DNA from: Macrostomum hystrix
Lineage: Eukaryota > Animalia > Platyhelminthes
DNA length: 64,000 nucleotides
Direction: 5' to 3'
Assembly (NCBI GenBank): GCA_950097015.1
Contig: CATNEN010000001.1
Location: 15,128,001-15,192,000, forward strand
The notes beneath the pieces are model-generated. The model had not been told where the DNA came from. It made no database searches and was given only the letters and a program-made list of their open reading frames with translations. Positions 1 to 64,000 of this stretch are shown piece by piece. How positions within the stretch are numbered: position 1 is the stretch's first letter; every line of letters starts with the position of its first letter. The translations under genes were made by a program, and so were the position numbers.

Positions 1-156
1 CCTGGCAGAGCAGGGCCCACGACTCCGCCTGAACCAGCATTCGTTAGCTAATTAATCCCCTGTGCCTACCTTGAATGCCGTGGCTCATGATCTTCAGGCT
101 TTCAGGGGATCCCGTCTTAGCGGTCTGTCTGGCGTACTTTCTGTTTCTACCCCTGT

Positions 157-520
157 TCATCTCACCCCAGACTCTGCTCATCTCACCCCTGACTCTATTA
201 ATCTCACCCCAGACTCTGCTCATCTCACCCCTGACTCTGCTCATCTCACCCCTGACTCTATTCATCTCACCCTAGACTCTGCTCATCTCACCCCTGACTC
301 TATTCATCTCACCCCAGACTCTGCTCATCTCACCCCTGACTCTGCTCATCTCACCCCTGACTCTATTCATCTCACCCTAGACTCTGCTCATCTCACCCCT
401 GACTCTATTCATCTCACCCTAGACTCTGCTCATCTCACCCCTGACTCTATTCATCTCACCCTAGACTCTGCTCATCTCACCCCTGACTCTATTCATCTCA
501 CCCCTGACCTTATTAATTTC
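157..520. repeat. Tandem repeat, 21-bp unit (CTCACCCCTGACTCT(G/A)(C/T)TCAT), ~17 copies
   Basis: Directly visible periodicity; produces the spurious HLTPDSA/ISPLTLL ORFs. Confidence 0.95.
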
Positions 521-1427
521 ACTCCTGAGTCCTGACTCGTCATTCTCGCCTCTGTCTACGAAGTATTTATCTCGCACTCCGATGTTTGTGTCATTAAAAA
601 TTTTGATTGTTTGAGTCTATTGTGTAGCATATAAGGTTTTTGTTTTCTGTGATTTTATTAAATTAACGCTTGGAAATTTTTCGCCGGTTGCTAAATTATT
701 CTTACGGAACACGGATTGAGCTGTGTAAAGTAAAAATTGGTGTCGGAATTATAAAATAATCTTCAATTATACCATAACTTTGTTTCTCGTGATCTAACTT
801 TTGGTGAATGTCAATGTACGCTGTTTTGTGTCGTATATGGATCTTTTAAATTGCAAAGCTTTCTCAGTTTTTGTTTCTCCATCCTTGCTTTTCTATTTGC
901 CCATGTTTTGGACTGTTAGAAGGACTAAGAAATAAAGTTAAAACGGCCCTTTTAAGGACCGCATATCTAATTCCGCTTGTGTATTTCAAATCTGAGGACT
1001 TTAGTAAGCTGCACTTTCGAAAACCTATTAATAAAACTGGGAACTAATGGAGGCCTCTTAAATGTATCTCTTTGCTTCTTAAAGTTATTTTCGAAGGAAT
1101 TTATAAAATAAAAAATTGCGTAATTCGAAATCGATTTAACGAGTTTAAACGTGTTGTCAGAATTGAATTTTTCTCATTTTTGCCACATACGAGTCTGTTG
1201 CCATTGCTGTTTTTTTTACAATTTTCTATCGAAAAATCCCAGAGGATATTTGTGACTGCTAGAAAATTGAATTGTAAAAACCAACTAGACAGCTCAATTA
1301 AATACTGAGTACTGAGTGTTGAGTACTACAGATTAATTTAATAGTCGACTATTTGCCCTCATCGCTACCCATTTCAGGTTCATTTGCATAATTGATCTCC
1401 TTTTTGCTTTCTGACCATCAGGACTGG

Positions 1428-1481
1428 CTGTCTGTCTAACTGTCTGTCTGTCTGTCTGTCTGTCCCTGTCTGTGCTGGGTC

Positions 1482-1523
<42 letters not shown>

Positions 1524-1549
1524 CTGGGTGTCTGTCTGTCTGTCCTGGG

Positions 1550-1581
<32 letters not shown>

Positions 1582-1632
1582 CTGGGTGTCTGTCTGTCTG
1601 TCTGTCCTGGGTGTCTGTCTGTCTGTCCTTGG

Positions 1633-1672
<40 letters not shown>

Positions 1673-1677
1673 CTTGG

Positions 1678-1733
<56 letters not shown>

Positions 1734-1763
1734 CTGGGTGTTTGTCTGTCTGTCTGTCCTGGG

Positions 1764-1795
<32 letters not shown>

Positions 1796-1846
1796 CTGGG
1801 TGTTTGTCTGTCTGTCTGTCCTGGGTGTCTGTCTGTCTGTCCTGGG

Positions 1847-1878
<32 letters not shown>

Positions 1879-2022
1879 CTGGGTGTCTGTCTGTCTATCC
1901 TGGGTGTCTGTCTGGCTGTCTGTCTGTCTGTCTGTCTGTCCTGGGTGTCTGTCTGTCTGTCTGTCTGTCCTGGGTGTCTGTCTGTCTGTCTGTCTGTCCT
2001 GGGTGTCTGTCTGTCTGTCTGT
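1428..2022. repeat. Compound microsatellite (TGTC)n interrupted by CCTGGG
   Basis: Directly visible; explains the VCLS/TDRQ ORFs. Confidence 0.97.
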
Positions 2023-2359
2023 CAGCCAGCACCTGAACCTATCTATCTTCTCTTTATACACCCTAGATGTCCCCGTTTTGATTTGCTTTATCATTACTTA
2101 GCCTCTCATCTTAGGCATGGCTTTAGCACCACACCTACATCAGCAGATACAGGCGGTCCGCCCGCTGCAATTAGACCAGCCTAGCGCTGCAGGTGGCTGG
2201 CACATTTGTCCTTGTCAGTTAGTCGGTTATGCCAATGACCTTCTGCCAAGTCACTTCCATGCCAAGTGCAGGTTTTAGACTAGCACAGGCTTTTAGCTTT
2301 TAGAAATGAACTTTTATTTTGCACCACAATAGAATCATACAGTGTACATTTTCTACTTT

Positions 2360-3990
2360 CCCACTCCCAATCTCCCACTCTCTTAATCTCCAAATCTACT
2401 AATCTCCCAATCTACTAATCCCCCACTCTATTAATCTCCCACTCTTCTAATCTCCCACTCTCTTAATCTCCCACTCTTTCAATATCCTAATCTCCTAATA
2501 TCCTAATCTCCTAATATCCTAATCTCCTAATATCCTAATCTCCTAATCTCCTAATATCCTAATCTCCTAATATCCTAATCTGCTAATATCCTAATCTCCT
2601 AATATCCTAATCTCATAATATCCTAATCTCCTAATATCCTAATCTCCTAATATCCTAATCTCCTGATATCCTAATCTCCTGATATCCTAATCTCCTAATA
2701 TCCTAATCTCCTGATATCCTAATCTCCTGATATCCTAATCTCCTAATATCCTAATCTCCTAATATCCTAATCTCCTAATATCCTAATCTCCTGATATCCT
2801 AATCTCCTAATATCCTAATCTCATAATATCCTAATCTCCTAATATCCTAATCTCCTAATATCCTAATCTCCTGATATCCTAATCTCCCACTCTCTCAATC
2901 TCCTAATCTCCTAATATCCTAATCTCCTAATATCCTTATCTCCTAATATCCTTATCTCCTAATATCCTAATCTCCTAATCTCCTAATATCCTAATCTCCT
3001 AATATCCTTATCTCCTAATATCCTAATCTCCTAATATCCTAATCTCCTAATATCCTAATCTCCTGATATCCTAATCTCCCACTCTCTCAATCTCCTAATC
3101 TCCTAATATCCTAATCTCCTAATATCCTTATCTCCTAATATCCTTATCTCCTAATATCCTAATCTCCTAATCTCCTAATATCCTAATCTCCTAATATCCT
3201 TATCTCCTAATATCCTAATCTCCTAATATCCTAATATCCTAATCTCCTGATATCCTAATCTCCCACTCTCTCAATCTCCTTATCTCTCAATATCCTAATC
3301 TCCCAATATACTAATCTCCCACTCTTTCAATATCCTAATCTCCTAATATCCTAATATCCTAATATCCTAATCTCCTAATATCCTGATCTCCCAATATCCT
3401 AATCTCCTGATATCCTAATCTCCTAATATCCTAATCTCCTGATATCCTAATCTCCTAATATCCTAATCTCCTAATATCCTAATCTCCTAATATCCTAATC
3501 TCCTAATATCCTAATCTCCTGATATCCTAATCTCCTAATATCCTAATCTCCTGATATCCTAATCTCCTAATATCCTAATCTCCTAATATCCTAATCTCCT
3601 AATATCCTAATCTCCTAATATCCTAATCTCCTGATATCCTAATCTCCTAATATCCTAATCTCCTAATATCCTAATCTCCTAATATCCTAATCTCCTAATA
3701 TCCTAATCTCCTGATATCCTAATCTCCTGATATCCTAATCTCCCAATATCCTAATCTCCTGATATCCTAATCTCCTGATATCCTAATCTCCTGATATCCT
3801 AATCTCCCAATATCCTAATCTCCTGATATCCTAATCTCCCACTCTCTTAATCTCCCACTCTTTCAATATCCTAATCTCCTAATATCCTAATCTCCTAATA
3901 TCCTAATCTCCTAATATCCTAATCTCCTAATATCCTAATCTCCTAATATCCTAATCTCCTAATCTGCCAACATCCTGATCTCCCAATATA
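2360..3990. repeat. Minisatellite, ~17-bp unit (TCCTAATATCCTAATC-type), ~1.6 kb
   Basis: Directly visible periodicity. Confidence 0.95.
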
Positions 3991-4592
3991 CCAATAGTTC
4001 CAATCTCCCCAACAGCATAGTTGAGCTGACCAGGAACCTCCTGAGGTTTTCAGTGCGCATAAAAGGTACTCCAGGGAGTGAGTTACCAAACTAACAGTTT
4101 GCCTACAGATAAAACAAAATTAAGGTGCCGTCAGGCAGGCTAAGGCTGGTTGCAGTAAAACAGTTAATTCTATTCTTGCTCGCTTAGATATTTGCTCGAC
4201 CATTTTCGCGACATCCTCAAAGACCGCTTGCTCGCTCACTGCGGGTAGCAAGAAATTAGACTTATTTTCGTCCCTGTCTTGTGTGTCCTTCACCTTATCT
4301 GACTAGCCGGCTTAATGGGATCATGATTTGATTACTACTCGGAGTGGATGTCGGGACCCCATCTCCTCTCGTCTCCCTCGTTGATAGCTGTTTCTACATT
4401 TTACAAACGTTTTGCCTCTCCCCCAGAGGTGACCATTATTATTTTTATTCCCCGAGGATAAAGTTGCAATTGGTTTGTTCAAAATGTGCATGTCCAAACT
4501 GCTCTACTAACTAAGTAGAAATACTAGTTTTTTACTATAAAAACTGCTAAAAATGTTTTTACAGTTTCTTTACACGATTCAGCCCAGTGAAA

Positions 4593-5770
4593 ATGCAAAC
4601 GCGTCTGCTAGCTCGAGTTTTGAGCAATTGGCGAGCATCGCCCTCCTTCACCAGCAGCAGCAGCAGCAGCAGCGGGGGCGGCGGCGGCTTTGACACCTCA
4701 TTTGGTTATGAGCAGGTTGAGCCGGGGCAAAAACAGAGCCGGGTGAATGAGGTGTTCAATCGAGTATCGGACAGCTACGACCTGATGAATGATCTGATGA
4801 GCGCCGGCCTGCACAGGTGCTGGAAACGCAGATTCGTAGCTTCGGCCAATCCCAGGCCAGATTGGAGAGTTGTTGACGTGGCCGGAGGCACTGGCGACAT
4901 CGCGCTTGGCCTGCTGGCATGGAGCCGGAGACACGGCGGCGTGCCCGTGTCTCCCGGACTGGGCTCAGCGTCAGCCAGGATTGACATCAAAGACAGCAGG
5001 TAGAAATATCCCTAATCCAAGATCCCAGATGCTCTCGTACAGTTTCCAAATATCCCCGATTCAAAATCCCAAATCCTGATCCTCAGACTCAGCCTGTGGA
5101 TTTCCTCCGGTTTAGTTACTTAGTGCCTAAATCCCTATCAAGTTTCCTTTTTTCCTATCCCCATTATCACAGTGTCGAAGCCTTTCGCGAAGCCGCGGAA
5201 CGTCAGGCAGCCGCAGCTGAAGGCGCCGGTTCCGCCGCGGCCTCGCAGATTGCTGACGGCGCCAGCTGCCGGGTCACTGTTGTGGATCCCAGTGTCGGCA
5301 TGATGCAGGTTGGTCAGTCGAAGGCTGCTAAACGCGGCGAGTCGTTTGCCAACGCAATCGACTGGCGGGAAGGTCGAGCCGAAGCGCTGCCATTGGACGA
5401 CGCCAGCTGCCACCTGTACACCATCGCGTTCGGCATGCGCAATTGCACAGATCTGCCCGGTGTACTCCGAGAGGCTCACCGAGTTCTGAAGCCATACGGT
5501 CGCTTCGCCTGCTTGGAATTCTGCTCCGTTGACAACCCGTTGCTATCCGCCCTATACGACGAGTACAGCTTCAAAGTGATACCGCCAATGGGCCTGCTGG
5601 TTGCTGGAGACTGGGACTCCTACGAATATCTGGTGCAGAGTATTCGCCGGTTTCCGCATCAGGACACCTTCGCCGGCATGATGCGAGAGGCGGGATTCTC
5701 CGCCGTCAGCTACGAAATGCAATGGCCCGGCGTGTGCTGCATTCATTCGGGCTTCAAACTGCCTGCTTAG
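4593..5770 (+). CDS. COQ5: Mitochondrial 2-methoxy-6-polyprenyl-1,4-benzoquinol methylase (UbiE/COQ5); join(4593..4999,5173..5770), ~334 aa
   Basis: Motifs TSFGY, VF..V...[66 protein letters not shown]; N-terminal Arg/Ser-rich targeting peptide; GT at 5000 and AG at 5171-5172 join in compatible phase 2. Confidence 0.95.
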
Positions 5771-6252
5771 TAGATAAAAATCATCTTTACTTTTTGGGTG
5801 CGCAGTCGATTTTAAAGTCGATCTCTGATTGGCTGGCATTTTTGGGGTTGATTTCAGAGGGCTAGACAGTTTAAGATGCAGCTGGTCTCTGATTGGCTAG
5901 CAGTTATTGTTACTTATTGGGCAGTGAGTGAGATTTGAGAAATTTGAGAAATCTAAACTTAATTAGCTACGTTTGTAAGCTTATTCAGAGTTTAAACAAT
6001 TTTTTTGCTCTTTTAAGTATAGAAATGTGTTTGTTCCTTTACCAGCACAAGGATTTATATAAAATACAAAATAAATAAATTTGGAATTAACGTAACTCTT
6101 TTTGCTACTCACAGTAATGTTATAAGTATATTTATATATAATGAGCATGATGAGTTCTTTTTGTAGCATCATTTGTTATTTGTGCGTTTTTACAGGCGGA
6201 AAATTACGTTTCCTACTGTCTGCAGAGCAGTAGTATAGTTAGTTATCTAAGT

Positions 6253-6560
6253 GGGTTGTAGCCTTGTGGTTTGAGCGTCGGACTCACGACTTCAAGGTCG
6301 GAGGTTCGATTCCCAGCTCCGCTGGAAAAGTTTGAGCCCCTTAGCAAGTCACTCAACTCCGCCTTGCTTCAGTTCAACCTGCTGTTAAATGGGTGCCAGC
6401 ATCAGCCGGGGTAATTGAGGGTGGGTTAGTCATCCCACCAGTCCATGGACTGAACAGCCGTACGCAGCCTTCAGATGCGCCGCGCAATAGCTGCGGCTGC
6501 ACATCTGACCCCCGACTGGGGCACGTGTTATTAATTATACCTGCCCCAATTAATAATAAT
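6253..6560 (+). mobile_element. tRNA-derived SINE with CORE-like central domain
   Basis: A box TAGCCTTGTGG, B box GGTTCGATTCC, then CCTTAGCAAGTCACTCAACTCC...CTTCAGTTCAACCTGCTGTTAAATGGG resembling the MIR/CORE consensus; AT-rich tail. Confidence 0.7.
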
Positions 6561-6980
6561 TATTATAAATTATATATATATATATATATATTGAGGTCAT
6601 ATAGTTTGACTTTACTGAATCGGTCTCACACATTATTCTAAATCCTGAGAGATCCTAAATGATTTGATTTGAACAGCGAATAATATACGAGCCCGATAAA
6701 TCAGTGTCCAAATCTCGAACTCAACTGTCACAGTCGAAGAAATATTAATATTCATAATTTGTCAGTACGACTCGCGAGAGTCTAATTAGGCAAATTAACC
6801 CTAGATATGCGTACAGAATCTCGAATATAAAAGTTTTAAGGGATCAACTGTGAACTATCGTTCCCTTAAAATATAATCGGTGTCGTGACTCGGAATCTGT
6901 GTCAGTTAAATTTTTCTTTAAAAAGCAGTTGGTTATCCAATTATTGTGGCTATCCAATGTACATCCTTGAGCATTGTTCA

Positions 6981-8246
6981 GATTCTAGTTATAGTTCCTG
7001 CTGCGATTCTGACTGTAGTTCCTGTTGCGATTCTAGTTCCTGCTGCGATTCTGACTGTAGTTCCTGTTGCGATTCTAGTTCCTGCTGCGATTCTGACTGT
7101 AGTTCCTGCTGCGATTCTAGTTCCTGCTACGATTCTGACTGTAGTTCCTGCTGCGATTCTGACTGTAGTTCCTGCTGCGATTCTGACCGTAGTTCCTGCT
7201 ACGATTCTGACTAGTTCCTGCTGCGATTCTAGTTACGGGTACGATTCTGAAAAGTTCCTGCTGTGATTCTGACTGTAGTTCCTGCAGCGATTCTAGTTAC
7301 GGGTACGATTCTGACCGTAGTTCCTGCTACGATTCTGACTAGTTCCTGCTGCGATTCTAGTTACGGGTACGATTCTGAAAAGTTCCTGCTACGATTCTGA
7401 CTGTAGTTCCTGCTGCGATTCTGACTGTAGTTCCTGCTGCGATTCTGACCGTAGTTCCTGCTACGATTCTGACTAGTTCCTGCTGCGATTCTAGTTACGG
7501 GTACGATTCTGACTGTAGTTCCTGCTGCGATTCTGACTGTAGTTCCTGTTGCGATTCTAGTTCCTGCTGTGATTCTGACTGTAGTTTCTGCTGCGATTCT
7601 GACTGTAGTTTCTGCTGCGATTCTGACTGTAGTTCCTGTTGCGATTCTAGTTCCTGCTGCGATTCTGACTGTAGTTCCTGTTGCGATTCTAGTTCCTGCT
7701 GCGATTCTGACTGTAGTTCCTGTTGCGATTCTAGTTCCTGCTGCGATTCTGACTGTAGTTCCTGTTGCGATTCTAGTTCCTGCTGCGATTCTGACTGTAG
7801 TTTCTGCTGCGATTCTGACTGTAGTTCCTGCTGCGATTCTGACCGTAGTTCCTGCTACGATTCTGACTAGTTCCTGCTGCGATTCTAGTTACGGGTACGA
7901 TTCTGAAAAGTTCCTGCTGTGATTTTGACTGTAGTTCCTGCAGCGATTCTAGTTCCTGCTACGATTCTGACTGTAGTTCCTGCTGCGATTCTAGTTCCTG
8001 CTACGATTCTGACTGTAGTTCCTGCTGCGATTCTTACTAGTTCCTGCTATGATTCTCACTGTAGTTCCTGCTGCGATTCTGACTGTAGTTCCTGCTGCGA
8101 TTCTGACTGTAGTTTCTGTTGCGATTCTGTTCCTGCTACGATTCTGACTGTAGTTCCCAGCACATATTGACTACGATTAAGACTGTAGTTCCTGCTGCGA
8201 TTCTAGTTCCTGCTGCGATTCTGACTGTAGTTCCTGTTGCGATTCT
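6981..8246. repeat. Minisatellite with 24-bp/18-bp variant units (GATTCTGACTGTAGTTCCTGCTGC)
   Basis: Directly visible; explains the CCDSDCSS and AILTVVPA ORFs. Confidence 0.95.
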
Positions 8247-8789
8247 TGTTCTCAACAAATAACTGACCACTGCTGTACCAAGTTGCACACTGACCGATGT
8301 CCCAAAATCAGTTATCTGCCTGACCTCCGACTGCAGAAGTCACGCTATTGGCTGCCCAATCCGGTGTCATGGCCGGGACACAGGCTGAGGTTGGGGCAGG
8401 CAAAACAGCGAAAAATAATCAAGAAAAAGCAGCTATCAGTTGTAGGTCGGGCTCGAATCTAAATAGGCTGTTGCATCAGAAATTTGAGCGAGTCCCATCA
8501 GCTGCAACAGGAGAGAGCAGAGGCTGCGACCTTGCCCAGCACATATTGACTCCGAAATACCGCGAGAGTGAGAAAGACTTGAGACCGCGTGAGTCAAGGC
8601 GGCCATGGCGTGCAGACAATATCTGCCTACTGCCGTGGAGGCAGTCTGGCTCTGAATATTAATGACCTCTATGCTGTCCACGACCCTCGTCGCCTGTTTG
8701 ACCCGTCTTCGTTAAAAGCGTCCAGCCGAAGTTCGCTTTCTGCGCAGCGGTCGGTCGGGTCGGGAGCGGCTGCTATACAGTTGAGGAGA

Positions 8790-14786
<5,997 letters not shown>

Positions 14787-15348
14787 GTCCATCTAGTTGA
14801 GAACAGCCATTCTCAGTGCTTTAAAACTTGCTTGTTTGACTCACGCAAAGACTGTCAAAAGCGTCTCATTTACTATCATAAGATTGTCGTTGATTCGTTC
14901 GTTTGATTTTTAGAAGGAAATTATGTGCTAATTATTCATATCCCTAGAAATTTTTCCGACAAACTATATAACAAACCTTCAGGCCACGAACCACGGAACC
15001 ACAGTCGCTGTGCTCTAGTAAAATATTTATCCTCTGAATCTGAATGATTTTTTTACGTTGTTTGCTTTAAATGTTCTCTTCGATTAAATATATCCTTTTC
15101 TAGAATCTATTCTAGATTCCATCCAGCCCCAATCCTGGATACAAACTGCAACGTCAGTTATCAATGAGAAATGTCACTTTTTACAATGTCCACCCTCTGC
15201 TTTAACTTTACATTACTTACTTGCATGGAAATTTTCAATGGAGCCTAATTGCTAATGTGAATTTCAATGAAAAGTATTATAGTAAATGCTCAATGCTTCA
15301 AAGTAATTTTGCTTTGCGCTTAAATAAACTCAATAAACGTAAAATTGT

Positions 15349-15552
15349 CCAAGGTCCCTGAGCTCGATTCCGCGGCGAGGCCACATTCATTTGGGGCGCA
15401 GGGGGAGAGAAGGCTTGGGGGCTTGTCGTGCAATATTCGCCCTTGAGGGCCAACCTCCAAGTCACAGTGAGAGTGTACACGACACGTACTCGTACGGTAT
15501 ACGTGAGCATGTGATCAGGAGTCAGCGAAATGAGCAGAATTGCCTCCTCGGA
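15349..15552 (+). mobile_element. SINE family A, truncated copy
   Basis: Shares CGAGGCCACATTCATTTGGGGCGCAG...GGCTTGGGGGCTTGTCGTGCAA with the 11975 copy. Confidence 0.85.
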
Positions 15553-15684
15553 CTAACACTGTATTCTTTAAAAACTTAACAGATTAACCAGCCTTTTTGA
15601 CACGGGAAAATGTTACCTTTTGATAGCAGTGCGAACAGGCCTTTGTGCTTGAGGAGCGTTACTAACGGAATTGACTGACCAGTT

Positions 15685-15958
15685 TCCTGCAGCCAGCGAG
15701 GAGGCAATTCGGCTTATCTCGCTGACTCCTGAGCACACACGCCTACAGATACCGTACGCAGGCACACGCTCACACAGGTGTGTACATCTGCCCTGACTTT
15801 CTCATCGTCAGGCAGTGCACGCGCTCTCATTGTGTCTAGGAGGTTGGCCCTCGAAGGCGTTAGTTGCACGACAAGCCCCCAAGCCTTCTCTCCGCGGCTG
15901 CGCCCCAAATGAATGTGACCGAGCCCAGGGGATCGAGCTCAGGGATCTTGGTGCGAGA
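15685..15958 (-). mobile_element. SINE family A, reverse-orientation copy
   Basis: Reverse complement of the body of the 11975 copy. Confidence 0.85.
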
Positions 15959-17985
15959 TATCCCTGGGATCTCACCCACTCACCCAGGGATCAGAGGGAA
16001 GATTTTCGATTTTAAATGTTAACTTAATGTGCCTATATATACAGACCAGACACAGTATCTATGCTCATAAGAATGATGTGTATGTGCGAAAGACTAATAC
16101 TATAATAAAATTGTACTCGTACATTTTACAACCAAGTAAGGATCACAGTCTCGATTCAAACTCAAAGCGAAATCGAATCTCACTACTGCAGTATCTGCTA
16201 GCTCAAGCTCCTTGTTGTACTCAAAGCTCTGGCAGCACTTCAGCAATTACCTTGATGACTTGTGTCGTGTCTTCCCGTCAGCTCACGAGCTAGCTATGCA
16301 ATATTCAGGACCGAGTGCTTTCGGAGTTAAGAACGCTGAATGCCCAAACTGTGTGCTCTGCTCTTCTCCGACTCGTAAGTAGAAAATCAATAAGCCCGAG
16401 TCTTCCTAACTTTTCTTTTTGGCTTCACCCTCTGATGACGCTTTCGGCTCTCAGGCAGCGGTCATCAGCGCACAGCGATGAATGTTTCCTTCGTCAGTAG
16501 GGCTCTGTTTGGAAGAAATGTTATTTGAAATTCAGCAGTTTTTCCTCGACTCGTCAGCCAACCGCAGCTAAATGAAGCTTCATTAACAAGAAAGCATGGC
16601 CGCGAACAACTTTCAGTTTGAAACAAAACATTTTTGATAATTTTCATGGGAACTTAATTGCGTCATGCCTTTAGTTACAATTCTTCAGAATCAAACGTAG
16701 ACACGTCAACAGTACCCTGGGGCAAGTCCAGTGGATATATCAAAATTTTCCGTCAGATAATATACTTAACAATAATGGTTAAATGGTGAAATTTTGTGAG
16801 CAGAAACATTTTGCCTAAATTTGTGGTTTTTGCCACAAGATGTTTTGTAACGCTGGACATCGTCTTACCGGATAGAGCGGCAAACTAAAGCCATTGGTCT
16901 GGATTTGCATGACGATTGGTTGAATGTTTTGAGAGATACAGAAAAAAGAAATATTTGGGTATTTGAAACGTGGTATTTCAATTGTTAAAGTGCAGCTGTC
17001 CATTCCCGCTGACCCCTGTCACACAACTCACAAAGGTATGTACATCTGCCCGTCTCTCTGCGACTGCAGCCAAATTGAATATGGCCTGGCCGAGGAATCG
17101 AGTTGTTGACCTTGGGATGCGAGATGCAAACGATAAAATGTGAAAAATAGCGATTAAACGTGATCAATAATGAATGGCTCTAAGATGGTTGAGCATAGTG
17201 AAACTGCACGGCTCCATTCGCTGATCCACCTTCTTCTCTGGCCTCATATCTCCGTTTCTCTGACCCAGAAAGGGGCATAGCGAATAGCGACGGTCAGCGA
17301 TTCAAAGATAAAAGGACTCAGCAGCTTCGGCTCGATCTCTTCATCTATTCTTCGGCCACGCGGGGATGTGAAGTCGCCCCCTTTCCCCCTAGAGACTGGC
17401 GCAGAGGAAGGGAATAGACTCACAGTCCAGTGGATAAGGATGAATGTTGAGTCTACATTAAGCATAAGCTCCTTCTGTCTCTTGATCTCTTGATACGAGA
17501 GTTTCTTAGTATGTTGTCACCGATGTTATAATCTTTTCGTCCAGAAACTTTCTGACCGCTTGAGCTAAACAGAAATTTATAAGAAAAAAGTGTGTTCATT
17601 ATCCATTCGGTTGAATAGTTTAATTATCTATGGCATTTAAACACCTGCATCTTATTTAGCACCATATTCGATCAATAGATGAATTTGTTCGATTTTTAAT
17701 CTACGTGTATATCAGGATCAGAGTTTATCATAATAAAATAAACAAAGTAAACATATAAACTTTATGTTGGTATGAGAAATGTAATTGATAGCGTTGGAAA
17801 CTAAAGGGAAATTTCTAAAAATCGCGTTTAATATAAAACCAAATACAAAGGTCGCTCTAAAAGCACTTTTGCCACTTTGTTTCATACACTTTTTAAAATC
17901 ACAAATTTATATTAGAAGTATTTTTCAATTCATAAACAATGCACGTGAAAATCATGCACTATTGGTATTATATACTCGTATTATA

Positions 17986-18620
17986 CAGTTATAGCGGGAA
18001 TCAAAAAACCTTTCACTTTATTGTCGTTCCCCTCAACCATGTCTTGACCATAGACAAAAGCCTTTCACTGTATTGTCGTTCCCCTCAACCATGTCTTGAC
18101 CATAGACAAAAGCCTTTCACTTTATTGTCGTTCCCCTCAACCATGTCTTGACCATAGACAAAAGCCTTTCACTTTATTGTCGTTCCCCTCAACCATTTCT
18201 TGACCATAGACAAAAGCCTTTCACTTTATTGTCGTTCCCCTCAACCATGTCTTGACCATAGACAAAAGCCTTTCACTTTATTGTCGTTCCCCTCAACCAT
18301 GTCTTGACCATAGACAAAAGCCTTTCACTTTATTGTCGTTCCCCTCAACCATGTCTTGACCATAGACAAAAGCCTTTCACTTTATTGTAGTTCCCCTCAA
18401 CCATGTCTTGACCATAGACAAAAGCGCATCAAAAGCGGTCAGAAGAGCCTCATTGATGACCGCTTATTTTACATGACGGTAAAGGTAAACTTCAAATAAG
18501 GTATTATTAATGATGGTCAAGACATGGTTGAGAAGAACGACAATTAAGTAAAAGGCTTTTGTCTATGGTCAAGACATTGTTGAGAGTAAATTTTATTAAT
18601 TGTTGACCGCTATAAGCCTG
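17986..18620. mobile_element. Putative non-autonomous TIR element containing a 52-bp tandem array (18009-18424, 8 copies) and an inverted partial copy (18511-18586)
   Basis: Ends CAGTTATAGCGG ... CCGCTATAAGCCTG are imperfectly inverted; the array unit reappears as reverse complement near the right end. Confidence 0.55.
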
Positions 18621-18904
18621 CAATATTTGCGAGTATATTAAAAGAGTAAATTCTAAATACAAGTAGCTATTCACCCAACTGTAGAACAGACATGGCAGAA
18701 TTAGCTGGGGCGGAAGGAAGGGTGGGTGTGGCGGCCTCTCAGTCCACGGACTGAACACATGTACACAGCAGCTGTGCCACTGGGCTGTACTTCATTTGGA
18801 ATAGGAGTCATTTCTATCGAATTAAAACTGGGCAATATCAGTGGCGTTAGTCATAAAATTATTAAAACTGTTAATAACTTTAGTTGTGTTAGAATGGAAA
18901 TCCA

Positions 18905-21900
18905 TCAGACACTAGCACCGCCAGCCATGATTGCCCCTAAAGCAGCCGTGTGACCAATCTTGACAAACTGCACGTCCATTGAGTCCTGCAATTCGGAATT
19001 GTGATGCAACTAATTTAAAAAACATCCAAATTTACATGCAGGTCTCCCAGCTTCACCATCCCGGCTTGCTCACAATGGCCGTGAACAGTTTCCCGGTTTT
19101 AATTAGTTCCACTCTGGGACTCTCGTGATTGAAGAAGCCACCGCTGAACCGAAGGCAGCGGACATTGTTGAAACCCGCCAGCTGGGTGACTGTGTAGATC
19201 AGGTTGGACACGAAGGTGGCCACGAGGGAATGCGTCAGATCTTCAGGTCGGGTGTCCTCGACTGTGTGAACAATGATTCAGGAGTCAAATCAGAGTCATT
19301 CTGTTTCAGGCTAACAGTATGGAGTGTGGCATAGTGGACCAACGAGTTTGCCTCGCACCAAGGTCCCTGGGCTCGATTCCGCGGAGAGGCCGCATTCATT
19401 TGGGGCGCAGCCGCGGAGAGAAGGCTTGGGGGCTTGTCGTGCAATTAACGCCTTCGAGGGCCAACCTCCAAGTCACAGTGAGTGTACACTGCCTGAAGAT
19501 GAGAAAGTCAGGCCAGATGTACACCTGTGTGAGTGTGCCTAGGAGTGTGCGAAAGGGGAAAATTTGTCTCAGCACTGACTGCCAACAGCCCTCCTGAAAA
19601 TACTATCGCCGTTATTTTAGATAGATATAACTGATACCTAACGCAGTGGCTGTACTGCCCGTGTCACAGCCGCAGCCATTGTATGGCGCTTCCAAAGGCT
19701 GTCCATGGACAGTAGCCCAGCTAATGGTGGCATAAATGTTGGATGAATTGAAAATATATTGTACTAATAGGCTTGATTTGTCGATACTCTCAGGAGGAGT
19801 AGAAGGACGGGAAACTACGTTTCTTAGAAAAAAATTTGAAGGCTGGTTTTAGCGAAAAAAAATACGCTACGGAGATAAGAAAATTTCAAATTTTTCAATT
19901 TAAATGGTGACTGCGTTTGACTGGAAGCAGATACAAAGCTGTTCTTTTGATATACAAGTAGCTTGGCTAACATGTTGCTCTACCGAATGTTATAAAGTTT
20001 TGAACATGACAATTTGATCGTCATGCGATTTTCTTTACTTTCAAGGATCCAATTCACTGACAATGTTTTTGCAGTTATTGTTTCATACTAATTCTTAATG
20101 AGCTGTTGCTTTTTTACTAGAATTTTATTTATTTAGCTAAACGAAGCAGGTCTCGTGAAGAAGTTAATTAAAAAAACAAATTTATATACAAAAAAAATAA
20201 AATTCGCATTGCTGTCTATTGAAAGTTGGAAGAAATAGCTAATAATTATTAACAAAATAATTAATTAATACCTATTTGCAACAGGAGGAACAAGTAAAAG
20301 GTTAAGCTAATTCGACAAGTTTGTAGTGTACTATTTCGCTAAAACCAGCCTTCACTTTTTTCTAAGAAACCTAGTTTCACGTCCTTCTACTCCTAGTAAA
20401 ATCTCAGTTGGCCTTACACGCCACGTCGTGGTCAACCGCTTTGCCGAACGGAAACACTGGCAGAGACGGCGGCAGCCGTCCGTAAGGCGAGTTCGGAGTC
20501 CCGGCTAGCAGGTCGCGGACCTGCAGGTCGATGTTTGCCCGACGGCCCACAGCGGCCATGGACATTGCTGTGGAGTAGTCCTTAACTCCAGTGAGAAGCT
20601 GGGAGACGCCCAGGAAACTTTTTCCGGCCACGAAATGCGAATGCAGCTCAGTGCAATTGCCGTCCTCCTGAATCTTGACGGGGTCCAATTTTTGAGAACA
20701 ATTGCGGTGATTGAGCAAGATGAAAAAATTTCAGATAAGCCAAATTCGTCATTGCTTTACTTCACCAAGCTGTGTAAATTGGGTTCCTGCATGAGCTGGT
20801 GAACAGTGCCGCCTCCCCAGTCCATGGACTGAGCAAGGACCACTAGGACTGTAAACTACGATTCTTAGAAAAAGTTCTATAATGTGGCCCAACTGGGCTG
20901 TGTCATTTTTAACTAGCCAATATTTAAAACATTGCGTTTATTCGTTTTCTATTGAAAGGACGATTTATTGGACCATTCGCTAATTCGCTGATTCGCTAAC
21001 GAGGTTAATAATTATAAATAATATTAATAATAATAATAATTGCAGGAGGGCTGCGGGCAGTGGCACATCATTTAGTGACACTAGATCCGCAGCCAGCGAG
21101 GACGCAAATCGCTGACTCCTGAGCACACACGCACACAGAAGCACACGCTCACACATGTGTGTACATCTGCCCTGACTTTCTCATCGTCAGGCAGTGTACA
21201 CTCTCACTGCGCCTTGGAGGTTGGCCCTCAAAGGCGTAAATTGCACGACAAGCCCCCAAGCCTTCTCTCCGTGGCTGCGCCCCAAATGAATGTGGCCTCA
21301 CCGTGGAATCGAACTTAGGGACCTTGGTGCGAGAGGCAAACGCGTGAACCGCTCTGCCACCGACCACCTCGCCAAAGAGGTTTATACGGAGCAATGTTAG
21401 CTGTCCTTGTCACCAGGGTCTTCGACAAGAATCGCTGAATATCTCGACGATGCTGACGTCGGACGGCTTTGAAAGTTAGTTCATCGGAAAATTTAGATTC
21501 ATATGGTGGAGTTTTTACGAAAATCTGTCATTCGGTTTGGGAAGTAGGCAGTGGGTGTTTGAAATTCCCCGTGGTATTTATACCATTGCGGATCTTGTGC
21601 GCAGTGACTCACCAGGAAGACCCGGCAAGTCGAGCCAAACACCGTCAGAAGGCAGGGAAAACGGCTGCCACCTGAACTCATTAAGTCGACCTGGGCTTCG
21701 GAGAATTTCTTGAAAGTCTCGCCCATATCCATCCCTGCGAATTCTGCCGGGTCGATGCTGGGCAGCGGGTGGTAGATGGCCGACTCGGCGCAGTGACGTA
21801 GCAGGAATGCGAATCCCCGGCAGTCGCACGACATCTCGCTGACGACTTCAATACTAAATTTAATCATAAATAGAATATTGGATTTCTTAATCTGCAACTT

Positions 21901-23430
21901 CCGAATAGAAAATATAATAGAGCAGGTTACCCTTGCATAGAGCAGCGCGACTAAGTAACTAGGACTGAAAAAAACATGCTTTAATTAGGTCAGTCAACTT
22001 ACTCGGCTCCAAGGCGCTCTCTTAGTTGAGAGCAGATGGACGTGCTATTAGCTCCTGTAACCCGATATGTCCATGAAGCCTCTCTGTCGCCTGGGGCCTT
22101 TTTAAACTCGATCAGTTTGTCGGCCAAATAGCTCAGAATTGTTTCAGATTGCTTGCTTTCAAAGGTTACACAGTGAAGAGCCATGCTGCTGCTCACAGAT
22201 GGGTGAACTATCTTTGTTCTCTCCGTGCCTTTAACATCCAATTGAATGGGGAGATACGGGAACAATACTCAATGCAAACCTGTTAGACTCGGAAACAATA
22301 CTCAATGCAAACCTGTTAGACTCGGGAACAATACTCAATGCAAACTGTTAGACTCGGGAACAATACTCAATGCAAACCTGTTAGACTCGGGAACAATACT
22401 CAATGCAAACTGTTAGACATGGGAACAATACTCAATGCAAACTGTTAGACACGGGAACAATACTCAATGCAAACTGTTAGACTCGGGAACAATACTCAAT
22501 GCAAACTGTTAGACTCGGGAACAATACTGAATGCAAACTGTTAGACACGGGAACAATACTCAATGCAAACTGTTAGATTCGGGAACAATACTCAATGCAA
22601 ACTGTTAGACTCGGGAACAATACTCAGTGCAAACTGTTAGACACGGGAACAATACTCAATGCAAACTGTTAGATTCGGGAACAATACTCAGTGCAAACTG
22701 TTAGACTCGGGAACAATACTCAATGCAAACTGTTAGACTCGGGAACAATACTCAGTGCAAACTGTTAGACACGGGAACAATACTCAATGCAAACTGTTAG
22801 ATTCGGGAACAATACTCAGTGCAAACTGTTAGACTCGGGAACAATACTCAGTGCAAACTGTTAGACACGGGAACAATACTCAATGCAAACTGTTAGATTC
22901 GGGAACAATACTCAGTGCAAACTGTTAGACTCGGGAACAATACTCAATGCAAACTGTTAGACTCGGGAACAATACTCAATGCAAACTGTTAGACACGGGA
23001 ACAATACTCAATGCAAACTGTTAGACACGGGAACAATACTCAGTGCAAACTGTTAGACACGGGAACAATACTCAGTGCAAACTGTTAGACTCGGGAACAA
23101 TACTCAATGCAAACTGTTAGACTCGGAAACAATACTCAATGCAAACTGTTAGACACGGGAACAATACTCAATGCAAACTGTTAGACACGGGAACAATACT
23201 CAGTGCAAACTGTTAGACACGGGAACAATACTCAATGCAAACTGTTAGACACGGGAACAATACTCACTGCATTGAAAAATTGTATGACATGGGAACAATA
23301 ATTAGCGAAAAAGCTAATTTAAGTAAGAAAAAGTTTTCTTACCAAAATCAATTCCTATACAGTTTGGTATAATCGTATCCAACGCGTCAAATTCAATTGT
23401 GAAATTTTCGATCGGTGCTCGACAGTCCAT
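18905..23430 (-). CDS. Divergent type II pantothenate kinase (Fumble)-like protein; complement(join(18905..18985,19074..19261,20418..20673,21613..21853,22003..22228,23343..23430)), 359 aa
   Basis: Six exons (88+226+241+256+188+81=1080 nt) with GT-AG junctions and consistent phases. Collinear PanK-like blocks: GIDFG-TERTKIVH, LHCVTFES, VTGAN, SEMSC..RGF.FLL, FPCLLTVFGS, GKSFLGVSQLLTG...AMSMAA.G....IDLQVRDL, FGK, PEDLTHSL...VSNL, F.GGFF, GHTAALGAI. Confidence 0.85.
19321..19605 (+). mobile_element. SINE family A copy in PanK-like intron 4
   Basis: A box TGGCATAGTGG, B-box-like GCTCGATTCC, shared body. Confidence 0.85.
19795..20394. mobile_element. MITE / non-autonomous DNA transposon, 600 bp, ~38-bp TIRs plus subterminal inverted repeats
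   Basis: AGGAGTAGAAGGACGGGAAACTACGTTTCTTAGAAAAA vs TTTTTCTAAGAAACCTAGTTTCACGTCCTTCTACTCCT (2 mismatches); inner AAGGCTGGTTTTAGCGAAA / TTTCGCTAAAACCAGCCTT; no clear TSD. Confidence 0.8.
21030..21367 (-). mobile_element. SINE family A copy in PanK-like intron 3
   Basis: Reverse complement of the 11975 copy, with B box GTTCGATTCC and (ATT)n tail. Confidence 0.85.
22257..23270. repeat. Minisatellite, 32-bp unit (CGGGAACAATACTCAATGCAAACTGTTAGAC(T/A)), ~32 copies, filling PanK-like intron 1
   Basis: Directly visible; head-to-tail units with no spacers. Confidence 0.95.
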
Positions 23431-26400
23431 TTGAGTAGCAAACAATTAGCAAATTTACAAATTATTAAACGCTCCTGCAGCAGTGAAATCAGCCAGAATT
23501 TTGTCAAAGTCTCAGCGCAGGCCTGTCTTAAATGGCGATTTTGTGTCATTTTGTGTAGCTTGCGCAGTTGGGAACATTGTTCGAGTTTTAGAATTTAGAT
23601 AAGATTAGATTGCTTTTAGCTTATTCAATTATATTTTTAAGGCCTATGTGAGAATTCTGCAGTCTCCTATTTGACCTCGGCGCTTGAAAGCGCCGATAAT
23701 TAAAATTTTAGCTATTTAAATTTATTTGATAAGAAACAGAAACGTGAATTTCTATGATTTACCAAAAAGTAAGCAAAGTTCATCATATTTCTACTTACTT
23801 AAGTAGAGAGATTAAAACATCGCGCATATTTCAGATTTTTAGGTTTTCGTTTTTCAAGTAAATTTAACAGTCAATTTGATTCTCAATTCTAAAATTGCTT
23901 ATAGATAGCGGAAATCCGTATGAATATAGCGAGGCAAAAGGACCAAATTAGCTTAAAAAAGAGAGTATAAAAATAGTTTAGTGACATATTAGTATGATAT
24001 TAATTATTAATATAAAATTTATGTAAGTTTGTTAAGAAGTTTTTTTGTAGAAACCTCAAGTGAAAACAAAGTAAAAAAAGTTGTAAATTGTCTAGTAAAA
24101 CGGCCCATTTAAGGCATACCTGAATCGCATCTATCGGCTTAGTCAGGAACTTTGGCTTAGGAAACGACTTCTAAAAGCACGAGATGTGAACCTAAATATT
24201 AAACGAACAGATAATGGATTTTTTATGAAGACAGTTTACATCATGCGTCGGTAATGACCAATGAATTGTATAAAAGCAAGACTATTATTGGCAAATTTAT
24301 TTATCATTTGTTGACGCGGGGTTTAAAATGCCGTTTCTTACCGATGTTAGGTAATTTGCTTGGGAGACCCAAATTTAATGCTGCTGCTGTTGAGGCTGGT
24401 CGTGTTTGTAACTTTAAATAGCATAAAAAAGAAACATTAAAGTCTTAAAATCACTGCAGTTAATAATAATAATACACTACCCAATAAAATAAATACATCT
24501 ATGTTAATGATGTCACTTCCAAGTTCCATACTTTAATTTTACATTATATTTTCTTTAGAATTGATGGCATATTAGGTAGCTGGTAACCCTAATTCTTCTT
24601 GCTTCCAGTGGATGCATTTCTTGTCGACGAAAACTTTTCTGTTATGCCTACTGTTAAGTAGACCATTACGCACATTTTTCTTGAAATTCTTTCAAAACAG
24701 GCATCGTGGCAAATAAGAATCTTTGATGATATTAAAATATCGATCGTGCCGATTTTATCTGCTCTGCGCTGTATTTAATGCCACACAGATGCGTCATCCC
24801 TCTGCGTCTTATGCATTTTGATTCCGTGTGTTTTATTCACTTTACCGCGGCTATTTCATCGCTGGGTAAGTCTGCGCATGAAGATATAACTCATTTAAAA
24901 ATAATTAAACTTAAAATATTCATTTACTTGGACTTCGAGTTCAAGATTATACACATTTTACAGAAAACAAATAGTGTCCATGGATATTTTCCAATGGCTA
25001 CTAGCAAATCGTTCCTGATTGGCCAAGCATTAGCACATAAAGTATCAACAAAGAGTCATTGTATTTGTTTTGCTATCATAAAGCCTTGCCTCAAAGTATC
25101 ATAAAGCCTTGCATAGTTATAACTATTAAAACTTTAGCTTGTAGTAGTAATTATATAAGTGCTTATCACTTAATTCCTTCTTTGTGGTTGTGTTTTGCTT
25201 GACACGAACGGCCCTTCTGACACATACATTTTGCCTCTAATTCATACTTAAATTTATTGGTATCCCTATTAAGGGCCGTTTTAACTACTCTTCACGCACC
25301 CTATGGCCTACCGTCTAGAACGCAACGAGCGTAAAAATATCGTTCGTCTAGACTAAGCTAGTAATGACGTCGGTGACTTATTACGGGATGAGTGAGCCGT
25401 GATGCATATCAAAGTATACAGCGAGTGCTTCAAAGCTTAACCAATAGGCCTACGTATCCGATATGTATCGAAAGGTATGTCTTTCTCACTAGCTAATATA
25501 TAATACTCACACTCTCTTACTAAGGAGATAAAGGCTGTGAGGGCGATTGTCGATAAAGCCCGGATGGCGATTCTCAATGAGGCTAGGATGCTTCGATTGT
25601 CTGAGATTCAAGTGCAATTTCTACCGACCAAGAAACAAGGAGTGAACTGAAGACTTAAATGAACAGATTTAAAAGAAAAGACTGAAAAGCGCAGTCTTTA
25701 GAAACATACAGAAACAAAGTTCTGTAACAGTTGGTAGATCGTTTTGTGGCAATTTGGAATTTGGAATAGAGTTTTTGCATTTCCGAAGTTAGACATGAAA
25801 CTCTACGAGCACAACTTTTTGTTCGACTTTGACCTGTGGAAGCACCAAGTTCTCTAAGCCAATATATTTTTTGAGTGGCAACTGACCTTAAAGCGCCCAG
25901 CGTATCTTCTTCAAGAGAGGCGTGACCCGAAATTGATTCCATATGCCATTGCTGGCCTAAGAGCAGAATCTGCTCATCCGATACGTCAAAGCGAGTGTCA
26001 ATACAACCAGAATTTTTTATGACAGCCACTTCGCGCATTAGAGCTTAAATTTCGTTTTTAATTGCCGTAAGGGTAGTTGCAATCAATTTCAACCTTTGCA
26101 AACTATACTCACATGTGCATTTAAAAGTTGTTAAGCATTGAAGCTGTGTAAAATATGGGATATAGACAATTTCCTCCGATCATTCCGCATGTACTTTAAA
26201 AACTATCCATACGGTCTTCAGGCAGCCCAGGCTCGTTCAGAATGCTCACCGTCACACAAGCCAGCTCCCGGAGTAACGCGTACAGATTAATTCAGCTGAC
26301 AGCTAGTTTTATGTCCAAGGACGTGAAACGCATTAACAGCACACATGCTACGGACATCAGCCCCGGACTGTGCAGCGATAGACTTGACCCGATTGGAGAC

Positions 26401-26740
26401 ACGACAACCTGAAATGGAAACGATTTCTAATATATTCGAGCAAGAAAACGTTTTATGCACTTTCAATATTTTTTTGGAAACTGTTAAAAAAATATTTTGC
26501 ACGAAGTATGAATTATAATGATATGATCTAAACTGTACGAATGTTAAATCGGATTACTCAACAACATCATAAATAAACAGTATATTCTTTGACACTGGCG
26601 TCGTTTTTAAATAATGAAGCAGGCATTGCTCTGAATAGCAAAGACGCACTCCTGGAGTATATATAATACGCCCTGTCACAAGACTATTGTGTCTGCAGAA
26701 CAGACCAAAGAATCCATAGACGTCCATAGGGATCCATAGG

Positions 26741-26900
26741 GATCGGCGTCGGCGTCGGCGTCGGTGGGATCGGCGTCGGCGTCAGCGGGATCGGCGTCGG
26801 CGTCGGCGTCGGCGGGATCGGCGACGGCGTCGGTGGGATTGGCGTCGGCGTCGGCGGGAGCAACGTCGGCGTCGGCGGGAGCAGCGTCGGCGTCGGCGGG
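26741..26900. repeat. GC-rich low-complexity repeat (CGGCGT)n with GGGAT interruptions
   Basis: Directly visible. Confidence 0.9.
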
Positions 26901-27093
26901 AGCGGCGTTCCTGGGACCACGGAGTTCCTCCGACGCCGAGGACACAGCCAAGGCCGCCACTTCGGCAGCAGCCTTCGCCAAATACAGTAATATACACAGT
27001 AGTAAAAAGCATAGGGGACTCGGCCGGGCTCTTTTGCTGCATAAGAATCGCTATATAAAAAACCATAGACTGCACAGCCGGGCTGAATTGCCA

Positions 27094-28086
27094 CTATTGC
27101 AATTTCAATAGAGAGACTGAGTGCGAGCGAGGAAAATATGTTTCATCGATGCCGAAAAAGGAAAAGCACAGGTCGTAAGCGAGCGCCACAAGACCCTGCG
27201 ACTTGTCGTACTTACCAATGTCGGCTTCGAGTTTCTCCAAGAACTCGAGAACAGACGGCGGAGCAGTCTCCGAGAGTTTTTCCGCAAACTCCTGAGCGGA
27301 CACATCGGTGAAAAGATGGACGCCGTCACGAAGGCAGGCAAGTAGTCTCTTCTTGACAATGCGAAGGAGTGGACAAAATATAGCGTTAACAGCCTTGCGG
27401 TGATGCACGATGGTCTGCAAGGCTTGATAAGTGAACGCCGCGTCGTCGTTAAGTGTCGGTTTCGGCTTCTTCTTGATCATGTACGAATACAAGTTGAGAG
27501 CCGTCTCGTGAAACGGAGCGTTGGCATCAATGACCTCAACGACCTTGGCAGGCAGACCCTGCAGCCACTCGTTAATGTCGGTGGCGGACAGCTGAATCGG
27601 CTCGCTGTTGTGCAGAAGTACCTTCTTCGGGTCGAGGCACTTACTGACCATAGCGTCGAACATGTCCTTGGCGAGAGATTTCGGATCCACGAACCCGGCC
27701 ATGTCGGGCACGTTCCTGTTGCGCTTAGCGAGCGCGATCATAGACTCACGACCAGAAAAGTTTCGATTGTGCGGCATCTGAGTAGAAAGCACAGGCCTCA
27801 TGGCCTCATACTGCGAAGCACGAGAGTTCATCTTGAGCGGATTGAAAGAGAAGTCATCCACACCGATCTCCAAGTCGGTGTTGTGGACTAACCACTCATC
27901 ATGCGCTTGGCAGGCGCGCGAACTCAATGGAAAGGCCGAGTCGACGACGTGCTGCACATAGTCGGCGCCGAGGGTCTGGTCTCCATGGACGTCGACCTTC
28001 TCGAGCTTGATAGGTTCGGCCTCGAGCGCGACCATTTGATAACCCTGAAAGGACAAAAGACCCGCGTTGGCAAGGACGGTCTCAAC
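27094..28086 (-). other. Endogenous viral element: N-terminal part of an alpha-like (Martellivirales; Virgaviridae/negevirus-like) RNA-dependent RNA polymerase
   Basis: Stop-free ORF with PVLST.MP, ES..ALAKRN.NVP, YSYMIKKKPKP.L, Y.ALQTIVHH.K.VNAIFCP, and motif A LEADIGKYDKSQ, typical of tobamo-like RdRP_2; ends before motifs B and C (no GDD). Confidence 0.88.
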
Positions 28087-28509
28087 CTAGCCAGCCAACT
28101 CCCCACCTAGCCAGCCAACTCCCCCACAGCTAGCAACTCCCCACCTTGGATCAAGTCGCCAGTACTTCATAAATGCACAGTTGCTCTAATGACCAAGTCG
28201 CATGACCAGACTTACCTAGGCCCCTGAGCCTCACCTACACTCACTGCAGCTGAAATAAAATAAATGAACAGTTGAAGACCAAAACATGCTCTACCAGAGC
28301 CCTTCTTAGAATGGAGGGGAGAATATTTATTTGCGCCTCAATGCACGAAAACACGACCGACAAAATTGAAAACAATATTTTATCGAGCACAAGACACGCA
28401 GCTATTTGCACTTTTTGCAATTGCACTTGCACTTTTTGCATCGGCATATTCAGCTGTTCCAATGCAGCATCCTACAGCCCACACAACTTGTACGTATCAC
28501 CATATCACA

Positions 28510-28648
28510 CTCATCACTAAATGCTCATCACTAAATGCTCATTGCTAAATGCTCATCACTAAATGCTCATTGCTAAACACTCATTGCTAAATGCTCATCG
28601 CTAAACACTCATTGCTAAATGCTCATCACTAAATGCTCATTGCTAAAC
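28510..28648. repeat. 15-bp tandem repeat (CTAAATGCTCAT(T/C)(G/A))
   Basis: Directly visible. Confidence 0.85.
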
Positions 28649-29657
28649 CAAGGACTACTTAAGTAGAAGGACGCTGCACTCCCGAATGGTGTAGATTTTT
28701 TTGAAGGCCATTTTTCAAAATGCTGTTATTTTTAAATGGTTGCATGTAGAGGTCTAGTTTTTTCACGGGGTTGCTCAGAATTTATTCCTCTTTTAGATGA
28801 GTGAACAGTTTCGGCTGCAACTACATGTATTCGCGAGAAATGTACAGCAAGGTACTGTTACCCCCTTCTTTATTATAGAACAATAAAGCTAGGATATTTA
28901 AAGGATAATTCCGACAATTGAGCTAATGTAATCCAATTAAAATGAGATGAGATTAACAAAGAACGAAGCCCGTCAGTCTGTACTTTTCAAAAGCCATCCC
29001 TGATCTTTTCAACAATAAAATAACAAAGAGCAAAAGCAGAGAAACTGGCACAATGCCAGTGCTGATAACAATCGATGTATCGTTGTTGGACTGGAAACAA
29101 AAAATGTTGAACTGAACTGGTTGCTTGTTGCACAGCAGCTCATTGTACTTTAATCTCAATTGATAGCTACAGTAAGGCAAATATGTATGTAAGGCTGCAA
29201 ATATAAGACTGTGTATAGTGTATAGTGTATAGAAACTGTGGCAACTATTGGGTAGGCAACAGCAGTAAAATGCAGAAACCAACTTATGAAAGCAGCAACA
29301 AATGTTTAAACCAACGTATGAAAGCAGCAACAGATGCATAAACCAACTTATGAAAGCATAAGCATATTCAATGACGTGAATGTGAATTGGGTCTGTATAA
29401 AACATGGACAACCATGGACTATGGGTCAAATTACATGCTCAATCAATTAACAATGTTCGCTTCAATTCTACGAGCTATGTTGCCTCCGATTTTGGCTTAT
29501 TGCATTTTTGGTTGGATATTTCGATATTTTCCAGTGTCCACTTCGTTTGTTTAAATTAGAGGTGTCTAAGTGTACAATGGGTGTTCAAGTTTTATACGAA
29601 CTCGGTGTGTTGATAGAATGTCACGGATTTCTCAAAAAGCGTACTAACAGCTCATAA

Positions 29658-31699
29658 CTAACTTGATGCTAACTTTCGCAGACGCCGTCCACTGCCGGGC
29701 GTCTCTCGTACATGGTCCGAATCACGACGCACGAGTCCTTTAAAAAATGTGTTAGCTAACCTCCTGGAAATGCGGCTAACCTGAGCTGGATCTGAAACAG
29801 TTACATCCATGAAAGCTTTAAAAACGTTAATAAAAGATCGGACACAATAGTTGACGCAGTGGATCTTGACAGAGGAGAAAAAAGCATAGCACAGGCTGGA
29901 GAAAACTAAAAGCCACTCTGGCGGGTGCCGGAGCTTGCCACGAGATAGCAGCGATGTAAATTCGCTACCGCCAGGAAACTCAGTTGCAAATGCTTCAAAA
30001 ACTTCTGGAAGATGCTCTTTAGCAGCAACGTAACCGGAAATATAGTACAAAGAAGCATTCTCCTCATCTGTATTGTGGCTGATCTTGTCTTGAAGCTGAT
30101 CAAACACCTCTAGATCAGAGTCCTTCATCCCATCGGAACAGCATGTCGCCGGCTCATGAGCCTCAAAGCTGTTCTGAAGCGCTCCGTACAATTTCATTCG
30201 GTGCAGCCGAGCACTGGCCATAACTTGCTCGACTGTTATGTAGTAACACCCGCCGTGGCCCTGGCGGTAGAGAGCGAACTCGGCCTCCAATCTGTCTGAT
30301 TGCAGTACACCTTAAAGACAATTTCGTGACCCATTAGATAGCCGTGACCTGCATCCCCACAATTCATTAAATTCATTCCCTAGCAACAATTATTCAAAAA
30401 CTGATTGCTGCATGTAAATAATGCAAAGAACTCACCAAGAAGAACGTAAGAAAATCGATGGTTGGTTAGAAGGTGTCTGCTGAGGCCCACCAGACCTCTT
30501 GTTGTCTGGATTAAAGCGTTGCGCGTCTCTGTGGTGAGCGACCGACCGCGTCCCGCACCTCGTCCACCCGGCATGCGCTCCACCAGTGCGGAGAAATTAA
30601 GTAAATGTGTCAAGCTGCTAGATTCTTCCGACGTAATTGGAGCCCTAAGTTTGTCATTCAAGGCAACGTGTGATTCTGGTGATTTAACATTAACTATTTT
30701 CCAAAAGGTGACCACATGGTCCACAAAGTCGGCTGAGTCATGGCGACCGTTAACACGAAGTGCGGCAACCGTCTTCTCGTTGAAGATGTCGACAACTAGT
30801 GACACCTTTTGTCGCTCCAGTGGAGACGGATTGCACGCGACAGAGTTGACTGAAGTCGGGCGAACTACTTGTCCACGGGATCGCTCCTCGATTTCAACAA
30901 TATCATTCCAGCGTGCTCGGCAAACACGTTCCTGCTTATCTGCTGATGGGTGAAAATCGATCTCCTTGTGCGCTTGAGTGAACCAATTATTTCTTATATT
31001 CTTAAACAAATGCACTGTGTCAAACAACAGAAACAATGGTTTCTCTGCGTCTGCAGGGTTTTCGGCAAGCCATGGTGTGTTTGTGTCGCAATGAAACAGT
31101 TTGAAACAGTTCTGGTTAGTGAAGTGATTATCGCAAATCAAGCTCACAACTGTACCACCACAGCCGTGGACAATTTCAATAAGTCGTACAACCTGTCTGT
31201 GTAAAAAAGCAGGCTGTAAACTATAGATTGGCACAAGTCTGGCAACAAACGCAGGTGCGCCCATAAATGGTTTTACCATAATGGCGAGAATAGTCCGAGC
31301 AAGCTTCTGTGGAACATCCTCAGCAAAGCCAACTACATGGACACCTTTGAGACGAAGTGAAGGTTGCACATACACTTCATCAAAGATGATTGAGCACAGG
31401 CACTGAGACGGTGTGTTGTGTTCGAAATTCGACTTGACAATTTGCTGACAGTCGGTGTCGGTTCCAATGCTGCCAAGTCCACCCAGATGACGTTTGAGAG
31501 TGTCTGGATGTGGTAGACAGGCGAACTCTCTCATTGCACGATAGCCAGCACGACTGGTGAAGTACATTCTGGCAGCTGTCATTATATCATTTGCAGCATA
31601 CCGTACGCCATGATGCTGAACAACACTCAGTTGCAGCTGTCGAACATGTCGAGCAGCAGCTGTGTTGCTGCTGCAGTCCACCTGCAGCTCCACCAAATG
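29658..31699 (-). mobile_element. P-element superfamily (THAP9-like) transposase; complement(join(29658..30310,30436..31699)), 5' exons unresolved
   Basis: HTH region with CLPHPDTL; catalytic IIFDEVYV, LICDN...NQ, FDTVHLFKNIRNNW; ERQKV.L...IF; spliced LG|VLQSDRLE.EF..YRQ..GG.YYI (phase-1 GT-AG intron 30311-30435). Confidence 0.85.
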
Positions 31700-33056
31700 C
31701 TGTTAGGGTGACATTTAACCCCCGGGACGCCCGACGCCCGACGTCTTCGTCAGGGGCGGCTGGGTCGGCAGCGGCGGCAGGGTCGGCAGCGGCGACAGGG
31801 TCGGCGGCGGCGGCAGGGGCAGCAGTGCGTCCTAGTGCACGCAATAACTGCTTGTGTGATCCTATTCCGTGCCGGAATAAGCAATATTGCTGTTCCGGAA
31901 AGTACTGAAGCACCTAAAGGAGAAAGGCAAGTCAAAGTTAAGGCTTTCACTTTTCAAGTCAAAGAAATCGAGGGCTTTGACTTTCGACAGCCAGAAGTCC
32001 AAGTTTAATTTTTTAAGTCTAAGAAATTTAGGGCTTTGACTTCTGATTGCCAAAAGTCCAAGTTCCACTTATTAAGTCTAAGAAATCCAGGGCTATGCTT
32101 CTAGGGCTATCCAGGGCTATACTACGCTGCGACTTTTGGAATTAAATGGAATTAAATTAAAATTCGTTTATATCCAATTTTTTAAAATAATAAAATTAAT
32201 ATTAAAATTAATAACTACAATAATAATAATAACATCAAAATGGTTGTAAAAAAAATTTACATTTCAAAGCAGATCAAATACAGACTTACAGCATCCCCTG
32301 ACGTATAGGCCATGCTTTTGCCTGATGCGCCGGCAGCTTGGGTGATTCGGAGGCACGGGCAGAGCAGCCGCACGCAGTCCTTGGCCTTGCAGGTAATGAA
32401 GCAGGCACTATTTAATGGGCACGTTTGCATGGGAGCCAATGGGCGGCCCATAATTCGATCTAGAGGCAGCGGCCCCACGCGCAATACATCCAGGATGGTT
32501 GCCATGGCGATGCTGATGCTGATGCTGCAAACAAATAGTAAAACTTAATAGAGTATCTCCAGCCTCTTGATTTTGTGTAGCTAATATTATCAATATTACT
32601 TCTGATTGCCAAAAGTTCAAGTTCCACTTTTCAAGTCTAAGAAATTACTCTCAGGTTAATGTAATCTCCTATATGGATACTATGGATATAAGAATTAGAT
32701 AACAATAAAAGACAAGAATGATTTTAAATATGATAGGGGCCTAAATGGGCCATGTTAGGAGCATAAAATCATTATACTACAATCAACCCTCTTCAAATAT
32801 ATCATTTCAATGAATCCCCCTTTGAATATTACAGCTGATGTAATAATCAGTTCCTGTTGAATACATTCAGGTCTAACAATCAATCCCCTTTTGAATAGTT
32901 GCAATTGCAATAATTTAAACCATCTACTGCACACCATTCAAAAGATGATAATTTCTGCAAACAAATAGTAAAACTAAAAGGAGTTATCACCAGCCTCTTG
33001 ATTTTGTGTAGCATTTCATGCATAGCTAATATTATCAATTGCTTTTAATTGCTTTT

Positions 33057-33503
33057 AATTGCCAAAAGTCTAAGCTCCACTTTTCAACTCTAAGTTGAAG
33101 TCTAAGTCTAAGAAATTGCTTTCAATTGCCAAAAGTCTAAGCTCCACTTTTCAACTCTAAGTTGAAGTCTAAGTCTAAGAAATTGCTTTCAATTGCCAAA
33201 AGTCCAAGCTCCACTTTTCAACTCTAAGTCTAAGTCTAAGAAATTGCTTTTAATTGCCAAAAGTCCAAGCTCCACTTTTCAACTCTAAGTCTAAGTCTAA
33301 GTCTAAGAAATTGCTTTCAATTGCCAAAAGTCCAAGCTCCACTTTTCAACTCTAAGTCTAAATCTAAGTCTAAGAAATTGCTTTCAACTGCCAAAAGTCC
33401 AAGCTCCACTTTTCAAGTCTAAGTCTAAGTCTGAGTCTAAGAAATTGCTTTCAATTGCCAAAAGTCCAAGCTCCACTTTTCAAGTCTAAGTCTAAGTCTA
33501 AGT
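33057..33503. repeat. Tandem array of ~60-72-bp units (TTGCCAAAAGTCCAAGCTCCACTTTTCAA..(TCTAAG)n..AAATTGC); dispersed relatives at 31930-32095 and 32600-32650
   Basis: Directly visible. Confidence 0.85.
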
Positions 33504-35029
33504 AAAAAAGCAACGTCTTTTAGCTCCAAATCCTTAAAGAATGATTTTAACTATGCTAGGAGTCTAAAGTTTATAGGTTAGTAGCATTCTATTTAAAGGT
33601 AGTCAATGGTAGTCTTTGATGTAGATAGACGTCCAAGATTTTATACATATTTTCTATAAAAATATTTCCATTTAAAATATGTTCAATAAAAACCAATTAG
33701 GATAATTGTTTACATAACAAAAATAATATATTTTTGTTATTAATATATTAGGTTCCACTAGTGAAATCTCAAAGCCATTTCTTATAGTTCAAGGTGCGAG
33801 TGGGAGTGATAAGCGAAGCGCGTGCGCAAGACAATTTAAAAAGCAATGGACAAAGCAAAGCAATGTCTTTTATTAACAAATTAAAACTTTGCTTTGCAAA
33901 TTCGAACAATAGAAACGATATAAAAATATCAAAATGTAGTAGAAACAGATTTTAACTCAGAGAAAATTACACACTGCCTCAATTTGTTGGTAACTTAGTT
34001 TTTTACGCTTTTGCTGTGCAATATCCGGCTGCGCCAGTCCGGCACCTCTAGATGGTCGGGACAGAAAGTTGTGGCTATTTTTAGAATTCCATGAGTTTGA
34101 CTTGTTATCCGTCAATGTCTTTGACTTTTCATAAAGTCAATGCTTCCTACATCCTTCTCGGGCCGATTCGAGACAGTTCCCGAGGTCCTAGGGAACTGAT
34201 TTTGGTGTCGTTCGAAAGGCCTGGCGATGCTCTATAGATTCCGGTTGAGTCCCCCGAGATTTTCTTTTGGGAGCCAACTTGGGCTCTGAGCGGCTACCTA
34301 ACTTGTCAAAGAGCAATATTAAGTCGAAAATTTGCCAAGGTCGAAATTTCAGTAATCCAATGGGGTCCGTCTGAAGAGGGTTTTGACACCTATAAGAATA
34401 TTCTTATTATTATGCACATGAACACAACAGAAACTGAAGTGCATATAGTATGCCATATATGGAATCACCGACTCTGCAGCAAATCGGGATACTTTTGCTA
34501 ATGATTTTATTCATAATTTTGTTACTATGATATAGTATATAGAATATAGTGCCTAAATAAGTGAGCGACCAAATCACACATCATATCCAGTCGATGGTTA
34601 GTTTTTGTGTAGAAACTATCAAACAAAGCCAGCCAATTAAGGGTAGAAATAGCACGCTATTTTTCCTCCAGGGGCAGATTTTCTTGAAAGTCCAGCATAT
34701 GGATAAAACTTTTACGCCCTTTTCGATTAAATAATTTTCAAAGCCATCCAAGTCAGTATTACTCAGCAATTCTTGCCGAAGACCCTATTCTTTCGAAAAT
34801 CGCATACGAAATTCAACTCGGGGTGGAGCTACAGAGAGCTATCCAGCATAAGAAGGCCCTCAGCATTGCTGCGGTCACTCTGAACTTTGCCGCTGCAATC
34901 ATTTCTAGGTTCAGAATGGCCGCCATCATCAATTTGTTAATGCGTTCGTCTGAAATTTTATTAGCTAATTTTTTATCCTTTGACTGAGTTTCTAAAAGTA
35001 AAAAAGTTTTTGTTTTTATCAGTTTTTTT

Positions 35030-36722
35030 TTCAGTAATCCCCACAGAATCAGCGGAAAACCTATACGGTAATCCTAGGTAATCACCTATACAGTTTTAGT
35101 TTAATATCTCTTATACGGTTAACCCCCACAGAATTATTCTGAAAGGGAATAAGAGAAATAAGAGAATCTATTTGATATCTCTTATACGGGAATCGCCACA
35201 GATTCTATTTAATATCTCTCAAGCGGGAATCCCCACAGAATCTATTGAATATCTCTTATACGGTGAACCCCCACAGAATCTTTTTGATATCTCTTAAGCG
35301 GGAATCCCCACAGAATCTATTGAATATCTTTTATTTGCCAACTTTGCAAATTTGCCAACTGGGCAAACAAAATTGGCCCCTTCTGCCGGACCTATTAAGG
35401 CCATTTGTCCTGGGCCATGCATTAGTACATCTTCGACCTTCATTTTTTAATTTGAAAGCTGAAAGCTGAAATGGAAAGACGAATTAAGAGTTTCCTTATT
35501 GAACCTTTCGCAAGGGCTGCAATTGCCATAGACATCTTGCGTACGTAACGTACCACTAGCCTTCGTGATGATATTCATTGGTTATTTTATGAAATACACA
35601 ACCCCACAGAATCCATTGAATATCTGTTATACGGGAATCCCCACGGAATCTATTTGATATCTCTAATACGGGAATCCCCACAGAATCTATTGAATATCTT
35701 TTATACGGGAATCGCCACAGAATCTATTGAATATCTTTTATACGGGAATATCCACAGAATCTATTGAATATCTTTTATACGGGAATCCCCACGGAATCTA
35801 TTTAATATCTCTCCAGCAGGAATCCCCACAGAATCTATTTAATATCTCTCAAGCGGGAATCCCCGCAGAATCTATTTAATATCTCTCAAGCGGGAATCGC
35901 CACCGAATCTATTGAATATCTTTTATACGGGAATCCCCACAGAATCTATTGAATATCTTTTATACGGGAATCCCCACAGAATCTATTGAATATCTTTTAT
36001 ACGGGAATCCCCACGGAATCTATTTGATATCTCTCAAGCGGGAATCGCCACAGAATCTATTGAATATCTCTTATACGGTGAACCCCACGGAATCTATTTG
36101 GTATCTCTCAAGCGGGAATCGCCACAGAATCTATTGAATATCTCTTATACGGTGAACCCCACGGAATCTATTTGGTATCTCTCAAGCGGGAATCGCCACA
36201 GAATCTATTGAATATCTCTTATACGGTGAACCCCACGGAATCTATTTGATATCTCTTAAGCGGGAATCCCCGCAGAATCTATTTAATATCTCTCAAGCGG
36301 GAATCCCCACAGAATCCATTGAATATCTGTTATACGGGAATCCCCACGGAATCTATTTGATATCTCTAATACGGGAATCCCCACAGAATCTATTTAATAT
36401 CTCTCAAGCGGGAATCCCCGCAGAATCTATTTAATATCTCTCAAGCGGGAATCCAAACAGAATCCATTGAATATCTGTTATACGGGAATCCCACAGAATT
36501 TATTGAATATCTCTCAAGCGGGAATCCCCGCAGAATCTATTTAATATCTCTCAAGCGGGAATCTCCACAGAATCTATTGAATATATTTTATACGGGAATC
36601 CCCACAGAATCTATTGAATATCTTTTATACGGGAATCCCCACGGAATCTATTTAATATCTCTCAAGCAGGAATCCCCACAGAAACTATTTAATATCTCTC
36701 AAGCGGGAATCCCCGCAGAATC
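35030..36722. repeat. Satellite, 37-bp unit (GGGAATCCCCACAGAATCTATTGAATATCTTTTATAC), with an internal non-repeat gap at ~35335-35600
   Basis: Directly visible periodicity. Confidence 0.93.
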
Positions 36723-37867
36723 CTTGTTGCTGAAGGTCCAGCTCGAGTTGGACTAGCAGATCCATACATAAATGCACCTTATAGCTACCTATGTAATGTC
36801 GATATTAAACAAGTATTTGACAAAATAGTTTTCTTGCGAATTATATTACCTCTGAATGTCTTTGTAGACTCAACTAGAGCCACAAATGTGCATGAAGTGC
36901 CAAAAGGAAGCCTGCCTCATATGCCACAGCTGCAGCTCTGGTTAGTACTTAGTACACCAGTGCTTATTTTTTTTAGTTTTACTTCTCTACTTTTACTTAT
37001 TAGGATGTAGCATTTTAGTTTTTTAATCTGCTCAAATGTTCTCATTGCAGCTGATATATCAGTCATCCTGTGCTTGAAGTGCTATATCGGCTATCATGAT
37101 TTTGAAGCACTCAAGCACAAAGCTAGCGTATTTTCACCTGATGTAAGTTCGTCTAGGCCGAGTTGTAAGTTTAAATCCTTTCCTATAGTGGCCTTTCTCC
37201 ACATCCTGCTTTCAGGCGCTGGTAAGATTTTTTCTAGGACAACTAGATAAGATGCACTCACCCTCGCAAAGGAACAGATACAGGGTGTCCGTCGTTAGTA
37301 CAGCAACAAATCCGTCGAATCCCGGACAGGTTCTCGTTCCCTTGCACAAAAGGACAATCACATTTGAACCTGAGGTGGGATTTTCCTTCAGAAACGCATT
37401 TAGTTTGGCCTGGACGTCTTTGCTAGTGCCATTTGTCTCCTGTTCCAGTTTAGTCACTTTGTAGACTGTCTCTAATGCAGAGCGCCTTGCACAAATATCT
37501 CGTGGCATTGTCATTCTGACGGCACTCGTCGCAGGACGCTTTCTGGCAGCTGGGGAATGAATTCCACTGCATAAAGGTCGGCAATGAAAAGTACCTTAGG
37601 ATTTGATTCCGCATAGATTTGTGCTGCATTTCATTGTATTTTGAAGAAAATACATGAAGCACTTGCTTGTTGAAAACCGCACCGGAGGGAAACGCAAGAG
37701 AGAGCAGAAAGAAGACGAGATGCATATGAGCAAACGCAACACGCTCAAACACATCAGAAAAATCTTCATTGTTATTGAAAATAGTGCACACTGCTCACTA
37801 AATGAGACATGCTGTACTGTTCATTTGCTGGTAATAAACGTGAGAGCTGATGCATCGTCGCCAGAGC

Positions 37868-38322
37868 CTATTTAATATCTCTCAAGCGGGAATCGCCACA
37901 GAATCTATTGAATATCTTTTATACGGGAATCGCCACAGAATCTATTGAATATCTTTTATACGGGAATCCCCACAGAATCTATTGAATATCTTTTATACGG
38001 GAATCCCCACGGAATCTATTTGATATCTCTCAAGCGGGAATCGCCACAGAATCTATTGAATATCTCTTATACGGTGAACCCCACGGAATCTATTTGGTAT
38101 CTCTCAAGCGGGAATCGCCACAGAATCTATTGAATATCTCTTATACGGTGAACCCCACGGAATCTATTTGATCTCTTAAGCGGGAATCCCCGCAGAATCT
38201 ATTTAATATCTCTCAAGCGGGAATCCCCACAGAATCCATTGAATATCTGTTATACGGGAATCCCCACGGAATCTATTTGATATCTCTAATACGGGAATCC
38301 CCACAGAATCTATTTAATATCT
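37868..38322. repeat. Second block of the 37-bp satellite, closely resembling ~35875-36400
   Basis: Same succession of unit variants; identical spurious ORFs at 35949 and 37945. Confidence 0.9.
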
Positions 38323-38582
38323 TCCCGTATATCAAGCGCTGAAATGATATATATATATATTATTAATTTATATATATTTATTTATTACCATTTATTATAT
38401 ATATATATTATTTATATCTTTTTATATATTTATGTCTTAATATATGGCCAAAACATCGTTGCCATGATGCGCAAAGAGAAGCCGCCGTCTTCGAAGAAAT
38501 CCAGTAAGCACCGCAAAAGGAAAGGGTATCGATACGGTGGCGGATGCGGCGCCTATAAAAAATGGCAGCCTGCTGCCGCAAC

Positions 38583-38756
38583 CGGCAATCCTGCATTAGG
38601 AAAGCGTCTTAGTGCTGCCAAGGCCCGCGGCCTCTGCAAGGCAACCTTTGCTGCCACAACCGGCGCCGATCGGACTATTTGGATTGACGACCAAGCAACA
38701 AGTTCAACTGCAGCAGAATCAGCAACTGCAGCAACAGCAGTTCCAGACCTTCAAAC
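38583..38756 (+). repeat. ~175-bp direct repeat, left copy (right copy 40742-40926)
   Basis: CGGCAATCCTGCATTAGGAAAGCGTCTTAG...CAGTTCCAGACCTTCAAAC present twice. Confidence 0.9.
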
Positions 38757-39129
38757 TTTATCAGCTTTATCAGGGTCTACAAATCAAAGCCTTTACATCA
38801 CACTGCCTTCCAATCACATGAAGCCTTTGAATGGTTAAAGCTGTATCTCGCTGTGCATACTACGAGCTAAATCATTATACCACTTTTCAGTGTGATCTGC
38901 AAAAGCGGCTGCAGTTGTGGTTAGTTTATTTTTATGCGGAGCATGGACTAACTTTTGTAATCATTGTGTTCAAACTAGCCTGCTCATTATCATATTTTTA
39001 AATAGTTTATGTGCAACAAAACTTGGCATTTGATAAACGATAAAACACATAGCATTTGTTCTGCTGACATCATTTTATTTTGTTAATTCTGCAACTCACA
39101 CATTCTGCAACTCTCAACAATGGCTGCTT

Positions 39130-39560
39130 GTGTCTTCTGTGTATATATGTGCCTGTGTGTGAAGGAAGAAGACCGTGAGTCTTCTGTGTATATATTATGC
39201 CTGCCTGTGTGTGAAGGAAGAAGACCGTGAGTCTTCTGTGTATATATATACCTGCCTGTGTGTGAAGGAAGAAGACCGTGAGTCTTCTGTGTATATATAT
39301 GCCTGCCTGTTTGTGAAGGAAGAAGACCGTAAGTCTTCTGTGTATATATATGCCTGCCTGTGTGTGAAGGAAGAAGACCGTGAGTCTTCTGTGTATATAT
39401 GCCTGTGTGTGAAGGAAGAAGACCGTGAGTCTTCTGTGTATATATATGAGCGAGAGAATGAGCGAGTTACAGTAGCGAGAGAATGAGCGAGAGAATGAGC
39501 GAGTTACAGTAGCGAGAGAATGAGCGAGTTACAGTAGCGAGAGAATGAGCGAGAGAATGA
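39130..39560. repeat. Tandem ~55-60-bp repeat (GCCTGTGTGTGAAGGAAGAAGACCGTGAGTCTTCTGTGTATATA) followed by (GAGCGAGAGAAT/GAGTTACAGTA) repeats
   Basis: Directly visible. Confidence 0.9.
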
Positions 39561-39561
39561 C

Positions 39562-40731
39562 CAGATCTACGCCCTACCCGATGGGCCTCTGCGTGCCCGA
39601 CCGCCTCTGGTCCGCTGCTGCAGTCTGGAGGGCCTCCTAGCCATTGACGAGGACGCGGCGCGGCAGGAGATCTCTCGGCTTGCCTTGGAGCGGCCGGTGA
39701 CTCTTCGGATTTCGAAAATCGACGGCTTGATTGAGAGTACCGGCGAGGCTGCCATCGTAGCCGAAGATATGCTGGACGATACTGGCAAATCAGTTAGCGA
39801 GCGGCTCCTTGAGCTGCGGTTGGTCAGGCGGTACAAGCCTGCCCGGCCCAGCCTGGAATCATTTGCAGAGCTCAAGATTGTAAACTCCGAAACCGCGCCA
39901 CCTTGTGTCTAAGAGCAAGCCAAGCCGCTTGTCAACAAATTTCAACAGTCTGCGCTGTCCACCTACGAATCTAAGTTGCCCAGCAACGAAGCGAAAGTTC
40001 CTAGCAACGAAACCAAAGGTCCTAGCAATGGGAATATTCCGCCTAGCAACGAAACTAAAGAGCGCAGCAACGAGAATATTCCGCCTGGCAACGAATTCAA
40101 AGAGCCTGGCAACGAGAGCATTCCGCTCAGCAACGAAACCAAAGGGTCTAGCAACGGGAATATTCAGCCTAGCAACGAATGCAAAGGGCATAGTAACGAG
40201 AATATTCCGCCTAGTAACAAGAATCTTCCGCCTATCAACAACACTAGACCACTTAGAAACGAAGCTAAGCCGGCTATGAACGCTGGGAAATCTATCTACA
40301 TCGGTGCCGTCACGATTACTGAAGTGCTCTCACCGAACGAGTTTTTTTGCATTCTGCCCAATGCACCACCTCCAGTTCTGCCCCTGTCACCTAGGGAACC
40401 AATAGGCCTCACAAGTCTGGCCGAACTTGATGAGTTCGACCTCAACGCCCTATACGTGGCCCGCTATTCGAGGGATCCTACTCGCCGCTACAATCGCGTG
40501 CGCCTGCTCAGCTTGAACCTTTGCAACGCCACGGCAACCGTGCTTCTAGTCGACTTTGGTCACGTCGAATCGACGAAACCACGTGGTCGAAGCCACGAAA
40601 TATATCAAGTACCTACCTGTTGTGGCCTTCGGCTTTGGCGGTTTCGGCTGCTTCCGCTGGGGGGAGGGGCGGAGCGCGTTGGGAGTTCCAGTCTCTGCCG
40701 CGCAGTCGCAGTGCATTGCGTGAACGCCTGA
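39562..40731 (+). pseudogene. Fragment of a multi-Tudor (TDRD-like) gene
   Basis: End of one extended Tudor domain (IYALP..PL...PPLVRCCSL), in-frame TAA at 39910, SNE-repeat linker, second extended Tudor domain (ITEVLSPNEFFC; YVARYSRD..RRYNRVRL; ATVLLVDFGHVE), then frameshifted EFQSLP/AVAVHC. Confidence 0.75.
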
Positions 40732-40741
40732 CTTAGACTGT

Positions 40742-40926
40742 CGGCAATCCTGCATTAGGAAAGCGTCTTAGCGCTCCTCCTGTGCTGCCAAGGCCCGCGG
40801 CCTCTGCAAGGCAACCTTTGCTGCCACAACCGGCGCCGATCGGACTATTTGGATTGACGACCAAGCAACAAGTTCAACTGCAGCAGAATCAGCAACTGCA
40901 GCAACAGCAGTTCCAGACCTTCAAAC
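40742..40926 (+). repeat. ~175-bp direct repeat, right copy
   Basis: Matches 38583-38756 with a short insertion. Confidence 0.9.
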
Positions 40927-42422
40927 CTCAGTAAAAAGGAAATTGTAAAAGCTTTTATTTTTATTACCAAATTCTAAAAGCACTGAGTGAATGAAGATTG
41001 AGCTACGGACACCTTACCTGAGAGGGAGGTGTACTCTCAGCGAATCTGCTCATTTTTGTGTAATTTTTTTATCTTCGAGCGTGGGTACATTTTTTTAAAT
41101 TGGTCGAGGGCGGCTGTATCAAAAGAAACAAGCTTTGATAATTCTGTGAAGGCACTGTGAAGGCATTTTACCTTGCTGCGCGGAAGGAATTGAGTTTTCT
41201 GCTAAATGGCTTGGTTAGCCTAATGCCCACTTTTTTGTAAAAATGTAACGATATATGATTTTCACTTTTTCAACCTTCACATTGAATGTTTTTAAACTAA
41301 AAAGTTGTAGAAATCAGCGCTCAAGAAGTGCTACTGCAAGTAGCAAATAGCAATTCAGCAAGAAGCCCCAGTTTGAATGTGTCTGCCCAACCAATGGCTG
41401 AATGACTCGCTTCTGATTGGTCCATGGAGGCGAGGGCTTTAGCTCTTATGCAGGAGGTAGAAAAGCCTATTTTTCGCTATAAAGGAGACACTCCACCAGG
41501 ACTAAAGTAGAGCATTTACTAACAATGCTCTACCTGGAATGCAATGCTTGCCTTTTCCTGGCTTCCTTTTTCTTGCTTTTCTGTGCTTTTTGCTTTCTTC
41601 GCCGTTTTAATTATTTTCTTCGAAACAATTTATCAGCAAATATATTGCATGTGGGCCATAGACGGTGCCCTTCCCTCGTTCGCTCTCTGCTATGTCGCAA
41701 CTGCTGTCTCTGTCTGCCTTCGTGTCTGGGAGTGTGGTGTTTACCTAGCTATGATTCTGGGCCTCATTCTGGGGAAATTTTTGCTGTAAAAAGCTCTTTT
41801 CTAAAGAATTGACTTTTTCTAATCGAGATAGAATGTGCTAGAGTACAATATTTCTCTAATTTTGGCATACTTTTTATATAGCAAATCATCTCTTATGACA
41901 ACGAATAAATGTCCTCTTTTTATATCTATATTGTGGCGGACAGTCAACACGCGACCGGCCAGCAACAGTGCAGCCGCACCCAAACCCCTCAACCTCAGTC
42001 TAGTTGAGGTGGGGGTTGGTGCACCCAGCCAGCCGGCTCGCTAAGCCGGGTGTGAGAAGTCACGCCACCATTTCGCACCTCCCTAGGCCCCTCTATCTCG
42101 CTCGCGCGCTTGCTGTAAATATAAATATACGTGCCATGCAGCACACTAACTTCGCTGCCACTCCAACTTCGTCAACAAAAGGCCTTCCGCCTTATTGGTG
42201 AGCCCGACGTCTACAAAAATAAGTGCGTTTATTAGCTGTGTGTTGCATTTTCCCATTTGCATTATTTTTTATGTATCTGTGCTAGTTTTTTGCGTTTTTA
42301 CTCAAACCGCTCAGTGTTACTAGCTGCAGTTACTTTAAATAAGCTAGTTTTTCTTTTGTTCTGTGTGCTCAATCTACCTGGTCGGCCCTGTGCGGTCCTG
42401 GCAGCCAACCGCCTTGGCCGAC

Positions 42423-42830
42423 AACAGCAGCACAGCAGAACAGCAGCACAGCAGAACAGCAGCACAGCAGAACAGCAGAACAGCAGCACAGCCAGCACAG
42501 TCATAGCCAGCCCGCCGCCCGGTAGCCCCTGGGGTCTCGCCCGACGTCCCGGTCGCTATCCGGACGACGGCTACGATCCCCTGCTGGTGACGAAACTGCT
42601 GGAGAACTACCGCAGCGAAAGCGAGAGCGAAAGCGAGAGCGAAAGCGAGAGCGAAAGCAAGAGCGAGAGAGCGAGAGAGCGAGAGCAAGTGGCAGGGAAG
42701 GAAAATAATAACATAGGATAAGTATTTGCAGAGCCATTATATTTGCAGAGCCATTATATTTGCAGAGCCATTATATTTGCAGAGCCATTATATTTGCAGA
42801 GCCATTATATTTGCAGAGCCATTATATTTG
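42423..42830. repeat. Cluster of short repeats: (CAGCAGCACAGCAGAA), (GAGCGAAAGCGA), 17-bp TATTTGCAGAGCCATTA x6
   Basis: Directly visible. Confidence 0.85.
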
Positions 42831-42849
42831 CACATCTGTGCAAATAGTG

Positions 42850-43385
42850 TCGACACCTCCTGGCATCGTGGTCAGCCTATCAGGCCGCGGATGACCTCGG
42901 TTGGCTCGGACGGCCGCGCCTCGGCTGCGGCAGCCAAGATCGGCACATCAGGGACGAGCAGAGGACAGCGCAGCGCACGCCGTCGCACTGAGCCAACCGG
43001 CGTGGGCGACTTCGCGGTGCTTCAAGACGCCAGTTGCCCCCGGTCTCTGCCGCTTCTGAATCGGATCCCCCCGGGTGGCGCCGGGGACCGTGAGGCCCAA
43101 CGTCATCGGGCCCTAGCCGTACCAGGTGGTCGCCTCAGGCTCGGCACGCTGAACTGCCGGACCCTGAAGGCCCCCTGGCGTCGCACTCTGCTCGTCCAGC
43201 TGGCCCACGACCTACAGCTGGACCTCATAATGCTGCAGGAGGTCTCTATTGTGGCGGAGCCAGGCCTTCAAAATGAGGACCTTGGAGCCGGATGGAGCCT
43301 CTTGTACACGTCGGCAGACGGCCGCGGGCGTGGCGGCGTCGGCGTGCTGATCGGACCGCGCCTTCGGCAGAGCGTGCACTGCGCC
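42850..43385 (+). mobile_element. 5' fragment of a non-LTR retrotransposon (RTE-like), APE endonuclease N-terminus only
   Basis: LRLGTLNCRTL...LDLIMLQEV...GGVGVLI motifs; similarity stops at ~43385. Confidence 0.75.
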
Positions 43386-44152
43386 CCAGTTGACAATAAT
43401 CCCCTAGTTGATGATGATCCCCTGTTGACAATGTTCCAGTTTTGTTGCAGTTCCCAATCTGATAACGCCTGCAGCTATGATCAAAAACTCTTTCCTATAG
43501 TTTTAGTATTGAATAAAACTTGCTGCTTCACTCGAAAAACTTATATTCTTTTCCGAGAGCGAGTACAGTAATAATAAAGCTAACAAATATCTGCTTCGAC
43601 AGTAGCTAACCAAAAGCGCTTACTATTTATACTCGAACCAAAAAAATGGCCAATAAAAATACTAATAAACAGAAACTTACGGTTTTTACTGTTGATCATA
43701 GAAGATTAGAAGAAAAAGAAGCAGTAACAAAACTGATGCTGAAATTAGATCTGCATTCTGCAAAATAATAGAAGTACTTTATTTCGGAGCTAGATGAAAA
43801 GAAAGCGGCACAATGATCGAAGTCGAGATATTAAGGTTTGACAATAGAAAGGCTGCAGTTTTATGGATAGTAAGGAGGAGGAGAGGTCTCGCTAGCATTG
43901 AGCATCATAAAAGCCCAATCATGAAATCTGCTATGTACGAGATTACGTTTTACTTATTCAAATCAAATCACTCAATCAGCCAAGAGACAAACTTATGAAC
44001 GCACGTACGGATCGAAAAGCAGTGACGCAATCCTATTCAATTGAGAGTATCGGGCCCTGTTCTGTGCGTGCGTGAAAAAGCACCGATGCAATCTAATAAA
44101 ACTGACAGTGTCCGGACCTATTCCAATTCAACCTTGTTTGGCCGGATCAACA

Positions 44153-44277
44153 CTTCGACATCAACTGACGAATTCATGTCTCTCCGGAGAGCTTCGACAT
44201 CAACTGACGAATTCATGTCTCTCCGGAGAGCTTCGACATCAACTGACGAATTCATGTCTCTCCGGAGAGCTTCGACA
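44153..44277. repeat. 39-bp tandem repeat x3
   Basis: CTTCGACATCAACTGACGAATTCATGTCTCTCCGGAGAG repeated. Confidence 0.9.
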
Positions 44278-44894
44278 GCGGCCTGTGTCTCATAGCATCT
44301 CCTAGCAGTCAGAGTCGCCAAATAGATGGCCGTCTGCAGGGATGCAGGGTCCAGGCCGCTTCTTCGCAGCCGGTTCTGCGTTCCGGCCATAGAGGAGCCC
44401 GGTTGGCCTAGGAAGCTGCCATTGTCTGTTGACAACGTTAAGTTAACGGACGGGTTGATATGTAAGTTTGTAACTAAGCAAGTCTATTTGTGAATAACCA
44501 ATAAATAAGATTGTGAATGGATCAGTGAGTCTCAATGATTCAATAGTGAGTCTACAAATGAGTGAATGCAGAAATATTATTTTGAAACCTTACCATCAGC
44601 TACTTCCTGATGGACCGAGCTGCTCAGCCTGCTCGGTGAACGCTGAATGTCTGATGCCGATGGCCCCGAGAATTTTGGCACAGTAGTGGCATTGTCATGA
44701 CCTGTGAATGTAAGCAGAGTGGTGGGGGGAATAAATTAGACTTTGAATCACTTTTTGTAAATACGCTAGTAATTGATTGAGAAAGTCTGAATGAATTGAA
44801 CAGTGAGTCTGTGAGTGAATTGAACATTGAATTGTGAATGAATGAACCAGTGAGTCTGTGAATCAATAAATCAATGAGTTTTCGCGAATGGATC

Positions 44895-47800
44895 TTGACT
44901 TACTTGACTTAGCGGCAGGGGGCCTCCATGACGGACGCAGCGAGGAGGCGGCTGGTGCCGCCCATATCGCTAACCCCTGGCAGCCAGACGGCCTCCATCG
45001 AGGCGGTGCCGCTCAGGGTGGTCCGTCGGTCGGTTCCGCCGCGCGATCTTCCTCGCCATAGGCTGGGAAGAAATCAGCTCGGCCGGTATCCCGGAGGAAG
45101 TGGGCGAGCTGTGGGATGTTCTCGGGCGAGCAGGCTTCGGCAAGAGTCGGTGCCGGCCCGAGATGCTTTAGCCTAGCCCGGGTGAAGGCCGGGCAGTGGC
45201 AGATGAAATGTTCGGCGTTTTCACGTCCGGAGCAGCAGAAGGGACACGTTTCCTCAGGCACGTGGCCTTGGAGGTAGCGGTGTCTGGTGAAGCAGCCATG
45301 TCCCGAAAGGGCCATGGTGACTGCTCTCAGGTCTCTGCGGTTTAGCCTGAGTAAGGCCTTACGCAGGTTACTTGAGGGGGTTGGCACCGCAGCCCTGGAC
45401 TGGCGACAGTTCAGGGTGCTGGACCACCTCCTCCGATGCTGGGTCTCCATCCAGCGGTTGATGCTGGAGTTGACAACAGAGGCGGGGATCGGGGATTCCG
45501 GGCCCGGGCCCATCAGGGAGCTGGCTGCTCCAGCCTTTGCAAGCTGGTCCGCCATCTCATTCCCTGTGAACCCGGCATGCCCAGGGATCCACATCAGCTC
45601 CACCTTATTAGACTGCGCCAACCCGTTTAACTGGGTGTTGCAGTCCAAGGTGGTTCTGGAGCGAGAGGTGCAGCGGCTGAGGGCCTTGAGGGCTGCTTGA
45701 CTGTCGGAGTGAAAAAAGATCCTCCGACCAGCCAGCCGCCTCTGGCGCAGCTCAGCCGCACAGAAGCTGATGGCGAGCACTTCGTTTTGGAAAACGCTAG
45801 AGCTCTTGCCACAGTATTGGGAGTGGGTCCAGAGGACCTCACCACCCGAGGCGACGCACACTCCGAATCCCGATTTACCGTTCATCAGAGAGCCGTCAGT
45901 GTAACAGTGGACTGCCGGGTCATCCCAGCAGTCCTTTACCTCATTACGAGGGGAGATGCTGACTTTGTACCTGTGGCTCCGGAGTAAAGTGGCCGGGGCC
46001 CCGTCCGAAAGGATGGTGAGCCCTCCGCACTCGCCCAGAGTTTTCAGGCAGAGGTCAGAGTGAGGCAGAAGGGAGCGCTTCGAGAAGGCTCGCGAATTCT
46101 GGAAGTAGACACCCGCATCAAGAAGACGTCGGGTGGACTTTGCTGCTTCCCCCTTGACGAAAATGTCAATGGGTGTAGCGTTGAGGAAAGCATTCATGCC
46201 TTCGAAGGGAGTGGAGGGTGGGGCGCCCAGCGTCATACGACAGGCTCTGCCCTGCACCCTATAAAGCGCCTCCAGGTTTTTCTGGATGCCCATGGCGCTG
46301 GCCCAGATGAGGCCAGCGTAAGCGACGGACGGTCTAATGATCGCCGTGTAAATCCACCAAAGGTTCTTGGGGGTTAGCCCCCAGGTGACTTGCGCCAGTA
46401 TGGCCAGGGCCCTCTGGCCTTTGTGGTGATGTGTGGGGTCCAGTTAAGCCTATGGTCTAGCACGAGACCAAGGCACCGGACCTGCTTTTCCATTGCAATA
46501 TTCTTGCCATAGAGAGTCAGAGGCTTAATGGTCCAGAGCAGTTTGCTGGTAAACATAACCGCGACGGTCTTGGACTCAGAGAGTCGGAGCCCGCATTGGT
46601 CCGCCCAGCGCACCGCCCTGTTGATAAAGCCCTGAATGAGGTCCCTGGTGGTTTCCGCCGAGGGGCCCGCGCAGATGGCGGTCACATCGTCGGCATATCC
46701 CACCTTCAGGACTGGGTCTGGACGAGTGCTTTTCAGCAGCTCATCCATGACGAGATTCCACAGCAGTGGGGTGAGGACGCCGCCTTGGGGCCCTCCTTTT
46801 AGGACAGGTGCCGAGAGCACCATGCCTTCGAGGTGGGCCACCACGTGGCGATTCCGGATCATGTACATGACCCAGCGAACGAGGTGGGGGTGAGTGGCCC
46901 TGGAAACTAGGGCCTTCTCAAAGGCTTCGAAAACAACGTTATCGAAGGCCCCCTCAATATCAAGGAAGACAGCCAGGGCAAAACCGCTGCCCAGTACTGC
47001 CTTCTCTAGAGTCTCCACGATGCAGTGGAGGGCGCTCTCCGTGGACCGGCCCGCCCGAAAGGCGTGCTGGTTTGGCGAGAGCGGGGCCCGCCCTAGCTCT
47101 ACAGTAAGAAGGCGCCAGAGCACCAGTCTTTCCATGAGCTTGAGGCAGGTGGAAGTCAAACTTATCGGGCGATAAGACTTGACCGAGCGATAGTCGCCTT
47201 TGGCGGGCTTCGGGATGAAGACGACCCGGGCTTCGTGCCACAGCGCTGGTACGTAGCCCAGCACGATGCAGGCCCGTAGAAGTCTGCAGAGGAGATGGAG
47301 GAAGCGGCCATTTTTGACCGCTTCATGCAAAAAGGCCGGATAAATACCATCTGGCCCAGGTGCTTTGAAAGGGTTTAATGACTTTGCCGCGCGAACGATG
47401 CGGTCATTCGGGACGAGTGACTGAGCCAGGCCCTGACCTCCACGTGAGTGGTCGTCTGGGCCAAAGTGCGCCGGTACACTCGGGAAGAAATGCCCTAGCA
47501 TAAGCTCGAGCGTTTCCTCCGGGCGCTCCGTGATCGAGCCGTCTGGCTTTTTGATCGATGAGAGCTTGGAGAAGCGGTCGTTGGTGAGCGCCTTTACCAC
47601 GCGGGCCGTGGGCCGCGAGCCCTCCAGCCCTTCGCAGTATTGTCGCCATTTGTCCGCTTTTGCCCTTCTGACCCGGCCCTTAAACTCATGGATGGCGCGA
47701 GTATAGGCCTCTTTGTCATCAGGGTCGTGCGAGGTTTTCAGCTTCCTCTGGAGAGCCTTAGCTCGGCGTCTCAGGACTCCGAGCTCGGGGTTCCACCAGG

Positions 47801-48825
47801 GGGCCGATTTTTTGCCTTTGTAGGCTTTGAGCGGGCAAGCCATTTCGTAGGCCTCTGTGATGGCGCCGCCCAGCAGGGCAGCCACTCCATCTAGGTCCTG
47901 CGTGGTTGCCATGGCCATGGAGGGGTCGGAATCCCGAAGGCCCTCATGCAGCTTTTGGCTGAACGCGGGCCAGTCGGTGTTTCTGACATTACGCCTCCAA
48001 ATAGGCTTTTGCTTCTTATCGGGGGTACCGATGTTGAAGCGAATGAAACGATGGTCCGAGAGCGAGCTTTCGGTCTCCCATACCTCCCACCCCAGCACCC
48101 TTGGGAGGATGCCGGGTGAGGCCAGGGTGACGTCAAGCACCTCAGCCCACCGCCCATTGTCGAAAGTGGGCGTGTTGCCCACATTACAGAAGTTAAGAGG
48201 CGTGCCGCTGACGAAGGCCAGGAGCTCTTCGCCGCGGTCATTGATTTTTTAGCTACCCCAGTGGGTGTGATGCGAGTTTGCATCTCTCGCGAGGAGCAGC
48301 TCGAAGTTTCGTGCCCTGGCGAAATCACAGAGGGCGACGAGGGTATCGCTGACCACGGGGGCGTCGCCTGCCAGGTAGGCGGATGCCACGAGGGTCAACT
48401 TGTTAGGCACAATGTGTGCAGATTGGATGACGCAGATGTCCCCGTTAGAGAGATCGGGTCTCATCCACGCATTTAAGGCTTTTGCGGCATAGATCAGTGA
48501 TCTAGGGCGGACAGAGTCTGCCATGCAGAAGCAGTCATAGCCAGCAGGAATGTTGCTTGGCTTGTTCTTTGATAACCAGGGCTCCTGCACAAGTACAAGG
48601 CCCGGCATCATGCGCTCTGTCGTGCGCATCAGATTTACTGATGCTGCCACGCAGTGCTGGGTGTTAACTTGCAGACATGATATTCCGGGGATCATCATGC
48701 AGGCAGAGGTCTACTTGGAGGGGGACTCAGCCAGAAGGCGGTCCTCCTCCTCCAGGTCGATGTCGGTAGGCATGGGCTCCTCCGTGCCCAGGCCCCGAGC
48801 CAGAGGCGGGAACTCGACGGGGTCA
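44895..48825 (-). mobile_element. 5'-truncated LINE (I group, Loa/R1-like): end of ORF1 plus ORF2 (APE-RT-RNase H-CCHC) with two frameshifts
   Basis: APE LQVNTQH, VQEPW, DANSHH..WGS, SDHRFI; RT KAPGPDGI, YRPISL, FLDIEGAFD, PQGGVLTP, YADD; RNase H YTDGS, SDSQAAL, WIPGH.G..GNE.AD; CPFC...E..EHF.C.C; 12-bp TSD CGCGAATGGATC at 44883-44894 and 48826-48837; short TAAGTCAA(G) 3' tail. Confidence 0.93.
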
Positions 48826-51800
48826 CGCGAATGGATCAGTGAGTCTGCGAATTTATATGAATCTGTGAGTTTTTGAATACGTGTTTGCATGGATGGATTG
48901 GATGATTGAACCAATTTAGTCTATAGTCTAATAAACTCTTACAATCAACAATCGGAGATTCCATGGCGCTGGTTGAATGCAGGTGGTTCTTCTGGTCCTC
49001 CATCAGTCTTTGAGGTGTGGATGGGAATGGGATCAGTGTCGCGGTGCTGCTTAATCTCTGTAGCTGCGGTCGATCAGGCAGAGGAGCTGCTTTGGAGCCC
49101 ACATTCCTCTGATTTATGGCCTCGGAAGCTTCCCTCTCGCTCTCCGAGGTAGTAATGTTCTGTTTTAATTTTAGAAGGAAATTAGAAGGAAATGTGATCA
49201 TAGGCAGTGTAATGACTTGTGTTAGAAGTCAAATCGAACTCCAATTTCAAGTATCTCGGCTTTCACTGGAAGCAGACAGAAAAGGAGGAACAAAAGAGTG
49301 TGTGAAGCCCAACCAGTCAGGCTCAACATTATATTTGAGGGCTCTTGGCCTATGACAAAGCAGGCTACAACAAGCGCAGGGAAAGGCATGTGAACGTACA
49401 ACGGGAAACTCGGTGCGCAGTGAGTTGAGAAGCGTACAGCGCCCATGAGTCAGTCAGTGGCCCCCATACTGAGTGCAAGCAGACAGGACACAGTTAGTTT
49501 TGTGCAGTCAAAGTTCCCGGCCAGGCGTGCAGACTGAGGGTCTGCAGCCCAGGCCATCACAGCAGTCTATGGCCGCGGGCTAGCCGGCCTCAGCTCATGC
49601 GTTTATTGTGCGCCTAGCCAGGGTGCCCTCATGGTGAGGTGAGCTGGGCTAGCCGATCGCAGCTCATGGGCCCAGCCCATGGGCCCAGGGTGCGCTCCTG
49701 GTGTGGGCCTCGGATATGGATAGGAAGGTGACGTTGGGCCAGCCAACCAAAAGCATGATTGCCATGCAAGACAAAGAGTTTTCCAAAACATATAGGCTAT
49801 CCTACTGTATGTGATTCCTTTGGTGCTTCGAGTGTACTGTATAGTGCTGATATTTATGTAAATCAGCGTAAAACCGCTTTTTTTCTTACTCAGCCGGATT
49901 AAGAAATGAGTAGGCTTATATGATGTTCTTGTTGTTCTGCAAAACATATAATCATTAATTTAAATAAAAAATAAGTCGAACCAACGACCCGCAGTTGTCA
50001 TGCAGACGTGCTACCAGTTTCACCACATGACATTGCCCATATACAACGAAGAATTACTATTTATTTGTATATTCTTTCGTTCGAATACTTTTGGCTGCAG
50101 GCTGCAGCTTGTGCTTACTTATTTTAAGCAATGGCTATCGTAGCGATCAAATTCGCAACGCATTACTAGCAACGCAAGCAAATATATCGCGAGCTAGCGA
50201 ATCGCTCCATTTTCTAACGACGGGTCCAGCAGGTCCCCAAATTTTATCTGCAAAGCTTTAAAGACCAAAAGGGTGAACGTCAATATTACAAATACTCAGC
50301 AAAAGTCTAAATTATTAGCACCCGTAACGAAAGTCATCGATTTATCGTTGCACCAAACATTCTACTTATTTTTGTCATTACATGTAATTTCATAAAGCTT
50401 TAAATAAAGACCAGCAAGGCAAAAATCATTAAATCATTATTTTTAAAGCATAAAAGTAACTTAAAAGAAAGGTTGAAGCGAAAATAGTTCGCTAAAAGAT
50501 TTTTTTAAACACATACTGCATCAAAACGGCAAAACAGCGTTTAAATTTTGTAGGGTACGAAGTGCAATGCCTTACTATTCCTCACACCAGTATCTAAATG
50601 TTTTACTTTGTTTAGAGTTACATAAAGTTTCCGGAACATATTACCTTTGCGACAGAATTCAACATGATAAATAATCGACCAATTTATAAATCTAATTAAT
50701 GCAAAGTCATTGCATTCTGTCGCAAAAAGCAGTGTAATCGCACGAGTTCAACCTACTGAAACATCGATTTAGTTAATTCATCTACAAATATTATATATTT
50801 TTTTAATAAAAGTGTCTGAGCTTTCGTGTTCTGCTACAAAGTAGGGAAACCGTGAGACTTTCTGGTATATTAGGTCCTAATTTAATAATTCTCGAAAAAC
50901 CAAGGTATTCCAAATGATTAGCTACGAAACACATTGTTTTCCTTTCTTGAAGATCGGCTCGATATTACCCGCAACTTACGTATGTAAACCGTAACGTACT
51001 CGTAACATTCAAGTTTAAAAAAACAAAATCGTAATAAAGGTATAGGCTACTAAATACTGCTTTGAAAAAACAAATAATTAAGTTCTTAAACATATACATA
51101 AAGAAGGCTCTGCAGATTTCTTTGGCGCGGTTTTAATAATTTCAGATGCATGTTCATCGGAGTTGTTCGCCATGTTGTATTTAGCTTTTTCAAATTTTAA
51201 TTTTGATCTGAATTTTAATTAATTTAGTAATTTAATTTTCACTTTCAGTTGAAAGTGAAGTGAAAGACAGGTAAATCGAAACAAAAAAGTACAAGATTGT
51301 ACCAATTGCAATCATTCCACATTACTGTTACATTTTCTAGATTATTTCCACTTTGGTAGCTAATTTCGTTCTTCGTAAATCGTAATTAAGGTTTAAAAGA
51401 AAAATATTTGTATTGTTTACTTCACTCTTAACTTAGTTTTGGACAAATCAGAGTCATTTGCACAAGTTTTAGCTGCGCCAGCAGGTAATTAAAAACTCGA
51501 TAAATGTCTAAACAATGTCAGTTGGAAAATGACATATGTCAATATATGGCAAAATTACATGGTTAATATTATGTAATATAACATAACACTCTAGATAGCT
51601 AGTATTGAATAGGAAATATTATCTATCTTTGGCAGATTAGAAACTAGTTAACTCGGCAGTAAATCAGTACTATAGTTAGTGCCTATAAGCATTTACTCAT
51701 ATTTAGTTTACATTGAAGATAGGTTAGGCCTAATCCAAAATTTTGTTAGAGGTTGTGCCAGTGTGTATTAAATTAGAAACAGTTGTCCGACTATAATATT

Positions 51801-52795
51801 CACTTTTATTTGTTAAGTTCTGCTGCTAGTTTCTTTGTATTTCTTGCTTAACAGTGTACTAAGCTCTGCAACTTTTTATGAAGCAACACAGTCACTAATT
51901 TCATTTGGTCTTTAGACCTAGCCTCCTATGCCTAGCCTACTTCCAGAGTCAGAAAGGTGGCTCTGTGTGCCAGAAAGAAATTATAAACAATGTAATATGT
52001 GACATGCACCACCAATATAAGTAACTTTACCATTGAGTCAAGTAGGCTTTGGTAAATAGTTAATAGGGCAAGATCTCAAAAAACCAATGCATACTCTTTG
52101 CACAAAGGCTTCTTTCCAGTGGACCTTGAACTTGAGATCAGTATATATATTAATCAATCACTTAAGAGGGTATTAAACTGAGATTAGTGGCAATCCATTA
52201 GAGGATTAGAGAAGTCCATGCTGGTATCAGTATCAGACAGGCTGATCATCTAGGCAGAACAACTGCAGCTGGACACTGCAGTGTGTCTGGCAGAATAGCT
52301 GTAGCTGGACACTGCAGCATGTCAGTCTGGCCCTGGCAAAGCTGAGCAAACTACCACCCCGAGTGCTGCCAATCTTTGTCACATTCCATGGAGTCCATGG
52401 GTGGCAGAAAGTGTTAATTTGTGAGAGTGAGAAAAAGGGATTTGTGTGCAAGTTTTTAAGTAAATGTTCAATCCTTTATATTCAAGCAAGTGTATAGAAA
52501 TGATGCCCAAGTGCAGGTCTGCAATCTCCACAGACTGTAGTTACATGACCACGATACTTGTGGGAATATATGTGGAATATAAGTGCTATGATTTCATTGT
52601 AGAATATATAAAACTTTATAGTATTAAATAGAAAACAGTTGTCTGTCTACAATATTAAATACTGTGGAGCAATTCTTATAAATTACTTTCTCATTTCCAG
52701 ACAATGTATCGCGGCATCGAACTGAAGCGTGTTGTCAAAGCTTCACTGCAAACTGGCTGTCGTGGGCGACCCAGAAAGATTAAGACAATCATTAG

Positions 52796-55465
52796 CGGCC
52801 GAAATCGAGGCTCAACATCTCGGCACCCTGTTCTCCTAACTATAAATCACTCCCAACAACCAGCGAAATCCCGCCCAGACAGGTAACGATCAACCAACAT
52901 AGACGATCATATCGTCCAGCAATCTTGGTCCTTGTATTGTGCCTATTGGCTACATTGCTGCCCGTTGCTATGTCAACCCCAACTGTGGCACCACCAAATC
53001 AAGAGGACAAACATGTACATCCATTGTATGTCGACACGCCAATGCTGTGTCCATCTAATATTCCGCCTAAAATCTTCACCATACCACAAGAAATCGAGTG
53101 CGAGAAGTTTCAACAACCTAGGCGACAAGTCACACCTATCCGCTTGGAACTCTACAGCACCAATCTTGATACGGCTTCTATATTGATTACGGCATGCCTC
53201 CGTGAGAAATTATCATTCTCTTGTACTAAATCATCCATAGTACGACGATGGAACGATGCCACTATCAAGATTACCCCTCAACCAGTCAGTCAACAAGACT
53301 GCCAAAGGTGGTCAGAAGGCAAGGTTTCACCTGAGGGTGTTCTGAAACTAAAAACGTCTCCAACCCAGACTCTTCGTCGTTACCAATCGGACATTAGCGA
53401 CGCCATGACGACTGAATGCCTCGCAAATCGTCCCTTCGAAACGACAATAACTACAATAATACAGAACATCCCGGCATACGCTCAACCTCATGGTTTGATG
53501 GAGTCTTTATCATTTCCGGTCAAACACTGCAATTACACTACACATACTTGCATACTGGAGACTACTTTTGACCAAATGATTCGATTCAATTTGCCTCTTT
53601 CTATCTTGGCTGCTCCTTGGAAAGACCTCGAACAAAATGCCTTGTTAACGTTAACTACCTCTGGCAATCGTCAACTTCGACTCATTTGGACGATGCCAGA
53701 ACTCTCAGATTGTCGTCTTAAAGCCTTCCGTGTGATGTCCGGACACCTAAGTTCTGGATTTTTTCTCAATGATGACCAGACACTTGGACTTACCTTCGTA
53801 CCATCACCTAAAACGCACCTGTTAACATGCTCAGGATTGCGGAAGACTCTATACCTATCTACCCAAGGAATCTATGTCGCTGTTCTCGACAACCAAGAGA
53901 ACAACTTCACTACCATTCTGCGTTCACAGATTACGAACGCTCCAGTGCTTACTCCGGCAAACCAGCCGACAGCCAGCGACATAGATACCGCCTCAATAAA
54001 ATTAAGACTCAGGCGCTCATCCGCCTTGACACTTCCAACTCCACCGACTCGATCTCCGAATCCAAATAAACAAATACTGGTGACAACGGAGTCCCTGCAG
54101 TCAACTACTCCTTTTGCCGGTACCGAAAGATCTGATCCTACAACTATGATAATACCAAATTCGCTACCGACGACACATTACGACACAGGAAGCTCCGTCG
54201 CATCCGACCCACCTAAAGTTACGAACAGTCCACTTAAGGACATACCGAACTCCACATCTTCGATGAGTCCGCAAACGGTGACAACTGAACAACTGACAAG
54301 TCAACGGATGTCTACCACCACAGTGGCACCGACACATTTGGTGGTGACAAGCACGTCCGACACATCTACACCACCAGCAGAGGTTGTTCCAAGAACTACA
54401 GGCCAAAGGACAGGTGAACCTGTCGGCCCGTATCATACACCGTTCCACGAACCTTCTGAATCACTACCTGACCTACCTAACCTAAGAAGGTTAAAACGTC
54501 AGACGAAAGTAGCTCAGACAACCAACACCACCGATACAGTTAAAACTTCTCAATCACTTGTTTCTGCAGAATTGCTATCGGCACAATTACAAGGCGTCAC
54601 AACAAAATTACATCACGATATTCAAGAGACTCACAACCAGTTGATGAACACGCAATGCAAGATGTACACTCTAAACTTAAAGTACAATCGACAGCTGTAT
54701 TATACAAATCCTACACTTGCCGCACGAATATTACTACAAACTCCATTCGTGCATGCACGTTCCATTGCGGGATACATCTTTGTATATCAGTGTCAACCAT
54801 TGCATAACTTTCGATTTGTACAACCGTACTATTCAACTGGAATGTGTTTTACTCGCCCACCAGTCTCTTTTACCGTTCAAAACCAAACTGCACTCGGTTT
54901 CCTCGATACGACAACTCGCATCGTATCCACTGCGAAACCTATGTTGATACCATGTCCATCAGTGTATCACTACTACCTCCCAAAACAGTCGATGCTCTTC
55001 AGAACGAACCTCAACTTCACCACGTTTACGCCGACTAGTTCTGATTTCACGACAGATGAAACGTACAAACTGGTGGACCTCCAGTCTTCCATTATACAGA
55101 GCATCTTCACCCCACTGGGAGACATTAACTACACGTCACTACGAAGTGCAATCACTATAACCGACCTAATGACACAATTCATACATACACGTGATTTCTT
55201 AGTCACCGTGTTTAAACTTAACAATACTGGCCAATTCAAACTCGGTTTTGATCCTATCAGTGGCCTCGACACACACTCAGCGCTTATGAATCTGTGGTCC
55301 AATTCCCTATTCAGCTGGGAACGCCTTAAGGCGAACCACCAGGAGAAATTTATATTCAGCGCTGCAGTCATTGTCTATGTTGCACTAATCATTTTTCTTT
55401 GCAACATTGGAGCCTCTGTGTCGCCTCCACGCTCCATTTTGGTAGCACACACCGTGTCGCCTTGA
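52796..55465 (+). CDS. env: Envelope glycoprotein, class III / herpesvirus gB-like (frame open from 52796; no ATG before the signal sequence)
   Basis: Hydrophobic signal (ILVLVLCLLATLLPVAMS); Cys-rich ectodomain; RLRR and RLKR furin-type sites; gB-like blocks SAQLQ...L...I......C, NPTLAARILL....ARSIAGYI.V.QCQP, CFTRPPVSF, GFLD...RIV, IPC; N-glycosylation sequons; C-terminal TM FIFSAAVIVYVALIIFL. Confidence 0.8.
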   Translation, partial: RPKSRLNISAPCSPNYKSLPTTSEIPPRQVTINQHRRSYRPAILVLVLCLLATLLPVAMSTPTVAPPNQEDKHVHPLYVDTPMLCPSNIPPKIFTIPQEIECEKFQQPRRQVTPIRLELYSTNLDTASILITACLREKLSFSCTKSSIVRRWNDATIKITPQPVSQQDCQRWSEGKVSPEGVLKLKTSPTQTLRRYQSDISDAMTTECLANRPFETTITTIIQNIPAYAQPHGLMESLSFPVKHCNYTTHTCILETTFDQMIRFNLPLSILAAPWKDLEQNALLTLTTSGNRQLRLIWTMPELSDCRLKAFRVMSGHLSSGFFLNDDQTLGLTFVPSPKTHLLTCSGLRKTLYLSTQGIYVAVLDNQENNFTTILRSQITNAPVLTPANQPTASDIDTASIKLRLRRSSALTLPTPPTRSPNPNKQILVTTESLQSTTPFAGTERSDPTTMIIPNSLPTTHYDTGSSVASDPPKVTNSPLKDIPNSTSSMSPQTVTTEQLTSQRMSTTTVAPTHLVVTSTSDTSTPPAEVVPRTTGQRTGEPVGPYHTPFHEPSESLPDLPNLRRLKRQTKVAQTTNTTDTVKTSQSLVSAELLSAQLQGVTTKLHHDIQETHNQLMNTQCKMYTLNLKYNRQLYYTNPTLAARILLQTPFVHARSIAGYIFVYQCQPLHNFRFVQPYYSTGMCFTRPPVSFTVQNQTALGFLDTTTRIVSTAKPMLIPCPSVYHYYLPKQSMLFRTNLNFTTFTPTSSDFTTDETYKLVDLQSSIIQSIFTPLGDINYTSLRSAITITDLMTQFIHTRDFLVTVFKLNNTGQFKLGFDPISGLDTHSALMNLWSNSLFSWERLKANHQEKFIFSAAVIVYVALIIFLCNIGASVSPPRSILVAHTVSP

Positions 55466-58400
55466 TACGTCGCCTACCTAGTGAAAACGTTGAATCAACA
55501 CCAGCGACAAATCGCAGGAGGACAACGTCGTTCACGTTACCTCGACCGCTCACCCCAACGGCGCCTCCTGTGGAGCTCCAAATGGAAGCGTTAATTCCAC
55601 CACAAGGAAAACGACCAAAGCCACCACCACCAGCTATTCCACAGTGGCCAGCTTCCTACGCTTGCGTCGTCAAACATGTTACCACGGCAACAATGATCCA
55701 ACTGTGGTGCCGAGGTACACAACAAACCCGATATAGATGCACAGCACTTATCGACAGTGGTGCGTCAATCTCTTGCATCTCCTCTGCATTCGCTAAACGA
55801 CTTGGTACCCCGTTGCAGAACACCAATTTGAACGCAGTTTGTGCAGGTGGCCAACAGCTCTCCCTCAACCACAAAACTACTTTTCAAATGGAAATAGGAG
55901 ATAAGGTGCACTCCATAACTGCCTTCGTGCTGGATTCCCCATCATCGGATTATGACCTCCTTCTAGGAGTAGAAACATTCAAGACACTCGGAATCCCACT
56001 ACAATTTGACTATGCTAAGGCAATTGCCACACTTGGCAATGAAGAAATCGCCATGGTCAACGCACTCGCGCCTCAAAATGAGACATCAGCAATGTTAATG
56101 GAGAAGACAACGATTCCTCCGCAATCTGCCAGACGAACAACGTTGATGTTATCAACACACCACACACCTGGTCATCCTGTCTTCTTTGTGCCAAAGGACC
56201 ACACTATACAGAAACACCGATTGATTATTTCATCGAGCTTACTCACCATTAATACAGACGGCAACACAATTATGGTTGAGATTTCTAATCCGTCCTTATC
56301 ACCGGTCACACTACATCCACACCAAGTTGTCGGTAATCTCGCTGATATGCGAGACTATACTATTGTCGATACGGCTGCGACACTCAACCGCCTTGCCGTT
56401 TCGCCGACAACAGAGTGCACAAGAACACTAATTACATCTCAACTTCAAGAAGCCAATGCCCATCTCACACCGGATGAACAAGCTCTGCTCATCCCACTCT
56501 TGATCAAATATCGAGATGTCCTAGCTCTACTACCGACTGATATGGGCTGCACTACTCAATACACTGCCAACATCAGTGTACAACCACACAGCGAACCCGT
56601 CACAGCTCGTCCTTACCCAATCGCACATGGGCTTCAGGAACGATTCGATCAATTGATCGAGAACTTTGTCCAAAAAGGCATTATTAGCCCTAGCGAATCT
56701 GAATATTCCAGCCCTTGTCTGTTGGTAGAAAAGAAAACTCTGGACGACCACGGACGACGACAGCTACGTCTTGTAACTGACTATCGAAAATTGAATAAGA
56801 TCATCAATGCTCCTAGTATCCGTCCGCCGCGAATTCCTGACCTGCTCCACCGCCTGAAAAGCGCAAAACTCTTTTCTCTTTGCGATTTGGCGGATGCCTT
56901 TTATCAAGTCAGGATTGACCCGGAAAGTACAAAATATACCGCATTCATAGCACCAAATGGCCTTCTTTGGGAATTCAACAGACTACCACAAGGCCTCAAG
57001 TCCAGTCCTGGCTTTATGTGCCGACTAGTGGCTCTACTTACCGCCGAATCCGCCAACCAAATCGCCTATTTGGACGACGTACTTTTAATTTCTCAAAACT
57101 TTCAAGAAATGCTGGTCGAATTGAAGCACTTCTTCCAAAAACTACGTCACCATGGTCTTCGAATTTCACTCAAGAAGTGCATCTTCGCCAAAAAGGAAGT
57201 TCAATACCTAGGATTCGTAGTCTCGGAACATGGGATCAAACCAACACCAAGTTTGATTAAGAAGATTAAGACGTTCCCTACACCGACGTCTGTCAAACAA
57301 CTACAATCCTTCCTTGGTCTGGCTAATTTCTATCGCACACATATCCAAGGATATTCACAGATAATCCAACCTTTGTTGGTCGTGCTCAAATCATCGAGCA
57401 AGCCAAAGAAGTTTACATGGACCGACAGTGCTCAATCAGCTTTTGACGAACTTAAATCACTGTTAACCTCCGACATAGTACTAACGCATCCGGATCCGAA
57501 GAAGCCTTACTTTCTACACACGGACGCATCAGATACAGCTATTGGTGCCGTATTATCCCAATTAGACAGCAGAGGACATCAGAAACCTGTGGCATACATT
57601 TCAAAAACGCTCACGAGTACAGAACAACGCTATCCACCAATTGAACGTGAAGCGTATGCCATCTATTGGGCCATTAAGAAACTACACGTTTTTCTTTATG
57701 CCTCATACCTTCCGTTCCATGTCTTCACCGACCACCAGCCACTCAAGAGCATTTTTTCGGACAAACATCCTATTTCTCGCCGATTACAGAAATGGATATT
57801 ACACCTCCAAGATTATAACTACACATTGGAGTATGTCAAGGGAAAATCTAATGTCGTCGCAGATTGTTTATCACGAATTCCAAAAATATGTGGCCTCCAT
57901 TCGGTCACACAATTTGATAAACTACAAACTGCCATCGACGATGACCCTATCTTCAAGATCATCAAAGCGGCACTACTCGGTAAACCAATACAGCAAAAGA
58001 TACCGAGGACAACGCAACGATTTCTTAGACGACAGTTAAAATACTTTTCTGTACAAAACAACACGCTCTATTACGATGATGACAATGGAAACATGCGACT
58101 CGTTATACCACACTGTTATCGAGATGCCTTGTTATCCTCGTGTCAGACTCTGCAGAGACTGACACGCTTCTACTACTGGCCCACTCTCTACAAAGACGTA
58201 CAAACTTTCGTTAATGGGTGTACAATATGTCACCGCGCCAAATCTGGCCCACGACTGCACCCAGAAAGAAAAGCCGTCAAGTTCAATGAAGTCTTCTCAC
58301 ACCTGGCTATCGACATAGTTGGACCTGTACCTCCTGCAAACCGTGATAGAGACATTTTCAAGTACATCCTGACCGCTCAGTGTGGCGTCAGCAAGTTTCT

Positions 58401-59352
58401 CTTCACGATCCCACTATGCGATACTACGACAGCTACAATCTGCTCCAATCTGTTTCGATATGTGTTTTCTGTTGCCGGACTACCAGCCCATATCATCTCA
58501 GACAATGGTCCGCAGTTCATATCACAAGATTATCGCGACTTCATGAACACGCTAGGCATACAACTCATCTACACCTCATACTATCAGCCATCTAGCAACT
58601 TTGTTGAAAGAGCACACAAAACGCTCAAACAAACACTGACAGCATTTGTGCACGACAAACCCGAACTCTGGCTTGAATACCTTCCATCAGTTACGTTGGC
58701 AATAAATACAGCCGTACATGCTCATATGGGTGAATCTCCCTTCTATCTATTCTATGCTCGCGATTTCCTGCCACCTAATGCTAGAATCATAGAGCATCAA
58801 ACTACGGCCTACATGGATGTGATCAAGCCCGTCAACATTACGAGTTCTGCCATTTTACTCGCACGTGATATCGCCATTCAACATCTACACTCAGCAGTTG
58901 ATGCTCGTACTACACGACATAATGAGCAAATGTCTCAATCCACTCCGTTAAAAGTCGGCGCTCGCTGCTATCTAGATGTTTCCGCCACTAAGGCAACTAA
59001 ATTCTCTAATCCCTACCGTGGTCCTATGAGAATACTCAAATGGCTATCACCGCAGAATGTGCTCATCAATGATGTGAACAAGCCTCATGAACAACCTATC
59101 GTGGTACATGCTTCAAAACTCAAACCTTGGCCGAACGATACGCCTCCTGAAGCCATGATACCTGAGTTCACACATTCAACGGCTCAAACACACACTAATC
59201 ATCGAGCGAATCTTACTCGCTCAATTGCGTTGCAAACATCTCAGACGGACATCAAGCAGTATGAGACGGGTGCAGACCGTAATGCAACACCTACAAACAA
59301 CTTGAAAGAAGAGCCTAGATACCAACTACGCTCAAGAGCCGTACCACGATGA
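55399..59352 (+). CDS. pol: Gypsy Pol polyprotein: aspartic protease, RT, RNase H, integrase with GPY/F
   Basis: ALIDSGAS; RLVTDYRKLN, DLADAFYQ, YTAF, RLPQGL, YLDD; HTDASDTAIGAVL, TDHQPL, NVVADCLSR; IDIVGP, ISDNGPQF, VERAHKTLK; YRGP. The HH half of the integrase HHCC finger appears deleted. Confidence 0.95.
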   Translation: MQHWSLCVASTLHFGSTHRVALIRRLPSENVESTPATNRRRTTSFTLPRPLTPTAPPVELQMEALIPPQGKRPKPPPPAIPQWPASYACVVKHVTTATMIQLWCRGTQQTRYRCTALIDSGASISCISSAFAKRLGTPLQNTNLNAVCAGGQQLSLNHKTTFQMEIGDKVHSITAFVLDSPSSDYDLLLGVETFKTLGIPLQFDYAKAIATLGNEEIAMVNALAPQNETSAMLMEKTTIPPQSARRTTLMLSTHHTPGHPVFFVPKDHTIQKHRLIISSSLLTINTDGNTIMVEISNPSLSPVTLHPHQVVGNLADMRDYTIVDTAATLNRLAVSPTTECTRTLITSQLQEANAHLTPDEQALLIPLLIKYRDVLALLPTDMGCTTQYTANISVQPHSEPVTARPYPIAHGLQERFDQLIENFVQKGIISPSESEYSSPCLLVEKKTLDDHGRRQLRLVTDYRKLNKIINAPSIRPPRIPDLLHRLKSAKLFSLCDLADAFYQVRIDPESTKYTAFIAPNGLLWEFNRLPQGLKSSPGFMCRLVALLTAESANQIAYLDDVLLISQNFQEMLVELKHFFQKLRHHGLRISLKKCIFAKKEVQYLGFVVSEHGIKPTPSLIKKIKTFPTPTSVKQLQSFLGLANFYRTHIQGYSQIIQPLLVVLKSSSKPKKFTWTDSAQSAFDELKSLLTSDIVLTHPDPKKPYFLHTDASDTAIGAVLSQLDSRGHQKPVAYISKTLTSTEQRYPPIEREAYAIYWAIKKLHVFLYASYLPFHVFTDHQPLKSIFSDKHPISRRLQKWILHLQDYNYTLEYVKGKSNVVADCLSRIPKICGLHSVTQFDKLQTAIDDDPIFKIIKAALLGKPIQQKIPRTTQRFLRRQLKYFSVQNNTLYYDDDNGNMRLVIPHCYRDALLSSCQTLQRLTRFYYWPTLYKDVQTFVNGCTICHRAKSGPRLHPERKAVKFNEVFSHLAIDIVGPVPPANRDRDIFKYILTAQCGVSKFLFTIPLCDTTTATICSNLFRYVFSVAGLPAHIISDNGPQFISQDYRDFMNTLGIQLIYTSYYQPSSNFVERAHKTLKQTLTAFVHDKPELWLEYLPSVTLAINTAVHAHMGESPFYLFYARDFLPPNARIIEHQTTAYMDVIKPVNITSSAILLARDIAIQHLHSAVDARTTRHNEQMSQSTPLKVGARCYLDVSATKATKFSNPYRGPMRILKWLSPQNVLINDVNKPHEQPIVVHASKLKPWPNDTPPEAMIPEFTHSTAQTHTNHRANLTRSIALQTSQTDIKQYETGADRNATPTNNLKEEPRYQLRSRAVPR

Positions 59353-59853
59353 GCAATTATTCGCGCTATGAACTCGATACGATCGACATTCTTTAAATTC
59401 GTACATGTTACCTTCTACGTTACCCATATTTTTATTTTTTGTTATAATTTCTTTCCCTTCTTCACCCTTGATGTTTGATATAGAATACCATCATTCCTCC
59501 ACACATCTAATATCTATCTTCTATAGTGCACATTATATGCCTTGATATCACTTTTGTCAATCCAAAACACAAAAAACTACAAAAAATACCACTTTTCAAT
59601 ACACATTATTTAGTTTCTCGCTTATCCTATTTCTTTTCATAATTATAGATAATTTTATATATTACCTAAACTCGACATGCGGCTTCACCTATATTTATTC
59701 GCTACCTTTATTACCTCCTCATACATATATTACTCAGCTACGACTATTTCGAAGACAGACCTCTTCTCCTTTACACTTGTTCTAAACATTTTTTCCAATA
59801 TCTTTTCTTTCTGTCCTTTATTCCACATTCGCCTCATTGAGGCTCGACCGTGT

Positions 59854-59941
59854 GACTAATCTGATGACCTGGCGATTGACTAACCTGATGACCTGGCGAT
59901 TGGCTAACCCGATGACCTGGCGATTGGCTAACCTGATGACC
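59854..59941. repeat. 24-bp tandem repeat (G(A/G)CTAACCTGATGACCTGGCGATT), ~3.7 copies, in the element's 3' region
   Basis: Directly visible. Confidence 0.85.
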
Positions 59942-60213
59942 CGAAGTCTCACCGAATACCGCTGAAGTCGACACCGTGGCCTACACTGACACGCTGTCAT
60001 TCATCCAGCTATCGACTTCATCCCATACCGTCTTAGCGTTTACACCGACAGCGGCACAAGCGTCTCTCCCATCAATCAAGTCTCTCTGCCCGACTCCTGC
60101 AATTGCGATCTCTCGTGTCCGACACGAAGTAGAACCAGAAGCCTCATTTCAACGTGGTGGCCCTGAGAAGGGCCGTTTTAACGTTCACAATGGGCTAACA
60201 TCATACTGTGCAG

Positions 60214-60492
60214 TCAACAAAGCGACCCCGCAGCGAAATCGGCACCGTCTAGAGCAACTGCCGGACTAGCCGACCGCTGCTCTGGATGATGGGTATTCCG
60301 CCGTGGATATCGACATCTGCAGCCACAGCAGATGCACACCCACACGACCAGACTGACTAAGATGAAGGCGCCTAACAGCGCCCACAGGCTAATCAGCTGC
60401 CACTCGACGATCTGCAGTCGCTTGTCGAGACGCTCGACCTGAACACCGAGATCTGTTAAAAGCCAGCGCAGATTTGAAATTTGGTCTTGCAT
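60214..60492 (-). CDS. Putative small antisense transmembrane protein (92 aa) of the Gypsy element
   Basis: ATG start; heptad-like N-terminus; ~22-aa TM (LISLWALLGAFILVSLVVWVCI); CCGCRCR Cys cluster plus basic residues; TATAAA on the minus strand ~85 nt upstream. Confidence 0.55.
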   Translation of the reverse strand: MQDQISNLRWLLTDLGVQVERLDKRLQIVEWQLISLWALLGAFILVSLVVWVCICCGCRCRYPRRNTHHPEQRSASPAVALDGADFAAGSLC

Positions 60493-61053
60493 TGCAAGTT
60501 GAGAAACAGTTTAACTTTTAGAAACTCGCTAGAAGTCAAATGTTGCACGCATAGAGCCCCACGTTTTTCTGTCCCTTTATATCACTTTTCGTCGCTTTAA
60601 TCCAAACCTCTCCTTTCCTTTACTTTCTAACTCAATAAACTTAACTGGACATGTACATTACTCGCGCACATAGTCTATGGCACTTCTCTGCGCTTCGCTT
60701 TATCTCTACCCCACTCCCTTTGTGCACCCTCCTTGACCCTGTCTAAGGTCTTGTATATGCCACTTGTTTTGACACTCCTAATCGATCGTGTTTTTCTATC
60801 ATATTCTTATACCAACTATGCATATAATCTTTTGATGTCACCTTACATTTAATGCTCCTTACAAATACTGCAATGCTATGCTACGTTTTAAATTTTTACG
60901 GAATGACCTTTATCTTTAGGCGTTTTGTCATTTTCCTATCTTTTGAAACCTGTTTCGAATGCATGCTATATCATTTTTTCTCCTACCCTACACTATTTTA
61001 CCTAATAATTATCAACATTTTGTTTCTTGAGCTCGGAGGACCTTCGCTTCTGT

Positions 61054-61071
61054 AAAAAAGGGCTAATGAAG
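61054..61071 (+). other. Polypurine tract
   Basis: AAAAAAGGGCTAATGAAG immediately 5' of the LTR's TG. Confidence 0.65.
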
Positions 61072-61467
61072 TGTTACAATTTAAACTATGCGATTTTTAC
61101 ATCTACGTGCGATTAGAATATGCAGCTCTCCTGCGCGAGGATGCATTTGCAGGAGCTCTAGGATTAGCCTAGAGACTCCTGCCCTATGGCAGCCTTTGAC
61201 CGGATGAGTATAAAAGTTCTTGCACTGAGAGAAAGTAGCCCGACCGCCCCGCTCGCCCGTTCCTTCTTCGCTTGCTATTCAATCTCCTAGCTAGATCCGA
61301 TATCTATTAGTCGCTAGCCTTTGCTATCCCTGGCTAGCCCCTGCAAGATCCAGATAATTAAGAATACCTTATTGAAATTGGAATTGTGACTCCTGGAAAC
61401 TTCACCCAGATCTTATCTTGAACCCTTTTCCATATCTTGGTTACTGACTCAGGATCCGTGAGTAACA
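61072..61467 (+). repeat. 3' LTR (396 bp)
   Basis: Terminal inverted TGTTAC...GTAACA; internal TATAAAA at ~61209; preceded by a PPT and not followed by a PBS; no second copy seen in the window, so the boundaries are inferred. Confidence 0.7.
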
Positions 61468-61766
61468 ATCAAATACTTGTGCTTGGGAATTACCTTCTCT
61501 CAGTGATTGTAATAATTGTAATAATTTATAGTGAGTTGTCATCTTTTAATTGTTTGCCGTAAGACCAACAAAATATAATCCGATTGAGAGTATAAGACCG
61601 AAAGTGAGTGCAACATCAGGAAAAGATAGTCGATTTTCCACGCCTCCTCATTACTTAGAAATAGCCGTGAACGATTGGCTCTCGTCAAAGACAACTAGTA
61701 AAGATAATAAGAATACTCATTAAGCTAGACATTGATAGACCAGAGACGAATCTAAAATATTTCACT

Positions 61767-63786
61767 GTGTCCGAAACTACTCCTGTTCCAGTGGAAGCTA
61801 GCACTGAGAACGATGTCGGTATGCCTGAGTCTTTTGCTCCTCCAGTAGAAGATGTTGAATGGGTAGATTTTGACAGCTTTGCTGAGAAATACAGAGGCAG
61901 TTACGAGAAGCATTTTCTCTTAAATCTGTGTTCCTCTTGCTATGAGCACGAAGGTGTATATCGATGTGTTACTTGTCGACTTAGCTTATGTGCCAGCTGT
62001 AAGAATGAGACGCATAAAAAGTTTTCAGCCCACAAGTTTCTCATGGAATAAGGAGAGTCTAATGTTTCGGGAACTGGATGCTACTCACGATGCTTTTGAA
62101 ATGTTTTGCTGCGCTTCTAGTAAATTGAATCTAAATGTCTGTGCGGCTACAAAAGTTGACCTTATAGATCTGGCTGGAAGCGTAAAGGTCGTTTTTATTA
62201 CCTGCGACTCCTGTGATCTTATTGGTGCACTCCTTTCCCAGGGGTTCTTCCCTTGTTGCGAAGGGTCAAAGCCTGATTCAGATGGGTATGCATTCTTTTC
62301 TTTTACCTTTTTGTCCCTGCTAGACAGTTTGTGTATGACTAGGCAGTTGCCTGTTCACAGAGCGGTTAGTACACTGCTCATTGGGCCAACTCTGGGACAA
62401 GGTACATATAATTTGGCTCTTGTAAAAAGCACTTATCAACGCATTCAACGACATGATGTTTTGCTGCGGTTTCGCCACCTGCAAATGGCCTCAGCAAAAT
62501 GGCCAAATAATTGTCTTCTCTGTCCAGATAATCACGCTGTGCGCAAAACTGTTGTCTGTGCAGATGCTCTATTTGGTTGGCAGCGCTTTAAAGCCAGGGG
62601 GCGTACACAACTGGAAATACCATCGCCTTTTGTGTGGCTCAAATATCACAACTGGTGGAGAAAAGTTTTGCTACCTGGAACAGTGCCTTGAACACTTTCT
62701 GCGAAACGTCAAAGTGTCTAAGGAATTACTTGTCGTATATGACGTGGGTAAGTTTATTATTATTTTATAAAATGCATACAATCTATGAAATACTGTTGCT
62801 TGTGTACAGTTATATGACAACATGACTTACTCTTTATCCCAATTCACAGGCTGTCGCGTATCCAGCCGGGTTACGTCCGCTGTGCAATAAACGCTTTTTA
62901 TGCTCTTGGTCACCTGCCCAGTCGTCAAAAAAAGTTTTCTGTTCGCGTTACTCCAGGCGCAGGTCTCTGCGATGAAGAGAATACTGAGCGAGCCTGGTCT
63001 CAACTCAGGCCGTTCGGTAAGTTTTTAAAGTACATGCGAAAAGACCGACGAGCGCAATACATGGCGCATATTCTATACTTTTTTAATGCACAACAGCTTC
63101 TTAGCGCTTCTGGGTGGTTTACACAACGTATTAAGCTTATGGTAGGTGCGGGAAAAAGCATTCTAAGTGAGCTAAAAGAGCTACAAAGCCAGTCTGCGAT
63201 TTTGCAGCACTCGGGGGTCCTAAATGACAGTCTGGTCATCTCTGAGGATGAAATTTTGGATTTAGGCTCCCAATGGTATGAAGATTCCCTCCGAGTAGCT
63301 GTACACAACTCGGAAGATGATATCCTATGTGAGCTACGCGCTTTTGCAGTGCACAGAGATCATTGGAGTAAACAGGTTGGTAAGTCGGTTGGCCAAAGTC
63401 AAACCAGAATGTGCTTGCGAAAGGTTAAAAGTTATGCATCCGACATGAAGAAACTCTACGCTCGTCTTCCAATTGAAGACAGAGCTTCTTTCGATGAATA
63501 TAAAAAGCCGCGTAGTGCGAAATATGAACATTTGTCTGGAACCGATCTTTCCATCCGATTTCGTCAGCGGGCTATCGACGTCAGTAACAAGTATAAACGC
63601 CTAAAAGAAGAAGCGCATATTATTTCAGATGAGTGGGTTGACCTTCAGGTTAATTTGCAGAGCCTCTGTGATGACTTAGCGAATCAGCCGGGCTTAGCCG
63701 CTCAATTTCGGGATTTGTTTAGAAGACTGCTTGAAGTTTCAAGTAAAAGCGTGACTGATGCTGTAAAATATGTTCTTTGCGAATAA
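61767..63786 (+). pseudogene. Decayed KDZ (Kyakuja-Dileera-Zisupton) transposase with B-box and CxC Cys clusters
   Basis: B-box C..C......RC.TC...LC..C....H.....H; CxC-like IDL.G......TC..C....LLSQGFFP; CLLCP...ADALFG..R.K; YDVG; FYALGH....Q..FS.R..PGAGL.D.E..ER.WS.L...G..LKYM; frameshifts and an apparent internal deletion. Confidence 0.78.
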
Positions 63787-64000
63787 GTTCTCCCTAAGCA
63801 CGCTGAGTCAGAGCGCTAATGAAGCGGTTGCTTCAGAAGATTCGGGGTCTTCTGATAGCGACTCCGATTAAGTATCCAACCAGTGTACTAATAATTCCAC
63901 CTTTACTTGTGTTTTTAATTGAAGTCAAGCGCTGCCTTGTAAAGTCACTCTGCAACTACTTTTGTGTGGGTGCTGTGAAGCGTTAAGTTTAGGAGCGCTA

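Follow-up and report, generated by a model that had tools for sequence, protein, structure and literature searches.

A stop-free frame in the genome of the free-living flatworm Macrostomum hystrix probably represents a piece of the replicase gene of a positive-strand RNA virus with nege/kita-like affinity, a piece that lies in nuclear DNA among DNA transposons, was likely copied into cDNA by a host reverse transcriptase (RT), was recently patched in and is probably inert. It would be a young, probably inert non-retroviral endogenous viral element (EVE) from an undescribed virus lineage, and the kind of element is already known. The analysis took up a preliminary description of the window, by which we mean the whole stretch of 64,000 nucleotides.

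The open frame encodes part of an RNA virus polymerase

The minus-strand frame 27094-28086 contains zero stops in 330 codons and has its first in-frame ATG at 28035. Upon shuffling of the same bases 2000 times the longest stop-free run reached 225 aa (median 73), as compared to 330 aa here. The frame has a GC content of 53% versus 45% window-wide, with a codon periodicity GC1/2/3 of 0.59/0.35/0.67. UpA depletion (0.46 in the element, 0.50-0.59 in host coding DNA) gave no separation of the two, and an Rfam scan of 25000-29700 returned no match.

The Pfam family RdRP_2 matches residues 70-316 of the translation (model positions 2-245 of 440) with an E-value of 3.1e-44, and alphavirus nsP4 structures are matched at E 1e-7; the family is clear from sequence. 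The preliminary description had read the frame as an unbroken piece of an alpha-like RdRp that carries motif A (DIGKYDKSQ) and is truncated ahead of GDD, and had proposed an RdRP_2 profile as the check. This profile now gives a clear match (E 3e-44) in the 330 codons without stop, motif A is in place (Table 1), and GDD was not found in any of the six frames of 26301-28400, including the part before motif A. The stop falls 33 codons past motif A versus a median of 233 aa in 97 full-length relatives. A functional RdRp needs motifs A and B and the GDD of motif C within a single frame, a set that is incomplete here; lacking motif C and some 200 residues more, any product would be unable to polymerise RNA.

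Among the 136 relatives with a motif A, 18 (P0003, P0006, P0007 and 15 more) have GDD ahead of motif A and are interleaved in the tree with canonical ones. Such a permuted C-A-B order was considered for the element as well and rejected, since GDD was not found before motif A. The fragment stops short of motif C and its motif order is canonical, like the A-B-C order of 114 of the 136 relatives including Negev virus.

The closest relatives are nege/kita-like viruses

A HMMER scan of 1.84 billion protein representatives retrieved 457 relatives at E<=0.001, the best being 41-44% identical. Six of the top 10 clusters are named: Negev virus, Soybean thrips nege-like virus 1, Hubei negev-like virus 1, Wuhan house centipede virus 1, Wufeng rodent hepe-like virus 1 and Loreto virus. 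Five of the six are nege/centi-like and the sixth, although called 'hepe-like', has the same MTase-FtsJ-helicase-RdRp layout. Nine of the top 12 matches exceed 2000 aa, with helicase and RdRP_2 in 9/9 and FtsJ in 7/9. Alignment-based scans gave a similar range, the best viral contigs (41-44%) being 9-10 kb genomes, with L003 shown to carry DiSB-ORF2, and the best metagenome contig reaching 41%; viral contigs of 6.3-6.7 kb (one shown with MP and TMV coat) were about 30% identical. A pattern scan with the single protein found one 24% match in viral contigs and zero in metagenomes, and a word-index protein search, blind above 2000 aa, found 2 distant matches at 181-578 aa and zero at 579-2000 aa. 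A best relative of 44% across the collections searched agrees with the earlier suggestion of a possibly undescribed virus lineage. When 40 relatives were run by tblastn against the 64-kb window no second viral piece was found, nor was any MTase, FtsJ, helicase, glycoprotein or SP24 sequence detected within it.

The element shares with negeviruses and nege/kita-like viruses (Negev, Loreto, Hubei negev-like 1, Wuhan house centipede 1, Soybean thrips nege-like 1) the RdRP_2 fingers and motif A, 39-43% identical and colinear from the first codon. In the free trees it sits on a long branch outside their clades, although a sister position to Negev/Loreto is not rejected (see below), and FtsJ, the DiSB-ORF2 glycoprotein and SP24 lie outside the captured fragment. 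The same is true of the capping MTase and SF1 helicase of a Martellivirales-type replicase, of which the RdRP_2-type polymerase is present.

Three trees were built (149, 50 and 38 rows), 4 short matches having been left out at alignment. All three place the element in a nege/kita-like assemblage without clear resolution, where it has a long branch (0.69-0.75) and belongs to no starred clade; the free trees keep it apart from both the Negev/Loreto and the centivirus clade. Six tobamovirus-sized rows form a clade of their own with 99% support, the element lying outside, in a sampling that holds no other virgavirid genera by name. In AU tests neither a sister position to Negev/Loreto (p-AU 0.47) nor one to the tobamovirus-type rows (p-AU 0.34) was rejected, and the fragment is therefore not assigned to a genus. 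It belongs to the same Pfam family, RdRP_2, as the tobamovirus-type Virgaviridae with MP and TMV coat (for example L067) but is only about 27-32% identical to them. Of the virga/nege-like affinity first put forward the nege/kita-like part (41-44%) is thus retained, and Virgaviridae proper are set aside on this identity and the position outside the tobamovirus-type clade.

Extent of the fragment and its junctions

Homology to relatives is strong over 27142-27960 and weaker up to 28086. Aligned with 11 relatives, the frame is colinear with them starting at its first codon, and one tblastn match extends to 28086, which puts the 5' edge directly against the 20-nt repeat listed in Table 1. The bin of this array has a mean depth of 6509 in sequencing run X1, where further variant copies are seen. 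What had been described as a short duplication (two copies) at the 5' junction turned out to be this 3.2-copy tandem array in a high-copy host repeat and not a target-site duplication. The latter was sought in five junction pairings, in which the best direct repeats measured 6-8 nt and were at chance level, and a poly(A) tail was not found at the junctions. The combination of the two by which a LINE-made retrocopy is recognised is therefore absent.

Table 1. Features at and around the virus-derived fragment, in window coordinates
Feature	Position	Strand	Basis
Stop-free frame, 330 codons	27094..28086	-	ORF list, motif scan
Virus-derived segment (linker upstream of RdRp, fingers region, motif A; nege/kita-like replicase)	27140..28086	-	homology
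Motif A (DIGKYDKSQ)	27196-27222	-	sequence and alignment with relatives
Tail of ambiguous origin (viral with a gap, or flank read through)	27094..27139	-	weak profile score
In-frame motif-B-like stretch beyond the stop: decayed viral remnant or chance match in host repeat	26989..27039	-	
Tandem array of a 20-nt unit (3.2 copies) directly at the 5' end	28085..28146	.	high-copy host repeat DNA
High-copy repeat piece, also in organism C runs; splice-donor-like site 28215 (-)	28145..28229	.	
Degenerate KDZ (Kyakuja-Dileera-Zisupton)-type transposase remnant, 3' neighbour	25721..26694	-	stops, frameshifts
P-element/THAP9-like DNA transposon (PF21787), multi-copy, 5' neighbour	28649..31702	-	Pfam, run comparison

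The other side is less sharp. Motif A is separated from FG by 13 residues here versus 14 in 125/125 measurable relatives (150 matches, 136 with motif A, 11 of them unmatched). The histidine that comes next is found at 24 versus 28 in 129/136 relatives, which adds a three-residue shortfall if the last codons are viral; this last segment scores weakly and is maybe flank. The profile score of the tail is equalled or beaten at 960 of the 127,936 window positions. Of the abrupt borders reported initially, the 5' one meets the 20-nt repeat; the 3' one is fuzzy, with an in-frame gap and firm homology ending near 27140.

Beyond the stop and in frame with it lies a stretch resembling motif B, which ranks 3rd of 127,894 window positions by profile score and into which 12 of 40 tblastn alignments with relatives run on. 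Its score is 11 bits, whereas none of 123 true relatives scores below 29.7; it is 5-9 codons out of register, and it sits inside an imperfect repeat of about 54 nt (0/1000 shuffles as similar). The bin that contains it has about six times the depth of the element in X1, implying multi-copy DNA. The likeness is probably a chance match and is the main loose end of the analysis.

The fragment is present in a probable DNA run

Four of the 21 listed sequencing runs were compared: X1, a probable DNA run from organism A that is possibly the source sample of the window and hence maybe not independent, and X6, X15 and X17 from organism C; the remaining 17 include three more organism A runs and one organism B run on record as holders. 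X1 holds 27063-28060 in one 998-nt contig that aligns to the window over its whole length with 1 difference. Depth in X1 is 92.7 on the element versus 68.5 on the unique flank 24000-25364, a ratio of 1.35 that is not to be read as a copy number, and all 30 of 30 bins are covered, unique non-coding flank included, as expected of DNA. On the 3' side the contig continues for 79 nt beyond the point where firm viral homology stops, so that this side is bridged by 31-79 nt of flank if the edge lies at or inside 27094; the 28086 junction is bridged by no contig among the 32 of 333 pieces listed. Because a 998-nt contig at flank-like depth exists in a probable DNA run, the element is in DNA and is not just stray viral RNA. 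The presence in DNA put forward in the preliminary description is borne out to this extent, by a run that may be the source sample.

The repeats at both ends of the fragment, together with the ends of the X1 contig at 27063 and 28060 and the lack of cover in three of the four compared runs (all organism C), would also be compatible with an assembly chimera, or with viral cDNA or a contaminant that became linked to host repeats by way of the repetitive flanks. We consider this most improbable given the 30/30 bins covered in X1, the flank-like depth and the alignment of the entire contig, which does not run on into helicase or GDD sequence. X6, X15 and X17 show no cover of 27204-28004, but this blank says little because the unique flank is likewise missing there at 85% identity. 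A word share of about 0.25 in these three runs stems from the P-like transposon and not from the element. No RNA run is on record as a holder among the 21 listed runs, which says nothing on expression.

Genomic neighbourhood and a possible route of capture

The fragment lies between two DNA transposons on its own strand (Table 1). The KDZ remnant at 25721-26694 has a second copy in the window, which matches PF18758 and with which it shares 35% identity over 109 aa and as much as 64% in tblastx. This second copy, at 61924-63786 (+), has a KDZ match and a weak CxC1 match. On the 5' side the P/THAP9-like transposon starts beyond about 560 nt of repeats. The neighbours are KDZ and P-like transposons and not LTR elements; no LTR-element sequence occurs at the junctions among the identified neighbours, 26700-27093 and 28087-28648 being unclassified. 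The nearest RT genes, of LINE and Gypsy type, are 18-28 kb from the element.

Positive-strand RNA viruses have no DNA stage, and the cDNA must therefore have come from a host RT. We propose that a virus was carried in germline cells by the host or a close associate, and that a partial cDNA was made by an RT of the LINE or Gypsy type, both of which are found in the window. Judging from the signals absent at the junctions, this cDNA would then have been end-joined into a break in repeat-rich DNA and not inserted by target priming or an integrase; end joining would explain why the 3' end is ragged and gapped. Little time would have elapsed since, leaving the frame open. Retrotransposon-directed reverse transcription of viral RNA has been reported in Aedes in the parts of PMC6797480 used here, and the Aedes aegypti vDNA/EVE piRNA pathway described there supplies the route that we assume. 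Unlike in that route, no retrotransposon sequence was found at either junction here.

The same mosquito precedent (PMC6797480, as far as drawn on here) raises the question of a function at the RNA level, in which the transposon-rich locus might give rise to antisense piRNAs or siRNAs that target the cognate virus. The shared orientation of the element and both neighbouring transposons would fit such a locus, and youth would leave the match to the source virus intact. Three elements on one strand are however expected by chance in 25% of cases, and other elements of the window are in the opposite orientation; we regard this explanation as rather unlikely.

Age of the insertion and the case for co-option

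The captured core is well preserved. Of the 32 columns that at least 85% of 148 relatives conserve, it keeps 31 (median of the relatives 30), and of those conserved at 70% it keeps 47/51. Under a neutral-decay model in which 3.5% of point changes create stops, the frame would still be open with a probability of 0.11-0.50 after 2% divergence; the range falls to 0.004-0.18 for 5%, and for 10% the value does not exceed 0.03. The frame is either young or selected, and up to about 2-5% divergence youth needs no extra assumption. Recent capture or selection had been offered as alternative reasons for the open frame; youth alone explains it, and the need for selection is not supported.

If the motif-B-like stretch were real, a pristine core would lie beside a decayed tail, and selection would fit better than simple youth. 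An older fragment could then have been kept as a host gene, with a transposon-derived 5' exon spliced on to give a catalytically dead piece of about 313 aa that would hamper related viruses, and with decay of what lay beyond the stop. The intact conserved core does adjoin this in-frame, heavily decayed stretch (11 bits, rank 3/127,894), and a donor-like site at 28215 and an acceptor-like site at 28045 precede the ATG at 28035, a layout also present in 31 of 2544 control stretches. The remnant and the splice-like signals were both spotted after the fact. We find a retained host gene quite improbable in view of the displaced register, the short repeat and the raised depth described above, which indicate a host repeat, of the transposon surroundings, which offer no stable gene context, and of an organism C contig (presumed RNA) that runs through the donor-like site unspliced. 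A domesticated dead polymerase, in which the exon with donor 28215 joins acceptor 28045 to give a fingers-plus-motif-A protein of about 313 aa that selection preserves while motif B decays, is in our estimate very improbable. Such a protein, if real, would act as a dominant-negative restriction factor and target nege-like viruses, in what is probably a non-arthropod animal.

Relation to other endogenous and exogenous viruses

Virga/nege-like EVEs are pervasive in insects according to Kondo et al. 2019, as cited in excerpts of PMC7154061. The young, probably inert insertion favoured here resembles them, as far as those excerpts go, in being a Martellivirales-type replicase fragment in animal DNA, and differs from them in virus lineage as far as identities show, the insect sequences themselves standing outside the comparison. 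The nrEVEs of horseshoe crabs, in the passages of PMC12282059 consulted, are likewise sub-genomic RNA-virus fragments, several with DNA-transposon domains in their flanks; they are mainly chuvirus-derived, some are orthologous across species and 18/20 are transcribed.

From flatworms, 14 exogenous Martellivirales are described and said to be absent from available genomes in the portion of PMC9241645 used, and a nege-like virus is known from a flatworm in that of PMC10269781. The literature listings, which do not cover supplements and subscription journals, contained no nege-like EVE in a flatworm. With a free-living flatworm as host, an integrated element would join the exogenous flatworm Martellivirales as these sources present them. 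It records a nege/kita-like lineage for which 1.84 billion protein representatives, IMG/VR and JGI contigs offer no relative above 44%, and would tie that lineage to the host germline, which is beyond the reach of transcriptome mining alone. Its apparent youth suggests that the source virus may still circulate, and makes a targeted virus screen feasible as well as a test of EVE-derived small RNAs outside arthropods.

Other features of the window

The P/THAP9-like transposon differs at 3 of 2998 positions (28649-31646) from an organism C contig in X6, where the unique flank is uncovered at 85%; recent horizontal transfer or introgression is a possible source of so near-identical a copy. One X1 contig joins 26810-26987 and 31694-31923 with 113 other bases between them. 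Its join of 26987 to 31694 might suggest an empty allele, but this was rejected, the second arm being a paralogue with 24 differences and 21 gap letters in about 230 nt. At other places in the genome the two segments may lie side by side within a single element family. A pair of 25-nt inverted repeats, 24096-24120 and 25259-25283, stands about 1.2 kb apart in a MITE-like arrangement, with a similar motif at 32742-32757.

Among the RT-bearing elements, a broken LINE at 45013-48710 (-) has endonuclease, RT and RNase H domains, and an endonuclease-like fragment is found at 42717-43571. A Gypsy-like element at 52796-59352 (+) carries an 889-aa ORF 5' of, and overlapping, an intact PR-RT-RH-IN ORF. 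This 889-aa ORF has weak matches to class III fusion proteins (Glycoprotein_B at E 3e-5, Monjiviricetes_fusion at E 1e-4), both below the cutoff; an envelope-like gene upstream of pol is unusual. A 272-aa frame at 39913-40731 (+) has no Pfam match and a second half that we take, by eye, to be Tudor-like. Two host genes lie at the left of the window, at 4551-5770 and 8583-14786 (+), the one for a COQ5-type methyltransferase and the other for an ionotropic glutamate receptor whose exons are very long; the best atlas cluster of the receptor is mostly chordate, which makes the host an animal.

Follow-up and report, generated by a model that had tools for sequence, protein, structure and literature searches.

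Introduction

Tas, a BEL/Pao element of Ascaris, carries a gB-like env. Certain non-canonical endogenous retroviruses of nematodes are said to have a continuous gag-env-pro-pol ORF with a Nyamiviridae-like glycoprotein. The flipped env/pol order of these elements (Sacco et al., 2022, J Gen Virol, doi 10.1099/jgv.0.001739) is cited in PMC13524379, and their host phylum differs from that of the element described here. Atlas virus (Belpaoviridae) encodes a single Gag-Pol-Env polyprotein of 2,828 aa (10.64898/2026.03.22.711591). Both Tas and Atlas virus captured viral fusogens, as the present element did, but they belong to the BEL/Pao superfamily and have env after pol, and the Env of Atlas virus is of class II rather than gB-type. 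In the giant gypsy-like planarian elements Burro/GYPSM1, env lies in frame between gag and pol, within ORFs of 4,873-5,140 aa that also hold MATH, BIR, ankyrin, BCL2 and dUTPase cargo (PMC6431247, 2019). PMC13524379 (Chary and Hayashi, eLife 2026) describes GAG-ENV-POL “ancient errantiviruses” with an HSV/gB-type ENV from Platyhelminthes, Nematoda and Bryozoa. Nine of them are flatworm elements, including one from Macrostomum lignano with 16 copies (Platyhelminthes_Rhabditophora_Mlig_errantivirus_2), and 51 ENV matches in ENV-POL order are given for the M. lignano genome. The main text of the paper, figures aside, has no mention of a polyprotein, a single ORF, in-frame genes, a frameshift, a mucin or a cytoplasmic tail.

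The element described here lies in a stretch of 64,000 nucleotides, referred to as the window. Like the elements of PMC13524379, it has a Ty3/gypsy pol and a gB-type env placed before pol; unlike them, the copy is not intact. The env-before-pol order had been taken as a surprise in the first-pass annotation, but the layout has been in print since 2019 (PMC6431247; also PMC13524379). The env-first gB-type layout is thus already known, and the window copy adds another family to it, as a defective copy. The locus is very probably a 5′-truncated, frameshifted and integrase-damaged Ty3/gypsy copy with a gB-type env before pol. It sits within a KDZ transposon, and the host, judged from the named relatives, is likely a flatworm of the Macrostomum type; its intact kin likely make one Gag-Env-Pol polyprotein, for which two crossings of the ER membrane are predicted.

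Results

Boundaries of the Insert and Losses of the Copy

Comparison of contigs revealed an empty-site joint, 52827 to 61765 with four shared letters, in all four runs. The insert extends from 52832 to 61764 and is flanked by CTGT duplications within a KDZ transposon (Table 1), so that the edges first proposed, 52792 and 61467, were corrected on both sides and the LTR was placed at about 61067-61764. Both KDZ flanks stay in one frame across the empty site, and the 3′ part of the interrupted gene encodes B-box-like, CxC1 and KDZ domains up to 63786. The apparent termini TGTTAC...GTAACA (61072-61467) were rejected as the insert end. The segment 61468-61764 was also considered as a permuted 5′ leader; this was dropped, as other contigs in all four runs continue beyond 61764 into PBS-like sequence. 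A short LTR variant, with 61084 joined to 61701, was present in contigs of the runs.

The window copy lacks the 5′ LTR, PBS and gag, while the 3′ LTR, the purine run and the 4-bp duplication are present; without its 5′ LTR and gag, the copy is defective. The 3′ untranslated region holds a 24-bp tandem repeat of 3.7 units (59853-59941). No sizeable accessory ORF was found between 59353 and 61066 (the longest, 109 aa, had no Pfam match), and a search of the 3′ region against Rfam gave no match.

Table 1. Features of the element and its insertion site (positions in the window).
Feature	Position	Strand	Basis or remark
Interrupted KDZ-type DNA transposon gene, 5′ part	52704..52831	+	resumes at 61769
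CTGT, left copy of 4-bp duplication, likely target-site duplication	52828..52831	+	empty-site joint, letters checked
Gag-env linker remnant: open frame, basic stretch, no ATG	52832..52918	+	
Internal signal/first hydrophobic segment, residues 42-60	52919..52975	+	hydropathy 2.65
gB-type class III fusogen ectodomain	52976..55351	+	profile, fold, Cys
Ser/Thr/Pro-rich (47%) insert, predicted disordered, between furin-type sites RLRR and RLKR	54005..54499	+	
Env transmembrane segment	55352..55408	+	hydropathy 2.66; kept in P0001 and P0084
Copy-specific frameshift, env/pol joint	55409..55414	+	P0001 likeness switches frame here
Cytosolic linker and pol: PR, RT, RNase H, integrase	55412..59352	+	Pfam, P0001 alignment
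In-frame deletion in integrase zinc finger, 12 residues including both His	58141..58149	+	gap versus P0001
3′ untranslated region, 1.7 kb	59353..61066	+	tandem repeat, purine run before LTR
3′ LTR, 698 bp, TG...CA, imperfect terminal inverted repeat 7/9	61067..61764	+	start deduced, end observed
CTGT, right copy of 4-bp duplication	61765..61768	+	

The Env Frame Encodes a gB-Type Fusogen

The env frame comprises 889 codons from stop to stop (52796-55465) and contains 17 Cys as well as two hydrophobic stretches (residues 42-60 and 853-871), in agreement with the earlier description of a frame of about 890 codons with signal, Cys and TM. It had also been described as open to the left edge of the element without an ATG. 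This holds up to residue 59 (52970), where the signal-like stretch ends and the first ATG stands, but the empty-site joint makes codons 1-12 of the frame KDZ-transposon DNA. By hydropathy, the two hydrophobic segments flank the ectodomain; no such segment was detected in pol, and no second membrane segment after the integrase.

The proposal of a herpes-gB-like class III fusogen was borne out by profile and fold together. The match to Pfam Glycoprotein_B (E 3.4e-5) was by itself below the curated cut-off. When a family profile was compared with the PDB, all 54 matches were gB (best E 3.5e-23) and covered most of the ectodomain, with a basic site aligned to the furin loop of KSHV and EBV gB. In the structure comparison that the annotation had called for, the env model matched herpes gB (Foldseek E 8.7e-17, VIA Z 13.4) and also Midway nyavirus G (E 1.1e-21). 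The global TM-score to gB was low (0.33 by query length, rmsd 9-15 Å) because the model contains about 200 disordered residues. Work from the single env sequence was uninformative: its fold had a pLDDT of 34 and was of no use, and searches of the PDB and of a word-indexed protein set (lengths 465-1481 only) gave no match.

Pol Is of the Ty3 Type and Carries an Integrase Deletion

The pol frame comprises 1,340 codons (55330-59352), with Pfam domains in the order PR, RT, RH, IN, and contains the protease motif DSG at 55753 and the RT motif YLDD at 57067. Its best PDB match is Ty3 Gag-Pol (E 1.8e-93), with a Ty3-type RT. Only gypsy-type Pfam domains were found and env precedes the protease, so that Tas, a BEL/Pao element, was the wrong comparison for this Ty3/gypsy pol. 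The ORF had been called uninterrupted; it indeed contains no stops, but near 58145 the zinc finger of the integrase is 12 residues shorter than in the relative P0001. At the deletion site, contigs of runs X1 and X5 hold extra letters, and those of X2 and X3 match the window.

An “intact errantivirus” is defined in PMC13524379 by uninterrupted gag, env and pol, a full-length integrase and two LTRs. The window copy has no gag, and it has a frameshift and the zinc-finger deletion; with the 5′ LTR missing as well, the earlier term “potentially infectious” is not supported for this copy.

The Nearest Pol Relatives Carry Env Before Pol in One Chain

The nearest relative is the M. lignano protein PAA86625.1/UniRef100_A0A267GKR7 (P0001), a single gag-env-pol ORF of 2,852 aa that is annotated as a hypothetical protein or RNA-directed DNA polymerase and nothing more. 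In its cluster there are three full-length sequences from M. lignano, located on four contigs; the other two are 1 and 15 residues from P0001. The chain runs in the order CCHC knuckle, env, PR, RT, RH, IN, and includes a transmembrane segment as well as an internal signal. P0001 is the best env match (44% identity, E 9e-184; 42% and 57% in the two folded halves), and its pol is 57% identical over 1,360 columns. It shares the signal, the mucin-like insert, the furin-type sites and the transmembrane segment with the window copy, but unlike that copy it is unbroken and has gag. P0001 keeps every one of the 15 Cys that stand between residues 61 and 872 of the env frame, and its counterpart insert (52% S/T/P) is bounded by RQSR and RIRR. 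The signal segment of P0001 is below the hydropathy threshold used, yet it aligned with the signal of the window. A basic stretch precedes the homologous hydrophobic segment at the end of Gag in P0001, P0007 and P0003; gag, which stands before this segment in all three, is deleted in the window copy.

The proposal of a gag-env-pol polyprotein for the intact element is supported by P0001, whose single ORF includes both the internal signal and the transmembrane segment. Among the contigs of the runs, none revealed the sequence 5′ of env in the window's own family, for which a gag-env fusion is suggested by relatives at 42-57% identity. P0001 resembles Burro/GYPSM1 in having env in frame between gag and pol, and env and pol are in frame in the related contigs; unlike Burro, neither P0001 nor the window has MATH, BIR, ankyrin, BCL2 or dUTPase domains in Pfam. 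By its length, P0001 is compatible with the space between the LTRs of Mlig_errantivirus_2. The LTR of the window copy (698 bp) differs in length from that of Mlig_errantivirus_2 (864 bp), and the PBS-like sequence of the window-related contigs differs from the PBS listed in PMC13524379; the window thus represents a family other than Mlig_errantivirus_2.

In the RT-RH tree (57 of 105 sequences used), the window grouped only with P0001/77/78, P0083 and P0084, with support of 1.0. The RT phylogeny that had been suggested thus places the window among env-first, single-chain relatives. All five nearest pol relatives have env before pol in one chain, and the env-before-pol order is a family trait, as the annotation had proposed. 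In a motif scan of 76 env matches, a CCHC knuckle was present upstream on the same chain in 18, a protease-like motif downstream in 14, and both in 6. A matching env lies 3′ of the integrase in three long relatives, and the gB-type env is therefore not tied to the env-before-pol order. When the env part of P0001 was searched among long proteins, P0001 itself was the sole match.

Alternative Explanations

In the window, the env and pol frames overlap by 136 nt with pol in the -1 frame, and they had been described as overlapping separate genes, which would call for a programmed -1 frameshift or re-initiation. Likeness to P0001, however, shifts frame at one point within the overlap, near 55410; related contigs in three of the four runs (X1, X2, X5) run through the joint in a single frame; and between 55251 and 55470 a slippery-type heptamer occurs just once, in the wrong phase and ahead of the codons for the transmembrane segment. 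The single-frame contigs and the heptamer led to rejection of a programmed frameshift, and the overlapping-gene reading of the window, which we regard as very improbable, is largely refuted. Contigs identical to the window in X1 and X2 do contain the frame break. The copy is truncated and nested in another transposon, as might be expected if the env-pol order were a local accident produced by rearrangement, by the joining of two elements or by chimeric assembly. This is scarcely credible, as in X1 and X2 both the left junction and the env-pol joint are spanned by window-identical contigs, in X5 a contig of about 88% likeness runs from env into protease, and env comes first in all five nearest pol relatives; the possible rearrangement or junction raised in the annotation is refuted by these single-chain relatives.

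A single DNA ORF is also compatible with Gag, Env and Pol arising mostly from differently spliced messages (for example, Gag-Pol after removal of env), with the threaded polyprotein a minor product and transposition mainly intracellular. A strict 1:1:1 ratio is unusual among retroelements, which favors such splicing. In one set of related contigs the pre-protease linker (55564-55793) is matched but the letters upstream of it are unlike, and the depth of this set greatly exceeds env depth in X4 and X5, so that it might represent env-less relatives; contig depth is, however, not equal to copy number, and the unlike letters may come from a linker too diverged to pass the 80% cut-off. The gene model P0007 omits most of the ectodomain, but this automatic model is fused to laminin and gives no evidence of splicing. 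Since none of the 15 Cys of Env has been lost and its two hydrophobic segments remain in frame, we consider predominantly spliced expression improbable. A separate question concerns the origin of the window copy only, which may have been placed by integrase and later deleted, or patched in as a partial cDNA by DNA repair. The 4-bp duplication is whole although the left end has no LTR, and three letters past the LTR end match the spacer and PBS start of other contigs, both in favor of repair. Integrase products are expected to end at the LTR terminal CA with a 4-bp duplication; the right end lies exactly at this CA and the duplication is of that length, and repair is accordingly thought rather unlikely.

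Discussion

In an intact member expressed as one Gag-Env-Pol chain, Gag would be synthesized in the cytosol, and the internal signal would then open translocation, with signal peptidase probably cleaving after it to free the Env N-terminus. The leftover signal would keep Gag anchored, while the ectodomain would receive glycans and furin would cleave it at either end of the mucin-like insert. Transfer would stop at the second hydrophobic segment, leaving PR-RT-RH-IN in the cytosol as the Env tail, from which the retroviral protease would later release it. Budding particles would carry Env trimers and might use class III fusion to enter neighboring cells of the germline or stem-cell type. The window copy could not carry out such a cycle on its own.

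A fuller reading of the intact members, drawn from sequence, is put forward tentatively, and as a whole it is somewhat doubtful. It combines one polyprotein with two ER membrane crossings, a Gag split off by signal peptidase and not by a frameshift or splice, a leftover signal that would hold Gag on the membrane, a Pol that would enter the particle as the cytoplasmic tail of the Env trimer, and a furin-released mucin-like insert that would mask the fusogen until export. With Pol as the trimer tail, no particle would have reverse transcriptase but lack the fusogen. Such a logic would be unlike that of any studied retrovirus.

The env/pol joint of the window illustrates that single-copy frameshifts can disguise one polyprotein gene as separate overlapping env and pol genes. 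If the membrane-threaded reading is true, transposition in these elements would be obligately enveloped and cell-to-cell. The copies in M. lignano, which is kept as a laboratory flatworm, are compact, cargo-free and near-identical, and may make single-chain threading, cutting and packaging, and any action of Env without gH/gL partners, observable in living animals.

Limits of the Insert and Its Target Site

The window was compared with assembled contigs of public sequencing runs. Matches were found in eight runs from two studies, none recorded as RNA, and the best-matching runs may be the window's own source. An empty-site joint from 52827 to 61765, with four shared letters, was present in all four runs compared. 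The insert is flanked by a KDZ-type transposon gene that reads on in one frame when the insert is absent, and its limits were set because of this joint, the CTGT flanks and the kept KDZ frame. The target was seen in its empty form in four of the four runs and in its filled form in two of them. The left junction was bridged by contigs identical to the window in two runs, X1 and X2, so an assembly artefact is ruled out there. The env frame, as the first-pass annotation had drawn it, opens with 12 codons of target DNA, and the right limit that it had placed at 61467 falls inside the LTR.

The right end of the insert is CA, and other contigs in all four runs continue past 61764 into a PBS-like sequence, which we take to resemble a primer-binding site for glutamate tRNA. 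The 3' LTR was delimited by this continuation and by a short variant contig joining 61084 to 61701; its terminal inverted repeat matches at 7 of 9 positions. No second LTR copy was found within the window, and the copy lacks a 5' LTR, PBS and gag.

Near-identical contigs of the 3' region and LTR (59548-61764) occurred in runs X1, X2, X3 and X5, several of them internally deleted (e.g., 61084 to 61701, 60832 to 61028 and 58198 to 58854). Their depth in X5 was ∼120–147, against 9 for pol, contig depth not being equal to copy number. These contigs may be non-autonomous derivatives mobilised by the family of the window copy.

Features located in the window, by position and strand
Feature	Position	Strand	Remarks
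COQ5/UbiE methyltransferase	4551-5770	+	host gene
Ionotropic glutamate receptor	8583-14786	+	host gene, very long exons
RNA-virus polymerase frame	27094-28086	-	330 codons; alpha-like plus-strand; Pfam RdRP_2, E 3e-44; reads as an endogenous RNA-virus fragment in host DNA
P-element/THAP9-like transposase remnant	29658-31702	-	TNP-like RNase H, E 2e-7
Non-LTR retrotransposon	45013-48710	-	endonuclease, RT, RNase H spread across frames
KDZ (Zisupton-type) DNA transposon, target	52704-52831 and 61769-63786	+	B-box-like, CxC1, KDZ matches
CTGT duplication	52828-52831 and 61765-61768		flanks insert; letters read in window
Retroelement insert	52832-61764	+	
Env frame	52796-55465	+	889 codons, stop to stop
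Pol frame	55330-59352	+	1,340 codons
3' LTR	~61067-61764	+	698 bp; end from contigs, start inferred from purine run and terminal inverted repeat

Domains of the Frames and the gB-Type Fold of Env

Two long plus-strand frames, a PR-RT-RH-IN ORF preceded by a Cys-rich env frame with signal and TM, were confirmed in the order first annotated. Pfam placed retroviral protease, RT, RNase H, integrase zinc finger and integrase core in that order in pol, the best solved-structure match of which was Ty3 Gag-Pol (E 1.8e-93). The domain order and the freedom from stops stood, but pol is not intact: 12 integrase zinc-finger residues are missing relative to P0001 (Macrostomum lignano PAA86625.1). At this site, contigs of X1 and X5 hold extra letters and those of X2 and X3 match the window. 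The env frame carries hydrophobic segments at residues 42–60 and 853–871, nine N-glycosylation sequons, and furin-type sites (RLRR at 404, RLKR at 565) flanking a 165-residue stretch that is 47% Ser/Thr/Pro; no ATG precedes residue 59.

As a single protein, env matched Pfam Glycoprotein_B (E 3.4e-5) and Monjiviricetes_fusion (E 1.4e-4), both below cut-offs, and nothing in the PDB. A search of 1.84 billion representatives returned 76 env relatives at E <= 0.001. The window ectodomain was aligned with 68 of these; the eight left out were six long or chimeric chains (P0007, P0029, P0042, P0050, P0063, P0075) together with P0048 and P0056. All 54 PDB matches of the resulting profile were herpesvirus gB, the best spanning profile positions 4–447 of 557 (E 3.5e-23), and one basic site in it lines up with the gB furin loop in KSHV and EBV. 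The model built from the relatives' alignment (mean pLDDT 69, ∼90 in the folded parts and <50 at residues 330–526) matched HSV gB by Foldseek (E 8.7e-17) and VIA (Z 13.4, 440 residues, rmsd 9.9 Å) and, among viral models, nyamivirus, chuvirus-like and herpes glycoproteins. Global TM-scores against gB were only ∼0.33 by query length, in part because of the disordered insert. The likeness to gB and class III fusogens noticed in the first-pass annotation was thus recovered in both profile and structure comparisons. The predicted fold places env securely among gB-type class III fusogens, fusion activity being predicted only.

Relatives and Gene Order

P0001 was the best env relative (44% identity, E 9e-184). 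Its 2,852 residues form a single chain in which a CCHC knuckle (at 396) precedes env (∼665–1503) and PR-RT-RH-IN follows; its cluster comprises three full-length sequences on four contigs, 1 and 15 residues apart from P0001. In P0001, P0007 and P0003, Gag is followed by a basic stretch, a homologous hydrophobic segment and a shared motif opening the ectodomain. The proposal that intact members encode gag-env-pol in one chain is supported by P0001, and the window copy's own family likely does so too; no DNA 5' of its env was seen in contigs of the runs compared. By a crude motif scan, a CCHC knuckle lay upstream in the same chain in 18 of the 76 env matches, a protease-like motif downstream in 14, and both in 6.

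The env profile matched 6 of 118 new long pol relatives, three with env before pol and three with env after integrase. The RT-RH tree (FastTree) comprised 57 of 105 usable sequences, i.e., all 12 with env and the 45 best-scoring without. The window grouped, with support 1.0, with P0001/77/78, P0083 and P0084, all env-before-pol, which bears out env-first as the family order; further env-before-pol chains fall in other parts of the tree. Going by the named relatives, the host is probably a Macrostomum-type flatworm.

P0119, P0126 and P0148 are long single chains whose one ORF reads gag-pol-env, with a profile-matching env behind integrase. In P0092 (4,057 aa), env lies before pol and ankyrin repeats are present. 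P0003 (gag and the front half of env) and P0083 (the back half of env and pol) lie on the same 9,072-bp contig, filed as 'Kangiellaceae bacterium', which is most likely animal sequence assigned to a bacterial genome during binning. Over the pre-protease linker (55564-55793), a related contig set (∼86%) in X1, X2, X4 and X5 differs in the letters upstream; its depth is high, that of env low or nil. It may stem from relatives that lack env or from a sister family that has diverged.

The Env-Pol Joint

Similarity to P0001 stays in the env frame through the whole transmembrane segment; two residues on, it picks up in the pol frame. Related contigs (∼88% alike) in X1, X2 and X5 keep the joint in one frame, X4 having no coverage there, and the break is present in window-identical contigs of X1 and X2. 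Because the similarity switches frame and the related contigs do not, the overlap noted in the first-pass annotation is a frameshift specific to the window copy. A programmed frameshift was rejected, the sole nearby slippery-type heptamer being out of phase. Lacking promoter, gag, env-pol frame and a whole integrase finger, the window copy is defective, and the suggestion that it is potentially infectious is not supported.

Proposed Assembly of the Intact Polyprotein

The window element is a defective member of an already known kind. A continuous gag-env-pro-pol ORF was reportedly described by Sacco et al. 2022. PMC6431247 describes the planarian Burro polyprotein as the first case in which env sits between gag and pol and shares their frame. 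The main text of PMC12801592, as available, treats M. lignano LTR elements with env unmentioned. Membrane topology, stoichiometry and the mucin-like insert are undiscussed in the available main text of PMC13524379, on GAG-ENV-POL errantiviruses, the figures of which may cover them; our literature search found no paper devoted to these subjects, which Sacco 2022 and Grohme 2018 may cover.

To the established anatomy of the copy, env fold, single-ORF relatives and breaks we add a mechanism. It draws on the pair of hydrophobic segments and on what is well known of viral polyproteins that carry an internal signal. Gag would remain cytosolic, anchored to the membrane by the signal, while the ectodomain would enter the ER, become glycosylated and undergo furin cleavage on both sides of the mucin-like insert. 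The transmembrane segment would halt transfer and leave Pol as a cytosolic tail of Env, from which the protease would later free it. On this scheme Gag, Env and Pol would be made in the same quantity, and packaging of the enzymes would be coupled to the envelope. As the leading alternative, the three proteins would be expressed from spliced messages. The assembly logic of the intact polyprotein is the part of interest and a tentative prediction, which we hold to be somewhat less than evenly probable.

Follow-up and report, generated by a model that had tools for sequence, protein, structure and literature searches.

What is a small open reading frame (ORF) doing on the minus strand of a flatworm retrotransposon, antisense to env and pol? 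We analyzed a 64,000-nucleotide stretch of the Macrostomum hystrix assembly GCA_950097015.1 (contig CATNEN010000001.1, positions 15,128,001 to 15,192,000, forward strand; hereafter, the window), in which a first-pass annotation had proposed that an accessory gene for a membrane protein, driven by a promoter of its own, lies between pol and the polypurine tract. Our results support that proposal and make it much stronger, because the unit is closed on the same strand by a histone-type 3′ stem-loop, a feature absent from the first-pass annotation. Overall, the cassette is built like a replication-dependent histone gene and, judging from its sequence, codes for a membrane protein that is not a histone. 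It is probably a gene that the element uses, with a working histone-type end. Coordinates are collected in Table 1.

Table 1 Features of the element and of its antisense cassette, in window coordinates
Feature	Position	Strand	Basis
LTR element	~52700 to beyond 61072	+	
gB-like env frame, 889 stop-free codons	52796..55465	+	Pfam, hydropathy
pro-pol ORF, 1256 aa (protease, RT, RNase H, integrase), Ty3/gypsy order	55582..59352	+	
24-bp tandem repeat, four copies, left of cassette	59829..59941		
Stretch missing in variant form (codons 8–92 and stem-loop lost)	59960..60470		joint in two of four runs
Purine-rich stretch GAAATGAGG, 9 nt past stem, candidate histone downstream element	60142..60150	-	
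Histone-type 3′ stem-loop GGCCCT-TCTC-AGGGCC, flanks AAAAC / ACCAC	60159..60174	-	Rfam RF00032
Intronless ORF, 92 aa, ATG start, predicted N-out single-pass membrane protein	60214..60492	-	
Juxtamembrane Cys/basic cluster, residues 53–65 (five Cys, four Arg)	60298..60336	-	
Predicted transmembrane (TM) helix, ~residues 33–54	60331..60396	-	hydropathy; AlphaFold2
Heptad repeat I5-L8-L12-L15-V19-L22-L26-V29-L33-L36-L40, running into TM	60373..60480	-	
TATA box, 89 nt 5′ of ORF ATG	60576..60581	-	
Polypurine tract	61054..61071	+	sequence
3′ LTR, start TGTTACA, TATAAA at 61209, right end provisional	61072..61666	+	

The element that carries the cassette combines a Ty3/gypsy pol with a gB-like env lying directly 5′ of it, and thus outside the 1.7-kb gap between the pol stop (59352) and the purine tract (61054), whose reported extent we confirmed. 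The env frame matched the Pfam families Glycoprotein_B (E = 3e-5) and Monjiviricetes_fusion (E = 1.3e-4), both under the cut-off, and gave no match in a PDB sequence search; a signal-like hydrophobic stretch precedes its first ATG (52970), and a TM segment lies at its C-terminus. In the region searched, the closest named relatives of pol were Macrostomum lignano proteins (73–75% identity), followed by three metagenome proteins (54–56%), two of them env–pol fusions. In related elements from metagenome or MAG records (P0002, P0003 and P0054), a single frame spans env and pol; one of these records is filed as bacterial, probably through contamination by animal DNA.

A Ty3/gypsy pol directly 3′ of a gB-type env is the arrangement of GAG-ENV-POL gB-type errantiviruses, here with env matches below cut-off. 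The gag gene upstream of env and the two LTRs that also define that group were not found in this copy: gag and a 5′ LTR are absent from the window, and blastn within the 64 kb recovered no second LTR copy. The copy therefore looks 5′-truncated. According to the accessible part of a survey by Chary and Hayashi (PMC13524379), GAG-ENV-POL order with a gB-type env is known from Platyhelminthes, Nematoda and Bryozoa. The available supplement lists one M. lignano family with 16 copies and holds no env sequence that could be matched to the present element; in the main text, the terms ‘accessory’, ‘small ORF’, ‘antisense’, ‘histone’ and ‘stem-loop’ do not occur (PMC13524379).

At its left edge (52690–52890, plus strand), AT-rich DNA gives way abruptly to the element at a stretch resembling a splice acceptor; next comes a 60-aa basic ORF that overlaps the env frame, and no ATG precedes the signal-like stretch of env. 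At the right edge (61247–61700, plus strand), contig depth climbs near 61250, ~38 nt past the LTR TATA. The LTR is probably longer than the TGTTAC/GTAACA pair (61072/61467) suggests, because related contigs align to ~61666. An adapter-like loose end before 61247, together with A-runs, hints that some runs are cDNA; we place no weight on it.

Elsewhere in the window, inspection by eye picked out host genes for a COQ5-like methyltransferase and an intron-poor ionotropic glutamate receptor (4551–5770 and 8583–14786, plus strand), P-element/THAP9-like transposase frames (29658–31702, minus strand) and fragmented non-LTR retrotransposon frames with endonuclease, RT and RNase H (45013–48710, minus strand). 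A minus-strand frame at 27094–28086, which by eye looks like part of an RNA polymerase of the alphavirus supergroup (virga/nege-like), we take to be a probable endogenous RNA-virus piece. Directly after the LTR (61821–63786, plus strand), B-box zinc-finger and CxC1-like pieces probably belong to a broken KDZ-type DNA transposon.

The 92-aa ORF was found where it had been called, in the GC-richer island described for it (53–56% GC over 59900–60500, versus 31–38% in the AT-rich parts of the gap). Its length alone is unremarkable, as minus-strand ATG ORFs of at least 92 aa appeared in 4–17% of dinucleotide shuffles of the gap. A TM score of at least 2.5 combined with a net basic charge of at least 3 and at least two Cys, criteria chosen after the ORF had been seen, occurred in 0 of 9,000 such shuffles and in 2 of the 94 ATG ORFs of 60–200 aa in the window, the second being a simple-repeat ORF. 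The ORF is more than chance. A single TM segment followed by CICCGCRCRYPRR, as had been noticed, is indeed encoded: the best 19-residue Kyte–Doolittle mean is 2.78 (residues 38–56), with CC at residues 55–56 and four Arg within residues 59–65. An N-out topology is predicted because the net charge is 0 before the TM segment and +4 after it, and the Cys/basic cluster would presumably be palmitoylated. AlphaFold2 returned a single helix over residues 2–61 (pLDDT 95 over 31–50) and a disordered tail (coil, pLDDT ~50; hydrophobic moment 0.14–0.29 over residues 64–92).

The N-terminal part, which the first-pass annotation had called coiled-coil-like, makes a stronger case than was claimed. All eight a/d positions are I, L or V, a result seen in 13 of 20,000 ectodomain shuffles and in 2 of the 346 stop-free six-frame segments of the window, the other being a tandem repeat. 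An origin of the heptad as a 21-nt tandem repeat of the DNA was rejected (lag-21 identity 0.41, mixed codons). Residues 25–30 (RLQIVE) match R-h-x-x-h-E, named as a trimerization motif in the available part of PMC6173795. Modeled in three copies, residues 1–66 formed a parallel, in-register bundle packed on the a/d residues, including an R25–E30 contact (score 0.70, against 0.01 for the best of three controls; at least 92% of contacts agreeing between runs; pLDDT at least 78). In calibration, 21 of 30 proteins solved as pairs attained the mark, as against 0 of 23 single chains, figures that are only roughly valid for three copies; the copy number was our choice, and resemblance to solved coiled coils may be enough for the model to pass. 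On this modeling, the protein is predicted to self-associate as a coiled coil.

Beginning 39 nt past the stop, on the ORF strand, the hairpin aligned to the full length of RF00032 (model positions 1–46 at 60179..60135, minus strand) with 28.8 bits, below the gathering cut-off of 34, and E values of 1.9e-6 to 4e-4 by search size (1.5e-5 in 2.4 kb; 4e-4 in 64 kb). It was the sole Rfam match in 64 kb at E up to 1. Its structure is that of the family, with six standard pairs, a pyrimidine-rich 4-nt loop, an A-rich 5′ flank and an ACC 3′ flank; the loop reads UCUC, versus UUUa in the model consensus. So is its position soon after the stop of an intronless same-strand ORF, where an 80-nt target amounts to 0.0006 of both strands. 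A consensus pattern for the histone stem-loop had a single match in the window and none in 100 shuffles. Beyond the stem-loop, AATAAA signals lie at 59817, 59707 and 59694.

Upstream of the ORF, the TATAAA reported on the same strand is present, one base from its earlier placement, and the sole other ATG between it and the ORF ATG lies at +29, at about the expected start site. TATA box, first ATG, stop, stem-loop and purine-rich stretch are thus ordered and spaced on one strand as a unit of ~400 nt. The accessible parts of earlier work describe the histone stem-loop and the purine-rich downstream element as conserved cis elements (PMC5416884), name histone mRNAs as the only known target of SLBP (a review, PMC9709290) and report that planarians possess stem-loop histone mRNAs and that loss of SLBP removes their stem cells (PMC10954484, PMC4603911).

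It is very improbable that the ORF arose by chance in a GC-rich island beside a plus-strand GNRA packaging-type signal. The plus-strand loop does read GAGA, the ORF region folds at z −2.5 and many windows were scanned at the first stage, but the asymmetric flanks fit the histone model on the minus strand only, and the shuffle results for the TM/Cys/basic combination, the heptad and the stem-loop pattern all argue against it. The plus-strand GNRA signal had been a candidate of our own, dropped once Rfam gave the minus-strand match.

Near the left end of the window (939–963, plus strand) lies a degenerate histone-type hairpin with one broken pair, whose 5′ flank, GTTAAAAC, is common to the cassette hairpin and which shares 23 of 27 letters with it (Rfam 13.1 bits, E = 1.4). 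Ending ~10 nt before it is a short frame, hydrophobic at first and then basic. The motif (945–963) therefore occurs elsewhere in the genome without a clear gene; a crude search of the window found no histone motif.

Of the candidates retrieved for the ORF protein, three were of similar length and 169 were longer; none scored, and there were 0 matches in 1.84 billion representatives and none in 90% clusters. The best PDB match had E = 0.23, Pfam matches were all under cut-off with none to a histone, and ESM Atlas leads all fell below the 0.9 lead level. The Atlas recognition value of 2550 was exceeded by 91 of 100 known-family proteins and by 9 of 100 shuffled ones. We also inspected 89 distant integrase-related loci (7 on genome contigs, 2 on viral contigs and the best 80 of 523 from metagenomes) and found the stem-loop pattern in none of them, nor in the viral contigs searched; these loci have no bearing on cassette conservation because they are too distant. 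A literature search that took in few subscription papers found nothing on the present ORF and no histone stem-loop in an LTR element.

Weak, non-significant likenesses to the small regulatory TM proteins TMIE, phospholemman and SMIM22 did appear. Coupled with a promoter of its own and the S-phase expression predicted from it, which would not depend on the LTR, they would suit a protein that acts on the host cell, for example by clustering receptors to favor the division or survival of carrier stem cells. Such likenesses are at chance level for a TM segment plus Cys/Arg and no partner was identified, and we regard this explanation as rather improbable.

Ten sequencing runs contain part of the stretch, four of which we compared as contigs. 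Close contigs in all four cover all or part of the ORF, with 0.4–2.6% differences and no gap letters over the covered part; among the differences listed (40 of 310, alongside 12 of 35 indels and 29 of 158 pieces), one falls inside the ORF in close contigs, and it is silent. Types ~15% diverged likewise cover the ORF region, where divergence (14–16%) is no lower than in a non-coding stretch (15%). In run X2, three contigs (0.4%, 13.8% and 15.8% from the window) all start at 60158, one base outside the stem. Judged by these contig ends, the pattern fits an unchanged 30-nt word shared over the hairpin; such a word would be shared at a fixed place with a chance of ~6e-5, and the contig starts were noticed before the Rfam match was known. 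One close-type contig terminates near 60188.

Two diverged types carry gaps. One has seven gap letters (net −7) in 60158–60476, at places not among the indels listed; because that span is 82% ORF, its frame may be broken. In this X2 contig, 60477–60612 (first codons, leader and TATA) did not align at 80%. Another carries four gap letters (net +2), and ORF makes up 53% of the span concerned. The joint of the variant that lacks most of the cassette has ends that are not splice sites on either strand, and its contig depth is ~50, versus 29 and 7 for close ORF-bearing contigs, depth not being copy number. At this joint, 23 inserted letters copy both flanks, as polymerase-theta-type repair might leave them. 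Contig ends at 60543 were rejected as a transcription start site, since a 30-letter overlap with the deletion form in the assembly accounts for them. The stop of a close ORF contig at the stem (60159) in run X1 was set aside as an RNA end, as contigs from X3 and X9 run through; close cover is missing left of 60159 in X1, a hole that proves nothing.

The deletion form in two of the four runs and the unplaced gaps in a diverged type would be expected of a passenger, either a captured host gene for a small membrane protein or histone-gene ends around one, unneeded by the element and being lost. The GC3 of the ORF (0.59), intermediate between env/pol of the element (0.43) and host receptor exons (0.72–0.74), and the degenerate hairpin with the same 5′ flank point the same way. 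Against this, the region is kept in types ~15% apart with an apparently unchanged hairpin, and the 1.84 billion representatives held no host homologue. We judge a passenger unlikely, if worth keeping in view.

The greater contig depth of the deletion form in two runs would also fit a cassette whose main product is RNA, with antisense stem-loop RNA feeding piRNAs against the element and deletion freeing a copy. Planarian stem-loop histone mRNAs give rise to SMEDWI-1 piRNAs of their own orientation, according to the available text of PMC10954484; own-orientation piRNAs here would be antisense to the genomic RNA, and local folding on the minus strand reaches z −3.1. As this would leave the heptad, TM and Cys/basic design unexplained, we assign it a low probability.

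Our preferred reading is instead that the cassette makes a protein through the histone pathway. Antisense transcription from the cassette TATA would start at ~60550, independently of the LTR, and SLBP/U7 cleavage at ~60155 would yield a non-polyadenylated RNA of ~400 nt. Translation would occur mainly in S phase, which in flatworms means neoblasts and the germ line. It would yield an N-out membrane protein, palmitoylated and self-associating, that is predicted to be trimeric and would be present mainly on dividing cells. Most speculatively, its three-fold stalk would meet three-fold gB at the surface of the target cell and gate entry, either as a re-entry block or as the trigger that herpes gB receives from other glycoproteins.

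An env-partner role is favored because a trimeric fusogen would be well matched by a stalk with the predicted three-fold symmetry and because FAST fusion motifs are absent. It is favored also because gB-only errantiviruses lack the herpesvirus helper glycoproteins; their entry is called unknown in the accessible part of PMC13524379, since herpes gB needs gD and gH/gL. Counting against the preferred reading are the sub-cut-off score and deviant loop of the hairpin, the deletion form, the gapped diverged type, the undiminished divergence over the ORF region, the lack of homologues in the databases searched and the occurrence of the degenerate hairpin away from any clear gene. Given a working gene, the prospects that its product acts on env seem to us evenly balanced. 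The whole chain, from an antisense histone-pathway cassette through an S-phase protein to a partner of the gB envelope, is a tentative proposal that we think somewhat likelier to fail at one of its links than to hold throughout. That the cassette aims particles at dividing cells, through a trimeric receptor or trigger on stem and germ cells only, we think unlikely.

If correct, no earlier case would be on record of an LTR element with a gene for a non-histone protein controlled by SLBP/U7, a route taken to be exclusive to histone mRNAs. A mobile element would thereby gain a ready-made S-phase switch, S phase being a mark of the flatworm stem cells from which the germ line is founded. As for the partner that gB-only envelopes are missing, and so for how gB-only errantiviruses enter cells, the 92-aa protein would offer a concrete candidate, with particles made elsewhere aimed at the cells that transmit insertions. 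Similar genes may be widely missed, because such RNA escapes poly(A) sequencing and such ORFs fall under 100-codon cut-offs; a search with RF00032 inside LTR elements would find them.

Comparison with known systems places the cassette among several families. GAG-ENV-POL errantiviruses with an HSV/gB-type env have the same env-before-pol order, gB-like env and Ty3/gypsy pol, as far as the accessible text describes them (PMC13524379), whereas the present copy is without gag and a 5′ LTR. Metazoan replication-dependent histone genes are likewise intronless, with a TATA box, short leader, 6-bp stem, 4-nt loop and ACC flank; the cassette differs from them in encoding no histone, in lying antisense in an LTR retrotransposon and in its sub-cut-off score. 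Plant antisense ORFs and the retroviral HBZ and ASP are placed and oriented likewise; Grande gene23 is transcribed from an internal antisense promoter of its own and ASP is a Cys-bearing membrane protein, in the available parts of PMC7264820 and PMC10186651. In those parts, Grande GENE23 and HBZ are nuclear, unlike the predicted membrane protein of the cassette, and a histone-type end is reported for none of these genes; no sequence likeness to them was found.

Rhabdovirus Class IA viroporin-like proteins and influenza M2 are also small, with a central TM segment and a basic C-terminal side, in genomes with a class III fusogen (PMC4334499, accessible part). This likeness, together with an Atlas score of 0.82 for M2, short of the 0.9 level for leads, would suit a viroporin or budding factor such as M2 or the rhabdovirus alpha1 proteins, whose genes follow those of class III fusogens. 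The cassette protein differs in its long heptad ectodomain, its apolar TM core (L, L, L, F, S, V, I; few polar residues line it) and its N-terminus, which is not aromatic-rich. Its three-helix bundle, the only state modeled, appears to have no pore, and a viroporin or budding role is correspondingly doubtful.

Also alike in overall build are sORF2 of the MDG1 group and the reovirus FAST proteins, of 60–110 aa with one TM segment, a ~30-residue ectodomain, a basic patch and, in p10, a dicysteine (PMC11952523, PMC12945298, available parts). The first-pass annotation had drawn the FAST analogy, and its general layout stands: the protein is small and predicted to pass the membrane once, with an N-terminal ectodomain of ~32 residues and, after the TM segment, a dicysteine and basic patch as in p10 FAST (PMC12945298, available part). 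The analogy fails in the N-myristoyl motif (no MGxxxS/T), the cystine loop (no Cys in residues 1–33) and sense orientation, and the ectodomain is predicted to self-associate. A cell–cell fusogen of this type in dividing cells, letting capsids pass between cells without env, would gain from the fact that the sORF2 survey left out palmitoylated forms by design. It would lose from a hydrophobic ectodomain face that is buried in the self-association model, a tail predicted to be disordered and an element that already has an env. In the accessible part of that survey, sORF2 itself gave no cell fusion in expression assays, and all 105 insect sORF2 candidates lie in the gag-pol sense orientation (PMC11952523). 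We hold such a fusogen to be improbable. What sets the cassette apart from sORF2 and FAST is its predicted coiled-coil ectodomain, its antisense orientation, a promoter and 3′ end of its own and its place inside an env-bearing element.
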